Both the position numbers and the translations under genes were made by a program. A stretch of DNA of 63,982 nt, counting the filler, from Craspedostauros australis (lineage: Eukaryota): NCBI GenBank assembly GCA_030167865.1. It is 5 parts of 5 records of this genome, joined end to end, with 100 filler letters (N's around TTAATTAATTAA, not from the genome) between each part and the next. Parts side by side here need not be neighbours in the genome. Positions count along the whole stretch, not along the records: positions 1 to 28,692 come from JALAGF010001943.1; 4 more parts are not named here. One strand, given 5' to 3'. The notes below the pieces were generated by a model that made no database searches, was not told the origin of the DNA, and was given only the letters and a program-made list of their open reading frames with translations. This document shows, in pieces, positions 1 through 63,982 of the stretch (position 1 is the stretch's first letter; every line of letters starts with the position of its first letter).

Positions 1-536
1 CCGGCTTGGTGACGGTCCACCCTCGGAGCGGGGTTCCAGTATTATCGTCGCCTCTTCAGGCGGTCCCTGCACGCTCGCACATGCTCGGATGAGCGGATGA
101 GAATGATAAACCAAGTTACGACACACGTGAAACTGATTTAGAGTGAAAAAGAGTAAAGATGCAGATTATGAGTCTTATCGATGTCGTATACGTCAGTGCA
201 GTTGTCTCATTGCTGTGTTGTCCATGATTGGTAGTGGCGGCTATCGTGTAACGTCGTTTCAACGGTTTCATACATATCCCGGTTTGTTTGCAAAGTCGTA
301 CCCCCGATTCCTGACATTCCATTTCCCCTGTAATTCTGACGAATCACAGTATACTATCGACACGAGTGTAGTTATACCGTCCAAGTGCGTATGAGAGAAT
401 AGCGGGTGAACGATGCACATATACTCGTACATCTCGACATATACTCACATGTACATCTCGACAGACTGCAGAAGATCCATATGAGGTTGCTAAGATTGAT
501 CTGAAGCAGTGCTAGTAGGGACACATGTCCACCTTC

Positions 537-2807
537 TTATTGTATACTCCGGTGTGGTGTCTGGAACGACTGCAAGTTGTCCGCAAACTTCTCAATGATT
601 TGCAGATGCTGACTAAGCCCGTTACCAAGATTTGCGTTGCCGGACGACAACGAATCACCGATTCTCAGCACCGGCGCATTGCCTATCCTGGCATCGGTCG
701 CGGCAGTCAGCGGAACGACGACATCGTTGTAGATGTACGGTGCGGACGAGAACGTGCTTGCAATGGGATAGGAGAAACCGGAATGGGCGCGGAAGTATTG
801 CAGCGCTTGGATCAGATTGTTCTCCTTGAACACTGTCTTGTTCTGAAAAGCCGCGATGGGCAATTCCCGTAAGGGCTTGCCGGTTGCCGTGCCAAGCTGA
901 AAGATTTGATCGAAGACGTCAAACTGATCTGGTGTCAATGACACCACGGCGCACATGGTGGAGAAGTAGGGCCATTCCACCTTCATGCGATTGTAAATGT
1001 CGCGCCGGTAGTGCTTGGAGGCCTCCCATCCCCAGGCCAGTTTGCAGTACGTGTTGCAATCGAAGCCGTCAGTCTCGCCGCATGCTTCTTCGGTGCAGAG
1101 CGGGTGGCTCGATTGCATGACACTCTTCATGTAAGTCTTCCAGGTGCTGTAGATCCCAGTCTCCAGCCTGGCGAATCGGAAATCATTGAGCTTCAGCATG
1201 CGCAATTCGAATGCATCGCCGTCTGGCGTGATCGGGTACAGCACAGTGCCCTGCGTTGTTGTTTCTGTCGCGATCCGCGGCAAGAAGTTGAGGTCCTTCA
1301 GTACCGGGTAGTCCGTATCGTCTATGTACCGCCACTCGTATGGTGTCGTGGCGGTGCTGAAAGTGAAGTCCGGCGACCATTCGGCGACGTTGATGGACCG
1401 TTGCGAATCCGCGGCGTGCAGGGTGCGCCTCAGAGAGGAGCGGTTGTCAGCGTCCACCTTCGTGCCAGTCCGCTGAAGCGTGTCCATGCGATGACCGGAG
1501 GCATCAAAGACGATGAGGTTCGGCACATCCTGAAGCAGATGCCGGTGCGCTCGGATATCGTCAAAGAGGAACTTGACGCCGAGATCGCGGTTGGAGAGCA
1601 GCAGGAGCGTTTCGATGACCATGAGTGGCAAGTTGACGAGGCGTTCCTTCTTGGCGGCATCCTTGCTAGCAGCATTGTTGCTGCTCTGATTCTCAGCATG
1701 CGCGGTCGTATTCGTGGCCGCTTTCCGCATCACGACCTCGTCGAGGTAGTTGACGACGCGCGGATCTCCCCGCGTGAAAGTGCTGAAGCCGATCTCGGTA
1801 ATCCAATCTCTGGAATAGGGCTCCTTGCGACCCGGATGTTCCACCCGTTTTTCGAACATGAGGATGCGGATCGATTGATTCTCCTTGACGTGGTTGAGGA
1901 CGTTGGCCAGATGCAGCCCCACTGGTCCTGTACCAATGATCACGATGTTGAGCGTATCCGGTGTGAAGTGCTGCTGGATGACTTGCTGCGCCGTATACTT
2001 GGGCGTCGGCAGTGCCTGTTGCGTTGCTTCGTTCGCATCCGGCGGGCCGTCGCAAACATACCGCGAATCCAACCGCACCGTGCACCGAGGTGCTCTGACC
2101 AGCTGCTGTATCGTGCCCCAGCACACAGTCGAGAACATGTCGTCTTCCACCGCATTGATGGATCGCGAACATCGTTGCGTGATGGTCTCGAAGTACTCGT
2201 CGATGGCGCTGTCCTCATCCCATATGAGTGGCTCCAGTCCCGACGGTGCATCTTCGACAACTTGACTGCTGCTTTCACTGGTACTTTCACTGGTTGCTGC
2301 TGCTACTGTTGCTGCAGTCTGATTCGGCAGCGTTTCGAGGTATCGGAATCTTTCGAGGAGTCGGTCGCGTTGCTGATCTCGCTGCGTCTGTGCCTGCGTT
2401 CGGACATCCTGCTCGTTCGCGATGATCATGTTCCATGACTGAGTGTGCAGATGGATCAATGGACGCGACGCCCGTCGGTACTGTTCGATGAAGTCGTGGC
2501 ATATTGCGTCCCAACCGATTGAGCTGCGCACGTAGCGCCTCTCCGTTTCGGACGATGACGGATCAAATGATATCGATGTCAGCATGCGCAGGGATGTGGA
2601 TTCCGATGTGACGTGCAGGTAGGCGGCCTCCAGGACCATGACGATCATCAGCGTGTGCATCCACCACCGTCGCTGCCATCGGTGCATCATTTGCGTCTTC
2701 AGATTGGGGGCCATGGTGCGATATCGGCTCGACGCTGCACCTGTTCTTCTCGTTCTTGACGACGGCGATGATGGTGGTGTTGAGGTTGATGACGGTGGGA
2801 ATGACAT
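537..2807 (-). CDS. FAD-dependent oxidoreductase/monooxygenase-like protein with N-terminal hydrophobic segment (paralog 1)
   Basis: 756-aa ORF. Rossmann motif NIVIIGTGPVG...FEKR, DG-like motif LIVFDASG and C-terminal GD motif VLRIGDSLSSGNANLGNG. Hydrophobic stretch TLMIVMVLEAAYL near the N-terminus. Clear homology to the neighbouring ORF. The true start may be a downstream ATG. Confidence 0.8.
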   Translation of the reverse strand: MSFPPSSTSTPPSSPSSRTRRTGAASSRYRTMAPNLKTQMMHRWQRRWWMHTLMIVMVLEAAYLHVTSESTSLRMLTSISFDPSSSETERRYVRSSIGWDAICHDFIEQYRRASRPLIHLHTQSWNMIIANEQDVRTQAQTQRDQQRDRLLERFRYLETLPNQTAATVAAATSESTSESSSQVVEDAPSGLEPLIWDEDSAIDEYFETITQRCSRSINAVEDDMFSTVCWGTIQQLVRAPRCTVRLDSRYVCDGPPDANEATQQALPTPKYTAQQVIQQHFTPDTLNIVIIGTGPVGLHLANVLNHVKENQSIRILMFEKRVEHPGRKEPYSRDWITEIGFSTFTRGDPRVVNYLDEVVMRKAATNTTAHAENQSSNNAASKDAAKKERLVNLPLMVIETLLLLSNRDLGVKFLFDDIRAHRHLLQDVPNLIVFDASGHRMDTLQRTGTKVDADNRSSLRRTLHAADSQRSINVAEWSPDFTFSTATTPYEWRYIDDTDYPVLKDLNFLPRIATETTTQGTVLYPITPDGDAFELRMLKLNDFRFARLETGIYSTWKTYMKSVMQSSHPLCTEEACGETDGFDCNTYCKLAWGWEASKHYRRDIYNRMKVEWPYFSTMCAVVSLTPDQFDVFDQIFQLGTATGKPLRELPIAAFQNKTVFKENNLIQALQYFRAHSGFSYPIASTFSSAPYIYNDVVVPLTAATDARIGNAPVLRIGDSLSSGNANLGNGLSQHLQIIEKFADNLQSFQTPHRSIQ

Positions 2808-3698
2808 GATGCTGATTGAAATGGTGCTGTTGGTAGTGCAGTCGCTGTTGTAGGTGCAGTTGTGGATTCTTTCGCAGCTGCTTCACTCTCGTGCGATGTA
2901 TGGGATGTTCGGAATGGTGCTGATCGCTCTGTGTCGAAGTCGTCTTTGGTGGCTTTGATTCTTCGTTGGTGAGTGGCAAAGAGTGTCAAAGAGTGACACT
3001 GGTGATCATCAAGCGTAAACGCATCATGTCCCACAGCGACAGTGAAAGCGAGGAGCGAAACGGCATTGATGTACGGAGGTCCCGCAAGGGATGATGTCCA
3101 ACAAGTGATGGACATGGTTGAACGGACAGTGCGTGGCCAGCGAACACACAAAGAGACGAGACAAGATCGTCGGATGAATTTGACCTCACAAACTCCCTTG
3201 ATGTTGTGAACGCAACAGTTCCTCTCGGCGAGATCCGACACTTTTTGGCCAATAGCGTGACCAATCATGGTGACCAGGGTTCGGCGACCTCTTCCCTTTT
3301 TTGTTCTTTTTCCGTTGTTGAGTTTCTCCGAGCATGCTTCTAGTACTGAGTTGGCGTGTGCCCGTTTGTCGTCATGTCTCGATTTTTCAAGTCGTTCGCG
3401 CCGGCACAGTCCACAATTTTAGTCGTTTTCTCGCGAGCAAGATAAGGTCGTTCTAGTCGACGATGCCATTTTGGCTGTGCGTTTCAGATGAGTTGTTTCA
3501 TTCGTCTGTTTGTACATATTCGTAGTCGACGTTTGAAAACAGAATGACTGCCACGATGTGAATTGGTTTCAAAACTGACATGCGTTGTGTGTTTGCGCGT
3601 GCACGAGCTAGCTATCATGTTGAATAAAGCAGAGTCATGGAACCAACGATGCTTTGTCTATGCAAGCCTCAGTGTTTATCTATCTATCATCATCACTT

Positions 3699-6245
3699 TT
3701 ACACAGTCGTGTGGAATGACTCCAAGTTCCTGCCAAACTCCTCGATGATCCCCAGGTGCTGGCTGAGTCCGGAGCCAAGATTTGCATTGCCAGAGGACAG
3801 CGTATCTCCAATCCGCAGCAATGGCGCGTTCCCAATCCTTCCCTCTGTCTCGGCGGTTGGTGGCACGACGACGTCGCTGTATATGTACGGTACGTAGGAG
3901 TACAAGCTCGTGATTGGATGCGTGATGCCGGAGTGGCTGGCGAAGAACAGCAGCGTGTAGATCAGGTTGTTCTTGCGGAAGGCGTTCTTGAGGGACATGA
4001 ATTCAACCGGCAGATCGCGAAGGGGCAGGGTCCTGTCCTTGGCATCCTGGAGGAAGTAGTCCAAAATATCGTACTGATCCGGAGTCAGCGACACCATCGC
4101 GCTCATGGTGGAAAAGAAGGGCCACTCTTCCTTCATCCTTTGGTAGATGTCCGGCCGGTAGCCTCTGGATGCGTCCCATCCCCATGACAGCGCGCAGTAG
4201 TCTTCGCAGAGAATGCCATCGACCATGCCACACATCGCCTCGTCGCACAGCGGGTGGTCCGATCGCATGAACTGCCGCATGTACGCATTCCATGAACTGT
4301 ACATGCCTCGCCAGCTTCTCGCAAATCGAAAGTCGTTCAACTTGAGCATGCGGAGTTTGTACGGATCGCCGTTGTCTGTGACTGGATACAGGATGGTGCC
4401 CTGCGATGTTGTCTGCGTTGCGATCTTGGGTAAGACATCGAGCTTCTTCAGCGTTGAGTATTCCGTCTGCCACAAGAACACCCATTTGTAAATTGGGTCG
4501 GAGGTGTTGCGGGCGAGGTCTTTGGACCATTCCGATACAGTGACTTCTGTGTTCGTCGCTGGGAAGGTTGGATTGCTGGTGATGCTATGCACTGTGAAGT
4601 TGTTGTTCACAGAAGATTCAGATGAAACGGAAGGGGCAGGAGCAACGTTCGCAGTGGCGTTGTGTGCACCAAGCCTTTCCAATTTATCAAGTCGATGACC
4701 TGATGCATCGAAAACAACCAGGTTCGGGACATCCGCCAGTAGATGACGATGCGTTCTGATATCCTCGTAGAGGAACTTGACACCCAAGTCACGGTTGGAC
4801 ATGAGAAGCAGCGTTTCGATGACCATCAAGGGTAGGTTTACCTTCCTGTACGCATCGTCATCTGCAATGTCGTAGTTTTCGTCGAGATTTTCAGCGTCGT
4901 CTCCTGCGTTGGTGTCATTTGACGCGGTGGATGCTGTTGCATTGACGGGTGTACCATGTGTTTGATACGCAGGGCCGTACTTGTCCTCTGCGTGTTTGAC
5001 GACTTCATGAAAGTAGTTCATGATGCGTGGATCGCCTCTTCGGAATGCGTTGTAGTTGACCTCGGTGATCCAATTCCGAGAGTACACCTTCTTGCGACCA
5101 GGATGCTCCACCCGCTTCTCAAATACAAGAATACGGATGGCTGCTCCCGTGTCAAGATGATTGAGGATGTTGGCAAGCTGCAATCCGACCGGCCCTGCAC
5201 CGACGATGACGATGTTGAGGGTGTCCTTGGTAAAATGCTCTTGAATGAGCTGTTCGGACGTGTATTGACGGACTGACTGGGATGTGATGGTTGGTGTTTG
5301 TGCTCGTGCTTGTGGTCGCGCTTGCGTGTGTGAATGCGGAGACTGCTGATGTGCTGCGAAAGTGGCATTGGTGCTATATGTCTGATAGTTCGGTTCATCT
5401 CTTGGACCATCGCAGACATACCGCGAATCCAAGCGCAATGTGCAACGAGGAGCGTGGACCAGCTGTTGAACGGTACCCCAGCACTTCGTGGAGAACATGT
5501 CATCCTCCAGCGCATCCGACAGCCGCGAGCAACGCTCCGTCAAGATGTCAAAGTAGTCACCGATGAAGCTTTCCTCGTCCCAAATCAATGGATCCAATCC
5601 TTTCGAGTTTCGGGATTCGGTGCTGTTCCCGCCATCACTGGTACTGTTTGCCTCGCCCGAGGCAACCTTGTCATCGTGAAATCTCTTCAGGTATGGGAAT
5701 TTTTCGAAGAGGTGGGCTTGCTGCTGATCCCAGTTGGCTTCATCGTCCGTTCGCACGTCTTTCTCGCTCGCAACAATCCGTAGCCAGGATTGGGTGTGAG
5801 CATGGATGGATCGGCTGGCTGCCTGCTGGTAGAGTTGGACAAACTGATCAGTGCCAACTGACCAGTTGTTTTCTTCCTTCGAGTCAGGTGCTGGTACTCC
5901 AGTCGGTAAGACCAGTTCTGCGATGCCATCGGCGGGAACACTTGCATCATGCGAGGACGGAGCGGACATCTTGGCGCGATTGTCGCGTTCGGCCTTCCAG
6001 GATGCCGACTTTCGAATGCTCCCATGCCTCTGTCGTTGGCGATACTGGCGTTCCAGTTTCACAGGGCGCTCCATGGGTTTCGTTGGTTTCGCACCGTCGT
6101 GCATGATCGTCGCAGTTGCCACAGCTGGTCGGATCGAAGCATCGTCATGCTGGCCATGCGCCAAACATGCAGCCTCGAGCGCAACGAGGACCAGTAAATG
6201 AAGCCATGCCAGCGCCCATCCTCGACATCTGTGCATGTTGGGCAT
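3699..6245 (-). CDS. FAD-dependent oxidoreductase/monooxygenase-like protein with signal peptide (paralog 2)
   Basis: 848-aa ORF. NIVIVGAGPVG...FEKR, VVFDASG and LLRIGDTLSSGNANLGSG. Signal-like WLHLLVLVALEAACLAHG. Many blocks are identical to 537..2807 (EDDMFST.CWGT, LDSRYVCDGP, NLPLMVIETLLL, LRMLKLNDFRFAR). Confidence 0.8.
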   Translation of the reverse strand: MPNMHRCRGWALAWLHLLVLVALEAACLAHGQHDDASIRPAVATATIMHDGAKPTKPMERPVKLERQYRQRQRHGSIRKSASWKAERDNRAKMSAPSSHDASVPADGIAELVLPTGVPAPDSKEENNWSVGTDQFVQLYQQAASRSIHAHTQSWLRIVASEKDVRTDDEANWDQQQAHLFEKFPYLKRFHDDKVASGEANSTSDGGNSTESRNSKGLDPLIWDEESFIGDYFDILTERCSRLSDALEDDMFSTKCWGTVQQLVHAPRCTLRLDSRYVCDGPRDEPNYQTYSTNATFAAHQQSPHSHTQARPQARAQTPTITSQSVRQYTSEQLIQEHFTKDTLNIVIVGAGPVGLQLANILNHLDTGAAIRILVFEKRVEHPGRKKVYSRNWITEVNYNAFRRGDPRIMNYFHEVVKHAEDKYGPAYQTHGTPVNATASTASNDTNAGDDAENLDENYDIADDDAYRKVNLPLMVIETLLLMSNRDLGVKFLYEDIRTHRHLLADVPNLVVFDASGHRLDKLERLGAHNATANVAPAPSVSSESSVNNNFTVHSITSNPTFPATNTEVTVSEWSKDLARNTSDPIYKWVFLWQTEYSTLKKLDVLPKIATQTTSQGTILYPVTDNGDPYKLRMLKLNDFRFARSWRGMYSSWNAYMRQFMRSDHPLCDEAMCGMVDGILCEDYCALSWGWDASRGYRPDIYQRMKEEWPFFSTMSAMVSLTPDQYDILDYFLQDAKDRTLPLRDLPVEFMSLKNAFRKNNLIYTLLFFASHSGITHPITSLYSYVPYIYSDVVVPPTAETEGRIGNAPLLRIGDTLSSGNANLGSGLSQHLGIIEEFGRNLESFHTTV

Positions 6246-6711
6246 GTCGCGTTCCTTCCGCTCGGCTTATTGCGACGGTGAATGCGATTGAGCCCTCTGC
6301 TCGTGGTGCGGTACTCGTCTCGATGGGACGGTACGCAAGCGCTGCTCGCTTGATCGTTGACGAGTTGCTTGATGCAAGTGTGAGAGTGGAATTTTGTGAG
6401 CTCTGCTGACCTCCATCCTTCAGGAGAAGGACGGAAGAACACATCGACTGTGTTTACCTTCATGGCTGCGCGATGCCGCCATGTTACGGAGAAAGGAGGA
6501 GTCGATGTCCAACAAGCGTTTCGTGCAAATTTTGTGATGCAGGCGTTGTGTTTTGGCCGAGACAAACAGATTCAAAGTATCTTTTGAATCACGGACCAAT
6601 GATTAGTCGTGGCGGGATTGAAATGCGTTGGTTCATTCAAGTTAGACTGCTGTTGGCTATCAAGTATTGCGCACACAACAGACTTGTTGAGCGAAGGCAC
6701 AAGGAACTTAT

Positions 6712-6713
<2 letters not shown>

Positions 6714-6743
<30 letters not shown>
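6714..6743. repeat. (AG)15 microsatellite
   Basis: Perfect AG dinucleotide run, read directly. Confidence 0.95.
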
Positions 6744-6745
<2 letters not shown>

Positions 6746-7097
6746 ATCACTCTGCCTTACTCCATTCCACTGCAATTTTCGACCAACGTGGAGCGTTCTA
6801 CTCAATCAGGAATACATTTGCCGCTGCCTCATCTTCCTTCACGGTATCGTTTCGTAAAATATTTGTACGAGCACGCCCTGTGGCCAAGCAGCGCGTCGAT
6901 TGAGGCCTCTCGCAATGAAGGCTTCGCAAGCCGGCGCGTCGATCGACGGAGCTTCCGAAATGACAACCGCGCGAAGGCACTGTACGAGCTCTGCGAAAGT
7001 GATGCATGTGGCACGATGAGCTTTGGATCCTCCTGCTCTGGAAGGTAGGAGACACTGCGAACAGCTGTCCGGTTTGCGTGATACGGTTTATGGTATT

Positions 7098-9250
7098 GGA
7101 GGTGGTTGTAAGGGTCATAATTTCATAATCTGGGCCTCTCGGCCAATCATATCGCTTCATTTAGGGCACAAGATACCTTTCGGCTCCTCATTGAATTGGG
7201 GGTCAACGTCGACATAACGTCAATCGAAATAATTATGAACTCATTGTCCGCGAATATGAACGCTCCTTGGAGAACGTTCATAATTTCATAATCTCTCTGA
7301 TGAGTCGTGGTAGTCCAAAATTCGTTCTCAACGGCTACATCAGAGCAAAACTTTGTGCTCACACCAGATTGATCCGATGTGCTCTACTGCATATTGATTA
7401 TTCGTTCCCACCCGTTGCATCGCAACTCTCTGTTGCAATTCAACTCCTTCTTTAGATGCACCTAGAGTAACTCTGTATTTATCATCTGATGAACTCCAGC
7501 GGATCATATCTTCCCCACCACCATGACGTCCGCCCTCCAGTATCATTGCCAGCACCAGGCTGCCTTGATTGCCATCATCCTTGTCGTTTTGGAGCATCTT
7601 GCTGCACAGCAGCACCTCCTCATGTGTGCTGTGGCACACTGCATCCTTGACACCATGCCAACAAGTGTGCGAAGGGGTTGGTACCTCAGCTCTGGCATCT
7701 TCCATCATCAAGCGCTATCTTTCTGGTCTTTGATTTGAGAGCATGGCAACTCCATGGAGTTCTACAACTTCATCGGACTCACCAGGCCATCATTCGATTG
7801 ATTGGCATAACTGCTATAGCCCGGCATCGAAGCGTTGCCCGTCGATCCGTGAGACATGGCGCCACCACAACCATCATATATTCACTGTTGTAAGTTTGGC
7901 TACATCGATGTCACTGCCTTTGCAATGAAGTATCTGACTTCCAAGTCAGAATTGAGGAACCATTTCTGGTAGGATCTGCCTTCGTTGGAAGGTCGGAAGA
8001 GATCTTGGAGGATGTAGGGAGCAATGGACATGACAGAGGCTGAAGTTGAGGCAATGGAAGAGCACTCTCGCAAAACAGGGGCTATGGATGACAATTGTAA
8101 CCTGACATACAAAGCGATGAATCTTAAGAAGAAAGCAAAGGAAGATGTGGAATGCATCAACGATGCCCAGAAGCAAAGAAGCTGCGAGTGGGAAGCTACA
8201 ATGGCCATTTGTATCATCAAAGCATTGACAATGAGATGATTGGTGAGGAAACGATTGCACTGAATGCTGCAATGGTTGGGATAGGTACGTTGAGCATTCA
8301 ATGAATGAAGGAGTGGACACCAGCAGCACAGTCGATAGAGAAAGGAAGACGGGGAAGCAGGAAAGTGGCAACGCAAAGTGAATAGTATGGAGATGAACTG
8401 CGGATGGCAAGGGGCAACACATACGTACGTACATACACATCCATCTGGAATATGGCAGTTGAAAACTGCACTTGGGCAAGACACATGTATTTGTGAATGT
8501 GTAAAGCAGCAAGAGATGTGTGAAACTGGAGCTGTGGATGTGTCAGCATACAGCCCCATTCAGCAAGGTTGAGTATAATCCTGCCAATATTGAATTGGAC
8601 AACATGACATTTTAGCAAGCTATGTGGCATGTTGTCCACTAGGCTTAGATATGTGTAGATAGCTCTTACATCACAAGTACATGGCTTGTGTTCACTGTGG
8701 ATGGAACTAATGCTGTCGTTGTTGGTCGATATCAGACTGCGATGGTATCCAACAGTGTGGGTCGTGATGTTGTGACAGCTTTGGTGTTGCGTTGATTCCT
8801 CACGTTGTGGACGATTGGGCTCTGTTGTGTGCTTCCTCCCTTGCGTGTGTTGTGTCAAGTAGCACAGTGTTGTTTGTGGCATCCCTACATGCCCATGTTC
8901 ACGGCAACAGCAACACTTGCGAATACTATGCAGCATAATATTATATAATACAATGGAGCACAGTGACTCATCCTATGGTATGAGAAGTATACTATACTCT
9001 CCACAATATAATAGGATGTACATCATGCTTATCTTAACAATCTGCAGGTGATGACAAGATAACCCCGAACGGGGTGATACGAGGAAAATGGTCGTGGAGA
9101 GAAATGGTGATGCATGGAAGGAATCAATGGATTGACGGGCACTGATTTAGTCTTGGGGGCAGATTTGACTACGGGACTGATGTTCGTGACTTGAAATCGG
9201 GGTGAACGAGGCTGACCAGTTATGAAATTATGACCCTTACAACCACCTCC
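7098..9250. mobile_element. Non-autonomous DNA transposon with 31-bp TIRs and 3-bp ATT target-site duplication (PIF/Harbinger-like by TSD length)
   Basis: GGAGGTGGTTGTAAGGGTCATAATTTCATAA at 7098-7128 has its exact reverse complement at 9220-9250. ATT flanks both ends (7095-7097 and 9251-9253). The interior is more AT-rich and has no intact transposase. Confidence 0.8.
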
Positions 9251-11101
9251 ATTATTCGACCGACGATCAATGCATGAAGGCATGTGTTTTGGATTTGAAT
9301 GGATGAACGCCTGGCCGAAGCCGATGTCCATTCAATCACCAGTGGAACCTCATTGACATCCTCTCGGCGATGTCGGAAGGATCTCACTCATGATCAGGCG
9401 CGCTGGGGCAATTCAGAATACACCAACAAGGTTTCCTTTGCGAGGAAGGGATCGGCGATGGCGAGAACGCATCGCTCTTTGGATGTGTTTGCGTGTGATC
9501 CGAGGACGAGGACGAGGACCAGTAGGCGTATGTATGGGAAGGCGAGAACACAACCCTGTGGAGACAAAAATGTTCAAAGGTTCGACAATGTTCTTCCGAG
9601 AATGTCGCGGTCAGGGGAACCTGTGGGGGTGAGCTGGAGATGACAGCTCCATTTTTACTCTCTCGCCAACCCCTGCATTCACTCGTTTTCCGCGCCCATC
9701 ACCATCTTCAGGATGATAAGCACATGGCGACCTCTCTAGAGAGGGTTTCGCTGGGTGGAATGGCGTCTGCTCCCTGCTTTGTGCTTTGTAACAACACTTC
9801 ATCGTTGTGATTGTTCGTATCTTTGCATCTTTGGGCATCGCCACCTCGCGACCACCAGAGTTCTATCAATGCCTTTCATCCGTTGAAACCCTGTTCCTCT
9901 GCAGAACTCTGCCACACCGCATACAGTGGTCTCAGTGACAACAGCGTGGAGGACATGGCTTGTGGTTTTGTGTTTTTACAAGCAGAATACTATACTCTCT
10001 CGAATTCATGTGTTGGAACCTTCTTGTGTCTTGTTCCACATACAATCCCATGACCATCCTCCACGAACATGTACGAGCTATGATGGCGGTGGCGGTGGCG
10101 GTGGTGGGATGTGTCCATGTCGTCGTTGGCGCCCCATCCCCCTTGGCTGGACACCTTCCCCACGGACACTGGGTGCCGGACGAAGAAGGACACCTGTTTT
10201 GAATTGGGGCTTCTGTGGTTGGGAGCGGCCGCACTCATACTCTAATTTTATCTGTTCCATGGCAGGATGCAGTTGCGTGATGGGCGGAAGAGGCGTCAGA
10301 ATGACGCTCTCCGAAACATCCTCCTCCCCATTCCGCAACCATCACCAAAGACACAAAGCGCAGTGCACGCAAGTCCGCAACACGGCTCCAAGCAATCAGC
10401 AAGGGGGCCGAATCGCCATTGCGCATTCTGCCACAGCGCAAGCCTTGTATGCTTTCAAATTCATCACACATTCGCGGCTCGTACCCGAAAGCGGTACGAG
10501 GCGAAAAGCGTGCACGTTGATACGAAAGGTTGTGATCATTGACACTTGGGGACTCTTCGACAACATCACGTCGGTGGCATGTTCCTCGCCGTCACGCTTA
10601 TGCTGGACATTCTGCGGGTACGAAACAAGAATTGGCGCGCCAGTCCACCGAAGTGTCATTGTGATTCACAAGCTCGCACAAAGATATTTTTCCAATTCCT
10701 TTTGTTGGCAGGTGGAATGCCACACAGACCCGGAGCCGCTTCGCGTATTGCGCATCGTGTAGCAGTATTGGTGCGAGTGTGTGCATGGATGGATGGTCCG
10801 TTGCGCATGTGACAGCTTGCGACAGCATGTGGCCTGTGGACACCGAGACAACGACCTGTCCGTTGCCATGGTCCAAACCACGTCCGCGAATGAGCATTGG
10901 TACCCCGTGATTGACGCTTGGCCAAGCCGATTCTTCGAACATCAAAGCAATCCGCTGTATCTGAGCGGCACCAGTCTCCATCATAAAAACGATCGCCATC
11001 CTCATCAAGTCGCCAACCAGTCAACCAACCAATCAACCAATCCACCACAGAACCCATCAACGCCAACATCAGCATCAACATCAACATCAGAAGCAGCAAC
11101 G

Positions 11102-12152
11102 ATGGTAGATCCAAGCATCCTTCAACTCAACAACCACGCAGTGGCCTTGATGCTCGCGGGCCACGAGAGCACCGCGCACGCCACCCTGCAGACAGCCTTC
11201 TCGCAGTTGAAAGCTGAAGTCGGATCACCGCAGCCATGCGAACATGCCGCACCAGAAGTGCGGTCGAGCCCAAGAAGTGTCCCAGCGAAGGTACGACAAC
11301 TGCGCGCACACTCCATGCCTGAGCGCATCAATGTGCTCATCAGCATTGCTCTGCACATAGCTCGTGCATTCTCGTCACTCACCCTCGCTGTTCCCATCGT
11401 GTCGTCCTTTCCTTTGCGTGTACGGTTCCCATTGCTCCTATCCACAGAACTGCAGCCATGTCGCGATCGAGACGACAGAAGAACCGAAACCTCAGATGGC
11501 CCCATCGTCCATGATGGAGGTAGACGCCAGCCAGACCTCGAATCCCATCTATTGCACAGCGCAGGAGCTCGATGGGATGAAAGATCTGGAATTCGTGCTG
11601 AACAGCCAACCGTTGCTCTTTGACGAGAGCTGCCAGCAGGACCTGCCCTTCGATGTATGCGTTTCCGCCATCCTCTTCAATCTCGCTCTCCTCTTTCATC
11701 ATGCAGCATTGCGTACTCGTAGGTCGAGTCGGCAGAGAAGTACCAGCAACCACCCCCGTGTCCATAGCAGCCGCACTACTTCTACCACCGCCACAGCACG
11801 TAACAACGCCAACAGCAACAACCAAGGCAAAAGCGCCATGGAGATGCAAAGAGTCACCACGTCGATGGCGTACTCCCTGTACGCGACCAGCCGCAACTTC
11901 GCTCGATCCAGCTTCTGCACAAGCAGCGTACTGCCTGCGGCCACGGTGCTGATCGCATCCTCCAACAACCTCGCATGCTTGCAATGCGACTTGGGCCAGA
12001 GCGACCAAGCTGACGAAACCTTCGCAGAGACTGTCAGAAGCCTGCGGTGTTCCAACTCGGGCGTGCTGTCACAGGCTCTGGGCAACGAGCTTGGCAACAT
12101 CTTCCTCAACCGCATGACGTGGAAGAACGTGATCGTGGCATCTGCAGCGTAG
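11102..12152 (+). CDS. Two-exon hypothetical protein (~297 aa) with degenerate TPR-like helices
   Basis: Exon 1 11102-11290 (MVDPSILQLNNHAVALMLAG...PAK). Intron 11291-11447 (GTACGA...CCACAG), phase 0. Exon 2 11448-12152. Motifs LNNxAVxLxxxG, SAILFNLALLFH and SNNLACLQCDLGQ are typical of a diatom helical-repeat family. Confidence 0.75.
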
Positions 12153-12692
12153 CCAAGAGCGACGGCTCCGCGGAATGGCTAGAGAATACTCTCGTTCCTC
12201 GATGGCTGATTCATCATTTGAGCTTTCAGACTTAGCATGCATCAGCATAGACCGCAGATGCAAAACTGGGAGCATGCATACATACAACATACTTGCAACA
12301 ATAACCTAGCAGCAAATGTACAGTAATTGTTCGCAGAATCCTATTGTATTATCTATTGAAAAGCACTATGTAAGAATATAAACATTGTACAAGTGTCGCT
12401 CTGACTGGCTTTTTGCCAAGGCGCCGTATGAAGTTTTCATCGACGGTTCATGCATCGTTCATGCATCAATGCATTATCTGCGTGGTGCACTGGCATTCAG
12501 TCATGTATGGCGTGGTCCAATACTCGCGGAGTATATGATGGCATCGCGATGGGTCAGAGTTAGTGACCGCTAACGGCAATGTGGCGATAGGAATAGTGTG
12601 GATCTTGAAGGCGGTCACGTCATGTTCACGGTGGTCTCCACATGCGCGATAGGTACGACCCTTCCGCAGCGAGGAGGAACCCGCGCCAGGCA

Positions 12693-13691
12693 TCATATCC
12701 AGAGCTGATTGTCTTCGGTATGCATGTTCGCTCCACTCTCGTTGCCGTCATCTTCTGGCGGCTCCGCGGGTATCCCAAATCGTTGCATGGCTCCGTTGAT
12801 AGAGCTGATGAGGAAGGCGACTTCCTGGAACGTCACGATCGCGGTGGGCCTCCAAAACTCCTCCAGCGTTTGCAACAGGTGGTTGCCGCTGAGATCGTAG
12901 TCTCGCAGCGCGGCGTAACGATGCCGTTCGATGCCTTGCAGCGTGATGTTGAGCCAGATCCCGCTGGATCCACCGAACCAGACGGACACCGTGCCGCTCT
13001 TGCTGGCTTGGTGGTAATTGTTGTTGATGTCATTGACGAAGGCTTCGACGGTGCCGCCGCAGTTGAATCTGGCCTTGCAGATCCCGCCGATGCGGATCTC
13101 CATGCTGTGCAAGTCTCGTAATGTGCACTGCGTGATGCGTGGTCTCGCTGATCCGTGTTGGAACGCTGCTGTCGTATCGAAAGCTGCAGCAGCCGACCTT
13201 CCTGCTGGCGGTAATCGTGGCGGCGTGTCCATTGCCATGGCCGTTGCCGTCATTGCGTCAGCTGTTGCCGCTGGCCTCGGCGTCGACGTGGTGTTGGCTG
13301 GTAAGCGATTGCGATGCAGATGAGCATGGTTGCGAGGAGGCGTCACGACTGTTGGCGCCATCATCCCTGCTGTGTGATGGATTGGACGGTTTCCAGTCGT
13401 TCCTGGATTGACACCACTCGAGACATTTCCAGCAGCGCCGAAGGCATTCCCACCATCGCTGCTGGTCTGAGCGAACTCCACCTTCCACAGCTCGGGACTA
13501 TGATCGTAGAATCCGGAATCGAAAGCAGCTTCCGCGTAGACCGGCTCGCCCATGGGTCCTGTGATCGCCACCGTCTTGGCATCGCGACGTTCCTGCTGCA
13601 CCTTCCGACGCAGCAATTGCAACTCCTCCATCAGATCGACGACCACCTTGTCACGAATCGTGGCAGCAACGAAGCACGCCAGATCCGACAT
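12693..13691 (-). CDS. Hypothetical protein (~332 aa)
   Basis: Long ORF. First ATG is at 13691 (MSDLACFVAATIRDKVVVDLMEE, coiled-coil-like); the ORF track start at 13856 is a GTG. Two globular halves separated by an A/T/P-rich linker. Confidence 0.7.
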   Translation of the reverse strand: MSDLACFVAATIRDKVVVDLMEELQLLRRKVQQERRDAKTVAITGPMGEPVYAEAAFDSGFYDHSPELWKVEFAQTSSDGGNAFGAAGNVSSGVNPGTTGNRPIHHTAGMMAPTVVTPPRNHAHLHRNRLPANTTSTPRPAATADAMTATAMAMDTPPRLPPAGRSAAAAFDTTAAFQHGSARPRITQCTLRDLHSMEIRIGGICKARFNCGGTVEAFVNDINNNYHQASKSGTVSVWFGGSSGIWLNITLQGIERHRYAALRDYDLSGNHLLQTLEEFWRPTAIVTFQEVAFLISSINGAMQRFGIPAEPPEDDGNESGANMHTEDNQLWI

Positions 13692-14307
13692 CTTGTTGCT
13701 TTGCCTTGCCTTGTGTGATGCTGTGCTGTCCTGTGCTGTGCTGCGGATGTGCTCTTCGAGAGATGGATGAACGGATTCCGATCCTCCAAGTCCAGTAGAT
13801 CCAGTCCTTCGTTTACGCCGATTCTCAGCGGCCGATACCCCTCTCTCTGGTTTCACTTTGATGGTGCTCTATCCGTAATGAATGCACAGTCTCGCCGATA
13901 CTCTTGCGTTACTTGGTTAGTGAAGCTCACGCCAGTTCACACATACAAAGCGATCGCTGTCCTCTTCTATCTCTCTCTCTGTGTGCAATGGCCTCTGCGA
14001 TGAACCTCGAATGCGGAGTCTCATCCATGTGCCCTCGGGAAAGGAACTGATCTGTGTTGCTCATTTTGTTGATGTGTTGTTCTGTTTGGGTTCTTGGGAA
14101 TGTGGTTGTCACACACACAAAGTGTGTCCGTTGCGAGCCAAATGGTTGGATGCGACAACGTTGAGCTTAATTATTGTGTCGTTGCGACACAAGGAAATGT
14201 CAATTGGGTTGATGCACGACTTGAGTCGAATCTTGCTGTTCCGCGAAGCGATGTTGGCGTAGCGAGTGGATGTGAATCTAGAGGGAGAGAGAGGGAGGTT
14301 GTTGCTC

Positions 14308-16337
14308 TTACTGTTGTTGCTTGGGCTTCGACCCTCCTTGTTGCAATTGTGCAGTTGGCACAAGCACCGAAGCAGGAGGTGGTTGCGTGGCCATCGCCGG
14401 ATTTGGAATCGTTGACGTTGCTGCTGCAGTTGTGGGTTTCACGGCAACGGGCACCACAACCGCTGGGTGGATCTGGCCTATTGTTGCTGGTTGTTGCTGC
14501 GGGATCGGTTTCTGTTGTATTGAAACGGGTGCGACGACTGTTGGAGTTTGAGCGTGTGGTTGTGCCATTGGTTGGGCTTGCTTGATTGTTGGGACGGCCT
14601 TTGGTGGGGCTCCCACTTTCGTTTTTGCTTGAGCAGCAGTTGCCGTTGCGACACGTTGCAAGTTTGTTTGAATCTGCGCTATGGGTTTGGACTGCTTCGG
14701 TGCAGCAGCGAATACCTGGCTCGGTTGCTCTGGCTGAGCTTGAACACTCTGCAGTTGCGGTTGTTGCGGTGACGACGGCTGCGGCGCAGCATGCGACTTG
14801 CGCTGCGCCTTCGCAATCTTTGTGTCGCCTTTCGTTCGTTTGCGCTTGCCGCCCTTCTTGCCGGCCACCGGATTCGGCAGCAACGATGCATCTATGCGTT
14901 GATTCTCCAGCACCGTCGCAATGTCGATGTTGAAATTGCGCAACGCGGCGACGTACAACGGATCCTGAATGATCTCGGGGAATTCACGCAAAGTTGAACG
15001 CAGACATTGCCGGGCGCGTTGTTCGGCCTTGAGCGGTACCTCGCTGGGCGTGGCATCCGGCTGTGGTGTCAAAGCTCCTGGTATGAACTGCTGCCGCTTC
15101 ATGACGATTGCGATGCGCCGTTGTTCATCTTCGTGCTGTTGCTCTCGCTGTTGTTTCAGCAGATCCGTGAATATCTTTCTGCGCTTCTTCGATGCGATCC
15201 ATTCCTTCTGCGCCAGCTGTATCTCGCGCAATATGGTGTTGGGTGGCACGACATGCGTTCTGGGCTTGCCGCCCGAGATGCAGTACTTGATGGGCAGCGG
15301 GACCTTTGTCGATTGCGTTTCTGGATCATGGAAGATGGAAGGCACTTTTGGATTTTCGGTGACGCCTCCTTTCCCTCTTTGTCGCTGGACGCTGTCAGCT
15401 GCGTCCATTGCATCACCCGTGCCCTGTTGCTTGCCCAACACAGATCGAAACGCCTCATCATCCACAACTTGCACAAGACCCATGGTGACCAGCAACTCCA
15501 AAATATCTCGAATGATCTTGCGTGGATGAGGAAAGCGGTTGGCGGGCAGCGAAGGCAGATTATTCTCCAGCTGCAGCTGCGTCAATGGGCCATCTGCAAT
15601 AGCATGCGTTTACAGAAAGGTTTGTGAGATGCGTGATTTCTCAGAAGAAAGACAAACATAAGAGTACGAAGAGCAATGCACATCCAAGTGCTTCTTCACT
15701 TACAGGTTTGCAGCAATTTGAAGACGCCTTGCACCACCTTGGCCACAAAGGGCGAATCGGCCAGCGACGAAGGTCCATTGGTTCTGACGACAGGCTTGAC
15801 CGGGACGACTGACGGTTTCATGGATTTCGGCGAGGTCGTGCCTCCCGCTGATTGGCCGGCAATTGGTTTTTGAGCATATGATTTGGGCGTTGCCAATCTT
15901 TGCTTTGCTTGAGCGGTCGAGAGGCTTGATTTGGGGGCGGAAGCAGCAGGTGGCACCTTGGCCGTTGCTGTCGTTGCTACAGGCTTCACCCTTGCCACTG
16001 GTGTTGCTGCCTGCACTGGCTTTGCCACCATGGCCTGTGAAGCCGCAGCGGACGTTGGGACGAGCTTCGATGGCGCATTCATTGTTGGCAACGACTTCGC
16101 AGCAGGTTGGGGTGAGGAGACCGACGCGCTTGCTTGCGGTGCCGCTGCATCTTGTGCTGATGCAGCCGCTGAAGCTGTTGGCAGGCTTGCAACTGGAACG
16201 GCGACAGCAGCCGAAGCTTGAGCTGCCGGTCTGGTTGATGTTGGTGTTGCCAGTGCTGCTGATGCTGCATTCTGTGTTGGCTTTACCGCAGCCGCATTCG
16301 CAGCTGTGGACGTACGACTATCATCTGGAGCTGTCAT
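14308..16337 (-). CDS. Two-exon protein (~639 aa) with low-complexity termini and a central winged-helix-like domain
   Basis: Exon 1 16337-15704. Intron 15703-15594 (GTAAGT...TTGCAG), phase 1. Exon 2 15593-14308. The junction reads VFKLLQT-Y-GPLTQLQLE...IIRDILELLVTMGLV. Basic NLS-like KKGGKRKRTK. Confidence 0.75.
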
Positions 16338-18559
16338 CCTCGGCAATGCAAGTATCCGTGAGTCGGAGGGGCACTCCACCACCAGCTGTGTGTGTTGTTG
16401 TGTGCGCAGATCGCGCGTTTGGAATTGGCAGGGTTGTGTTGTTTGCCAGTTTTGGTTGTGTTGTTGTTGGGTGTTTGGCCTGTTTGACTACTTGGACTAG
16501 ATGGGCCTAATGGGACGAGTTCCTTCATTTTTGGCGCCAAAAAATCTCTCGTGGATTCGTTTCTGACTCAAATCAATTCCCGAGTTGAAGATAGATCGAC
16601 AATACGATACATGTACTAGTGGGATGCCTCATCAAGGAGAGTTAGAGATCATCCAAGATGCACACAGAGATCGTATGGCATGCACCAGCCCTTTCCCAGA
16701 TCACAATCTTAGTCCCATCTGGACATAGTACCTTCAGTCGCAAATGCATTCCAAACCTGCGCAGTGCTGAGATGCGAAACCTGACGCAACACTCAAGGTG
16801 AGAAAGAGAAAGGAATCGAAGACCGTGCTTGGTCGTTCCCACGAATCCATTCCCAAGCGCAAATGCAAGCGCGTGCTTCAACCTCAACTGCAACAACGCA
16901 ATTGCAAAATGCAAGATGCAGCCCCTCGCTTGCAACTGCAAATTGTGAGATGCGTCACCTTGTTTCTCCACTTTCGAATGAGTTCCTCACGAAGGATGAC
17001 GTGTCAACGTACATCGGCAACATCACAATCAGCCCTTCGCATCTGCAATTGAGGAATCGCACAGGAGCATCCGAGTATGTACTGAAATAATATTTTAGGA
17101 AGTGCAAATGCAGCATCCTCGTGGTTCGTTTTCTCCATTTCGTTTCATCTCGCGAAGTGTGAGACGCGTTCGATGCAAACGCGCGCCTTACCAGACACGA
17201 ACGAAGCTGTTTCTTGGTACAAAGTTATGGGATCTGACACGAGACGATGTCACATTGGCTTCTCAAGATTGTCACTGAGGTGTCAACGTCGATGAGAACA
17301 CAAAGATGATGGCGCGTGTCAAGATGGGGTGTTTGTCTCTCTCCAGAAATCTTGGATCGCGTGGAAGCTGTCATCATGGAGGGTGGTGTCCGACAAGATC
17401 GGAGAGGTTGCGCAAAAGGAGCCTCTCCGAGACCCTTCGCGATGGAAGGAGTTGCGTCCACTATCAGATCGATTCAGTATCGTGGTCGTGCTTTCGCTGT
17501 TTCTTCCACATCAGGAGATTCGTCGCGGATCGCATCGATGCAATTCCACTCATGTAGGTCCGTGACAGTGACGTCAAATCCTTGCGACGGACAAGCGCGG
17601 CGGACGTGCCACCACTTTGTTCTTGCATTTGCGCCAAAATAGAGAGCGGCGAACGTTGGCATCACCATCCAATCAACCTCAAATCGCACAGGAAAATGCA
17701 TCACTGAGCACACGCGACTTGCTCGTGCAATTACGAAGGACAGGCGTGATAGCGATCCCATCAACGATAACAACGACGATAGTCGGAGGCGGGTGACTCC
17801 GATTCCTTCCTTCTTTGTGAATCCGGTCGTCGTCAGCGCGACACCAATGCGAGCGAATGATCCGAGAGGGGTGACGAAGGACATGGAACACGGACGCTGA
17901 TGGTGTGGACCCGTAGGAATCCGATGAGCACAACCCACAAGGCGAGGCTCCCAGAAGGACCTCCCCGACGAACCAAACATGTGCACAAGCGACCCAGAGC
18001 GAGGACTTTCGGTGTTAGGTGATGGCACCTGAGGAGGAGATTCGATTTCTCCACAGTCATTCATGCCATAAAAAGCAACACGTTCGACTCAAACGGCGAT
18101 CCACTGTGCAAGCCCCCTTCTCCAACCTCATCCTCATACATAGCCACATCCACATCCACACGAGCAACTGAGCAGACACGGCATTGCAACGCCATCACAA
18201 GCACATACGTGTACTCGACTCTACATCCGAAACGTCTTCAAAGCTCTGTGTCAAACAGAGATTACCCTTCGTGGAAAGTAAGTGCTCCATGTTCTCCTCT
18301 GCTCTTGTGCGGCGATGCGGGTGCTGTTTTCAAAGTGGTGGATGATTGCTCTCTTTGCACACTGGCGCATCAGATGCCGACTAGCACAAGCTCGCAATTC
18401 TGCTCTAGCATCTCACCAACCCATCCACTCTCTTCAATTACGATACATATCATACAAACGCATTCCGCATTCATTTTCTGTCGTCAATGTCCCGACGCCT
18501 CAAACAGAAGAACATAACTCAACATAACAGAGCCATAGACTAGTCTCTATCATCTAAAC

Positions 18560-21500
18560 ATGACATCGCTGCCGAAGACATCGTCGCCATCCAAGATGAA
18601 GACCTTCAGAGCGAACCTTTTGCTTTCGTACATCCTTTTGGGAGCATTGCACGAGGTGTCGCACATCATTGCAGCCATCATCGCCGCCACCCCTTCCAAT
18701 ACATCGTCACAAATTTGGGGTGCCATCGTCGCCGCAAATGGTGGATCCATCTGTCGCCTACTCTTTCACATCGGCATCCAGCGGCAAGTCAACATTCCGA
18801 CCATCCTCGATGAACGATGCATGTTCTGGATCCGACACACGGGCTGGATCTTCAGCACCGCCCTGTTCATCACCTTGGCGCATTGGTTCGCACGCACGAG
18901 TGCATCATCCGATGACCGTAAACTCAGAAATCCGCACCACAAGGCTCAGTCCACGATCCTCCAAGCACTCGTCACAAACAATTCGGCTGTCTACGCTGCT
19001 GCTATCGTTGCAATCGAGGCTGTATCCACCGATCTGCTGGGATTTCACCCACTTCTCCCGCTCATCTCCGACCCGTCGGTGGCAACGGCGCTGCCATTTT
19101 TCTGCGGAAACTTTGGCGTCATTCTGTTGCACCACAACTGGCTGTCGCACAACCACGGTGAAGCAGCCTTGGAAGTGCTGGAGCGCATGGTCCGCGTCAC
19201 CATGATGAGAGGCGCTCAGTCTGGCGGCGTGGTCACCTACTATCCTAGCACGGCTACTTCCAGCAGCAATACTGGCAATGCGCAAAAGACACCAGGCGAT
19301 CTCGTCGGCATCCGTTGTCGTGTCGTCAACAAGAAGCGGACCAACCTCAGCAAGCTGGTGCGCGCCAAGGTGGACAAGGACATCCTTGACAAGCCCAACC
19401 GCTTCCCCGGTTCCGGTTTCGTCCCCGTCATGTCCGGGCACACCCGCTTTGCGACAACCTCCATTTCCACCCTGGATGGCACGCATCCTCACATTTGGAC
19501 TCCGCCGACCATGCGCCGTGTCTACGACATGACCAAATCGATCAGGGCGTATGCCAAGGAGGGACCCGTGGCGAACCGTCGCGTCGAGAACTACATCACG
19601 CACAACGGAGACTTCGATTTTTACTCTGTCAAAGGCATCAACTACGATCTGGACGTCGTCCAGGCCTGGCTGCAGAGTGTCACACATGCTCCCATGCCAT
19701 CGACGGTCGACTCGTGCGCCGTGGCCGGCATGGTGGACGTGCTGCGCACGCAGGGATGCTTCGGTTTGTCGGCACGGTACGCGTTGGCATTGGGACTACC
19801 CAACAGCGTCATCAGCGATTCGCAATCCAACGGTTTCCCGGAGTACAAGTTCTTCGAGCAGGTGGGCATCATCTTCGAAAAGTCGTTGAAGGAGTACGTC
19901 TCCAACGACGACACCATGATGGACCTCGACACCGACGTCGGCCGCAACGACCTCGCCCAAAACATCTGCGAGAAGATCAAGAAGGACGATGCCGTGCTCG
20001 GCGTTCTCCTCGATTTCGTGGAACCGGACGACATCAACAATACCAAGCAGATCCAGATGATGGCGGACGGCGGCAATGACGATGACGGCAACCGCTTGGC
20101 CACATTGACGGACTTTTGCAGGGCCACGATCGGTGCCTTCTTCGACAACGATCTCTTCTACACCACCAAGACCTTTCTGTCCAGCGCGAAGGGTTCGTTC
20201 GGGTTGGTGGTCTCATCGTCTCTGGATGCGAGACGCCAAATCTGCATCGCCGCGCAAGGCCAGAGCATGTCCATCGCATTCTACCCGTCGAAGGGACTCA
20301 TTTGCTTCGGCTCCGAGCAGGCCGCTGTCAAGTCTGGACTCAACACGCGTCTTCCTGGCGATCGAAGCTTGGAGTCTTCCACACGCGATGTCGACTTGGA
20401 CTCTCTACGACTCGATCTGGATGATCTTGGTGGAGAGATCGTGCTGCTCGATTGGAAGGCGAAGGTGGATCGAGAGACACGCCCAAAACGCACGGCGGCG
20501 GTCATCCCATCACGCTTTGAGGACTCCCACGGCAGCAGCAACGACGGAAATTCGAGCCACATCCTTTCCATGCCCAACCGTCATCTCGCCCGGCACAGCA
20601 TGCTGAATGGAGATGTGACTCTCGTTACATTCAGACTCGACAAGAGCGTGGGGCAGGCCGACACTCTGGTGCAGCTCTTCCATCGCATGACAGCACTGTC
20701 GCGCAATGCTCTGATCAAGCCGCTCAAAGACGATTGCGAGGACCCCATCCTCGAGGACATCAACGAGATCCCGGCCGTGTGCAGGAAGATCCAAGATGAG
20801 TTTCAGGTCTCCAAGGCCCACACCAGCCTGAACAGGCTGGCGGCGTACAACCTCTCGAGTTGCTTGCGGCACCGCCTCAAGGCCAAGCTGGAGGGCAAGT
20901 CGTCTGGCTCCATCGACATCCTCCTCACAGGATGCGAGGTCTCGCTTTGGCTCGCGGAACAGTTTGGATCTGATCTGCAAAAGGCCTTCCCGAAGCTCAA
21001 GATCCAATCCGTCAGCAGCAACAAGCTGCTTGGATTGTTCGGCCAGGAGATCTCCTTGCCTTCGTTCGGCTTTCCGTACTCCCCGCAAACGCAGGATCTC
21101 AGCGACACGATCATCATCATCGTGAGCCAGAGCGGCGGCACCTTCGCTCCGCTCAACTGCTCCAATCTGCTGCAAGGATCCACCGACAACCTCTTCGTCG
21201 TGACGTCGGAATGGGATACGCAGATCGGCAAGCAGCTTCGCAGTATCGACGGCTCCAACGGTGTCAGCCTCGAGAGTGCGCTGAAGCACCGCATCTTCAC
21301 AACGGAGGTTGGAATGCGTCCTGCGGAGCCGAGCTCCATCTCAGTAGTCGCCACGCACCAGCTGCTCACAAACTTGCTGGAATACCTCAGCGCTGTCATC
21401 CTCAGTGACAATCGCTACAGGCGCATCACAGGAACGAGGATGACGGAGCAAGACCTGCAGATCCTGGAACGGTGCAACCAATCCAACGTTTCCGCACTCG

Positions 21501-23560
21501 CCGATATCGTCGGCATCGATGAGAAGGGCGAGCCTGTGCCCGTGGAGGGAGCCGAAAGCACGGACACCATCCTGCGCAACGCCGGCAATCTGTGGGCAGA
21601 GCACATCCTTGAGAACGCACGCGCATACATCATGTGCTTCATCTACGTCTTCGTGACCGTCATCTCTGGATATCCGCTCGCCACGGCCATAGCCTACGGG
21701 GCCGGGTTGGATTCCTCCAGCGACTTCATGTACCTCATCCGACTGGTCGACGCTGCCATCTACTTTTGGTTACCGCAGATCAACATCACGCTGATCCGCT
21801 TGTACCAGGGCCGCAACCTTTTGCATCGCATGGTCGGCCGCACCGTCGTGATTGGCGACATCCCGTGGGTGGCCCAATCCGCGGAGGCCTTCCTCAGCAA
21901 GATTTTCGCGTGCTCGTACAGCATCGCCGGTCTCAATGTGCTGAGTGGCAACGCCGTCGATCACTTGGTCCACCGTCACACCCATCGAGTCGTTCGCGGT
22001 GCGCTCGTGATTTGCGGACGTCCGGACGGTAGACTTTCGGCGTTGTCAACAGCAGAGGCGTCCACGTGCCTGGCCGTCAACCAAGCCAGCAGCATCCAGA
22101 GCTGGGGCGGCACATGCGAAAGCATCACGATCGGCCACAACCCCTTCAAGCTGCCGCTGACGAAGGCCGCGATCTTCCTGAAGCGTCGCCGCCCCTTGTT
22201 CCTGTGCGAGCGCATTCTGCTGGAAGCTGACATTCGCAACGTGAGCGAGAAAAGTTTGGCGACCAGCCTTGATGCCACCGACCATGGTTCCACCTCTGCA
22301 TGGTTCTCAACCAAACGGAGATCATCCAGCATGGGAGATTCGGAGACCGTGCGCGGACGCATCTCCAAGGTGATTGGTCGCAAGTCGCTACTCTCCGGCT
22401 CAAAGCGTGTCCTCGAAGACAGGGCCGAGTTGCACAACAACAGCATCCACCCTGGAGCGATGAAGAAGCGTTCTGCCGTCGCACTCTTGGGAGCTTACAG
22501 CAACCTCGAGGATGGATCAGGCAAAAAGAAGAATCTTCGTAACAGCATGAGCATCGGTGACAATGATGACGCAAACGAACCGTCACAATCGCTTCACATG
22601 GCAAGCCTGTCACTCAGCAAGCATCAGAACATCGTGCTCGGGCACACCACTGGAAGCCGCATCCGCTCACTCCAACGTCCTTCCATCGGACACCCACCCG
22701 CTTCCACCACCCTGTTGACTTCTCAGGAAGAAGTTTCCACGTTGAGGGACGGTGTTGATCTTGACTTTGTCCTCCGAAAGATCAGGCAGAAGAAGAAATA
22801 CTCAGATCAGCTGCAGAAACTCTTCAGCGCTCTCGATGTCGACAAGAAGGGCTTCCTCGAGGAGAGCGATTTCTTGCAACTCCCAAAGCACATCAACATC
22901 AAGCTTGCGGAGGAGCGGCTCCACGAGATCTTCAAGGAGGCCGACGAAGATAAGACCGGCAAGATGGACTACAGCGAGATGGTCACCATCCTTGCGAAGT
23001 ACAACATTGGCGACGATGCGCTCATTCTACCTCCCAGCAACCGCGACGAAACCGGCATCATTCGTATCGAAGCCAGCAAGGAGAGGTACTTTGGATTCAA
23101 TCTGCGCAAATTCAATGCGGGCAAATCCAAGGACACCGTCGACTTTTCCGTGGCCAAGAGCCAGCACTTCGCTCAAGAGCTGTACGAGACGAGGATCGCA
23201 TCGTTGCAACGCTTCGTTGCCATGACAGTCATGTTCCATCAGATGGGCAAGAGAGTGCAGAAGTTCTTTGAGATCATCTCCTTCGGATGGTGGGGGTACC
23301 GTATGGATCGAACGCATAGCATCATGCGCATTGCAACGACTGCATCCCCCGTGAGCGGAGCGGATGTTCGCGAGCAGATGAAGTACATCCGGTTGGAGAA
23401 GAAGCTCCAGAAATCGATCAACACGATATCTGGGGCGTACTTGCGCCACAAGGACAGGAAGGAAGCAGCCCGCATCAAGGGTTTGGAGAAAAAGGCCATG
23501 AGGGTAATGGACGATGAAGACAAACATCTTGACCAACCGAACATCCCCACAAGAAAATAG
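18560..23560 (+). CDS. Multidomain membrane protein: HExxH membrane module + class II (Ntn) glutamine amidotransferase + GlmS-like SIS domains + TM pair + two EF-hands
   Basis: 1666-aa ORF. HEVSH at aa 31-35 inside a hydrophobic helix. GATase-II motifs CGNFG (Cys182), RGAQSGG, GHTRFAT, HPH and HNGDF. SIS motifs LLTGCEVS and VSQSGGT. Two TM helices at about 21620-21805. EF loops DVDKKGFLEESD and DEDKTGKMDYSE. Confidence 0.85.
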   Translation: MTSLPKTSSPSKMKTFRANLLLSYILLGALHEVSHIIAAIIAATPSNTSSQIWGAIVAANGGSICRLLFHIGIQRQVNIPTILDERCMFWIRHTGWIFSTALFITLAHWFARTSASSDDRKLRNPHHKAQSTILQALVTNNSAVYAAAIVAIEAVSTDLLGFHPLLPLISDPSVATALPFFCGNFGVILLHHNWLSHNHGEAALEVLERMVRVTMMRGAQSGGVVTYYPSTATSSSNTGNAQKTPGDLVGIRCRVVNKKRTNLSKLVRAKVDKDILDKPNRFPGSGFVPVMSGHTRFATTSISTLDGTHPHIWTPPTMRRVYDMTKSIRAYAKEGPVANRRVENYITHNGDFDFYSVKGINYDLDVVQAWLQSVTHAPMPSTVDSCAVAGMVDVLRTQGCFGLSARYALALGLPNSVISDSQSNGFPEYKFFEQVGIIFEKSLKEYVSNDDTMMDLDTDVGRNDLAQNICEKIKKDDAVLGVLLDFVEPDDINNTKQIQMMADGGNDDDGNRLATLTDFCRATIGAFFDNDLFYTTKTFLSSAKGSFGLVVSSSLDARRQICIAAQGQSMSIAFYPSKGLICFGSEQAAVKSGLNTRLPGDRSLESSTRDVDLDSLRLDLDDLGGEIVLLDWKAKVDRETRPKRTAAVIPSRFEDSHGSSNDGNSSHILSMPNRHLARHSMLNGDVTLVTFRLDKSVGQADTLVQLFHRMTALSRNALIKPLKDDCEDPILEDINEIPAVCRKIQDEFQVSKAHTSLNRLAAYNLSSCLRHRLKAKLEGKSSGSIDILLTGCEVSLWLAEQFGSDLQKAFPKLKIQSVSSNKLLGLFGQEISLPSFGFPYSPQTQDLSDTIIIIVSQSGGTFAPLNCSNLLQGSTDNLFVVTSEWDTQIGKQLRSIDGSNGVSLESALKHRIFTTEVGMRPAEPSSISVVATHQLLTNLLEYLSAVILSDNRYRRITGTRMTEQDLQILERCNQSNVSALADIVGIDEKGEPVPVEGAESTDTILRNAGNLWAEHILENARAYIMCFIYVFVTVISGYPLATAIAYGAGLDSSSDFMYLIRLVDAAIYFWLPQINITLIRLYQGRNLLHRMVGRTVVIGDIPWVAQSAEAFLSKIFACSYSIAGLNVLSGNAVDHLVHRHTHRVVRGALVICGRPDGRLSALSTAEASTCLAVNQASSIQSWGGTCESITIGHNPFKLPLTKAAIFLKRRRPLFLCERILLEADIRNVSEKSLATSLDATDHGSTSAWFSTKRRSSSMGDSETVRGRISKVIGRKSLLSGSKRVLEDRAELHNNSIHPGAMKKRSAVALLGAYSNLEDGSGKKKNLRNSMSIGDNDDANEPSQSLHMASLSLSKHQNIVLGHTTGSRIRSLQRPSIGHPPASTTLLTSQEEVSTLRDGVDLDFVLRKIRQKKKYSDQLQKLFSALDVDKKGFLEESDFLQLPKHINIKLAEERLHEIFKEADEDKTGKMDYSEMVTILAKYNIGDDALILPPSNRDETGIIRIEASKERYFGFNLRKFNAGKSKDTVDFSVAKSQHFAQELYETRIASLQRFVAMTVMFHQMGKRVQKFFEIISFGWWGYRMDRTHSIMRIATTASPVSGADVREQMKYIRLEKKLQKSINTISGAYLRHKDRKEAARIKGLEKKAMRVMDDEDKHLDQPNIPTRK

Positions 23561-24101
23561 TAATCGGGCCCGGCGCCTGCACCGATAAACAGAGTTATGC
23601 AACAACGGGACAGCATGTCCTTGGTAAAGCGAGGATTGAGCAGGGAGCCTGTGATGCATTCGCTTGCTGCATCAGGCTGAGGTCATCTTCTCAGGGAGAG
23701 ACGGCAACGCCAGAAGTGGCCAACCTCGTTCTTGCCGAGCATGTATGTTAGCTTTCCTCCAGCTGCGGCAGATTTTGCAGAGACCCAGGGAATTCTAGTC
23801 TGCAGACTATCGCAACGCACAATTGCCTTCCGACGACCCCAAGATCGCGGAACCTCGAAATCTATTTCGTCGAGCTACGAGTAATGCGTGGTGAAATTCC
23901 GATAACAACCATTATACTGTAGAACATTATAGAATATAGAATAAAATATAATATTGTTCATGCGATGTCTCTAAACCATGTTGACCTTGTGATCGTTGGA
24001 GCTGCTGTGCCCCACTCACACTCGCATCTCCGCCTCCATTGCCGTGTCCTTAGTCGCCTTAGTCGCCATTGCTGCCGCTGCTGCTACCGCTACCTCCGTC
24101 G

Positions 24102-27100
24102 CTATTTCCGCCACTGCCTTCTCTTGTACGGCGCCGACATCTGCTCCACGATATCGCGCCCCTTCTTGGCCCATTCACGCCGATTCTCCATGGCATAGTT
24201 GAGACATTCATCCGAGCTGACACCAAACACGCCGCACTCCTTCAATTTCTTCGCCAGCGGGATGATGTAGTTGTCGTAGAACTTGAGCTCGCCTTCGTAC
24301 CAGCTTTGGGACGGATTTTTCTGGGATCGTCCGGAGATATGCGCATGCATCATCTCGTGGAACAGCCGCTCGTTCCATTTCTGGTAGACGTGCCAATGCT
24401 GCATAGTATGGGCTACATCCGAGGCCTGGATGAGATGCTCAATGACGATCGTGGCCTTCCTGTTTGTGTCGACGGTTTTGCTGGAGTCTGTACTGCTGTT
24501 GCTGCTAAAGGCTCTCTCCCACCGATTCTTTCGCAGCGTGCTGAGCTCGGCGTCAAAGATGTCCGTGGCCAGAACGGAGTTGACCATGAGTTGCCGGAAT
24601 CTCTTGAGCTCGTGCGCGTCCGTGTAGATGCAGTTCCTCAGACTGTCAAACTTCGGTTGCATGAGTATGTCCCATGCCAATTCGATGGAGTTTTGTTCTG
24701 CCACGCTCTTGTTCTTGAACCGCTTCGCAAGGCGTTCATTCTCAGCAAGGAGGAGGAAGTTGGGGACCCCAACATGATCCACATCATGGATGAGAGCTGA
24801 GAGGACGACAGCGAACTGTGTGAGTGGGTCCGACGTGATGCCGTATGTGTGGTCATGGAGGCATTGCGCGCGGTCCTGGCCATCCTCTTCGATGTCTGGT
24901 GCCACTATTCTGGAAAGAAGCTTCGTGACTGACATAGTGACGTGCGATGCGTGCTCGAAGTTGTGGAAGGAGTTGTTGCGGTACATCGAGGCGATTGTTC
25001 CCACGTAGAGTTCGAGTTGAGCGTGGACCTCATCGCTGATGACGGCCGGAGCGATGTTCTTGAAAGACTTGATCGAGTTGCGGTTCTTTGAAAATCCTGG
25101 GAGACTCACGAACTCTACGACCTCATTCAAGGGGTAGCTCCTTTGACAGATCATCTCCTCCGTGTTGGCGAGGGACCCATCAACGGAACGATTCGTGGAA
25201 GTCGGCTGGCGCTTCTCGATCATCACCAGCAACAATCTGGCAAGGATGTCGACGTTCCATTTAACCAAACGTTGCTGTTTGGGTGTGCTTTGGAGGTATC
25301 TTGGGAGCTTGTCCATCGCGCTCTGGGACTGTCTCAAGATGGGCGGTGTAGATGGAAGGCTAACGGCAGCTGGGCTGCTCTGTTGGCATGCCGTCATGCC
25401 ATGACCCGACGCACCGGGGATGTTTGATTGTTGGTCTGCGCCAGCCGTGCTCGTGGCTTCGGTGATGGAATCTCCGGTTCTCTCCGCCGTGTCCTTGGAT
25501 TGAAGCCAGAAAGTTGTAATGGCCCCCTTGCCTTTGGCAACAACGGTCTCGTCTCGCGGCATGATCCAGGCCTTCTTACCTGCAGCGATGAGCAGATTGG
25601 CTGTGCTTTCCGACAGGTGGATGCGACCGCGCGCACCGGTGGCCTCGACTCGAGCTGCTGTGTTGACGGTATCGCCGAACAGCTGGAATCTGGACTTGTC
25701 GCCGCGGAGGACTCCAGCTGTGACTGGTCCCGAGTGCAGGCCCATTCTCATCATGAGGTCGCCGGTGTCAGGTCCCAACGTCACTTCGAGCATCTTCGAC
25801 AGCTCGTTCATCTTCTTCATGCAATCGTTGGCAAAGCGTGCCATGATGACGGCATGGTCATCCCTTGGTTCTGGAAGTCCAGCCACGGCGACGTAGCAGT
25901 CCCCGATCGTCTCGACTTTGAAGACTCCGCGCTTGTTCGCGATCGTGTCGAATGCGCGGTACACGGTCTCAAGAAGCATGAAGACCTGCGTCGGTTCACG
26001 GACGGAGCTCCACGCCGTGAATTTTACGATGTCGGAGAAGAGGACTGTTGTGTTGGGGAAGAGATCCGCGATGGGCTTGGTTTCGTAGAACACGCCATCC
26101 AACGACGGGGTCGGTGAGGTGCTTGTCTCATGAAAGAGCTGGCGGTTGGGGTCGACGGGGCCCTTCGACTGGAGCTTGCCTTGCGTGTGCAGGTTGATGG
26201 CGCCATCGTGCGGCTCGGATGTCATCATCTGCTCCTTCTCCTGCATCAGCCGTTCCCGGACCTTTGCTGGGAAGAGGGAGGAAACGATGGCGTTGGATTT
26301 GACGGCTGCATTTTGGACCTTGCTTTGGCGTCGTTGTACCAAGAAGTCGTACCCAAGGAACACGGCCATGGTGAAGATGAACAAGGCCGCGACGGCAGTA
26401 GCTAGGAACACTGGCGTATCCGTGCGATACGATTTCTCCATCTCCTCCGATGGGTACAGATTCAGCGTGTAGATGCAGGTCTTGCCGCCCACGGTGGTCC
26501 GCTCCGTCTCTAGCAGCTGCTCATCGGTGAAGGTGGTCACATGCCCCATGTCGGTGTACTCCTCGGAATGAAAGTCGCCCAAGCCGAGATAAGACACGTT
26601 GGGGCCATCAATCTGGAAGGAGAATCTATCGCCGCAGGAGCTTCCGAGCACTGCGATGATACCCTTGGAGTTTTCCTGGATGACGTTCGTGAAGTAAAGC
26701 TCCCAGGGGATGACGGCGACGAGCATTCCCACGACTTGCTTGCCAGCATCGTGAAATCGATCGAAGACTGGCTCGACAAGGATGCTCTTTGGGTGTATCA
26801 CGACAATTTTGTCTTTGTCTTTACCCAGGGCTTCGAGGCCAAAGATGGTCGTTGGATCCGAAACCTCCGACAACGCCGGGCGCTGCGTTTGTTTGGACGC
26901 CTCGAAGACATCGGCTATGACGTCGTAAGAGCAGAGATCCGAATTGATGAAGTTCTCGCTCCGAGGTGGTGGGCTTTGCTGCCACAGAGGACAGTGAGTC
27001 TCCCTTGGAGGAGAATCGACGAAACGACCTTCATTCTTCACGTCAAAGATAGACTCATGGATAGGTGTCGGGGTCATTTCTCTGCTCTTCGTGTCATTCT

Positions 27101-27984
27101 CGAGGTCAAGCGACTCCTGGATCCAGCCTTGATTGTTCACCGAGTAGTCGGACCATCGGCTGAGCTGGTCGAGATTGACGGTTGGCGCGAATCCAACCAT
27201 GAGAGCACCTGAGACGTGTCTGTAGTTGCGTCCCCGGATTTCGAAGTGCGGGATCGTCACGAAGGGGAACGTCGTGTTGCTGGTCTTGCTCAGATCGTAA
27301 GACGTGACGGAGTCTCCAAGGCCTGCAATCAGATCCAGCGCATTCTGGAGGTTTTGCTTCGTGACATACTCGATTTCGTTGGCGTAGTCGTGGAACTAAA
27401 CATAAGTGTCAGTACGGGTATGAGAGCGAGTACAAGGGTGGTACATCGCGGTGGGACGTGATGTCGCAGAGTGGAGAACGCATCAGGAGCGCGGTCATGG
27501 AATGCGAGTGTGCGGCATCGTGAGTGAGTGAAGTGCGATGGTGACGAATGAAAAAGAGGATGGAGATGGACGTACGGATTCATGCAGCATCGTGGAATGA
27601 TGGCCGAAGGATACCGGCGCTTACCTGAAGTTCGAAATCGGATGTCTCCGCCTCCCTGGCGAAGTGGAAAGCGAGGCCGCTGGCGATGCCGGCAGATACG
27701 AGCAGCAACGAGAGCATGCATATCTTGGACCAAAACACTGCCCTGGCTTCCTCTGCTGCAATTTCGGTTTCCTTGGCCGAACGCGGTTGCTTCTTTGCAC
27801 CACCGCGCTGTGAAGACGCGGAACTGCTCCATCCGATTGAATTCCCAGTGGCGGATTGCTCGTCGGAGATGCCGCTGACTGACTGGCTCAGCGCTCCATC
27901 GCTGCTGTCTTTATCGCTGTCGTCGCCATACTTTCCGACGGCACTGCCGTTGCTCGCGGTCGATTGCGTCGTGTAGCCGACCAT
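24102..27984 (-). CDS. Receptor-type nucleotide (guanylate/adenylate) cyclase fused to a cyclic-nucleotide phosphodiesterase, two exons (~1217 aa)
   Basis: Exon 1 27984-27625 contains TM1. Intron 27624-27396 (GTAAGC...TTTAG), phase 0. Exon 2 27395-24102 encodes an extracellular domain and TM2, then the class III cyclase (VLFSDIVKFT, KVETIGDCY, RMGLHSGPV, RFQLFGDTVNTAAR) and the PDE (FHNFEHA, IHDVDH, LATDI, IQASDVAH). Confidence 0.92.
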
Positions 27985-28692
27985 TGTTGGATCGGTGGTC
28001 TCAGTTGCACCTGCAGTTGCGGTTGCAATTACCTTTGTCAAAGTGCAGGGATGAACACGAACACGGGTAGACGATGCCGGACGGAAGGGTGAAGATGACC
28101 GCTACGGTGTTGCTGGAAACGGCGAGTTCGAAAGTGTGCACAGTCGACTGTTGGAGGATGATGCCAACCGTTGACCCAAACACGGAGGCCAGAGTGAGCT
28201 GATGATCTTTTGCTCTGTTTTGACAAGCCAGAGCACCAACTGATTGTGTTGCAGCGGTGCAGAACGGAGCAGGGCAGAGTAGAACCGATGGAGAGAGAAC
28301 TGCTGCATGTGAGAAAGCTGAAGGTAGGCACGGCTTCACCATTGGGGGCAGCCGCCACGAGCATCTTGCAACCGCTGAAGGATGAGCAGGTTGGGCATCG
28401 GCTTCCACGCACGTACTGTATCCACAATCGATAAAAGCGGGGAAAGCGAAAGCCAGATACCGCTGTACTCTCTCACCGACGTACCTTCTGCTTCTTGCCG
28501 CTCTGTCTTCGTCACCGTCTCTGCCTTTGTGTCAACGAGGAATGGGAGTGGAGCAACGATTGGTGTACTTTGTCCTTTTATGAGTGGGAACACTCGAGGG
28601 ATGGGTATGAGATAGAGGGGACAACAAGAGATTGCGGAGCGATGCAATTTATGTGACTGGGTTGGCGCGTACAATGAGCGCAGATGACTTGT

Positions 28693-28792
28693 NNNNNNNN
28701 NNNNNNNNNNNNNNNNNNNNNNNNNNNNNNNNNNNNTTAATTAATTAANNNNNNNNNNNNNNNNNNNNNNNNNNNNNNNNNNNNNNNNNNNN
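28693..28792. other. Assembly gap with artificial TTAATTAATTAA linker
   Basis: N44-TTAATTAATTAA-N44, with the same structure at four sites. Confidence 0.95.
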
Positions 28793-29502
28793 CGAAGGCA
28801 TGCAATGGCTCATGCTGCCGTGGTGGTAGTGCTTGCACCGTTCAACCTGCTAATGGTGGTGTCATGACAGTGAGCTCAGGTTCATGTACCGAGTCTCAGG
28901 CATGCGGACGCACACGTCCCAACGCAATCATACTTGACAGCTGCAAGGGACCATCTTCTTGCCGCGAGTTGGGCGCTTTCTCAGTTCAGCCAGCTGCTGG
29001 TGTCGAAGTCGGACACAGTGTGATTGGGCCAAGAGCTTGTGTTGGATCGCTGAGTTGTGCATTTATGGGGGTTCATACCTTTGGCGATATACGAGTTGAA
29101 GAAGGAGCATGTGATGCATTAGAGGCATGCGCGAACCTTGCGCAGAAGGGCATCCAAGGGTCTACAACCACGACACCGGTCGTGGTAAGCGTCTTCATTG
29201 GAAAGAATGCGTGCCAAAGGAATTCCGCTTGTCGGCGTTTACATAGCTCAAATACCAAAATTCGAGGAAGCGTGATCATCGAAGACGGTGCGTGCTCGGG
29301 TGCCAACACGTGCAGTCTTCTTGGCCTCAGCGACAGTGCAACCAATGACATCATCATCAGAGCAGGAGTCTGTACTAGTTTAACAGCCCGCTGTACCAAT
29401 TGCGCCCGAGGACCATTGTGCGCGTCAGCCGACGAGACGTATGTAATCGACAACGCCGCAGACTGCCCTGGACCAGTCCCATCTGCCTGCGAAGTCGTAT
29501 AA
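28793..29502 (+). CDS. 5'-truncated cysteine-rich repeat protein, probably secreted or cell-surface
   Basis: The frame is open from the gap (KACNGSCCRGGSAC...) to TAA at 29502. Repeated unit [IV]xxG[AS]CxxxxxC at ~25-30 aa spacing. Confidence 0.75.
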
Positions 29503-30456
29503 TCATCACATACGCAACCACACATACCAGCATGCTCTAATTCGTACTCTACCATCATTTTCCTATTTTGTGCTGGCAAAGCAGCGTAGATCGTACTATG
29601 CCTTCGCTTGAGGGAGTGCATTGTCAGGGAAACAACAGGTCTGACATTGTGCATGGAGGATGCATGTGTACTCCTGTATCTGGAAGCATGATGATCATTG
29701 AAACAAAAATCATGCCAGGGGACTACTGCGTTCTGCTCAGTTGGATTGGGTTTGCCAGTCAGCAGCATTCCCACCAAAAGAGGACTTTGCGTTGGCCTGT
29801 CCACATGTGCGAGCTGCGCACAGGGAAAGATATAGTACGCAATGGAAATCTGAAGCAGACGTACCATACTCGTACGCCGTTGACAACGTATTCTAACAGA
29901 TGAGGTTCTTCAAGAGTGCGGTCCGACATTCGCCTCCTGTAGCGTAACACCACCACAAACCGGAAAGTCACAAGGCGACGAATGCAAATCTTGCAACAAA
30001 CGCCAGTTGTTGTCAACATCCATACCTTAACTTCAGGGTTATTGTACGTGCGCAATACAAGCAAGAAACACCGAAAAAGACAATTTGCAGACTGGTGCCA
30101 ACAAAGACGTGCGAGGCTTGCACAGGCATGACGTATGAGTAGATTTTCGTCGAAGTCAAGGCATGTGTGCAGTTCCTGAGTGGGGGAACTGGCTCTTCGC
30201 AGTGCAATGGAAGCCATACCAACGCGGACATGTTGATCAATGTGCGTATTTACGTAGCTCGTACGAGCAGAGAGACAGTGTGAGGACAGATAGGAGCACG
30301 TTGTTTTACAGTATGTATATGCCATGTTGGCCAATCTAATATCCTATTCACAATGGACAGAGGATCGTCATCTCCTCCCTCCAGTTCATGATGGGACGAT
30401 TCTGGAGCCGACAGCAACGCTTTCGCCTTCGTTGTTAGCCAAGCCAAGGAGAGGTA

Positions 30457-33400
30457 CTATGGAGACGGTGATTGTTGCTGCTGCTTGGGAGTTGGCGGAG
30501 CAGGTACTGCACCATGTCCTTGATTCTCATCCAACGGAACATGCACTGAGTGTTGCTGCGGCTGCTCCTGCCGCAGTTGCGATTCGTAAAGTTGGTTTGC
30601 GTGGGCATGTTGCATGGCAAAGTTCCTTCCATCGCCATGTTCGTAGTTGTGCTGTGGTGATGGCATCACCTGCTGGCGGTGGTATGTGTAGCCGTACTGT
30701 TCGTCATGCTGACGATGGTCGTATTCGCTATGGTAGTACCGCACCTGGTTCGGCTGGACGGTGACGACGTCGCTGTCGTTGGCTGTGCAGGCAGGTGGTT
30801 GAGCACAGGAGATCAGCCGCTGCTGTGGCATTGGCACGGCCGTGTTTTCGGGAATGGCATTGCGATCCAGACCGCACGCTGACTTCTCCAATTCCTCTCC
30901 AAGGAAGATGAGCAGATCGTCTTGGCGTTCTGGCACTTGCTTCGATGTTGCGTCGAGGTCGCGGTCCAGCACTCCCATCATGCCACCGACTTCATTTTCG
31001 GAGAGCCCAAAGTTTGGAAGGTTATTCGCGATGGATTGGAGGTATGTGTAGGATGATGTGAAGAAGTTGGAATCATCGCTGTTCGTATTGGAATTGCTTG
31101 TGACATCGTTTGCCTTCACCTCATCTTGTTTCAGTTGCTGCTGAGGGTTTTTTTTTGTTGCGGTTTCACCATCGTTCCTTGAGACAGTCTCCGTGATGGT
31201 CGTTGTTGTGGTCGACGTTGCGCCCGCCATGGTCGCTGCGAACCACCCTTGCATCTCCTGTTGCTGGCTGGTGAAGAAGGTGCGTGCCAGCGGATGGAAC
31301 TGAGATGCTGTTGGTGGTTGTGTCGATGCAGCCGTCGTGCGAGTGCTCATGTTCGGGTTTGATGCGATCATGATTGGTGTGGCGGGATCTGAACGCATCC
31401 AAGGGACGATACCGTTGCTAGGGTCCGTTGCCATCGATGTGGAAATGTTGTGGTGCTGCTTGTGCGGCATTTGGACCGATGTCATCGCAGTTGTCGACTT
31501 CGAAGCTGACGATATCATCATGCTGTCTTTGGTGGCGGAAGTGGTGGTGCTATGAGAATCCATGGTCGTTTGCCTTCCATCTCTTCCCAATCCGTCCTCC
31601 ACAAGATCCAGCAGTCGTTCTCCGATCAGTGCTGTGCTGTTCCCTGTCTCTTCTCCTGATGCCGCCGTGGGTTTCTTCTTGTCTGATGTTGTGGCGCCGG
31701 TGATTGCTGCGGCGATGGCGGTGATTGCTGCGGCGGATGTGGCCACAGCAGTAGCGGACGCTGCCGTCGATGCAGCAGACACAGTGGTTGTGTTTGAAAC
31801 GCTTTCCTTGATGGTGTGTGACGCTTGAGGTCCGTTGGTTGCATTCGTTTCGACCTTGGCAAGCCGTTCTTTGTCGGTTGCTGCATGAGATTCCACTTCT
31901 ACCGCTCTCACGCCTGTCTCTCTTTCATCAACTGATGCTGGTGCCGCTGTTTGGGTCGTCTCTTCTTGCTGCTTATGTTGCGGTGCGTCCGTCTCGCCAT
32001 CCTCCCGTGCTTCCTGGTTCTCGTCTTCCATTGATCCCTGGTCGACCACAACATCAGCTTCTGCGATCTGTGTTGTGTCGATGATCAGGTTGCCATCACC
32101 AGAGAGAGTCTCCTTCAGACGATCGAAGATGTTGATGGGTTGGTGTGTGATGGGAGATGGAGGATCCTGGCGTGGCGTGGGTGGGCCCTGGAGTGGACCG
32201 CCGACGCATTCATCTGGATCGCGACCCATCACAATATGGCCCCTGCTGTGGCTTGCGTTCGCATTTGTTGGGCTGCTCGCGTACGGTGTTGGTGTTAGGG
32301 TCAGTGTTGGCGTTGGCATGACGGATGGCTGTGGTGTGCCATCAGCTGCGCAGTCAACTGTGGATTTTTGGGAGTTGGGCAGGCCGGCCGCGCTTTGCTC
32401 CAATCCGCCATCCGACTTCAGCTCGACTTTGGGGTGAGAGTTGGTGGTGGCGTTGTTGAGGTTGGAAGTGTTTGTCTTCACGCCTGCGCTATCTTCAATC
32501 CAGAGGTCCAGATCTCCGCGATGCTCGGACGGTTCCAATCCATGGGCTCTTGATTTCTGGTCTGTGGGAGTGGTTGTTGAAGGCGCTGTACGTGTGCCAT
32601 CAGGACCGGACGTCACCGCATTCATGTCCTTACTGATATCATCGATGCCATGGACTGGCGTGTCTGTGACATCAAAAGCGGTCATTGCGGCAACATTACC
32701 GGTCACCGCCACGGCAGCAGCAGCACCGGCTCCAACGCAAGCAGAGAGTACATTGTTGGTGACAGCTGTTGGTTGGTCAAGTCTGGTGCTCTCCATGCCG
32801 ACGTCCGAAGCCTTGGTGGTGGTGGTGGTGACCGTGTGTGTATCCGTGTTGGACCCGTCTGTATTGTGCGTTATCACGATCGCGTCGCTGCTGCTGCGGC
32901 TGTCGCTGATGGGATCGACCTGGGCAACGTCTCCTGTCTTGTTGCTGACAACCGGTGTTTTCATGCAAACAGATTCAGTTGGGATAACGGCACGATGGAG
33001 GCGAATGTTGGAGTTTTTCATCCTGTGGACCATGCTGGTGCTGTTCATTCTGGGTCCGGCCATTCCCGTTGTGCGCATGGACGGTGTCTTGGAAGTGTGT
33101 GTTGTTCGAGTGGTCTCGGCACTCAGGATGCTCGCACTGTCGGAGAGCCTCCAGTTCGTCGAGTCTCTCCACGAGTCGACAGTCTCCTCGTCTGGGTGGA
33201 AGTCGTTCTGTTCGAACGGCAGGCCGTGGCGCATTCGAATCGGCGGTCGATGAAGCGATTCAGCAGACAGACTGTCAGTGAGCATCTCAGGAGTCTTGGC
33301 AGCGGATGATGCATGAGGATGTGCATTCGTGGCCGTTGGTGCGAGAGTGGAGACGGGTGCTTGTCTTGGTGTAGCAAAATCGTTGGAGTTCGCCACACTG

Positions 33401-35388
33401 CTTTCGCTGGATGGACTCATGACAGAGCTTGCGACAGGTGGTTGTGCCTGTGTCTGTAGTTCATTCTGCGTGCGTCCAAGTCGCTGCATGTTGTGGTTTC
33501 GTCCGATCTTGGGCGCAATATCAATGATCCGGTGACGTGTGTTCCTGGAGCGGCTGGCCTTGTTGGGCGACCGTGGGGGCAACTGCTGGATATGCTGTGA
33601 GGCGCTGTCGCCTGGATTGATCTCACTAGGATCCTCCTGGACGCTCGTCAAGAACCTGGTAGACGAAAAGTGGCTGCTGTCCACATCGACGAGAAGGATG
33701 GGATGATGTGCGCTATTGTACGAGAGGCCGTTGCGATCCATCTCCATCTTCAGCCTGCGCTGCTGGACATCCAAACCAGATCCGTTTGCGCTGCTAGGAA
33801 GGTTTGTGTGTTCGGTCATTTCGGAGACGACGGTGCGAGAGTCGTCGGAATCCGTGTGGGTGGTCTTCTCCGGAACTTCGATGGCATCCGGTGCGCGGAA
33901 CTCAGGGATGCTGAGATCATGATCATGGTCATGATCGCCAGGATTGACGCTGTCGCTGTACTCCTCAGATGAGTCTTGTCGCTTCGCGGACGCTATTGGC
34001 AGGAAGCTGATGCGTGGTTTGGCGGAGAGCTGCGCCGTTTGATTGTTCACGTTGGCAGTTGGCTTCTTCGCCACGGAATCAGCGGGTGCCATATTTGTGT
34101 CTGCGGGAGCATCGTTTGCGTCAATGTCGATGGTCTTCGTAGCTGGCTTGGTTCCTTCGATGACAGGAGTGTGATGCTCTGCTTTTTTCGATGCAGCTTT
34201 GGCATCTGCAGTAGGCCCACACCGAGATGTGGCCTTGACCGTGGTGGTGGCAATAGAAGTCAACCCGCTTACACGGCTCTGTCCTCTTGCCTTGGTGTGA
34301 AAGATGGCTGGTGATTTCAAGCCAGATGTCGGTGTTTTGGGCTTCGTAGCGCGAGTGTTCGCGACGACACCGGTGGCCTTCGGTGAAGTTGCTGCAGTCG
34401 TTTTTGGTTTGCTGTTGCTGTTGCTGATGTCAGTGTCGTTGAGGGTCAGGTTGGTGATGAGGGGTTTTCGCGCGGTGCTCTCGGGCCGTTTGCTGTTTCT
34501 CAACTTCGCAATCTCAGCTTGGTTTGCGGCGCCCAGGGCGGCATGGTCCATCTTTTGGGCTCGGAATGGGCGACGTGGAGATGGGCGACGTGGAGATGGG
34601 CGGCGCGCGCCATCCGGGGTTGGTCGAAGGTACGATGTGGGCCGTCTCGATGAGGCTCTTGGTGTCGATGTGGGCGAGATGTGCGAGTTCATCCCCTCCG
34701 CCGCATCATTGGCAGTGACATTGCCGGTGGGCGTTGCCATCACCTGGGTTTGAGATGAAGCTGGAGGTGGCACAATGATTGGGAGTAATGGCGACGTTGT
34801 GGATGGCTTCGCGGAGCGGAATCGAGGCACGTTGGTGCTTCGCTGGGTTTCGGTGCCTTGCCTAACCGAGACCTCCGAGGCATTGCTCCTCTGCCTGGAT
34901 TCCATCGTGCGTGCTTCCTTGGTCTCTACGACGTTGTGCGCGGCCGCACCCGCGTCGTCGTGCAGACGAATGGGGCTGTCTGGCGTGGCTCTCGATCTGT
35001 TGGATGCGCTGTACCGATCGATGATAAGTTCCGTCTCGTCAGTCAACATCGGCCCGTTGCCATGCTGACCTTTGCCGCCAGCATCCTTCATCCACTTGCC
35101 TCTGCGCACGGCTGATTTGATGTAGAACTCGCGCTTGCGCGCGCGGATCTCCGCCAAGCGCTCAATGGCTGACATCTCGGGCTGATCCTCCATGTCTCCC
35201 TGTTTCGCCCGCGTCGTTGCCAACGCTGCAAAGGACGGCGGGGGTGGTTGCGGTGTCATGACGGGCTGTTCCAATACGCTGGAGAGCCTTCTCTGGCAAG
35301 AATGCCTTCTCGAATCTGCGTGGACACTTCGTCCAACGATTGCACCAGCACTCTCTCTCTCTCCTAAGCTGTCCTGAACTCTGTGCAC
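30457..35388 (-). CDS. Large low-complexity, probably disordered protein (1643 aa)
   Basis: Uninterrupted 4.9-kb ORF rich in T/S/A/P/Q, with RRPSP repeats and no recognisable domain. The start codon is uncertain. Confidence 0.75.
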   Translation of the reverse strand: MHRVQDSLGERESAGAIVGRSVHADSRRHSCQRRLSSVLEQPVMTPQPPPPSFAALATTRAKQGDMEDQPEMSAIERLAEIRARKREFYIKSAVRRGKWMKDAGGKGQHGNGPMLTDETELIIDRYSASNRSRATPDSPIRLHDDAGAAAHNVVETKEARTMESRQRSNASEVSVRQGTETQRSTNVPRFRSAKPSTTSPLLPIIVPPPASSQTQVMATPTGNVTANDAAEGMNSHISPTSTPRASSRRPTSYLRPTPDGARRPSPRRPSPRRPFRAQKMDHAALGAANQAEIAKLRNSKRPESTARKPLITNLTLNDTDISNSNSKPKTTAATSPKATGVVANTRATKPKTPTSGLKSPAIFHTKARGQSRVSGLTSIATTTVKATSRCGPTADAKAASKKAEHHTPVIEGTKPATKTIDIDANDAPADTNMAPADSVAKKPTANVNNQTAQLSAKPRISFLPIASAKRQDSSEEYSDSVNPGDHDHDHDLSIPEFRAPDAIEVPEKTTHTDSDDSRTVVSEMTEHTNLPSSANGSGLDVQQRRLKMEMDRNGLSYNSAHHPILLVDVDSSHFSSTRFLTSVQEDPSEINPGDSASQHIQQLPPRSPNKASRSRNTRHRIIDIAPKIGRNHNMQRLGRTQNELQTQAQPPVASSVMSPSSESSVANSNDFATPRQAPVSTLAPTATNAHPHASSAAKTPEMLTDSLSAESLHRPPIRMRHGLPFEQNDFHPDEETVDSWRDSTNWRLSDSASILSAETTRTTHTSKTPSMRTTGMAGPRMNSTSMVHRMKNSNIRLHRAVIPTESVCMKTPVVSNKTGDVAQVDPISDSRSSSDAIVITHNTDGSNTDTHTVTTTTTKASDVGMESTRLDQPTAVTNNVLSACVGAGAAAAVAVTGNVAAMTAFDVTDTPVHGIDDISKDMNAVTSGPDGTRTAPSTTTPTDQKSRAHGLEPSEHRGDLDLWIEDSAGVKTNTSNLNNATTNSHPKVELKSDGGLEQSAAGLPNSQKSTVDCAADGTPQPSVMPTPTLTLTPTPYASSPTNANASHSRGHIVMGRDPDECVGGPLQGPPTPRQDPPSPITHQPINIFDRLKETLSGDGNLIIDTTQIAEADVVVDQGSMEDENQEAREDGETDAPQHKQQEETTQTAAPASVDERETGVRAVEVESHAATDKERLAKVETNATNGPQASHTIKESVSNTTTVSAASTAASATAVATSAAAITAIAAAITGATTSDKKKPTAASGEETGNSTALIGERLLDLVEDGLGRDGRQTTMDSHSTTTSATKDSMMISSASKSTTAMTSVQMPHKQHHNISTSMATDPSNGIVPWMRSDPATPIMIASNPNMSTRTTAASTQPPTASQFHPLARTFFTSQQQEMQGWFAATMAGATSTTTTTITETVSRNDGETATKKNPQQQLKQDEVKANDVTSNSNTNSDDSNFFTSSYTYLQSIANNLPNFGLSENEVGGMMGVLDRDLDATSKQVPERQDDLLIFLGEELEKSACGLDRNAIPENTAVPMPQQRLISCAQPPACTANDSDVVTVQPNQVRYYHSEYDHRQHDEQYGYTYHRQQVMPSPQHNYEHGDGRNFAMQHAHANQLYESQLRQEQPQQHSVHVPLDENQGHGAVPAPPTPKQQQQSPSP

Positions 35389-36586
35389 GACGGTGTGCTG
35401 CGTCGTCTGTCTGCACAGATCTGTTGGGGCAGATGGTATCCCTCCGCTGTGCTATGAATGTGTGTGCGGATGCTCAAGATGATGTCGTTGTGGGCGAGAC
35501 TGAGGATGGATGTGCGGAACTGTGCTGTTGGCACTACTGCTGCTGTTGGTGTCGCTTCCACTTCAGCGTCGTTCGCGCATACAGAGAAGAGAAGGGTGAT
35601 GTGTCTGCGCTGTTGCTCCAGTCCGTCGTGGACGTTGAACCTGAAGATGTTCGTGTTAGAATCCTATGTGCTTCCGTTGGATCCACACAGGAAGGATCTG
35701 TCACCGAAGTGTTGTCCAGCCAGGAAACGTTGGCGCGGTGACACGAACCTCGTGCTCTTTGTTTTGTGGGCGTGTCAGGTTCCTTCGTGAATTTCGGCGA
35801 TAGCACATCGCTAATCTTGTGATGGCGACCTGTCGCAGCGAATTTACAGTTAATCTCTGAGATACTACCTGCGTCCGTTTGATGTCTTGTGAGACAAAGT
35901 TGATCAGAACACTTGCGCGAAGACACGAAGCAATCGAAACGCTATCACGAGCGCGCCGAGCCAAACCAAGGCCACAAGATTCCCAAAGATGTACGCAGCA
36001 TTGTGCATGTGGAGAGAGATGCATATTAGTATAGTAGCGCAGAGAATCGTCAGAGTACTCTGTTGCTCAACTCCAGGGGGAGAGACAAAGAGCAACAACA
36101 GTCCTGTTGCGTCCTTAAACCTGCAGAGGGGATATTGAGAGAGCACGGCTATGTGGCAGAGAACAAGCTACTCGGTGCGATCGCACGCCTCAACGCGTCC
36201 GTTGTCACAGCACACACGTGGAAGTCTTAGAGCAAGACAAGGTCTGCACAGCACATTTAGGATACAGAGTAGAGCACTGTCTCTTGAGAGTACTCCGATC
36301 TGCTCTGCTGCTTTTCAGGCAATCGTGCCGACAGTGCTATGCAAGTATCCGTGCTGGTATTGGCTCGATGTCGCAGGACATCCTCGCGATTCGATGCGTC
36401 GTCTTCGCATGAGTTGCCTGCGGCACTTCGGTTCGACTCAAACGACCAACAAAATGCAAAACACAAAACACAAACGAAGAGGAAAGACGCAACAAGGGAA
36501 AGACCTCCCGGATCCGCTTCTGTGGGTCACAACCATCAGGTTGTCCGGGCAGCTCGTCCGACTATGCTGGTGCACTTCGGTGATGC

Positions 36587-38128
36587 ATGCAGCTCATGGC
36601 AGGTCGACACACAACCATTCGCAGCACCCACGATGCCACAGCACCAGGGAACAATCAGACAATGAACGAACGCAACGTGGCACGGCGACGAGCGCGGAGC
36701 AAGGCCGCATCGGCAGCAGCTCGCACCCATCAAGTTGCGAACATCGCGTTGCCTCGCAACGTCCGCATGATCGGGGTCTTCTTCGCGGCAATGTTCTTGC
36801 TGAATGTGCTGTACATGGCCAGCAACCTCCCGCTCAGCACGAAGCTCCCATTTCCAATGCGTCGAGGCGTCTCGTTGCGGAAGAATACCGACAATGTGAC
36901 CGCTATCGGGCGTCCTGTCGGTGCATCCAATCCCATTCTGAGCCTACATGCCGCAATTCGATTGGGGCATCCCGTCTACCCACCGGAAATGACGGACGAA
37001 CTGAACGCGCGCATCGCAAACCGCTTCGTGCACAAGAACGACACGGCGCCAGAAACGGCGCTGGACTTTGGAAATGAGCACATGGCGTTGCTGACGCAGC
37101 AGGGCAAGTCGCACACGGAAAATCAAGATCGGGCCGTGATTCTCGATCCGTTCCTTCAATTTGACCATCATGATTTCGCGGGCCAGAAATCATTGCTCGT
37201 GGGTCTGTTCGATGGGCATGGGAGGAAAGGTCATTTGGTTGCGGAATTTGTCGTCAACGAGTTTCCCAAACGACTTGCCGCGAAATTGTCGCAGATCTTC
37301 CTGCAAGTGGACGGTGAAGCGAAAAGTGGCACTGCACAGCGGTTCGACCAAGCCGAAATGGACCGAAAGATCGTCGATGCCATCAATGCCACGTTTGTCG
37401 AGGTCGATAGCGACATACCCCAGCAGTTGTCCTTATTGGGCGGATGCACTGGATCAGTCACGTACCGACAGGGATCCAAGGTGTACATTGCAAACGTCGG
37501 CGATAGCCAGACCGTCCTCGTCACCGTCAATCCTCCCGCACCGGCTGAGAATCAAAGCGACCGCAACAGCAACCAAAAGCAAAAACAGAAGCAGAAACAG
37601 AAACAGAAACAACGGCAAAAGCCGACGGCCACGATATCCTACATGACCGCAAAGCACAAACCCAGCATGCCGGCCGAGAAAGCACGCATCGAAGCCATGG
37701 GCGGCAAGATCTTCGTCAACAAGAAGAACGGAATGACTCGTGTGAATGCCTACAGCAGCGTGGCGCATGAGACCATCAGCTTGGCCATGAGCCGGGCCAT
37801 TGGAGATTTGGAATGGACACGCATAGGCGTCACGGCCGAACCCGATATCGACGTCATCGACCTGCAACACCTGCCTGGAACCAACAACACCTCATCAGTA
37901 TCATCATCGCCGGCATCATCGCCGACAATATTTCTGATTGCCGCGAGCGATGGACTGTGGGATGTGCGACGGCGTGAATTCTTCGCAAACCAATTCGCGG
38001 AGTGCTTTGACGGTCCCCAAGCAACACCACCGATCCATCAGCTGTGGCAGATCATTCGCAAAGTTACGCCGACCAATCCGAAGTGGTATCGTGATGACAT
38101 CACCGCCATTCTTCGATTGATGGATTAA
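36587..38128 (+). CDS. PP2C/PPM-family protein phosphatase with N-terminal membrane anchor
   Basis: PPM motifs NQDR, GLFDGHG, GCT, ANVGDS, HKP...EKARIE, LAMSRAIGD, ASDGLWD and RDDIT. TM segment MIGVFFAAMFLLNVLYMA. A (KQ)n insert. Alternative start at 36662. Confidence 0.92.
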   Translation: MQLMAGRHTTIRSTHDATAPGNNQTMNERNVARRRARSKAASAAARTHQVANIALPRNVRMIGVFFAAMFLLNVLYMASNLPLSTKLPFPMRRGVSLRKNTDNVTAIGRPVGASNPILSLHAAIRLGHPVYPPEMTDELNARIANRFVHKNDTAPETALDFGNEHMALLTQQGKSHTENQDRAVILDPFLQFDHHDFAGQKSLLVGLFDGHGRKGHLVAEFVVNEFPKRLAAKLSQIFLQVDGEAKSGTAQRFDQAEMDRKIVDAINATFVEVDSDIPQQLSLLGGCTGSVTYRQGSKVYIANVGDSQTVLVTVNPPAPAENQSDRNSNQKQKQKQKQKQKQRQKPTATISYMTAKHKPSMPAEKARIEAMGGKIFVNKKNGMTRVNAYSSVAHETISLAMSRAIGDLEWTRIGVTAEPDIDVIDLQHLPGTNNTSSVSSSPASSPTIFLIAASDGLWDVRRREFFANQFAECFDGPQATPPIHQLWQIIRKVTPTNPKWYRDDITAILRLMD

Positions 38129-38234
38129 TGGATTTGCACCATTCGAGGAGCAAGGACGTATGCGTAAGTAGAGCAATGGATTTGATTTGATTTGGTGTTG
38201 ATTTTTATTTTGATTCGATGTGCATATTTGTGTT

Positions 38235-39620
38235 TCACTTTGCTGTACCCTGGAAGCTGGCGGACATTGTGGAATCATTGTCGGCACCATTTGCGTTTGG
38301 GCACAGCAACAGATCAAACCGAGGAATTCCGTCGAAATCATCGCTGTTATCTTCATCGTCACTATCAAGATGATCATTATCAGCACCATCCCAAAAGTTG
38401 TCGGTTTGCTGATGTCGTCTTGGTGGAAGGTGATTGAAGAAGACTCCAAACATGCTCGTTCGCCGCGCCAGCGGTCCGAACACTTCCAGCGCCGCTGCTG
38501 TGGGATAGCACTCTTGCAGCATGAACCGTTTTAGCTCTTCACCTGCCGATGGACTGAGATGCTGTTGCAAGATGGATCTCGCCAAAGGCTCGTTGATGGA
38601 GTCCCGGAACGTCGTGCGTTGTTCCAGACTCCCTTCGCTGCATCGCAGTTTGCGAAAGGTTTGAAGGAATCGTGTGGGCGTGTTCTCTCGCAGTTCGTCC
38701 TGGCCCTTTTTCATCGCCATTACAGTGAGATACAGTCTTTGGAATTCGGCAGTCGCACCAGCGTCAGGCATTCCGATGGGAAGACTTGCTTCTAGATGCA
38801 ATGCCGTGGATGGTGATGACGCGATCTCGTCGCGTCTGGCTTCGTATGCAGAGAGCACGGCGTTGGTGTCGAAGTAAGAGCATGCGCTGTCCGCGATGCT
38901 GGTAGAGTAGTTCACCATCTGACGGCATCGTGCGTAGGGGCTGCTCAAGTCATATTTCCCGCTGAACCTCGGGTCGATGGAGACAGACTGAGCGACTTGA
39001 ATGATCTGGGATCGTGGTGGGCACATGCATCTGTGTTGGTAGGTATCCCTCGCCTTGCGGCATACCTTTCGGAGAGATCCGCGGTGCTTCCAGGACAGGA
39101 ATCCGCTGGACATCACCAGGTCGAACACACCGTCGAAGGACGGTTTACGCTGCTGGCAGGCGTCGTTCCATGTATCCGGTCTGCAGAGCTGACGGTTCGT
39201 GCTTGGGTGGATTGCGTTCTCGCACTCCGAGCATCGGTTCGTGCCGTTGGCGTTGTCGAGCTCGTCGAGCAGGCGATTCCATCCTTCGTAGCACTGTTCC
39301 TGCGACTTCCATGCTGATCGCGACTCCTGACTGACTGAACTCAGTGATATAGCATCGTTCCATGCCAGATAGCCGGATGCAATCAACGGCCTAACGATGG
39401 AGTTGAAGTCTGTTGATGGTGCAGCCGGCAGCGCTCGCAATTCGGCGTCGACAGTCAAATTGATTGCGGACGATGGCGGGAGAAGTTGCGGAGTGTCGTC
39501 GCTGACGTCGTTGTGATGTTGGAGTCTTTGACGCTTGCAGTGTTGATGTTGATCCGGTGCGTTTCTTGCATCGTCGCTATCACCACGCAGTCTCTTCGTC
39601 AACATATTTGCAATGCACAT
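38235..39620 (-). CDS. Hypothetical protein with two F-box-like motifs
   Basis: 461-aa ORF. Internal repeat FNSIVRPLIASGYLAWNDAISLSSVSQ / FDGVFDLVMSSGFLSWKHRGSLRKVCR. Acidic C-terminus. Confidence 0.7.
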   Translation of the reverse strand: MCIANMLTKRLRGDSDDARNAPDQHQHCKRQRLQHHNDVSDDTPQLLPPSSAINLTVDAELRALPAAPSTDFNSIVRPLIASGYLAWNDAISLSSVSQESRSAWKSQEQCYEGWNRLLDELDNANGTNRCSECENAIHPSTNRQLCRPDTWNDACQQRKPSFDGVFDLVMSSGFLSWKHRGSLRKVCRKARDTYQHRCMCPPRSQIIQVAQSVSIDPRFSGKYDLSSPYARCRQMVNYSTSIADSACSYFDTNAVLSAYEARRDEIASSPSTALHLEASLPIGMPDAGATAEFQRLYLTVMAMKKGQDELRENTPTRFLQTFRKLRCSEGSLEQRTTFRDSINEPLARSILQQHLSPSAGEELKRFMLQECYPTAAALEVFGPLARRTSMFGVFFNHLPPRRHQQTDNFWDGADNDHLDSDDEDNSDDFDGIPRFDLLLCPNANGADNDSTMSASFQGTAK

Positions 39621-41184
39621 GCTTCTTGTATTTCTTGTGTTTGGGATTTGTATAATGGTTGAGATTGAGCTTGAGTTTGGGTTTGAAGGTGATCGCTGAT
39701 GGGATTGGTGTATCTGACGTTTCTGGTGTCGCTGTTATTAATCCTCAGGGTTGGTGTGCAGATGTTTGTTTGAGCTGGATGGCGGTTTATGAGCATCTCA
39801 GGTTTGGACGTTCTTCGGAGCTTGAAAAGAGGAGGAAAGCACAGCAGAGTATGGGTGGCTGGTTGGCTTGCTCCCACGCAACAGGATGTGAGTATGAATG
39901 CGTGAAGGACGTAGACACTGTTCCTACAACAGAATGATGCGTAGTGGTACTGAATACCAGTGTCATCATCATCATCATCGCCAACATTATCGCATCCTCA
40001 TCTCGAAAGCGACTGGTGCGATCTTGACACAACTACATTTGAGTGCGAGCACCCGACAGGTCCATTCTTCAGCCCTGGGATACATCTCCCGCCTTTCATT
40101 TGACTTGCACAGCATCTCCATGATGCTGGCTGGGTGGGTGGAACTTGGATTTGCACTGGTCGTAGTACTGGTATGTAAGCTGCGACCTGGCCGCACGATG
40201 TGCCATCGACCATCGATGGTATGGACACAGCGGATGAATCAGCCTGGGTTCTGGCCGGAACACAGCAACGATGCTCGTGCTCGTGCTCGTGCTCGTACGA
40301 CTACTGTGGTGCTGATGCTGATGCCATTGCGGAAGAACTGCATCGTGGCTGGATTTTGTGAAGCAAGGTTCGTCATGGCGTGGATGAATCCGTATTTATG
40401 GACAATCACGTTTCATGTCACGTCGCATAGACAGAGCTAGAGCCTCTTTGACATACGTGCGACATGAGTCGTTATGTGATTTGGTCGGCATCAAACAGTG
40501 CTCACTTGGTGGGTTTCTGTGTACATTGTTGTCGGCCTTGTCGGCTGTCCATCATCACTACCACCACTACCACCACCACCATCACACATCCCCACCACAA
40601 GGTATAGTAGGTGAGGGAACAGGGAAGGACCGATCGTTCGCTCCGCCCGACCACACATCTTCGTGGTCGAAGCGGGTTTGATGAGGCATTGATCGTACCC
40701 GTACGACTAGCCTGGCGCAACAGCTGCGATTGTTGCCATTCTGACGCAATTAGTGGGATGCCGCTGGAACATTCGAAGAGCACCCATAGTCGTCGTCGGT
40801 TGTCACAAGGCACTCGTGTTCCAACATCCGACGGAGCCGAACGCCTCTTGGGGCCGAGTTCCAGAGTTACAGTCAAGGGTCGTCGGCGGGCAGATGTGGA
40901 CACAGTGGGTGGAACAGGCAATTCTGCTGCACATGATTCCGCAAAAATGATGCTCGGGAGGTAGGACCCCTCGGTGGTCGATTCGGTATTCATCTCGCGC
41001 ACCAACGTTCATGGATGATTCTTCTATTCTCTTCGTACTCGTCATCGTTTCTATCATTGTCGTACTCTACTCTACCGTGCACTCCTACGTTTTCTCTCCT
41101 CCATTCCATTCACTATCCACCCCACTTATACAAGTCATATATTATACAATTCGTGTACAATTCATCTGCTATTGTACTCGCACT

Positions 41185-42303
41185 TTAACTGAAGTTGAAG
41201 AATACCCGTGGACTGGCAGTTGTCAGCGCAGATTCGATTTGGCTCTGAAAGTCCACCAAGAGCGCGACGATGGCCGGATAGGAAAACTCCTTGTCCACTC
41301 CGAGCTCATGCGGTGCCTTGTGCTGTAGCAGGTTCTTCCAGCGCAACGCGAGTCCCTCAATCACATCTCGGCGCTCGCTGTGTCCACCTTCGACGCGCAG
41401 CCACCAAGTGTACCGATTCAGCGCGAATGTGATGCTGAACAACCGACAGAGCTTCTCCTCATAGCTGCGGAGCCTGCTGTACTTCATTTTGAATTGCGTG
41501 AAGTGTTCAAACACGACGTTAACCGAGCGGCTCGTGGCGGCGTGGTCGAAGAAGGTGAGGTACGCGATGAGCGTTTGCTGAAGCTCCGGGCGCATGACCA
41601 TCAGCCCGAGCCGATCGACTTGATCATGAGAAAGCTGCGTCACGTCGATGCGCTGGCCATGTCGAAAGTCGACGTCGTTCGGTTCGAAGATCTCGCGCGT
41701 GTACACGAGACCAGCACCCTTGCTGTGCGTATCCACCATGAGACCGTACAGTTTCTTCATCTTCTGCTCGAACGGCGATCTTTTCGCGGTGCCACTGTCA
41801 AGGGCACTGCTGGACAAGACATTTGCGGTGAATATATCGTAATAATTTCCATGGTTTGATGTGGGCAGCATCAGCCAACAGTCGATGGGGATGTCGGCGG
41901 CCTCATCAGGCTGAGTGTGACGCAGCGGGAATGGCGACGTCGATGCCAAGGTGGAGATTTCTGGCGAATCAGATGCGCATCCGTCCAACGAAATGCGCCT
42001 GGGGCGGTGGTAACCGATGGACGGTTCGAACGCATCGGGACGGGGACCCACGGCAGCTGCTTGGGCGGGATCGGTTTCATTGATACACTCGTCGTAGTTC
42101 ATCCAACTGGTTGATGAGTTTGTATGTCCTTGATGATCATAGTCAGTGCGCTGCTCATGGGCGGCCCTGGGCTTCGTGCGTGGAAATGGAAACATGTGGG
42201 CATCCGACAGAACTTTCTGTCGCCGACAGGCAGGCGAGATGGCGACCTTCTGCCGTTTATGCTTGGACACGAACATAGGATTGTGCTGATGCCGGACCAA
42301 CAT
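41185..42303 (-). CDS. Hypothetical protein, paralog A (conserved C-terminal helical domain)
   Basis: Long ORF; ATG at 42303 chosen, although the frame is open to a GTG at 42873. C-terminus LALRWKNLLQHKAPHELGVDKEFSYPAIVALL is homologous to the neighbouring gene. Confidence 0.72.
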   Translation of the reverse strand: MLVRHQHNPMFVSKHKRQKVAISPACRRQKVLSDAHMFPFPRTKPRAAHEQRTDYDHQGHTNSSTSWMNYDECINETDPAQAAAVGPRPDAFEPSIGYHRPRRISLDGCASDSPEISTLASTSPFPLRHTQPDEAADIPIDCWLMLPTSNHGNYYDIFTANVLSSSALDSGTAKRSPFEQKMKKLYGLMVDTHSKGAGLVYTREIFEPNDVDFRHGQRIDVTQLSHDQVDRLGLMVMRPELQQTLIAYLTFFDHAATSRSVNVVFEHFTQFKMKYSRLRSYEEKLCRLFSITFALNRYTWWLRVEGGHSERRDVIEGLALRWKNLLQHKAPHELGVDKEFSYPAIVALLVDFQSQIESALTTASPRVFFNFS

Positions 42304-43294
42304 GGTAGTTGCCGTTGTTGTCGCGTGTAGCTCTGCGTTGTTGCTGCAGGTTGCTGTTGATGAATGTTGCGTCCGTTGTGTGATGGTCCGTGTTGTGTCG
42401 CTGTCTTCTGATTGCCGTCCTTGTATTGCTTCACGTGATCGATGCTCACAAAGGATCCGTACGGATACACACATGCGTATGGTGCAGAAGGCGCTCGTCC
42501 ACGCGTACGAAAGCGGATGATCCTCGATTTGTGAGGCGTTGGTACTCGCGTGGTATGGTAGATGTGGCCACGGATCAAGTTTGAAGGCAACAACAACAAC
42601 GAACTTGGCAACGGCACCGTGCAATCGAAGAGTGATGCAACGGGATGCGATGGGTCCAAGCATACTGCGATTTGGTTGTTGCGTGAAGTCTTGTCTATTT
42701 CGTGGGTTTGGTTTTGAATTTCCCGTTGTGGCCCATTCAACCACTGTGGTTGATGTTGTGTCTCCTTCAGATGGGAACTGCAAAAACTGTTGCCCGCCTC
42801 GCGCGTCTTTCGGTACGAACCACAGGACAAACGACTCCTCGTCGCCCATACCCACCATGGGACCTCTGTGCACGAACCGCCGATGTCGCTGACCAACATG
42901 AGCTCGTGCCGCGCGAGGTGAGTGCTATCTACCCACGACAACTCCAGCTCCAACTCCAACACCACCACCACCACCAACTTCAAGAACAGCGTACGGGTAT
43001 GTACGATGCATGGTACATGATGCGGTCCACCATCCCGTTGTCCTAATATGTATCACATGATGATGTTCAGAGAATGCGTTCCTGAAGTTGGTCGTGACGA
43101 TTTATCGGACTTTACGTTGATACACTCTACTCGTATCACTGTTCCACCATCCTATGTTTCGCTCTCATGTCCACCGACGGATGCTCCATTGCAGTTGCTC
43201 GCGCATACAGTTGATTCATCATGCGTTTTGTTGGTGGCTTTGATCGATTCATGTTCCCTGGTTGAGCGTTGAGAAGCGGCGTCGGACGGCATAT

Positions 43295-44551
43295 TCAACC
43301 GTAGTCGAAACGCAGCGGCGGGTCGCCGTACATGTCCTTCCGTTCGACCTTCATTTTGAAGTGGTGCAAGAACTTCAAGACGGTGGGGTAGGACGTTTGG
43401 AGATCGAGGCCGACAGCAAGGGGCGTGTGGTTCGACAAGAGCTTCTTCCAGTATCGTGCCAATGTTGCAATCATGGCATCTCCGCCCCATCCGCGCCCGT
43501 GGTTGGATATCCAGCTGTCGTTGATGTAGATGCAATGGCAGAACCCAAACAATATTGCAAGCTGTATGCTGGGATCTTGGATGCCGGCATACCTCCTCTT
43601 GAATTGGTCGAACGTTCGTATGATGTGGAACCAGAAGGTCGTGGACGTGCAGCGACCGTTCGTCGCGCCATCGCCGAGGACCAGGCTCTCCATTTCCACC
43701 ATATCCTGGAATCTCGCGTTGGTGCACCGAAGAAGCGACGCGTTCGACGATTCCTGGCCCGGGGCCATGCGGTCAGCCACCGCGCGTTGATCCTTCTTGG
43801 TTTGGAGCCATTGATGCAGGCGCGATCCCTTCGCTGCCTTCCGCAGGTCGATGCAGACTTCGCCGCAGGACGCGATGTTTGGTTTGTGCTCCGTGCTGTG
43901 AGCACTTTGTGTATCAGAGGCAAAGTCATCGTGGATATGCAAACTGCCGCGGACCTTGCCTGCATCCTTCGTTGCAAATGCCCCGCGCTGCGCGGACGCT
44001 TTTAGAGTGGCGTTGGATTTGAGCGGAATGCCTTTGACCAGTGCGCTCGATCCGTCGCGCTTGTTTGGCACAAGTAGCACTGTATCTGACGATGCCGTTG
44101 GCAACGGCGACAAAGTCAGCGAAGAGGACGACAGCGATCGTGGCAATGGAGATGAGCTCGGCACCAAATTGCGATCGGGAAGGTGATTGAATCGAACCCC
44201 GTTGAACGGCTTCGACATGGGCCCTGGCACATGCGGCAACTGCGGGATGGTGAATTTGTTGATGTTTTGGAACGGTGGTCTTGTGCGGAAGATGATCTGC
44301 TGCCCAGTCTGGCTGCTGGTGCTGCTGCTGTGCGACTTCTTTGACGTCTTCGCTGTCTTCGAAATGCTCGGTTTGCCACCATTGGTTGGGTTTCTTGAAA
44401 CTGCATTGCTGCGATCCTGAAATGCGCGTCGTGGCAGTGCCATACCCTGTTGGTTGCTGCTCTTGTGTACGGCGCCTATTGTTGGATTCGTGGTGCGATT
44501 CATCGCATGCATTGTGTCCATGCTGTTCATGCCATTCATATTGGAGGGCAT
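43295..44551 (-). CDS. Hypothetical protein, paralog B (conserved C-terminal helical domain)
   Basis: 418-aa ORF. C-terminus LARYWKKLLSNHTPLAVGLDLQTSYPTVLKFL aligns with paralog A. Confidence 0.75.
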   Translation of the reverse strand: MPSNMNGMNSMDTMHAMNRTTNPTIGAVHKSSNQQGMALPRRAFQDRSNAVSRNPTNGGKPSISKTAKTSKKSHSSSTSSQTGQQIIFRTRPPFQNINKFTIPQLPHVPGPMSKPFNGVRFNHLPDRNLVPSSSPLPRSLSSSSLTLSPLPTASSDTVLLVPNKRDGSSALVKGIPLKSNATLKASAQRGAFATKDAGKVRGSLHIHDDFASDTQSAHSTEHKPNIASCGEVCIDLRKAAKGSRLHQWLQTKKDQRAVADRMAPGQESSNASLLRCTNARFQDMVEMESLVLGDGATNGRCTSTTFWFHIIRTFDQFKRRYAGIQDPSIQLAILFGFCHCIYINDSWISNHGRGWGGDAMIATLARYWKKLLSNHTPLAVGLDLQTSYPTVLKFLHHFKMKVERKDMYGDPPLRFDYG

Positions 44552-45890
44552 TTTGTCTCGCTTTGATTGAGGAAGACGCGTTTGGTTCTGCTGATGATGA
44601 GAGGCGAGTCCTGATAATTGCTTGATGCCTGATGCTTGATCGTTGATGCAAGCCTATTCCGAGACTTTTCCGAATCGCGATGGTTGTGGTTGTGGTAGTG
44701 GCGGTGGCGATGGGTGTGGAGATGGCGGTGGCTGTGATGAAAGTAGCAATCGAGAATTTGTGAGTTGATGGATCACACCGGAAGACGTGTTTGTTCCCGA
44801 TGGTGGATGAAGCTGTCAGAACCAGACAAGCGGATGGTTTTGCGGATCTCTACTTGTTCCAGTATGGTTGTTGGCATGTACCTCTCCACGAGTCCAACAA
44901 CAGGACAACGAAGATGGTGCTTATCGAGGATGGCGATCTCAATCTCGATGGCGACAGCGTCGGCGATGGGAATGGTCGGAGCAGCCACCTGAAGTCCATG
45001 TGAACACATTCATGACGAACCGGTGGCGGTAGCGCGATGAATACGGGATGGGATCTGCACACATACGAGTAAAACCAGGAGTCGAGTATGGTATTATACT
45101 TTGCACGTTATTACTATATACCATGCTTCACAACTCCAGTACCGTAAGCAACACCCAATGGAGTAATGGGGAAGCAAAGTATGCTTGTGCTTCTCCGACT
45201 CCGCCTACAAGCACATGGTGACGAAGGGCAACGGCCAGTTTCACGTGTTTGCATTGACGGCGTTGTCTGGTCATGTTTCGATGTGTTTTGTGAGGACCAA
45301 AAACGGTCGAATGGAGGAAGGAGAAATAACGACTATATCATGTCACATGCGACATGATGAAGGATTCAAAACTGGACTAGTCCAACTGATCGGCGTGAGG
45401 ACCCCTTTGACTGCTTTGATGACATTGGGGTTCGCTTTTGTATTCATCTGTTCCCATTTTTCGTTCCACAAATCAACCAAAGGCTTCTTTTTACCGCATT
45501 GTGCGTGTTCTTTTTCGTGCAGCTGCCATTCATGTCAATCTGGTGTCAACACGCACTCCTCACATCGCGATGACGTTGGGACGAAGGGGGAGGGTCGAAG
45601 ATAACGCGAACGAGGATGCGAACCACGAGGAGGCTGACACCTCACGCAAGGCACAACACACATGGGGCGGCCGCGATGGCCACAGCGAGAGAGAGAGAGA
45701 GCACCGCTGCCAGAAGCAACGCGGTGGAGCGGCATCAGATGAGGCAGGATGACACAGCGCGAGTCCGGGAGGCAAGCTGCCGGGAGCAGTCACAATTTGA
45801 GACCAGAACACAAAGGCAACAACCGCAAAGAACAATCGCAAGAAACCGCGAAGGAATCCCACACGAACAAGAAGGAAGAGGAGTAACAAG

Positions 45891-46704
45891 ATGATGCTCA
45901 GCCGCTTCTCACGAACGTCCACTCTGACCCGCACAGCGTTGTCCCGCAATGCACGAACCATGGCTTCCCTCCAGGATACCCTCAAGGGCAAGGTAAGTTC
46001 TGGGTCTTGCACTGCCGATGGCTGCTGATTCCACGAAGGACGAAAGGAGTCGGTGTTGCGCGGATCGATTCATGACTTGGACGATGGCAGATCATTGGGG
46101 ATGCCGTTCACTATGCTTGGTCTGTTGTATGGTGTCGCGCTTTGCGATTCACTCTTCTTTCCCCCACCTTCACTATGCAATCGATTCAGCATCCTGGTAT
46201 CTTCACTCGCTCGCGTATCGGTGTGCCCACCTTGCCCCTCTCCCATTTCTCATATTATCATGTTGCATTGATTCCTGTGTTGTGGCTTGTGCTTGTGCTT
46301 GCGTTTGCTTGTTTGCGTTTGCTTGCGTCGATGCTGTTCCGTCGCATCGTTCGATACTGCGGGCACCATGCCATGATCGACGTCACCGCCATCAACAAAA
46401 AATGAAATGCCCGTCACATGCCACATTCGGATGCAAACAAAACAACACACACACATATATATACACGACCGAACAGGAACGAGTGGAAGAGGATCGTTTC
46501 ATGAGAGCCCAAGACGAGAAATGGAGAGAGAAGCTCCGCGAAATCAGGGCCCTGGAAGCGACGGACGAAGAGCACCGCATCCACAGCGAGGTCATCTCGC
46601 CCGTGATGCAGGAAGTTTCCTCGATGCTCGCCGCGACCGGTGATGGCAACGTATCGGAGACTGGATTGGAGCGCATGGCGAAATGGAAGCTCGGATTGAA
46701 GTAG
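45891..46704 (+). CDS. Two-exon mitochondrial protein, probable F1Fo-ATPase inhibitor (IF1-like), ~109 aa
   Basis: Exon 1 45891-45992 (MMLSRFSRTSTLTRTALSRNARTMASLQDTLKGK, an R/S/T-rich presequence). Intron 45993-46476 (GTAAGT...AACAG), phase 0. Exon 2 46477-46704 gives KERVEEDRFMRAQDEKWREKLRE, resembling the IF1 motif. Confidence 0.7.
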
Positions 46705-48423
46705 AGATCGCTGCTTTTGCAGTCTTCACCTCAGCGGTGTCCAGACCACCGTCGTCGGCGTAGCTCGCACGCATGATTGTCAGCATCGGCGCCATGAGCG
46801 TCAGCATCATTATCATCATCATCATCATCGCAATGAGTGACCCTTTGGCGTCGAATGCAGCTCGTGTGGACGAGGCGGCGACCAGAGCATACATCGCAAC
46901 AACCATGCAGGAGGTTTCAAGTTCTCAGGCGTTTTATTCAATCCATCTCCCGCGACGAATCATGAGCTGCCTGCCGCTCTTGATCGCCACCATTTCGTCG
47001 ACGAAGCGTACGATGCACTTGATCCCAAAACCAAGACCTAACATATTAGCGACTCCAATAGAAAACCCCCACATTAACAGCAGTCTGCGAGCTACTACGC
47101 GAAAGCAAACAATGCCGCATCAACAGGCGCATTGGACTCCAACCTTTCATCTGTGTGCACTCCATGAAGAATCTTGTCTCCTGACTCATCTTGATGATGG
47201 ACACTGATGGAGATGGAAGGAACTGGCAAAGTTAGGCCTGTCGCCAACGCAAACGAGAAGCGGCGAACAAGGTGGAGAGGGCAAGAGCGAGTGTTGATCG
47301 CAGTCGCGGCTTGTTGAGTGCAACAGAGGAGAAGCACGAAACCACGTGTTGTTGATCATGACTCACAGTCACTTGATTCCCGCCACACGTTTTTACTCCC
47401 GTCCAGCGATGACTGGCCTAGTCGCTGTTGTCGCACTGCGTCATCGGGCTTCTTTGTTGTTGTTAGTAGATGTCCTGTGCGACATGGTGGGTGGACATGG
47501 ATTTATCAAAGTAACCATGACCAGAAAGACCGAGAGCTATTTTCTCCAATCCAAGCGAAAGGGCAATACAATGTGATGCGATGGTGTTGCTTGCTGCAGT
47601 GCCAAAAGAGGCGCGCCGTTCACGCCGTGTTTGCGTGTGCAGCAACGAATCACGTGGCGATGCAAAAACAGGACTGGTTTTGACGTCCGTGGTTGATGTC
47701 GCTGATGTTTGCTTGGTGTGTTTGTTTGTGTGTTCGCGATGTCTGTTTCGTCGCCTTGGCTGCGCACAAACAAGAACGAACACCAAGAAAGCAGGCAACA
47801 GCGCAGCGGCCAAGAAACGGCAACCAAGAAAACAGCGACACATCGGTGGACAAACGCAGGAAGGCCACCAATCAAGAGGCGAACGGGGAAGCACAGCAAG
47901 CTCCACCACTTTGAGGTTGACAGCCACAGACAACATCAGCACAATTAGCAATAGCAATAGCAATAGCAGCATCAAGCAACACAATCGATCCAACTCTGGA
48001 GAGAGGAGACGCCAAGCGCATTCCTGTCGCAGGTCCATCTTGCAGCAAGCGGGAGAACGAGCACTGCTCAAAAGGCCCGTTCATCGCTCCAACAACCGCA
48101 GCCAGCCATTGTGACAGCCACTGCGACAGCTGCTGCAACCCACTCCCTGGACTCGTGCTCGGAATCGTACTCGTACGTTGCTATCGGCATCTCACTGAGG
48201 TTGGTACGCCTGACAGCAGTCAGCAGATAAGGACGCAAGTTGCTCAGCAACTGTCGACAACTGTCTTGTTCACGAGGAGGAAGGCAAGAGGAAGGCTGTT
48301 GACACAACAAGAAGGAGGAACCGAAAGCAGGTTGGCTTGTGGACAAAGTACGAGCTAGGAGAACCATTCATCTCCGCAACAGCAACTGCAACAGCAACTG
48401 CAACTGCAACTGCAACCGCCAGG

Positions 48424-51400
48424 ATGGACCGCTACACACAGAATGCGGGACAATCGTCCGTGCAGCCGTATCACTACAGCACGCACCATCATCACCCGCC
48501 ACAGCCACCGCGACAAAGGCAACAGCAGCAGCAGCAACAACAACAGCCGCAGGGACCATCGGTCTCGCCGCCTCCGCCGGTCGGGTACATCACTTCGCCT
48601 GCCATGGTCACTCACGGCAACCATCCCCATCGAAACGCCAGCACTCACGCAGCTCACGCAACTCACGATCATGGGAACGGAGCAGCGGCAACTATTTCAC
48701 CGCAGCAATCGTCGTCGCAACCGCCGTCGCAACCGCCAGCATACACTTCCGCCCCCTCCCAAGCTGCACCGCCAAGGAACATCATCAAGTTCAACTCCAC
48801 GGGCAGCATCAATGAATCCGTCATCACGGAGGGGAGCTATGGAGAACCGCCGCCTCAGCAGCAGCAATCGCAGCAGCAGCAATCGCAACAACCGCATCCG
48901 CAGGCGCAGCATCACAACAACGGCAAAGCTATCCAATCGCAATCCATACATCGTCATTCCTACTCCTACACGGCGAACCACGGCACTTCTCTCATGCAGC
49001 AGTATAGACCGCGGCGATCAGTCACCTCCGGCACATCCCCACACGGTCATCCACAACAACAACAACAACAACAGCAGCAGCAGCAACTACAGTTACCATC
49101 GCACCGATCTTCCTTCACATCCGGTGCCCAGCATCGCACATCCATAGCATCCAAGATCTCATCCCTAACGAGGGATTCCTCCACACGATCGATCATGGAG
49201 GAGGATGCATGCGCCATGATGATACAGAACTTTGCGGAGATCACGCATCTGTGCGGCCGGGCCATCGAGCAGACGATCGTGCAGGAGCTGTATCGGCAGG
49301 TCTGTGCCAATCACGCCGCCTACGATGCCAGCAACGCTTCCGTTGCATCGTCTGGCAACACCACCGCCAAACACCGCAATTCCGCCTACTATCACAGACT
49401 CAACAGCGGCAGCGGCAGCATCAATGCGGGCAACATCAAGGCAATCAGCAACGGAGACGGGAATGTGTCCACCGCACCGCATGCATCCTCCTCGGTGTCG
49501 CAGTTCATGTCGTCGTCGCAGGCGCTCTTCGTGCACGGTCCATGGGGTGTTGGCAAGACGGCATTCATCTTGGACTTTTATGAGACGTTGCAAAATAATG
49601 CGTCGGCTGCGCACGGCAGTCGGTATCACACCTTTTGCAAGGGGACCTTCCAGAGGTTTCAGCGTCCCGCGGGACGTTCCGCCATGCCAAGCAATGACAA
49701 CAGCAACGCGAAGAAGAACAAGAATCTGGCCACGGGTGATGCTTCCGCCAAAAAAGGTGCACATGTCAGCAGCTCGGTCAAGCATGCCGCGATCAATGCG
49801 GCTGGGCAGGTGGTATCGGACGCTATTCCGCCATCCGCCAACGGCTACGCGAATCCTGCCATTCCGCCGCCGGGGACCGCTCTCCTCGACGCTCTCGACG
49901 AACTGTGCACCGGCCTCGAACGTTCCGCATCCAGCACCAAGATCCGCTCCCTCATCCGGCGTTCCTACGCCAACAAGCCCAACCGGGAGCAGCGGCAGAG
50001 CTTCTGGAGGGCGATCCAGAGCGTCCCAAAGCTGCATTCCATTGTGGGGAATATCCCGCAGCCAAATCTGCAACGTAAGTCATCACCAGCTCTCAACAAC
50101 GCCGAATCCACGGGCACGCCGCCTCATCATGCAAACAGCAACAGCAACAACAACAACAACGATGATTCCAAAACAGCTGCGCCAACGTCCACAATCACAC
50201 CCCAGGATATCCAGCAGCTCGCCATGGTGTTCCGTCAAATTCTTCGCATCGTCTGCACGTCGACGCATCCCGTCATCCTCTTCCTGGACGATCTCCAATA
50301 CGCCGATCAGGCATCGTACCAATTCATCACATCGTTGCTGGAACCGCCTGGCATTCGCAACTTCTTCTTCATCGGTTGCTTCCGCGATGACGATCCCGTG
50401 GACACCCTCATCATGAGGCTCCGAAACGGCCAGGACTCCTCCAACGCTCATCCCAAACCTCTCATGCGGTCAGGCAACATGAACGTCGGTCCTGCGAGCG
50501 TGACCGGCACATCCAACACGAGCGTGGAGCGTAGGCGCAGCAGCATGGCATCCACGTCGTCTAATTACTTCGGGCCTGCGGACAATGCAGCCGCATCCGG
50601 TCTATCACCCATGTTCCTGTCGTTCCTGGAATCTGTTTTTGCCGCGAACAACACCAATGCCCAGGGATCACGCTCGCAGCATGCGAACAAACAATCCGAC
50701 GCCAAACTTCATGGAAAGCAGCAACAGCCGTCCTCCATCACTGGCGGCGGCGCCATCACCACGGTGCACGGGACCACCACCATCACGACATCGGATTCTC
50801 CTTCAACGCCGCAGATAACCACGGTGCGGTTGGGAAGCCTCACTCTCGACAATGTCCAGGAATTGTTGAGTGAGCTGACTGCGAGTCACAACGCATCTGA
50901 GGTCACGGCCTTCGCGCAAGTCATCTACGATCACACGCACGGCAACCCAGCCTCCATCTTGCAATTCTTGGAGATGCTGCAGCGTCGCGGGGCCTTATCC
51001 TTCTCCTTCCAAACCCACAGGTGGTCCTGGAGCCTGCAGGATATCCGCCTCATCGTGCGGCAACAGCAGCAGCAGGAGGATCAAGACCTCCAAAACAACG
51101 TCGAGAATGTCACGCCAGCCCCCTCGGGCACGAGCACGTTGGCCGGGGCGTCTATGAAACCGACGGATTGGAAGAATCGCATCCAACATGTCCCCAAGGA
51201 AGGGCAGACACTGTTGAGATTGGCAGCATGCATAGGAATGACATTCGATTCCACCATGCTGCAGTATCTCGCGATGCATCTGGGCATGCTGGATGTGGAT
51301 TACCATCTGGAGATGAAGCAGGCCATGAAGTCGGTCGTGGAGGAGGCAGTCTCTGGAAGGCTCATACATCCCGATCAGCTGCAACAGGTGATGCAAACCC

Positions 51401-53979
51401 AAATGTCCAACATCATCGAAGACGACGGCGACGACGCCTCGTTGCGACAGTCATTTTACGAAGAGTCGTTGTCCATGAGCATCAACGAGGCCGAGATCCA
51501 AGGCATGATCCGTCCAGTCATGTCGACGAAACGCACCAGCCCCAACTTCTCGGGCATGAGCGCCGACGGAGGCCCGGCATCTACCACGAAGCATCGATTC
51601 ACAGACCCCACAATCTACCAGTACTTTGTCGATGAAACGCCGGCCGGTGAGGAACGCGCCAAGCTCCACTTGGGAATCGGGCAAGTGCTGCGCTCCTTCA
51701 ACGAGTATCGACCCGAGGATGAAATCCTCTTTGCCGCCATCGACCATTTGCACCGCGGTGCTTCTTGCTACCTCGCTTCGTCCAAGAAGCGAATGCCCAA
51801 CAAGATAAGGAAGCATGGCGAGAACTCTGGATCCAACAAGCCAGCGATATCGGCAGAAACAGCAGGCACAAGCGCAGGCCAAGCCGAGCTTGTAAATGTC
51901 CTACGCAAGGAGAAGCCGGGATCTGTGGACGTCATTGACGGCGGTCTCGACGGGTCAGATGGAAATGATGTGCTTCCAGATTCCGATCGAGTTGCCATCA
52001 TCGAGCTGCACATGGTGGCCAGTGATAAGGCCAGGTCGCAGTCCGCATTCTTTCTTGCCGCAGACGTGCTGTCCCGCGCCATCGACTTGGTGAAGGAGGC
52101 GCATGATTGGAAGCACCATTATCCCATGATGCTGCATCTCCACACAATGGCTGCCAACGCAGACATCGCCTGCGGGCGCACAGAGACCGCTAACGCCAAT
52201 ATTCAGCAGGTCTTGACGCACAGCCGATCGTTGCCAGACAGGCTGGATGCCGAATTCAACAAACTGCAGGTATTGCAATCTCAAGCCAAACTGCAGGCTG
52301 CAGCCGATTCGACGCTCACAGTCTTGTCCGTGCTTGGCGTGTCGCCACCCGATCGCATGAACCGACGCGTGCTCAACAAGTTGATGCGAACTGTACGGGA
52401 TGACGTCCAAAGCACAGACGAATCGAGCCTCCTGCACAGTGTGCACGTACAGGATGACCAGCAGACTCAGAAGTTGCGCTTCCTCAGCGCGCTGGCCATG
52501 ATCGCGTACCACCAAGCCGATGCCGATTGGCTGACTTGGTCGTACCTGGAGATGATGCGGATCTCTGTACGCAAGATGATGTTGTGTCGTTACACACCGT
52601 CCGCGTTCGCTGGCTACGGATTCCTGCTGGCGTCTTTGGGCGACATGGAGCAGGCGTATCATTACAGCAAGTTAGCCGTATCGCTCAGCGATCGACTGGA
52701 GAATGATGGGTGCGTCCCCGTGACCACGTGGATCGTGTACTCCCATCTTCATCATCTGGGAAATTCGTTGCTTGATGCCGTGAGCCCCTTGCTCGCGGGA
52801 TACCAAACCGGCATCTCCAGCGGCAACGTCGCGTACGCCACACGCTGCATCGCATCATCCGCCGCAATGGGCTTCGTTTGTGCTCTGCCTCTGAGACCGT
52901 ACAGAGAGGACATGAAGCATGTCTGCGCACAACTCAGGACCCTGCGACAGGATGTGCAGTGGAGGATGGCCGTGCCATTTTGGCTGGTCGCGGAAGAGAT
53001 GATCGGAGGCGAACGGCGTCGCCCCTATCAGCATCACAATCAGCATGTCGGCGAGGGAGAATCAGAACAGATTCGAGAATTCCGTGAGCAGAAAAAGGAA
53101 TATGAGGACGTCATCGCGGCGGCGCTTCACAACAACGCCGCAGCCACTGGAGCCGAAAAGCTGTCAGTTCTTTACCACTGCTTCTTGCGTTGCATGACAT
53201 CCTACATTCTCTTCCAATTTGACGAAGCCGAGCGATGGCGCTGCGAGCTGGAGAAACGGAGGAAGAAGGTTACGGTGCTGCAATCGCATTTCCTGACCCC
53301 GATGATTTGCCTGTTTGCGGGGCTAACGTGCTTCCATCGATTCCAAGAAACTCGGAGCCGCAAGTACCGACGCAAAGGGAGGAAGATGCGAAAGCAGCTG
53401 GCCGACATGATCAACTCGGATGGGACATTCCTAAATTACCAGGGCATGCTTCATCTGCTTGACGCAGAGGATACTTTGAAGGGGAGCCGGGAAAAGCGGC
53501 GGCTATACGAAGATGCCATCCACGCATTTTCCAATGCTGGGTGGATCCACCTGCAAGCTGTTGCCGCAGAACGATTTGCGAGAGCCTCGTTGAAGCTGAA
53601 TGAGCGGGACATGCACCAGAACCTTCTTCGTGTGTCCATCCGACTGTACGCCGAATGGGGTGCTATCGCCAAAGTCCGCCAGCTTCGCGATGAAAATGGG
53701 TTGCCTCTGGATGAGCTCCAAAGCGACGAAGGTCAGCATCGACAACATTCAAACCCACACCCACATCAACCGCATTTTACGCCACCGGAACAGCAGCAAC
53801 ATCAGCAACATCAGCAACACGACGAGCGTCAACAGCAGCCAGGAAGCAATGCAGCCTTCGGTGTTCAGCGTTCATCGCAGGGGAATCGCAGCAGCGCAAA
53901 TCTCACCCGACTGTCACACTTCACCCCAATGGAAGGGCACAAGGAGGAGGACTACATCAGTAGTGATACGTTCTTTTAG
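48424..53979 (+). CDS. STAND-type (AAA_16-like) NTPase with polyQ/H-rich N-terminus and C-terminal TPR-like superhelix
   Basis: ~1850-aa ORF; first ATG at 48424. Walker A LFVHGPWGVGKT (GPWGVGKT at 49537-49560), Walker B VILFLDDLQYAD and GxP motif THGNP. LRLAACIG and C-terminal YAEWGAIAKV are typical of this family. Confidence 0.88.
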   Translation: MDRYTQNAGQSSVQPYHYSTHHHHPPQPPRQRQQQQQQQQQPQGPSVSPPPPVGYITSPAMVTHGNHPHRNASTHAAHATHDHGNGAAATISPQQSSSQPPSQPPAYTSAPSQAAPPRNIIKFNSTGSINESVITEGSYGEPPPQQQQSQQQQSQQPHPQAQHHNNGKAIQSQSIHRHSYSYTANHGTSLMQQYRPRRSVTSGTSPHGHPQQQQQQQQQQQLQLPSHRSSFTSGAQHRTSIASKISSLTRDSSTRSIMEEDACAMMIQNFAEITHLCGRAIEQTIVQELYRQVCANHAAYDASNASVASSGNTTAKHRNSAYYHRLNSGSGSINAGNIKAISNGDGNVSTAPHASSSVSQFMSSSQALFVHGPWGVGKTAFILDFYETLQNNASAAHGSRYHTFCKGTFQRFQRPAGRSAMPSNDNSNAKKNKNLATGDASAKKGAHVSSSVKHAAINAAGQVVSDAIPPSANGYANPAIPPPGTALLDALDELCTGLERSASSTKIRSLIRRSYANKPNREQRQSFWRAIQSVPKLHSIVGNIPQPNLQRKSSPALNNAESTGTPPHHANSNSNNNNNDDSKTAAPTSTITPQDIQQLAMVFRQILRIVCTSTHPVILFLDDLQYADQASYQFITSLLEPPGIRNFFFIGCFRDDDPVDTLIMRLRNGQDSSNAHPKPLMRSGNMNVGPASVTGTSNTSVERRRSSMASTSSNYFGPADNAAASGLSPMFLSFLESVFAANNTNAQGSRSQHANKQSDAKLHGKQQQPSSITGGGAITTVHGTTTITTSDSPSTPQITTVRLGSLTLDNVQELLSELTASHNASEVTAFAQVIYDHTHGNPASILQFLEMLQRRGALSFSFQTHRWSWSLQDIRLIVRQQQQQEDQDLQNNVENVTPAPSGTSTLAGASMKPTDWKNRIQHVPKEGQTLLRLAACIGMTFDSTMLQYLAMHLGMLDVDYHLEMKQAMKSVVEEAVSGRLIHPDQLQQVMQTQMSNIIEDDGDDASLRQSFYEESLSMSINEAEIQGMIRPVMSTKRTSPNFSGMSADGGPASTTKHRFTDPTIYQYFVDETPAGEERAKLHLGIGQVLRSFNEYRPEDEILFAAIDHLHRGASCYLASSKKRMPNKIRKHGENSGSNKPAISAETAGTSAGQAELVNVLRKEKPGSVDVIDGGLDGSDGNDVLPDSDRVAIIELHMVASDKARSQSAFFLAADVLSRAIDLVKEAHDWKHHYPMMLHLHTMAANADIACGRTETANANIQQVLTHSRSLPDRLDAEFNKLQVLQSQAKLQAAADSTLTVLSVLGVSPPDRMNRRVLNKLMRTVRDDVQSTDESSLLHSVHVQDDQQTQKLRFLSALAMIAYHQADADWLTWSYLEMMRISVRKMMLCRYTPSAFAGYGFLLASLGDMEQAYHYSKLAVSLSDRLENDGCVPVTTWIVYSHLHHLGNSLLDAVSPLLAGYQTGISSGNVAYATRCIASSAAMGFVCALPLRPYREDMKHVCAQLRTLRQDVQWRMAVPFWLVAEEMIGGERRRPYQHHNQHVGEGESEQIREFREQKKEYEDVIAAALHNNAAATGAEKLSVLYHCFLRCMTSYILFQFDEAERWRCELEKRRKKVTVLQSHFLTPMICLFAGLTCFHRFQETRSRKYRRKGRKMRKQLADMINSDGTFLNYQGMLHLLDAEDTLKGSREKRRLYEDAIHAFSNAGWIHLQAVAAERFARASLKLNERDMHQNLLRVSIRLYAEWGAIAKVRQLRDENGLPLDELQSDEGQHRQHSNPHPHQPHFTPPEQQQHQQHQQHDERQQQPGSNAAFGVQRSSQGNRSSANLTRLSHFTPMEGHKEEDYISSDTFF

Positions 53980-55433
53980 CATGCGAAGTAGTCGCAGCCA
54001 TAGTCGCGCCGTCGTCGCGGGTGGGTAAACAGCTTACGACATGACCGTGCAGCAACCTCCGATTTCATTGTGTGGACGCACCGCTCAGTGATCTGTGTGC
54101 TCTGAAGAGTAGTAGGATGCAGTTTAGTCGCCCGCGAGCGCGAAGACCCTTGTTCAGCGATTCGGACACTGTGAGGACCGAGGGTGCCTTCGGGAAACCG
54201 CAGACACGCACACCAACATGCTGTCGTTGGCGAGCTTGTGCACCATCCTTTTGTACTAAATACGTGGACATTGGCGATCTCCATGGCCTCGCCGGAGGCA
54301 TCAAGCGGTTCCAGGTTGTGTCTTGTCTTGTCATGCAGCTGATCGCATGCAGTTGTGCGCGATGGACTCGACAGTTTTGTGGGAAGAAAAACGCGTCACG
54401 GAAATGAGAAACCTGCAGCGCTGTACCACATGGGAAATCTTTCCTATCCAATTGCAGGCCAATTCGCCGGATTCGACAAAGAACTCTTCGGACGTGATCT
54501 TGGGTGCGCAAGTCCTCTACTGCGGAAGGATGTTGAAACGGAAACTATGAAATTGGCGTTCGCCTTCGCAGCTCGCGCAAGTAGTCGCGCCAAGAGGGTC
54601 CGAAAAGGGCGGAACGGTCTTGATGCACATTGGTGTGAGAGCCGCGCACTGCCGCGAGCGGTGTGCTAAAATAGCTTCGACTTTCGTTTAGTCTTTCATG
54701 CGCATTGTTCAAGGACGAGAGCAGAGGATAGATGTCCGCTGTGCACACTTTAGTCCCTGTGTCATGGTCATGCTTGAACCAAACATGTGCAGAGAGACAA
54801 CACGAGGCAAAGCGCCCAGGATGTCCGCGCGGTGCTTGTTGGTGTTGTCACGGTCGCTGCTGAGCACAGACATTTTCCAAATTTTGCACCACCACGACTT
54901 TCTGCAGCGGTTGGAGGCGCCTAACACGCACACAGCTTTTTTTGCATCACCCAGCCGAGCAGCATTGGCCAAAACTCCTCAACGCTCGTGAAGAAAGAAC
55001 GCCATCCACCGCTGTTATTCCATGGTCGCTGTTACATACAGGCAATTTCTTTTGTTTGCATCACTTCGATTTCTTGTCGTGGGCAAAGTTGCGGGCGCTT
55101 CAGCGCAGAGTTTTTTCCACCACCTGCGCGCATGATACTCCCATAGGATGTTGCTTTTTCGTCCGTAGAGAAAAATCACGCGTCTCCCACCCGCTACCAG
55201 GTGGAGCATTGGTCGGCATTCTTGGTTCGCAGTCGCGCTTGGAAGAAGTGCTTGCGGTTCCTTGTGAGAGTGAAGCACTTCTGGTGTGCGAGTTTGACAG
55301 CGTTCGATTATGTTCTCTGCCATGGAATCATCCTACCCCAATTAACACGGTTTCAGCCTTCACGCCCACACTTTACCGCTGAAGGGCTCACACTTGATCG
55401 ATGGGAACAGCGCTCGATAAATGTCGGCAAGTT

Positions 55434-55533
55434 NNNNNNNNNNNNNNNNNNNNNNNNNNNNNNNNNNNNNNNNNNNNTTAATTAATTAANNNNNNNNNNN
55501 NNNNNNNNNNNNNNNNNNNNNNNNNNNNNNNNN
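55434..55533. other. Assembly gap with artificial TTAATTAATTAA linker
   Basis: N44-linker-N44. Confidence 0.95.
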
Positions 55534-56964
55534 AGTCGGACATCCTCTTTGCCTCAGGGGAACTCATGGGGTACGGATCCCTCCGCTCCAATGGCGACGG
55601 TGATTGCGATGATGATGTCATGATGGAGTTGGTAGTACACGCAGAGTATGATATGGTATGATATGGTGCGATCGTGTGATATGATCGTGTGATACGATCA
55701 GGAAGACAGGAAAAATGACTGTTCCCACTGGAGAGCAAGTTGAATGACCCGTGTCTCAACGCTTGCGCTCAATGTTAAGATTCGTCGGCTCTCGACGATC
55801 GTGGCTCCTATTGTCGCTTCCCTCCAATCCTTGCTGTTGTCACAATCGGTTCCTCTCTTCTGTGAAGCGCAGGTCCCACGCTTTCGTTCTTCCAATGGAC
55901 CTCAGGTGGTCTCCTCGTGCGAGTCCGGTTGCAAGGTGCGAACCGATGTTGGCTTGGGAGTTGTGCCTGATTGGTTCGTGCGGTGGTGGTGGACACAAAG
56001 CCATCATTGTGACGTGCCGAAGCCACGGTTTCGCGTTGGCGGTGGAAAGAGGAAAACAGATGGGCGTTGGATCGAAACAGGTCACGAATTGACATTGTTC
56101 GTGATCGAATTGAGATACAAGACTGGGTATGGTCTGATGAGTCGATCAGAGTTGTGTCGCAGCGGAACATGGTGACGCACCATTCTGTCTTTGGCGCGTC
56201 GCGAGATTGTTGGTTGGTCCAATTTACTATCTCATCGCAGTTTTTTGTATCAAACACAATTCGCCTGTTTGCAAATCGGCAATGGCGCATTCCCGAACCG
56301 GTAAACGCAATTACCGGCGGGGGTGGGTGTGATGTCGATGTTGAGGGCGCTTCCCGCCGTTGCCGCAATCTGTTCCACTTCTGGCGCCCACAAACAGGCA
56401 AGGGAAGCGAGAAAGACATCGACAGCCGCAGAACACAAGCGCAAACATCCCATCCGATTCTTGTGCTCTCTCTCTCACACTCTCTCACTCTGGCTTGGGT
56501 GAATTGAGTTGAGTTGAAGGGCGAGTGATCGCTCACACGAAACCAATCGAGTTGGGTTGCGGCAACTGAGAGCGGATGGTTTCCTGGGGTCGTGATCTTG
56601 TGCGTCCTCGTCTCCGTTCATTCACAACAAAAGAAGACAAACGACTGGATCGTACCACACAACTACGAGCTATTGTATCATAGAATAGATCATATTATTA
56701 CGTGCACAATACGAATAGAGAGTGCAAGTACATAATCAGGCAAGCAGTTCCACTCCGAGTGCACTCCGTTTGCGGAGCCGCGCAGAGAAACAAGCACATC
56801 GCGCTATTAGTATTGCCCACACTCAGGCTCACACCCGTACTTGCACGATCTCTCAGTACATCACACAATCTCACATTCTGGAGAGAAGAGGAGAGCAGCG
56901 CCCTCGTCCAAGTGGAGCACTGCCACAGCATATCATCCCCGCACAACAATCCACAATCATCGAG

Positions 56965-58800
56965 ATGAAGCGCGCCTTGGAAGAGGTCAACCATGGCGAT
57001 GGAGGCCTTCTGCGATCGAAGCCGATGCCTGCATTAGCGTCCACGTCCACATCCCCGTCTTTATCGATGTCGATATCGATGTCTGTGCCAGCAGATGATG
57101 GAAACAGCGTCGCCAGCACCACCAGCAACAGCAGTCATGTTCCGGTAGATCCAGTGCTGTCCAACACAACTGCCAACCCCGCAGAAGCCAACGACCAGCA
57201 GGCTACCAACGAGCATGCTAACTACAAGCAGGCTGAGCGCAGTTGCAGTTACCAACATGAATACGAATACGAACATGAATTGGAGTCTTCCATGCCAAAA
57301 ATGGTGTCACCGTCTTCTTCGGCGTCGCCGTCGCCCTGCATCAGCATCTTCCAATTCCCACCTTCTTTCTGTCCTTCCTCAACGGATGACTATAGAAACC
57401 ACCAGCACTCTTCCACGGAGGGTTCCGACGCTGAGTCTGGCAGGGATGATGCAAGTCGAGAGACTCTGCTGGCAGCGTACTACAAGCACACGGGCACCCG
57501 CGGGCAGCGCACGGGCCAACGGCGCAAGCGTCAGCGCAATGACGAGCAAATGATGGACGGCGAGCAGCTGCTGGCCAATGAGCTCAATGAACTGTCGTTG
57601 GATGAGCGTGAGAAGGTCTACGACGAGATCCACGGCGTCAGCGAGGCGGTGGAGGAGACTGAGGAACTCGTGGAGACCAGGATGGCCGAGTTGGAGCGAC
57701 AAATCACGACCATCCACAAGAAGGATGCCTACAGCAAGGTGGCTTTCTTGTCGCCGCGAGCGGTGCAGGATCGCCGTCTGCGACTCAAGGTGCTGCGCAA
57801 GACGAAGTGGGTTCCGAGGGAAGCCGCCAAGCTCATCGTCAAGTACTTCGAGGCCAAGACGAACATCTACGGCGCAGAGAAGGCCGCTCAGCCCGTTCGG
57901 TACCAAGATCTGCCGAGCGATGCCAGACGGTCGTTGGAGTGCGGCGCGATCATTCGCCATGACAACTGCGTCGATCTGTCCGGACGAAGCATCCTCATTT
58001 TCAATTTCACCCGATTCTTCTTCAAGTCGGGGCTCTCCCTGGTCCAGGCCTTGTGGTACATGAACACCAACTCGCCGCAACAGCTGACGCAGACGGGGCA
58101 GAAAGGATTGGTGCTCATCCTCAATACAGTGGGGGCCACGACTGCGGACGTGATGCAAAAGATGAAGCAGACCAAATCCATCAAGGAGCTGGGGATCTCG
58201 GACGCTCTTCCTGTCAAGCTATCGAGCCTGCATATCTGTTGCGAGAACAACGGCATGAAACCGCTGGCCAATGTCATGCTCGTGGCCTTGCCCAAAGAGA
58301 TGAGGCTTCGGACTAAGATTCATTTCGGCTCCCACATCGAGTGTCTGTACGAATTGCGATCGTACGGCATCCCCACCAAGCTGCTGCAGCTGGATCTGGA
58401 TGGCAATCCTGATCAGGACAAGATGATGGCCTATCTGCAGCGCACGCAAGACGTGGAGGCCGCGTTCTACAAGGAGTACGAGGAGGCCCTCCCGTCGCAA
58501 GATTGCATCCACTTTCCATCGGCAAAGGACGTTGTACTGGGACGTGGTTGGCCATTCCAGTCGCACACGGGCAACATCCGGTTCATGGAGTTCCTGGAAT
58601 CGCGCAAGTCAGAATACGATGCCATATCGAGCCGTTCCGACAAGACTTCCTTCTCCACAGCCCGCGTGCAGGAACTCAAGGACCAAGGTGTGCGGTTCCT
58701 GAAGCGTGATGATGGCACTGGTCTGTTCTGGACGCAAGTCACCAACACCGCCGCCCGTCAAAAGATCGCCATGAGTTTGCGCAACCTCTCCAGGAGATAG
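56965..58800 (+). CDS. CRAL-TRIO-like lipid-binding domain plus C-terminal DUF6824 domain protein
   Basis: ATG at 56965. ELNELSLDEREKVYDEIHGV, then LRLKVLR...AAKLIVKYF, DLSGRSIL, LPVKLSSLHIC and RTKIHFGS (CRAL-TRIO-like). DVVLGRG...HTGNIRF...GVRFLKR...RQKIAMSLR matches DUF6824. Confidence 0.85.
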   Translation: MKRALEEVNHGDGGLLRSKPMPALASTSTSPSLSMSISMSVPADDGNSVASTTSNSSHVPVDPVLSNTTANPAEANDQQATNEHANYKQAERSCSYQHEYEYEHELESSMPKMVSPSSSASPSPCISIFQFPPSFCPSSTDDYRNHQHSSTEGSDAESGRDDASRETLLAAYYKHTGTRGQRTGQRRKRQRNDEQMMDGEQLLANELNELSLDEREKVYDEIHGVSEAVEETEELVETRMAELERQITTIHKKDAYSKVAFLSPRAVQDRRLRLKVLRKTKWVPREAAKLIVKYFEAKTNIYGAEKAAQPVRYQDLPSDARRSLECGAIIRHDNCVDLSGRSILIFNFTRFFFKSGLSLVQALWYMNTNSPQQLTQTGQKGLVLILNTVGATTADVMQKMKQTKSIKELGISDALPVKLSSLHICCENNGMKPLANVMLVALPKEMRLRTKIHFGSHIECLYELRSYGIPTKLLQLDLDGNPDQDKMMAYLQRTQDVEAAFYKEYEEALPSQDCIHFPSAKDVVLGRGWPFQSHTGNIRFMEFLESRKSEYDAISSRSDKTSFSTARVQELKDQGVRFLKRDDGTGLFWTQVTNTAARQKIAMSLRNLSRR

Positions 58801-59628
58801 CGCGCATATGTGAGAGCGTGTCAGATGGATGTGGCTCGCGCACGGGTTCGATCTGCATGCGTGGGATGATCGGAGATCCGATGGTGATTGTCGTCTTGCC
58901 AATGAATGGAACAAGATGCATGAACGGTGAAGATGAACGGAGTCTTCCACCATTCGGAACAGCGGAGGCTGAGATCCTGCTGCGAACTCGTGCTTCACTG
59001 TTTCCATGCTATGCAATACCACACTACTGTTATTACAGCGTGAGATGCAAGCGAGGCGTCCACAAAGATGATGAAGCGAGATGGCATTCATTTTAATTTT
59101 AAGGTTGCTGGCATTTGATTGAAAGACAGTTGCATTGCAAGAGTGGCACTATCCACACCAATAACAATGAGACATGCTACATCTTGGTTCCAGTTACTGG
59201 AGCATGTTTGGTGACATTGACTTTTGCGGCACGATGTCGACGACAGATTATATGGGTATCACACATATGGCAAGTAATGTTGTCATCGTGCGTGGAGATG
59301 GAGCGCAGCGATTGCTATCATCCGCGATTTCAAATTCCAGCAGAATGGCGTGTTGGTTTAATTCACTGTTTACATGTAAAGTGGTATTACCCTTATCCTG
59401 TCACATGTTCGTGTACACCGCTGATTTGCAGTGTTCGTTGTTGTTTTCACATTGCTGTTGAATACATATAATGGATTTGATTGCGTCCGTGGGTTGGTTC
59501 ATGCTACGTTCTCGCAATCGTTGAAGTTTCAAAATGGCTGCGGCATTCGGCCGGTCGTCATGGTAGACGACCTGCCTGATGCACTGCAGATGATGATGAT
59601 GTCGATGATGGCGTTCAGCGCAAAGCGC

Positions 59629-59821
59629 TTACTTCTGCACACCCATCTCTTCATCGCTCTCGCCAACGCTGTCGTTCTCAGCCTGGTTCAGCTTGTCCAT
59701 GGCAGCAGTCTCCATGCGAAGGGCAGACTCAAAGACCGAGGCATCCTCCTCGTTGCTGCAGGCGTTGATCTCCTCACGGAGTCCCTTGATGTTAGACAGG
59801 ATGCGCTCGCGACGGACGGAG
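59629..59821 (-). CDS. 3' fragment of a gene truncated by the gap
   Basis: The frame is open from the gap: SVRRERILSNIKGLREEINACSNEEDASVFESALRMETAAMDKLNQAENDSVGESDEEMGVQK*. Codon usage looks coding and the sequence is coiled-coil-like. Confidence 0.55.
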
Positions 59822-59921
59822 NNNNNNNNNNNNNNNNNNNNNNNNNNNNNNNNNNNNNNNNNNNNTTAATTAATTAANNNNNNNNNNNNNNNNNNNNNNN
59901 NNNNNNNNNNNNNNNNNNNNN
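59822..59921. other. Assembly gap with artificial TTAATTAATTAA linker
   Basis: N44-linker-N44. Confidence 0.95.
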
Positions 59922-62620
59922 ACTACAGCGCATGGGAGTCCCAAGCGAAGGCATACGCTCGTGCACAGAAGACGAGAGACGTGATGTTGGGCAAGACCAA
60001 GGTGCTAACAGTGAGCGAGATCGCGGCAGCCACCGATGAAGACAAGGAAGCGATGGAGGAGATCTACGAGCTGGGATGCGACTGCTTCAGCGATCTGATC
60101 CTCATGATGGATGCAGAGAAAGGAAAAGGCAAGCAGGCCATCCAGTACATCAACCAGTGCGTCTCCAACGACTACCCCGAAGGAGACGCACACGCAGCGT
60201 GGAACGTTCTCGCGGAGAAGTTCCGACCATCTGACGCGGCGACGAAGATCAAACTCAAGCGCCAGTTCAACAACGAAAAGATGAAGAAAGACTCGGACCC
60301 CGACATCTACATCACACGACTCGAAGGTTTACGATCGCGTCTCCACGATGTCAAGTACGAGATCACGGACGAGGAGATGATCATGCAGATCCTCAGCACG
60401 GTGAGCGTGGAATACAGAACTCACATCGTGAACTTCCAACACCAACTCACATTCAATCCGGAACTGGTCACCATCAACACGATCAAAGGAGTACTCCGCA
60501 CAGCATACGCCACGCACAGAGGACGCAAGGCATACGTGGACGACTTCCAAGACAGCAACACGAAGAGCAACGACACCGGCTTCACAAGCACCGGTAACTT
60601 CAAGGGTACTTGTCACAACTGTGGCGTGTATGGCCATAGATCCGCCGATTGCCCAGAACGCAAGAAACCGAACAACAAGAAAAACAACAACAACAACAAC
60701 AACAACAAGATGAACGGAAAGCGCAACAACAACCGCAACAAAGGAAGCGGCTTCAACAGGAAGTGCAACTACTGTGGCATCTTTGGACACTGCGAGGCGG
60801 AGTGCCGAAAGAAGAAGTTCAACGAGAAGAAGAAGGCCAACAAACAGGCCAACACAGCAATGGAAGGACACAACAAGAGCGGGCACGAGATGGTACTCTC
60901 GGCAAAGGACATGCTGCTCTGCATGTTGGTGTCCGACGACTACATCAAAGACTCCTTCTTCGATAACTTCGAGTACGTCGGGAGTGACGACGAAGTGCAG
61001 GACGATGAGATCGTCCCGGAGTGGCTCAACGAGGAGCCAATCATCCACGAGGTGGATCCAAGACGCGAAGTGAGCTACGAATGCTGCTTCAACGCAAACG
61101 ACCTGATTGGTTCATACAGCGACGAAGCTGAGATGGACGACGAGGCCAACGATAGCGACATCGAAGAGGCCATGAGTGAAGAGGCCGACGACGAGATCAA
61201 CGAGAATGATAGAGGCCAAGACGAAACGAACGGCGGCGCAGCGCCGCCCCCTCCAGCGGCGGGGAACAATAGATCGGGTATCTTCGACGAAGATGACAGC
61301 GACGAAACGGAGAACCATCCGGACGACAGCTTCAATCCAAACGAGCGTGTCGTCTATCCGACAGGGATCCAATTCCCACCAGTAGGGAATCCCAACGACT
61401 CGAACTACCTCCATCGTCATGACACCATTCCGTATGGAACGGAAACAGCATTGGTGATCCAGAAGCAACTCATCTTCGATGCTGTGATGGAAGCAGGGGT
61501 GAAATTGTTCCCAGGGGTCGCATAAGGAGTGCTGAGACCAATATGGGTGAACATGATGGGATCCATCCTATCCGAGAACTTCAGATCAATCGGAGAGATT
61601 CTTGCCAACTCGGTTGTGATCAATCGCATACTGGAAGCAGCTGAGACAGAAACGATTCCGGAGACGGATCTGCATTACATCCTTGGAGGATGCATGCGTG
61701 TGCTCTTACGCGAACGACCACGCGTCCACCCATACGATCCAGCCACAGGATCACATCGAAACAGCACGATTCCATCGGACTACGCACAACTACCCGACGA
61801 CATGGATGACGGAGACCATCATCATCCATACAACGAAGATGGAGTCCACAAAGACGACGACGACGACGGCAGCTTCGACGACGAGATAGCTGCAGCAGCA
61901 GTGGAGCAGCTCCACAAGCTGAGCACCAAGCATAAGGACAAGGTCAACAAGGACACCTGGCTCGCCGACAGCGGAGCTTCGTGTCACATCGTCAATTCAG
62001 ACGCCGCTCTCTTCAACGTGCGGCACATCAAGTCCTTCGTCCAAGTGGGAGACAGCACGAANCTGGACTCTCCCAAAATGGGATCCATTCGCTTGAAGGT
62101 CAAGCAGCGAGACAACACTGGCCACATCATCCGGCTCGATGATGTGAAGTACACACCGAAAATGGGGGTGAACCTTTTCTCCACGAACAAGGCTCTGTAC
62201 AACGGTTACCAGCTCGGCAACAACGGCATTCTGATGGACATCATCAACGGATCCGGAACAAAGATCGTGTTCGATCAAGTCTTCCCCACATCGAACGGAT
62301 TCATCACGGGAGTGCAGATGCATCCCATCATGCCAACAGACGACGACAAGGCTTGCACAGCCATCGTCAAGAATCCATCCAAGGAGATCAGCGCGGTGAA
62401 CCTGCACCGAATGCTCGGCCATGCGCCACTCGAGACCATGAAGCGGACGGCCGCTCAGTATGGATGGAAGATCATCGGCGAGATGCCGGTATGTCGCGAC
62501 TGCGCGGTCGCGAACGCAAGAGTGAAGAATATTCCAAAGACAACCATTCCGAGAGCAACTCGCCGTGGCGAACGGCTCTTCATTGACATTAGTTACACTA
62601 AACACATAAGCTTCGGAGAT
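59922..62620 (+). mobile_element. Ty1/Copia LTR retrotransposon gag-pol fragment, truncated by gaps at both ends
   Basis: Copia gag (YSAW..., AWNVLAEKF, DPDIYITRLE) and two CCHC knuckles (CHNCGVYGHRSADC, CNYCGIFGHCEAEC). Then protease WLADSGAS...H, integrase zinc finger LHRMLGH...CRDC and the start of the integrase core LFIDI. In-frame TAA at 61523-61525. Confidence 0.92.
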
Positions 62621-62720
62621 NNNNNNNNNNNNNNNNNNNNNNNNNNNNNNNNNNNNNNNNNNNNTTAATTAATTAANNNNNNNNNNNNNNNNNNNNNNNN
62701 NNNNNNNNNNNNNNNNNNNN
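62621..62720. other. Assembly gap with artificial TTAATTAATTAA linker
   Basis: N44-linker-N44. Confidence 0.95.
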
Positions 62721-62877
62721 TTTGTTTGTTGTGCGGAGTGATCACTTGTCTGCCCATTCATTTGTGTTCGTTTGTGTTGGTTTGTTCGTGTGTTTGGGAG
62801 CGGCGACAGTTTGGAATGGATTTTGTGGATGGAATTGTAGATCGTACGATGCTCATGCTGTTTGACATTTGAGCCAC

Positions 62878-62934
62878 NNNNNNNNNNNNNNNNNNNNNNN
62901 NNNNNNNNNNNNNNNNNNNNNNNNNNNNNNNNNN
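62878..62934. other. Assembly gap (57 N, no linker)
   Basis: Run of N. Confidence 0.95.
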
Positions 62935-63982
62935 CCAGAGGAGCAACATCAATTAGAGCACAATGATCAATGAGTGGCATTGATGTAGGTGATGACAAAT
63001 CAAACTGGAACAAGTGATTGTTGCCAAATACTCTGCTGATTTGTTGGTTGCAGCCAACAGAACTCAGTTGGGTGTTCTCTGTTATGTACCCTGTGAGCTC
63101 TGCAGGCTCTGCAGCTGTGACCTGTGGGCTCTGCTCTCTGCCAAATGATGCAGAGTGATCTGTTGATCGTTTTGAGATACTTTGCTGCATGTACTATGCT
63201 CTTTGTTGGGTACTCTGGTGTTGGGGATTTGTAGTTTCTTGATTGTTGCCAATTACTTTGCAGTATATTTGATGCTTGGTCCTTTTCTGCTGCTGGTTGC
63301 CTCCTGTTGGATCTTCTTTGTGGATTTGGTTGTGGTTGGATGCTCCTCATTCTGAATGTTCTCCATTGTTTCACTACTGGTTGCCAAACATCATGTAGTG
63401 GTGCTCAATACTAACCCAGAAGTAGCTGGTTGAAGCCAGATACTCTTCTTGATATTGAGCCGTGTATGAATTCATTGGCTGTGGTTGGAAGCCCTTTTGC
63501 TTCTTCTGGAAACTTCCTACGACTTGTTGATCAATGACAATATTCCCGGATCTTGCTGAATGCAGTCTTATCATCAGTTGGTTGCTTCAGGAAGCAGTCT
63601 GCGCTCTGCATTCTGTGTGGCACCGGTGACTAGTATGTGTGTTGGCGTCAGCCGGATGTTGCCTTTCATGCTTTCGACGGGATGTGGTGCTCTCCGTCTG
63701 TTGCGACATACACTGATGAGATCTGTACTATATGCTGTGCTCTCTGCCCAGCAGTTGCTTCCAGCCAGATGCTCTGCTATTGACCATCAGCCGAATATAC
63801 AACTTCTGAAGACTACTGTGATGTTCATTCCACAGGCTCAAGGCTCAGCCATCCACAAGGCTCTGAATGCACCAACTCACTGAGCATTGTCCTTGCCACT
63901 GTGATGTCAGTGTTGTTGAGGCTGCTGTTGTCCTGATTCACAGCATTTGCAGCTCGTTGTGCATTGCCAACTGCTTTTCACT

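Follow-up and report, generated by a model that had tools for sequence, protein, structure and literature searches.

A predicted site-2-protease-like membrane module fused to a divergent GlmS/GFAT-type amidotransferase in marine algae: a candidate membrane-tethered zymogen

Introduction

Site-2 proteases (S2P) share a core of three transmembrane (TM) segments, in which HExxH and an Asp motif are carried on separate segments (PMC10202637). According to the excerpted text of PMC11486902, one member of this family, SpoIVFB, removes the N-terminal pro-sequence of pro-sigmaK, has zinc ligands numbered H43 and D137 with a HExxH-to-Asp spacing of 94, and captures its substrate by beta-augmentation; in the same text, a reentrant beta-loop is placed after the HExxH helix in S2P. 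A Pro upstream of the Asp, together with the Asp, has been described as a hallmark of S2P in the available part of PMC13712780, which also describes TmcP, a 4-TMH leader peptidase of the S2P clan that belongs to DUF3267 (PF11667) and carries H68...D158 at a spacing of 90.

A literature search found no description of an S2P-like module fused to an amidotransferase, and none of an S2P that cuts its own polypeptide to make a catalytic N-terminus. The gene described here was identified in DNA of Craspedostauros australis (assembly GCA_030167865.1, record JALAGF010001943.1), and all coordinates refer to the + strand of the window, which is the whole stretch of 63,982 nt that was analyzed.

Results and discussion

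Architecture of the gene

The gene (18560..23560) is a single intron-free ORF of 1666 amino acids (aa), P0001, without an internal stop. Its parts are, in order, an S2P-like membrane module, a linker, a GlmS/GFAT-like glutaminase, a SIS-type region and an EF-hand pair, which is followed by an extra conserved block at the C-terminus, and orthologs could be aligned to P0001 over its full length. A preliminary description of this ORF had listed HEVSH, three helices, STD and CGNFG at Cys182, and all of these were found where it had placed them. The C-terminal EF-hands that it had claimed are also present, as a pair at aa 1416-1480 (22805..22999) with Pfam matches to EF-hand_7 (E 1.6e-10) and EF-hand_1 (E 5.3e-10) above the curated cut-offs (41.6 bits against 30 and 38.6 bits against 25.4, respectively) and with calmodulin matches in the PDB.

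The N-terminal membrane module

The N-terminal membrane module (aa 1-165, 18560..19054), defined by AF2, VIA-align and profile searches, is predicted to have a core of three long helices (aa 10-42, 85-115 and 142-159); the AF2 model of the module folded alone has a pLDDT of 83.6 and a pTM of 0.78. Kyte-Doolittle 19-mer peaks are found at aa 25-43 (1.89) and aa 144-162 (1.62), and helix 2 stays below 1.5. Helix 1 carries HEVSH (cac gag gtg tcg cac, 18650..18664), i.e., H31-E32-x-x-H35, which provides candidate zinc ligands and a candidate catalytic Glu. Conservation was counted after 118 orthologs with 32-46% identity had been aligned with MAFFT. Among the 108 orthologs that reach these columns, H31, E32 and H35 are H, E and H in 107, 106 and 107, respectively. 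Helix 3 (aa 142-159) carries E153...T157-D158 (19016..19033). The candidate third zinc ligand is D158 (gat, 19031-19033), which closes the S156-T157-D158 sequence at the end of this helix and is Asp in 117/118 orthologs, while position 153, five residues before it, is acidic in 117/118 (E 88, D 29). Conservation of HExxH and of a distal Asp in orthologs had been proposed as a test in the preliminary description, and these counts bear out its expectation. In further cluster representatives, taken from the best 150 of 386 profile matches, HExxH is present in 141/142 and E/DxxxTD in 142/142. The spacing from HExxH to the Asp has a median of 110 and a minimum of 80 in family sequences. Judged from these alignments, the conservation of HExxH exceeds chance.

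Two further conserved blocks lie between these motifs. The loop after the HExxH helix contains R75, in an lgR motif, and a short strand at aa 77-80 (18782..18799; alignment and N-module model); 114 orthologs have R (109) or K (5) at position 75, and this loop lies where the membrane-reentrant beta-loop is found in S2P. Helix 2 carries a conserved GWxxS block, G95-W-I-F-S99 (18842..18856), with G95 in 108/115, W96 in 100/116 and S99 in 115/115 orthologs. A relaxed hhalign comparison pairs this block with RseP 'AGPiAN' and M50B 'aGY.Ga'. A correspondence of G95...S99 to a putative S2P motif GxxxN/S/G is a lead; 'GxxxN' occurred in none of the papers that a literature search listed.

A targeting peptide, which had been raised as an alternative in the preliminary description, or a simple anchor was rejected as the sole role of this region given the invariant H/E/H/D; what stands against a targeting peptide is a conserved domain that carries its invariant HExxH on one membrane helix and a distal Asp on another.

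Relationship of the module to site-2 proteases

The module model was used as query in a structural search with VIA-align, which is independent of Foldseek, against 48,161 PDB representative chains. The four best matches were all S2P, namely Kangiella RseP (7w6z; Z 6.8, rmsd 3.6 A, 118 residues aligned), mjS2P (3b4r; Z 6.4, 4.1 A, 123 aligned), SpoIVFB (8vjl; Z 6.3, 3.9 A, 111 aligned) and Aquifex RseP (9j83; Z 5.8). Together these matches span rmsd values of 3.6-6.0 A and 111-140 aligned residues, with unrelated chains following from Z 5.5 down; the S2P scores of 5.8-6.8 fall below the caution line of VIA-align, under which Z <8 may reflect a common helical arrangement. The ends of the range aligned with SpoIVFB (chain ..142 to model ..163) align D137 with D158 and put H43 no more than 2 residues from H31. 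The Asp of helix 3 stands in the context TAxEAxxTDLLG, that is T-D-L-L-G, compared with L-D-G of S2P. Pro was not among the frequent residues in any helix 3 column from position 143 to 158 in the 118 orthologs; the S2P motif has Pro where the algal module has E/D.

Other searches recognized at most the HExxH helix, and this applies to Foldseek, Pfam and HMM-HMM comparison alike. Foldseek returned nothing from the PDB for the module at E<=0.001 (best E 0.36), and the matches listed were generic helical membrane proteins, with no S2P among them. A Pfam scan of the first 181 residues of the window protein found 0 families. Peptidase_M50 (PF02163) matched 2/31 modules at E<=10, with a best E of 0.2, and M50B (PF13398) and DUF3267 (PF11667) each matched 0/31 at the same threshold. 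PF11667 itself was found neither in E. coli K-12 nor in 301 sampled genomes of its phylum. A search of PDB sequences with the module profile gave only a pilin (E 0.71) and no S2P, and the ESM Atlas gave no usable match for the module alone. By hhalign, the HExxH helix matched Peptidase_M50B with a probability of 56-71% (E 4e-5 to 1e-4) over 15-18 columns, and the probability fell to <=0.1% in 10/10 column shuffles; the M50B alignment used for this comparison held 27 sequences, M50B having been found in 30/301 sampled genomes. Against 76 RseP sequences, the match spanned 28 columns around HExxH with a probability of 6.4%, and a single RseP sequence gave 1.9%. The HMM comparison with M50B suggested in the preliminary description gave a match for the HExxH helix, but over 15-18 columns only and with the Pfam models unmatched. 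Similarly, the zinc-protease module that it had proposed is upheld in its S2P-like fold and conserved H/E/H/D, but not in membership of the Peptidase_M50, M50B or DUF3267 profiles.

Based on the modeled fold, an S2P-like identity of the module is well supported. The module can be described as a minimal, divergent, S2P-like (MEROPS clan MM-like) core of a putative intramembrane zinc-metalloprotease, which would bind metal through H31, H35 and D158 and would have protease activity.

A GlmS/GFAT-type amidotransferase follows the module

The region after Cys182 is a divergent enzyme of the GlmS/GFAT type, as indicated by fold searches and the register of its motifs. It begins with a class II/Ntn amidotransferase-type glutaminase with large insertions (approx. 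aa 182-700, 19103..20659), identified by Foldseek and invariant motifs. The full fold matched human GFAT-1 (6svp, E 1.7e-11) and E. coli GlmS (2j6h, E 3.4e-11), both with a probability of 1.00 and TM-scores normalised to the target of 0.51-0.56, and the isolated GlmS glutaminase domain (1xff) was matched at E 5.7e-05. Invariant R217, H294-T-R296, H348-N-G350 and D384 are colinear with R27, H72-T-R74, H98-N-G100 and D124 of GlmS, whose glutamine-site residues are Arg26, Arg73, Asn98-Gly99 and Asp123 in mature numbering.

The glutaminase is followed by a SIS-type sugar-phosphate isomerase region at aa 730-1290 (20747..22429; limits approximate), supported by Foldseek and the ESM Atlas. Foldseek matched this region to full-length GFAT/GlmS and to isolated chains (3tbf, 8eym, 3fj1 and others) at E about 1e-4, and its ESM Atlas neighbors are SIS and GATase+SIS clusters. 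The residues S856 and S858-G-G860 of the phosphosugar loop SxSGG are invariant. Inserted in the SIS region is a conserved hydrophobic helical pair (AF2 helices at aa 1001-1036 and 1056-1083, 21560..21808) with a Kyte-Doolittle 19-mer peak of 1.84 at aa 1024-1042, which is kept in the ortholog consensus and may be membrane-embedded.

Searches of Pfam and NCBIfam reported only EF-hand families and no GATase or SIS domain at E<=1. By hhalign with default settings, the family alignment met GlmS in the HTRFAT block only, with a probability of 1.6%. Some sources label orthologs 'Glutamine amidotransferase type-2 domain-containing protein'. The class II GATase motif of the preliminary description is sustained by fold (E 1.7e-11) and motif register, but not by detection with curated Pfam and NCBIfam models.

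Cys182 is internal and preceded by a variable linker

The variable linker between the module and the glutaminase (aa 160-181, 19037..19102) is a putative pro-sequence or substrate segment, whose last residues, P3-P1 (P-F-F in the window protein), are hydrophobic and conserved. In 243 sequences, the distance from the Asp to the Cys has a minimum of 12, a median of 22 and a maximum of 53, and 21 sequences lie at 14. The residue before the Cys (P1) is F, L or Y in 206/244 sequences, and P2 is F or L in 199/244. The catalytic-type Cys182 (TGC, 19103-19105) opens C182-G-N-F-G (19103..19117), which is part of the first beta-strand (182-189) of the glutaminase and is invariant in 109 aligned sequences. 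An hhalign comparison with -mact 0.05 (probability 5%) places fCGNFG on mCGIVG, which pairs C182 with E. coli GlmS C2 (Cys1 of the mature enzyme) and F181 with the GlmS initiator Met.

Met is found at P1 in 1/244 sequences, and this exception retains the complete module; among 265 family proteins compared, none starts with Met-Cys (MCG). Exposure of Cys182 by Met removal is excluded because of these two counts. As stated in the preliminary description, there is also no Met between the TM helices and Cys182, the next Met after M88 in the window protein being M210. Since the Cys is at residue 182 and not N-terminal, endoproteolytic processing would be needed, and because Ntn amidotransferases need a free alpha-amino group on the Cys, the precursor would be inactive. 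The need for unmasking of Cys182 is well supported, and the earlier proposal of a blocked Cys has held up, with Cys182 in the register of the GlmS catalytic Cys and no route by Met removal.

Distribution of the family and fusion of module and enzyme

The module profile search found 386 cluster representatives (clusters at 50% identity). The family, which is widespread in marine phytoplankton, includes sequences of diatoms, a pelagophyte, a dinoflagellate and a prasinophyte. In the 142 further representatives described above, CGN[FLV]G follows the module in 124, and the remaining 18 end or diverge 19-107 aa past the TD motif. A search for stand-alone modules of 61-317 aa gave 2 matches, both of which are truncated family members with CGNFG. 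Among the sequences inspected (the best 150 of 386 profile matches), the module was found solely in front of a GlmS-like amidotransferase. In orthologous transcript ORFs labelled 'type:complete', a single frame encodes both module and GATase. The extension before the Cys comprises roughly 110-290 residues across the family.

Possible activation of the enzyme by its membrane module

We tentatively propose, at slightly less than an even chance, that the product of the gene is a zymogen, tethered to the membrane, of a divergent GlmS/GFAT-type amidotransferase, in which the S2P-like core would cut before Cys182. The linker of 12-53 residues would exit helix 3 on the same side as the opening of the active site in S2P. 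The segment before the Cys would then fold back and extend the loop that follows the HExxH helix by a beta-strand, in the manner of S2P substrates. A cut at or just before F181|C182, made by the module of the same chain or by that of a partner subunit, would expose Cys182 and free the enzyme from its N-terminal anchor. The N-module-only model has two strands in all, at 177-180 (P5-P2) and 77-80 with pLDDT about 66-70, and these are consistent with beta-augmentation of the SpoIVFB type. Docking of the linker strand was seen with the module folded alone and not in a 1200-residue AF2 model, where linker residues 166-181 have pLDDT <50 and are not docked on the module, and where there is no strand at 77-80. 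Once an Ntn domain has folded, the bond preceding its nucleophile is at the base of the active-site cleft, and a membrane-embedded site could probably reach the pre-Cys bond only before or during Ntn folding. A more specific version, in which regulated intramembrane proteolysis by the protein's own prodomain, in cis or between subunits at the membrane face, would cut exactly before Cys182, would be timed by Ca2+ through the EF-hands and would in a single step make the catalytic N-terminus and release the enzyme, appears quite unlikely.

Alternative explanations

The main rival to cleavage by the module is autocatalytic Ntn processing, in which Cys182 would attack the F181-C182 bond through an N-to-S acyl shift and the module would not be the activating protease. 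In this case, the module could serve as an anchor until self-cleavage, clear the remaining stub, or act on another membrane substrate. In the available part of PMC7056826, GPRAT is reported to carry a short propeptide at its N-terminus, the autocatalytic cleavage of which gives an N-terminal Cys, and a protease would not be required to expose the Cys because class II amidotransferase propeptides have been reported to be removed autocatalytically. Ntn hydrolases have also been described as precursors that autoprocess (PMC9140057, excerpted text), and both the invariant catalytic machinery of the glutaminase and the disordered, undocked linker of the long AF2 model are in line with this explanation. 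However, autoprocessing gives no account of an apparently intact HExxH...D (107/108; 117/118) that always lies directly before the Cys, nor of the sharp lower limit of the linker (minimum 12, 21 sequences at 14) and the hydrophobic P3-P1. Moreover, the known amidotransferase propeptides are short, as far as the available text of PMC7056826 describes them, whereas the algal extension is a folded membrane domain of 110-290 residues. Weighing both sides, we regard autoprocessing as less probable than not, but as a serious contender.

A second alternative is that no unmasking takes place and that the protein is an S2P-type protease, with the GlmS-like and EF-hand part as a regulator that senses ligands (glutamine, sugar phosphate, Ca2+) and with a blocked Cys that binds glutamine without hydrolysis. 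Soluble domains are fused to S2P in some subgroups, such as PDZ in group I (PMC10202637) and CBS in SpoIVFB (PMC11486902, excerpted text), and the S2P-like fold of the module and the presence of EF-hands would also fit. This explanation is nevertheless very unlikely, as CGNFG is invariant in 109 sequences and all checked residues of the glutamine site and phosphosugar loop are invariant as well, which goes beyond the needs of binding. The module also lacks the extra helices of full S2P, like the partner-needing DUF3267 enzymes (PMC13712780, available part), and the conserved P1-P3 beside the Cys would be left unexplained.

Only a slim chance is given to a non-protease function, in which the module would be a metal-binding anchor or a transport-like element and its likeness to S2P would come from a common three-helix arrangement and a convergent HExxH. 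Motifs of the HExxH type are reportedly also present in TM helices of LIV-1 zinc transporters, and such a function would agree with Z values in a range that can reflect common helical packing, with the generic helical membrane proteins listed by Foldseek and with the unmatched Pfam models of S2P. Against this, all top four of 48,161 chains belong to one family with a TM HExxH and an Asp elsewhere, the register agrees at both motifs, and the catalytic Glu is kept in 106/108 orthologs, although it is unneeded in a pure metal-binding site.

Finally, it is hardly credible that the gene model or expression misleads and that the enzyme is made from its own transcript or from an internal start immediately ahead of Cys182 with an unrelated frame upstream, since an internal start there was rejected on the near-absence of Met at P1 (1/244; MCG start 0/265), M88 and M210 are consecutive Met residues of the window protein, the 'type:complete' transcript ORFs hold module and GATase in one frame, and the module is under strong purifying selection.

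Implications

If the module is the activating protease, the family would represent an unrecognized form of enzyme control, with an intramembrane metalloprotease core built into a zymogen as its propeptide. It would join regulated proteolysis by S2P to the maturation of Ntn hydrolases, two fields without known overlap, and the module would form a new branch of the S2P clan in eukaryotic algae, one whose divergent sequence escapes current family models. If the protein is indeed cut by its own prodomain, this would be the first case of an intramembrane protease joined to its own substrate, and also the first of an Ntn enzyme whose activation depends on a dedicated metalloprotease built into it. 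GFAT-type enzymes are the entry to amino-sugar synthesis, and it may be speculated that a membrane-bound GFAT-like form with EF-hands could bear on the control of chitin, cell wall or nitrogen status in marine primary producers. Even under autoprocessing, a conserved S2P-like domain as the prodomain of an amidotransferase stays unexplained.

Comparison with known systems

The S2P family (M50, clan MM), with RseP, SpoIVFB and M. jannaschii S2P, has in common a three-TM core with HExxH and Asp on separate helices (PMC10202637). These proteins are the best structural matches of the algal module, and a strand-bearing loop follows the HExxH helix in both, as far as it is described in the available S2P text. 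The algal module differs from S2P in having T-D-L-L-G instead of L-D-G, in lacking the hallmark Pro and a PDZ or CBS domain, and in consisting of the core helices only. Furthermore, the algal module is presumed to act on the polypeptide of which it is part, and an enzyme would gain its catalytic N-terminus by the cut.

TmcP, in the available part of PMC13712780, is similar to the algal module in being small, without gating helices and with HExxH and a distal Asp, and its task, the removal of an N-terminal leader within the membrane, can be likened to the presumed role of the algal module. However, TmcP is described in that text as a stand-alone bacterial protein whose substrate is a distinct peptide and which depends on a 2-TMH partner, TmcE, whereas the algal module is eukaryotic and part of the same chain as its presumed substrate.

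The algal enzyme shares with GlmS/GFAT a glutaminase and a SIS region, the Cys, Arg, HTR, HNG and Asp motifs and the SxSGG loop. By comparison, its identity to GlmS/GFAT is about 11%, its Cys is internal at position 182, and it has insertions of hundreds of residues; the hydrophobic helical pair of the SIS region, the EF-hands and the extra conserved C-terminal block are additions to the GlmS/GFAT plan. PurF/GPRAT are, like the algal enzyme, class II amidotransferases with an N-terminal extension, which in their case is removed to expose the Cys (PMC7056826, available part). While the PurF/GPRAT propeptides described in that text are short and autocatalytic, the algal extension, of roughly 110-290 residues, is conserved and folds into a protease-like membrane domain.

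Gene structure and genomic context

The gene is a single ORF without interruption at 18560..23560 (+), encoding a protein of 1666 aa to which residue numbers refer unless another protein is named. The preliminary description had listed HEVSH (H31-H35; 18650-18664, +), the Cys182 codon TGC followed by GNFG (19103-19105, +), S156-T157-D158 at the C-terminal end of the third hydrophobic helix (+), a gap in Met codons and C-terminal EF-hands, and every one of these was recovered at its position. Met is absent between M88 and M210, and the EF-hands (aa 1416-1480, +; EF-hand_7, E 1.6e-10) were all that matched when the protein was searched against Pfam, NCBIfam and PDB sequences. C-terminal of the EF-hands lies a strongly conserved block (aa 1574-1603; 23279-23368; consensus SFGxxGYRxDRTHSIMRIATTASPVSG) for which Pfam gives no match. 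Long ORFs at 18905-19687 (-; 260 aa) and 18669-19205 (+; 178 aa) overlap the gene in another frame or strand and are probably by-products of G+C-rich coding sequence, not genes.

In a 1052-aa ORF that lies directly downstream on the opposite strand (24102-27260, -), the catalytic domain of an adenylate/guanylate cyclase (E 2e-45) is joined to a 3'5'-cyclic nucleotide phosphodiesterase domain (E 4.4e-29). Elsewhere in the window are a PP2C phosphatase ORF (36587-38128, +; E 1e-25), an ORF with a C-terminal DUF6824 (56722-58800, +; E 3.7e-19) and adjacent ORFs with pieces of a copia-type retroelement (59981-62668, +; Retrotran_gag_2, E 1.1e-14; Pol beta-barrel domain, E 2.8e-14). Taken with the diatom origin of the protein's best relatives, these neighbours indicate a nuclear genome of diatom-like type. 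For further long ORFs, among them 537-2807, 3699-6245 and 30457-35388, Pfam gave no match at E<=1e-5.

A divergent amidotransferase with an internal cysteine

The class II amidotransferase label had been read from the CGNFG motif, on which family models are silent, but fold comparison and the colinear order of motifs now bear it out. An AlphaFold2 model of aa 1-1200 (59 aligned sequences; pLDDT 76.9, pTM 0.70) matched human GFAT-1 (6svp; E 1.7e-11, prob 1.00) and E. coli GlmS (2j6h; E 3.4e-11, prob 1.00) in Foldseek, followed by the isolated GlmS glutaminase domain (1xff; E 5.7e-05), several SIS isomerase chains (E ~1e-4) and, more weakly, PurF (1ao0, 6czf, 1ecf; E 7.8e-05 to 4e-04). ESM Atlas neighbours were likewise SIS and GATase+SIS clusters (scores 0.87-0.91). 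In this model, the first beta-strand (182-189) opens with Cys182.

Invariant in the 109 aligned members are C182-G-N-F-G, R217, H294-T-R-F-A-T299, H348-N-G-D351 and D384-S385, together with the phosphosugar-loop residues S856 and S858-G-G860. Relaxed hhalign against E. coli GlmS (precursor numbering) places F181-C182 on M1-C2, R217 on R27, H294-T-R296 on H72-T-R74, H348-N-G350 on H98-N-G100 and D384 on D124; since the overall probability over the glutaminase region is 5% and the default run aligns the HTRFAT block alone, this register rests on motif order and the fold match, not on the HMM score. The enzyme part is thus a very divergent GlmS/GFAT-type amidotransferase in which the catalytic-type Cys is internal.

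Two long conserved hydrophobic helices (aa 1001-1036 and 1056-1083; 21560-21808) are inserted in the SIS region and could form a second membrane hairpin. Kyte-Doolittle 19-mer hydrophobicity peaks at aa 25-43 (1.89), at aa 144-162 (1.62) and, unexpectedly, at aa 1024-1042 (1.84). The block after the helices carries a GRTVVIGD-type motif that we take to resemble the start of the second SIS subdomain of GlmS.

Residues preceding the cysteine

The motif CGN[FLV]G was present in 244 of 265 collected proteins, none of which starts with Met-Cys-Gly. The P1 residue, immediately before the Cys, was F in 111, L in 49, Y in 46 and H in 16 of the 244, P2 was F or L in 199, and Met occupied P1 once, in a protein (P0144) whose upstream module is complete. 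The distance from the distal Asp to the Cys varies (minimum 12, median 22, maximum 53, with 21 sequences at exactly 14), and the last three residues of this variable linker, next to the Cys, are a conserved [T/V/I]-[F/L]-[F/L/Y]. The invariant glutaminase site suggests activity and, if the enzyme is active, the chain needs to be cut before Cys182.

Conservation of the N-terminal module

Searching with aa 1-700 gave 167 relatives. The best 120 (32-46% identity) belong to diatoms, the closest source, as well as to Aureococcus, Pycnococcus and Durusdinium, and include several transcript ORFs labelled 'complete'. HExxH was present in 105 of 121 sequences. Among the other 16, three start after the Cys, 11 start within the module (most retaining the later RH.GW and/or E..TD blocks), one has HELLGH and one has a different upstream sequence. 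Conservation of HExxH and the distal Asp in orthologs, proposed as a check, held: when the 118 sequences extending to the Cys were aligned with MAFFT, H31 was kept in 107/108, E32 in 106/108, H35 in 107/108 and D158 in 117/118. Also conserved were R75 (109/114, with K in 5), G95 (108/115), S99 (115/115), position 153 (E in 88 and D in 29 of 118) and T157 (T in 104 and S in 12 of 118).

An exhaustive search with a profile of the module alone (31 sequences) returned 386 cluster representatives at E<=1e-3, and 234 of these also reached E<=1e-10. The best 150 included 142 new representatives, with HExxH in 141, E/DxxxTD in all 142, CGNFG in 122 and CGNLG or CGNVG in 2; in the other 18, the sequence ends or turns low-complexity 19-107 aa past the TD motif, and these look like truncated calls or intron read-through. 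No stand-alone or otherwise fused module was seen among the best 150 matches, and a search of short proteins for a stand-alone module gave two matches, both truncated members. Five predicted orthologs (P0221, P0232, P0255, P0212 and P0258) turn low-complexity directly after the TDLLG..P block, which suggests that in some lineages an intron separates the module from the enzyme; the gene in the window lacks one.

A site-2 protease-like fold

Folded alone (135 sequences; pLDDT 83.6, pTM 0.78), the module is modelled with three long helices (10-42, 85-115, 142-159), three short ones (49-59, 64-74, 129-138) and no strands other than two of four residues, at 77-80 and 177-180. Foldseek against the PDB found nothing for it (best E 0.36, generic helical membrane proteins). 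VIA-align, which is independent of Foldseek, ranked four site-2 proteases (S2Ps) first among 48,161 representatives, with Z values that, being below 8, may reflect a common helical arrangement: Kangiella RseP 7w6z (Z 6.8, rmsd 3.6 A, 118 aligned, 15% identity), M. jannaschii S2P 3b4r (Z 6.4, 4.1 A, 123, 13%), SpoIVFB 8vjl (Z 6.3, 3.9 A, 111, 12%) and Aquifex RseP 9j83 (Z 5.8, 6.0 A, 140, 12%). From Z 5.5 downward come unrelated chains, and only 13 chains reach Z 5; what counts is that the top four ranks all fall to the single family whose HExxH lies in a membrane helix, an outcome that would be far from chance. Judged from the range ends only, SpoIVFB 25..142 on model 11..163 puts D137 on D158 and H43 within 2 residues of H31; the SpoIVFB ligands, according to PMC11486902, are H43, H47 and D137.

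Sequence models recover less of this likeness. Pfam clan models applied to 31 module sequences gave Peptidase_M50 in 2/31 (best E 0.2) and DUF3267 and M50B in 0/31, and a profile search of PDB sequences with the module did not find S2P. Comparison with Peptidase_M50B, as had been suggested, aligned the HExxH helix but not the rest of the module: against 27 M50B proteins (30/301 sampled genomes carry M50B), the 31-sequence profile aligned in hhalign over 15 columns at a probability of 70.9% (E 3.8e-05), and a 230-sequence profile over 18 columns at 56.2%. For 76 RseP proteins the probability was 6.4% (28 columns), again for the HExxH helix only, and with ten column-shuffled queries it stayed at <=0.1% for either set. 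When the alignment is relaxed, G95-W-I-x-S99 comes to lie on 'AGPiAN' of RseP and 'aGY.Ga' of M50B, and may correspond to a putative GxxxN/S/G motif of S2Ps.

Possible routes to a free Cys182

The favoured reading, held at somewhat short of even confidence, is a zymogen in which the S2P-like prodomain would cut its own chain, or that of a partner subunit, at or close to F181|C182, exposing the catalytic amine of Cys182 and, by the same cut, freeing the enzyme from its N-terminal anchor. The earlier proposal that an N-terminal zinc protease unmasks Cys182 is strengthened by the S2P-like fold, the retained HExxH and Asp, and the lack of a Met route, while the step in which the module itself cuts stays conjectural. 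For the suggested Ca2+ input, the presence of the EF-hands is the one observation that bears on it. Removal of N-terminal pro- or leader sequences is an activity of S2P-clan enzymes. SpoIVFB cuts pro-sigmaK after the pro-sequence has been added, as one more beta-strand, to the reentrant loop behind the HExxH helix (PMC11486902). From the module-only model, we infer that strands 177-180 (P5-P2) and 77-80 may pair as in S2P substrate binding and, by analogy with SpoIVFB topology, that the linker and enzyme would come out on the same side as the opening of the active site. Against the favoured reading, linker residues 166-181 are disordered (pLDDT <50) and strand 77-80 is missing in the aa 1-1200 model, so linker docking is not robust as a prediction. 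Folding of an Ntn domain also buries the bond that precedes the nucleophile, and a site within the membrane could probably reach this bond only while folding is incomplete.

The main rival is autoprocessing, in which the Ntn enzyme removes its own propeptide; it is less likely than the favoured reading. Class II amidotransferase propeptides are reported as autocatalytically removed (PMC7056826), and Ntn hydrolases in general are said to autoprocess (PMC9140057), so in principle no protease is needed. Set beside the invariant glutaminase site, an S2P-type protease carrying the GlmS-like part as a sensor domain is improbable, and to the same degree so is a non-proteolytic, metal-binding anchor, set beside the S2P-like fold with its retained HExxH and Asp. 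Internal translation start, with no Met near the Cys of the window protein, is very hard to credit.

Comparison with known systems

No description of this arrangement or of the algal family was found in a full-text literature search, and database names of orthologs are only hypothetical, EF-hand, calmodulin or 'Glutamine amidotransferase type-2 domain-containing protein'. The S2P core, as defined in PMC10202637, comprises three TM segments, one of which carries HExxH and another the Asp motif, and the architecture of the algal module fits this definition. Its HExxH-to-Asp spacing (median 110, minimum 80) compares with 94 in SpoIVFB and 90 in TmcP, a DUF3267 (PF11667) leader peptidase. However, the Pro beside the Asp, a clan hallmark according to PMC13712780, is absent, the Asp context being T-D-L-L-G and not L-D-G. 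Taking into consideration this absence, the Pfam and PDB-profile misses and the hhalign matches confined to the HExxH helix, the module is best described as S2P-like in fold and candidate ligands; it would be a new divergent family near clan MM but outside M50, M50B and DUF3267, and its S2P-like identity escapes current family models.

TmcP, a four-helix protease, removes a leader peptide in the membrane and loses activity in the H68A/D158A double mutant of its catalytic His and distal Asp (PMC13712780). Speculatively, the helices at aa 1001-1083 might stand in for the gating helices that minimal S2Ps lack, by analogy with the TmcP partner TmcE (PMC13712780). The parts of the algal protein are of known kinds; their combination is new.
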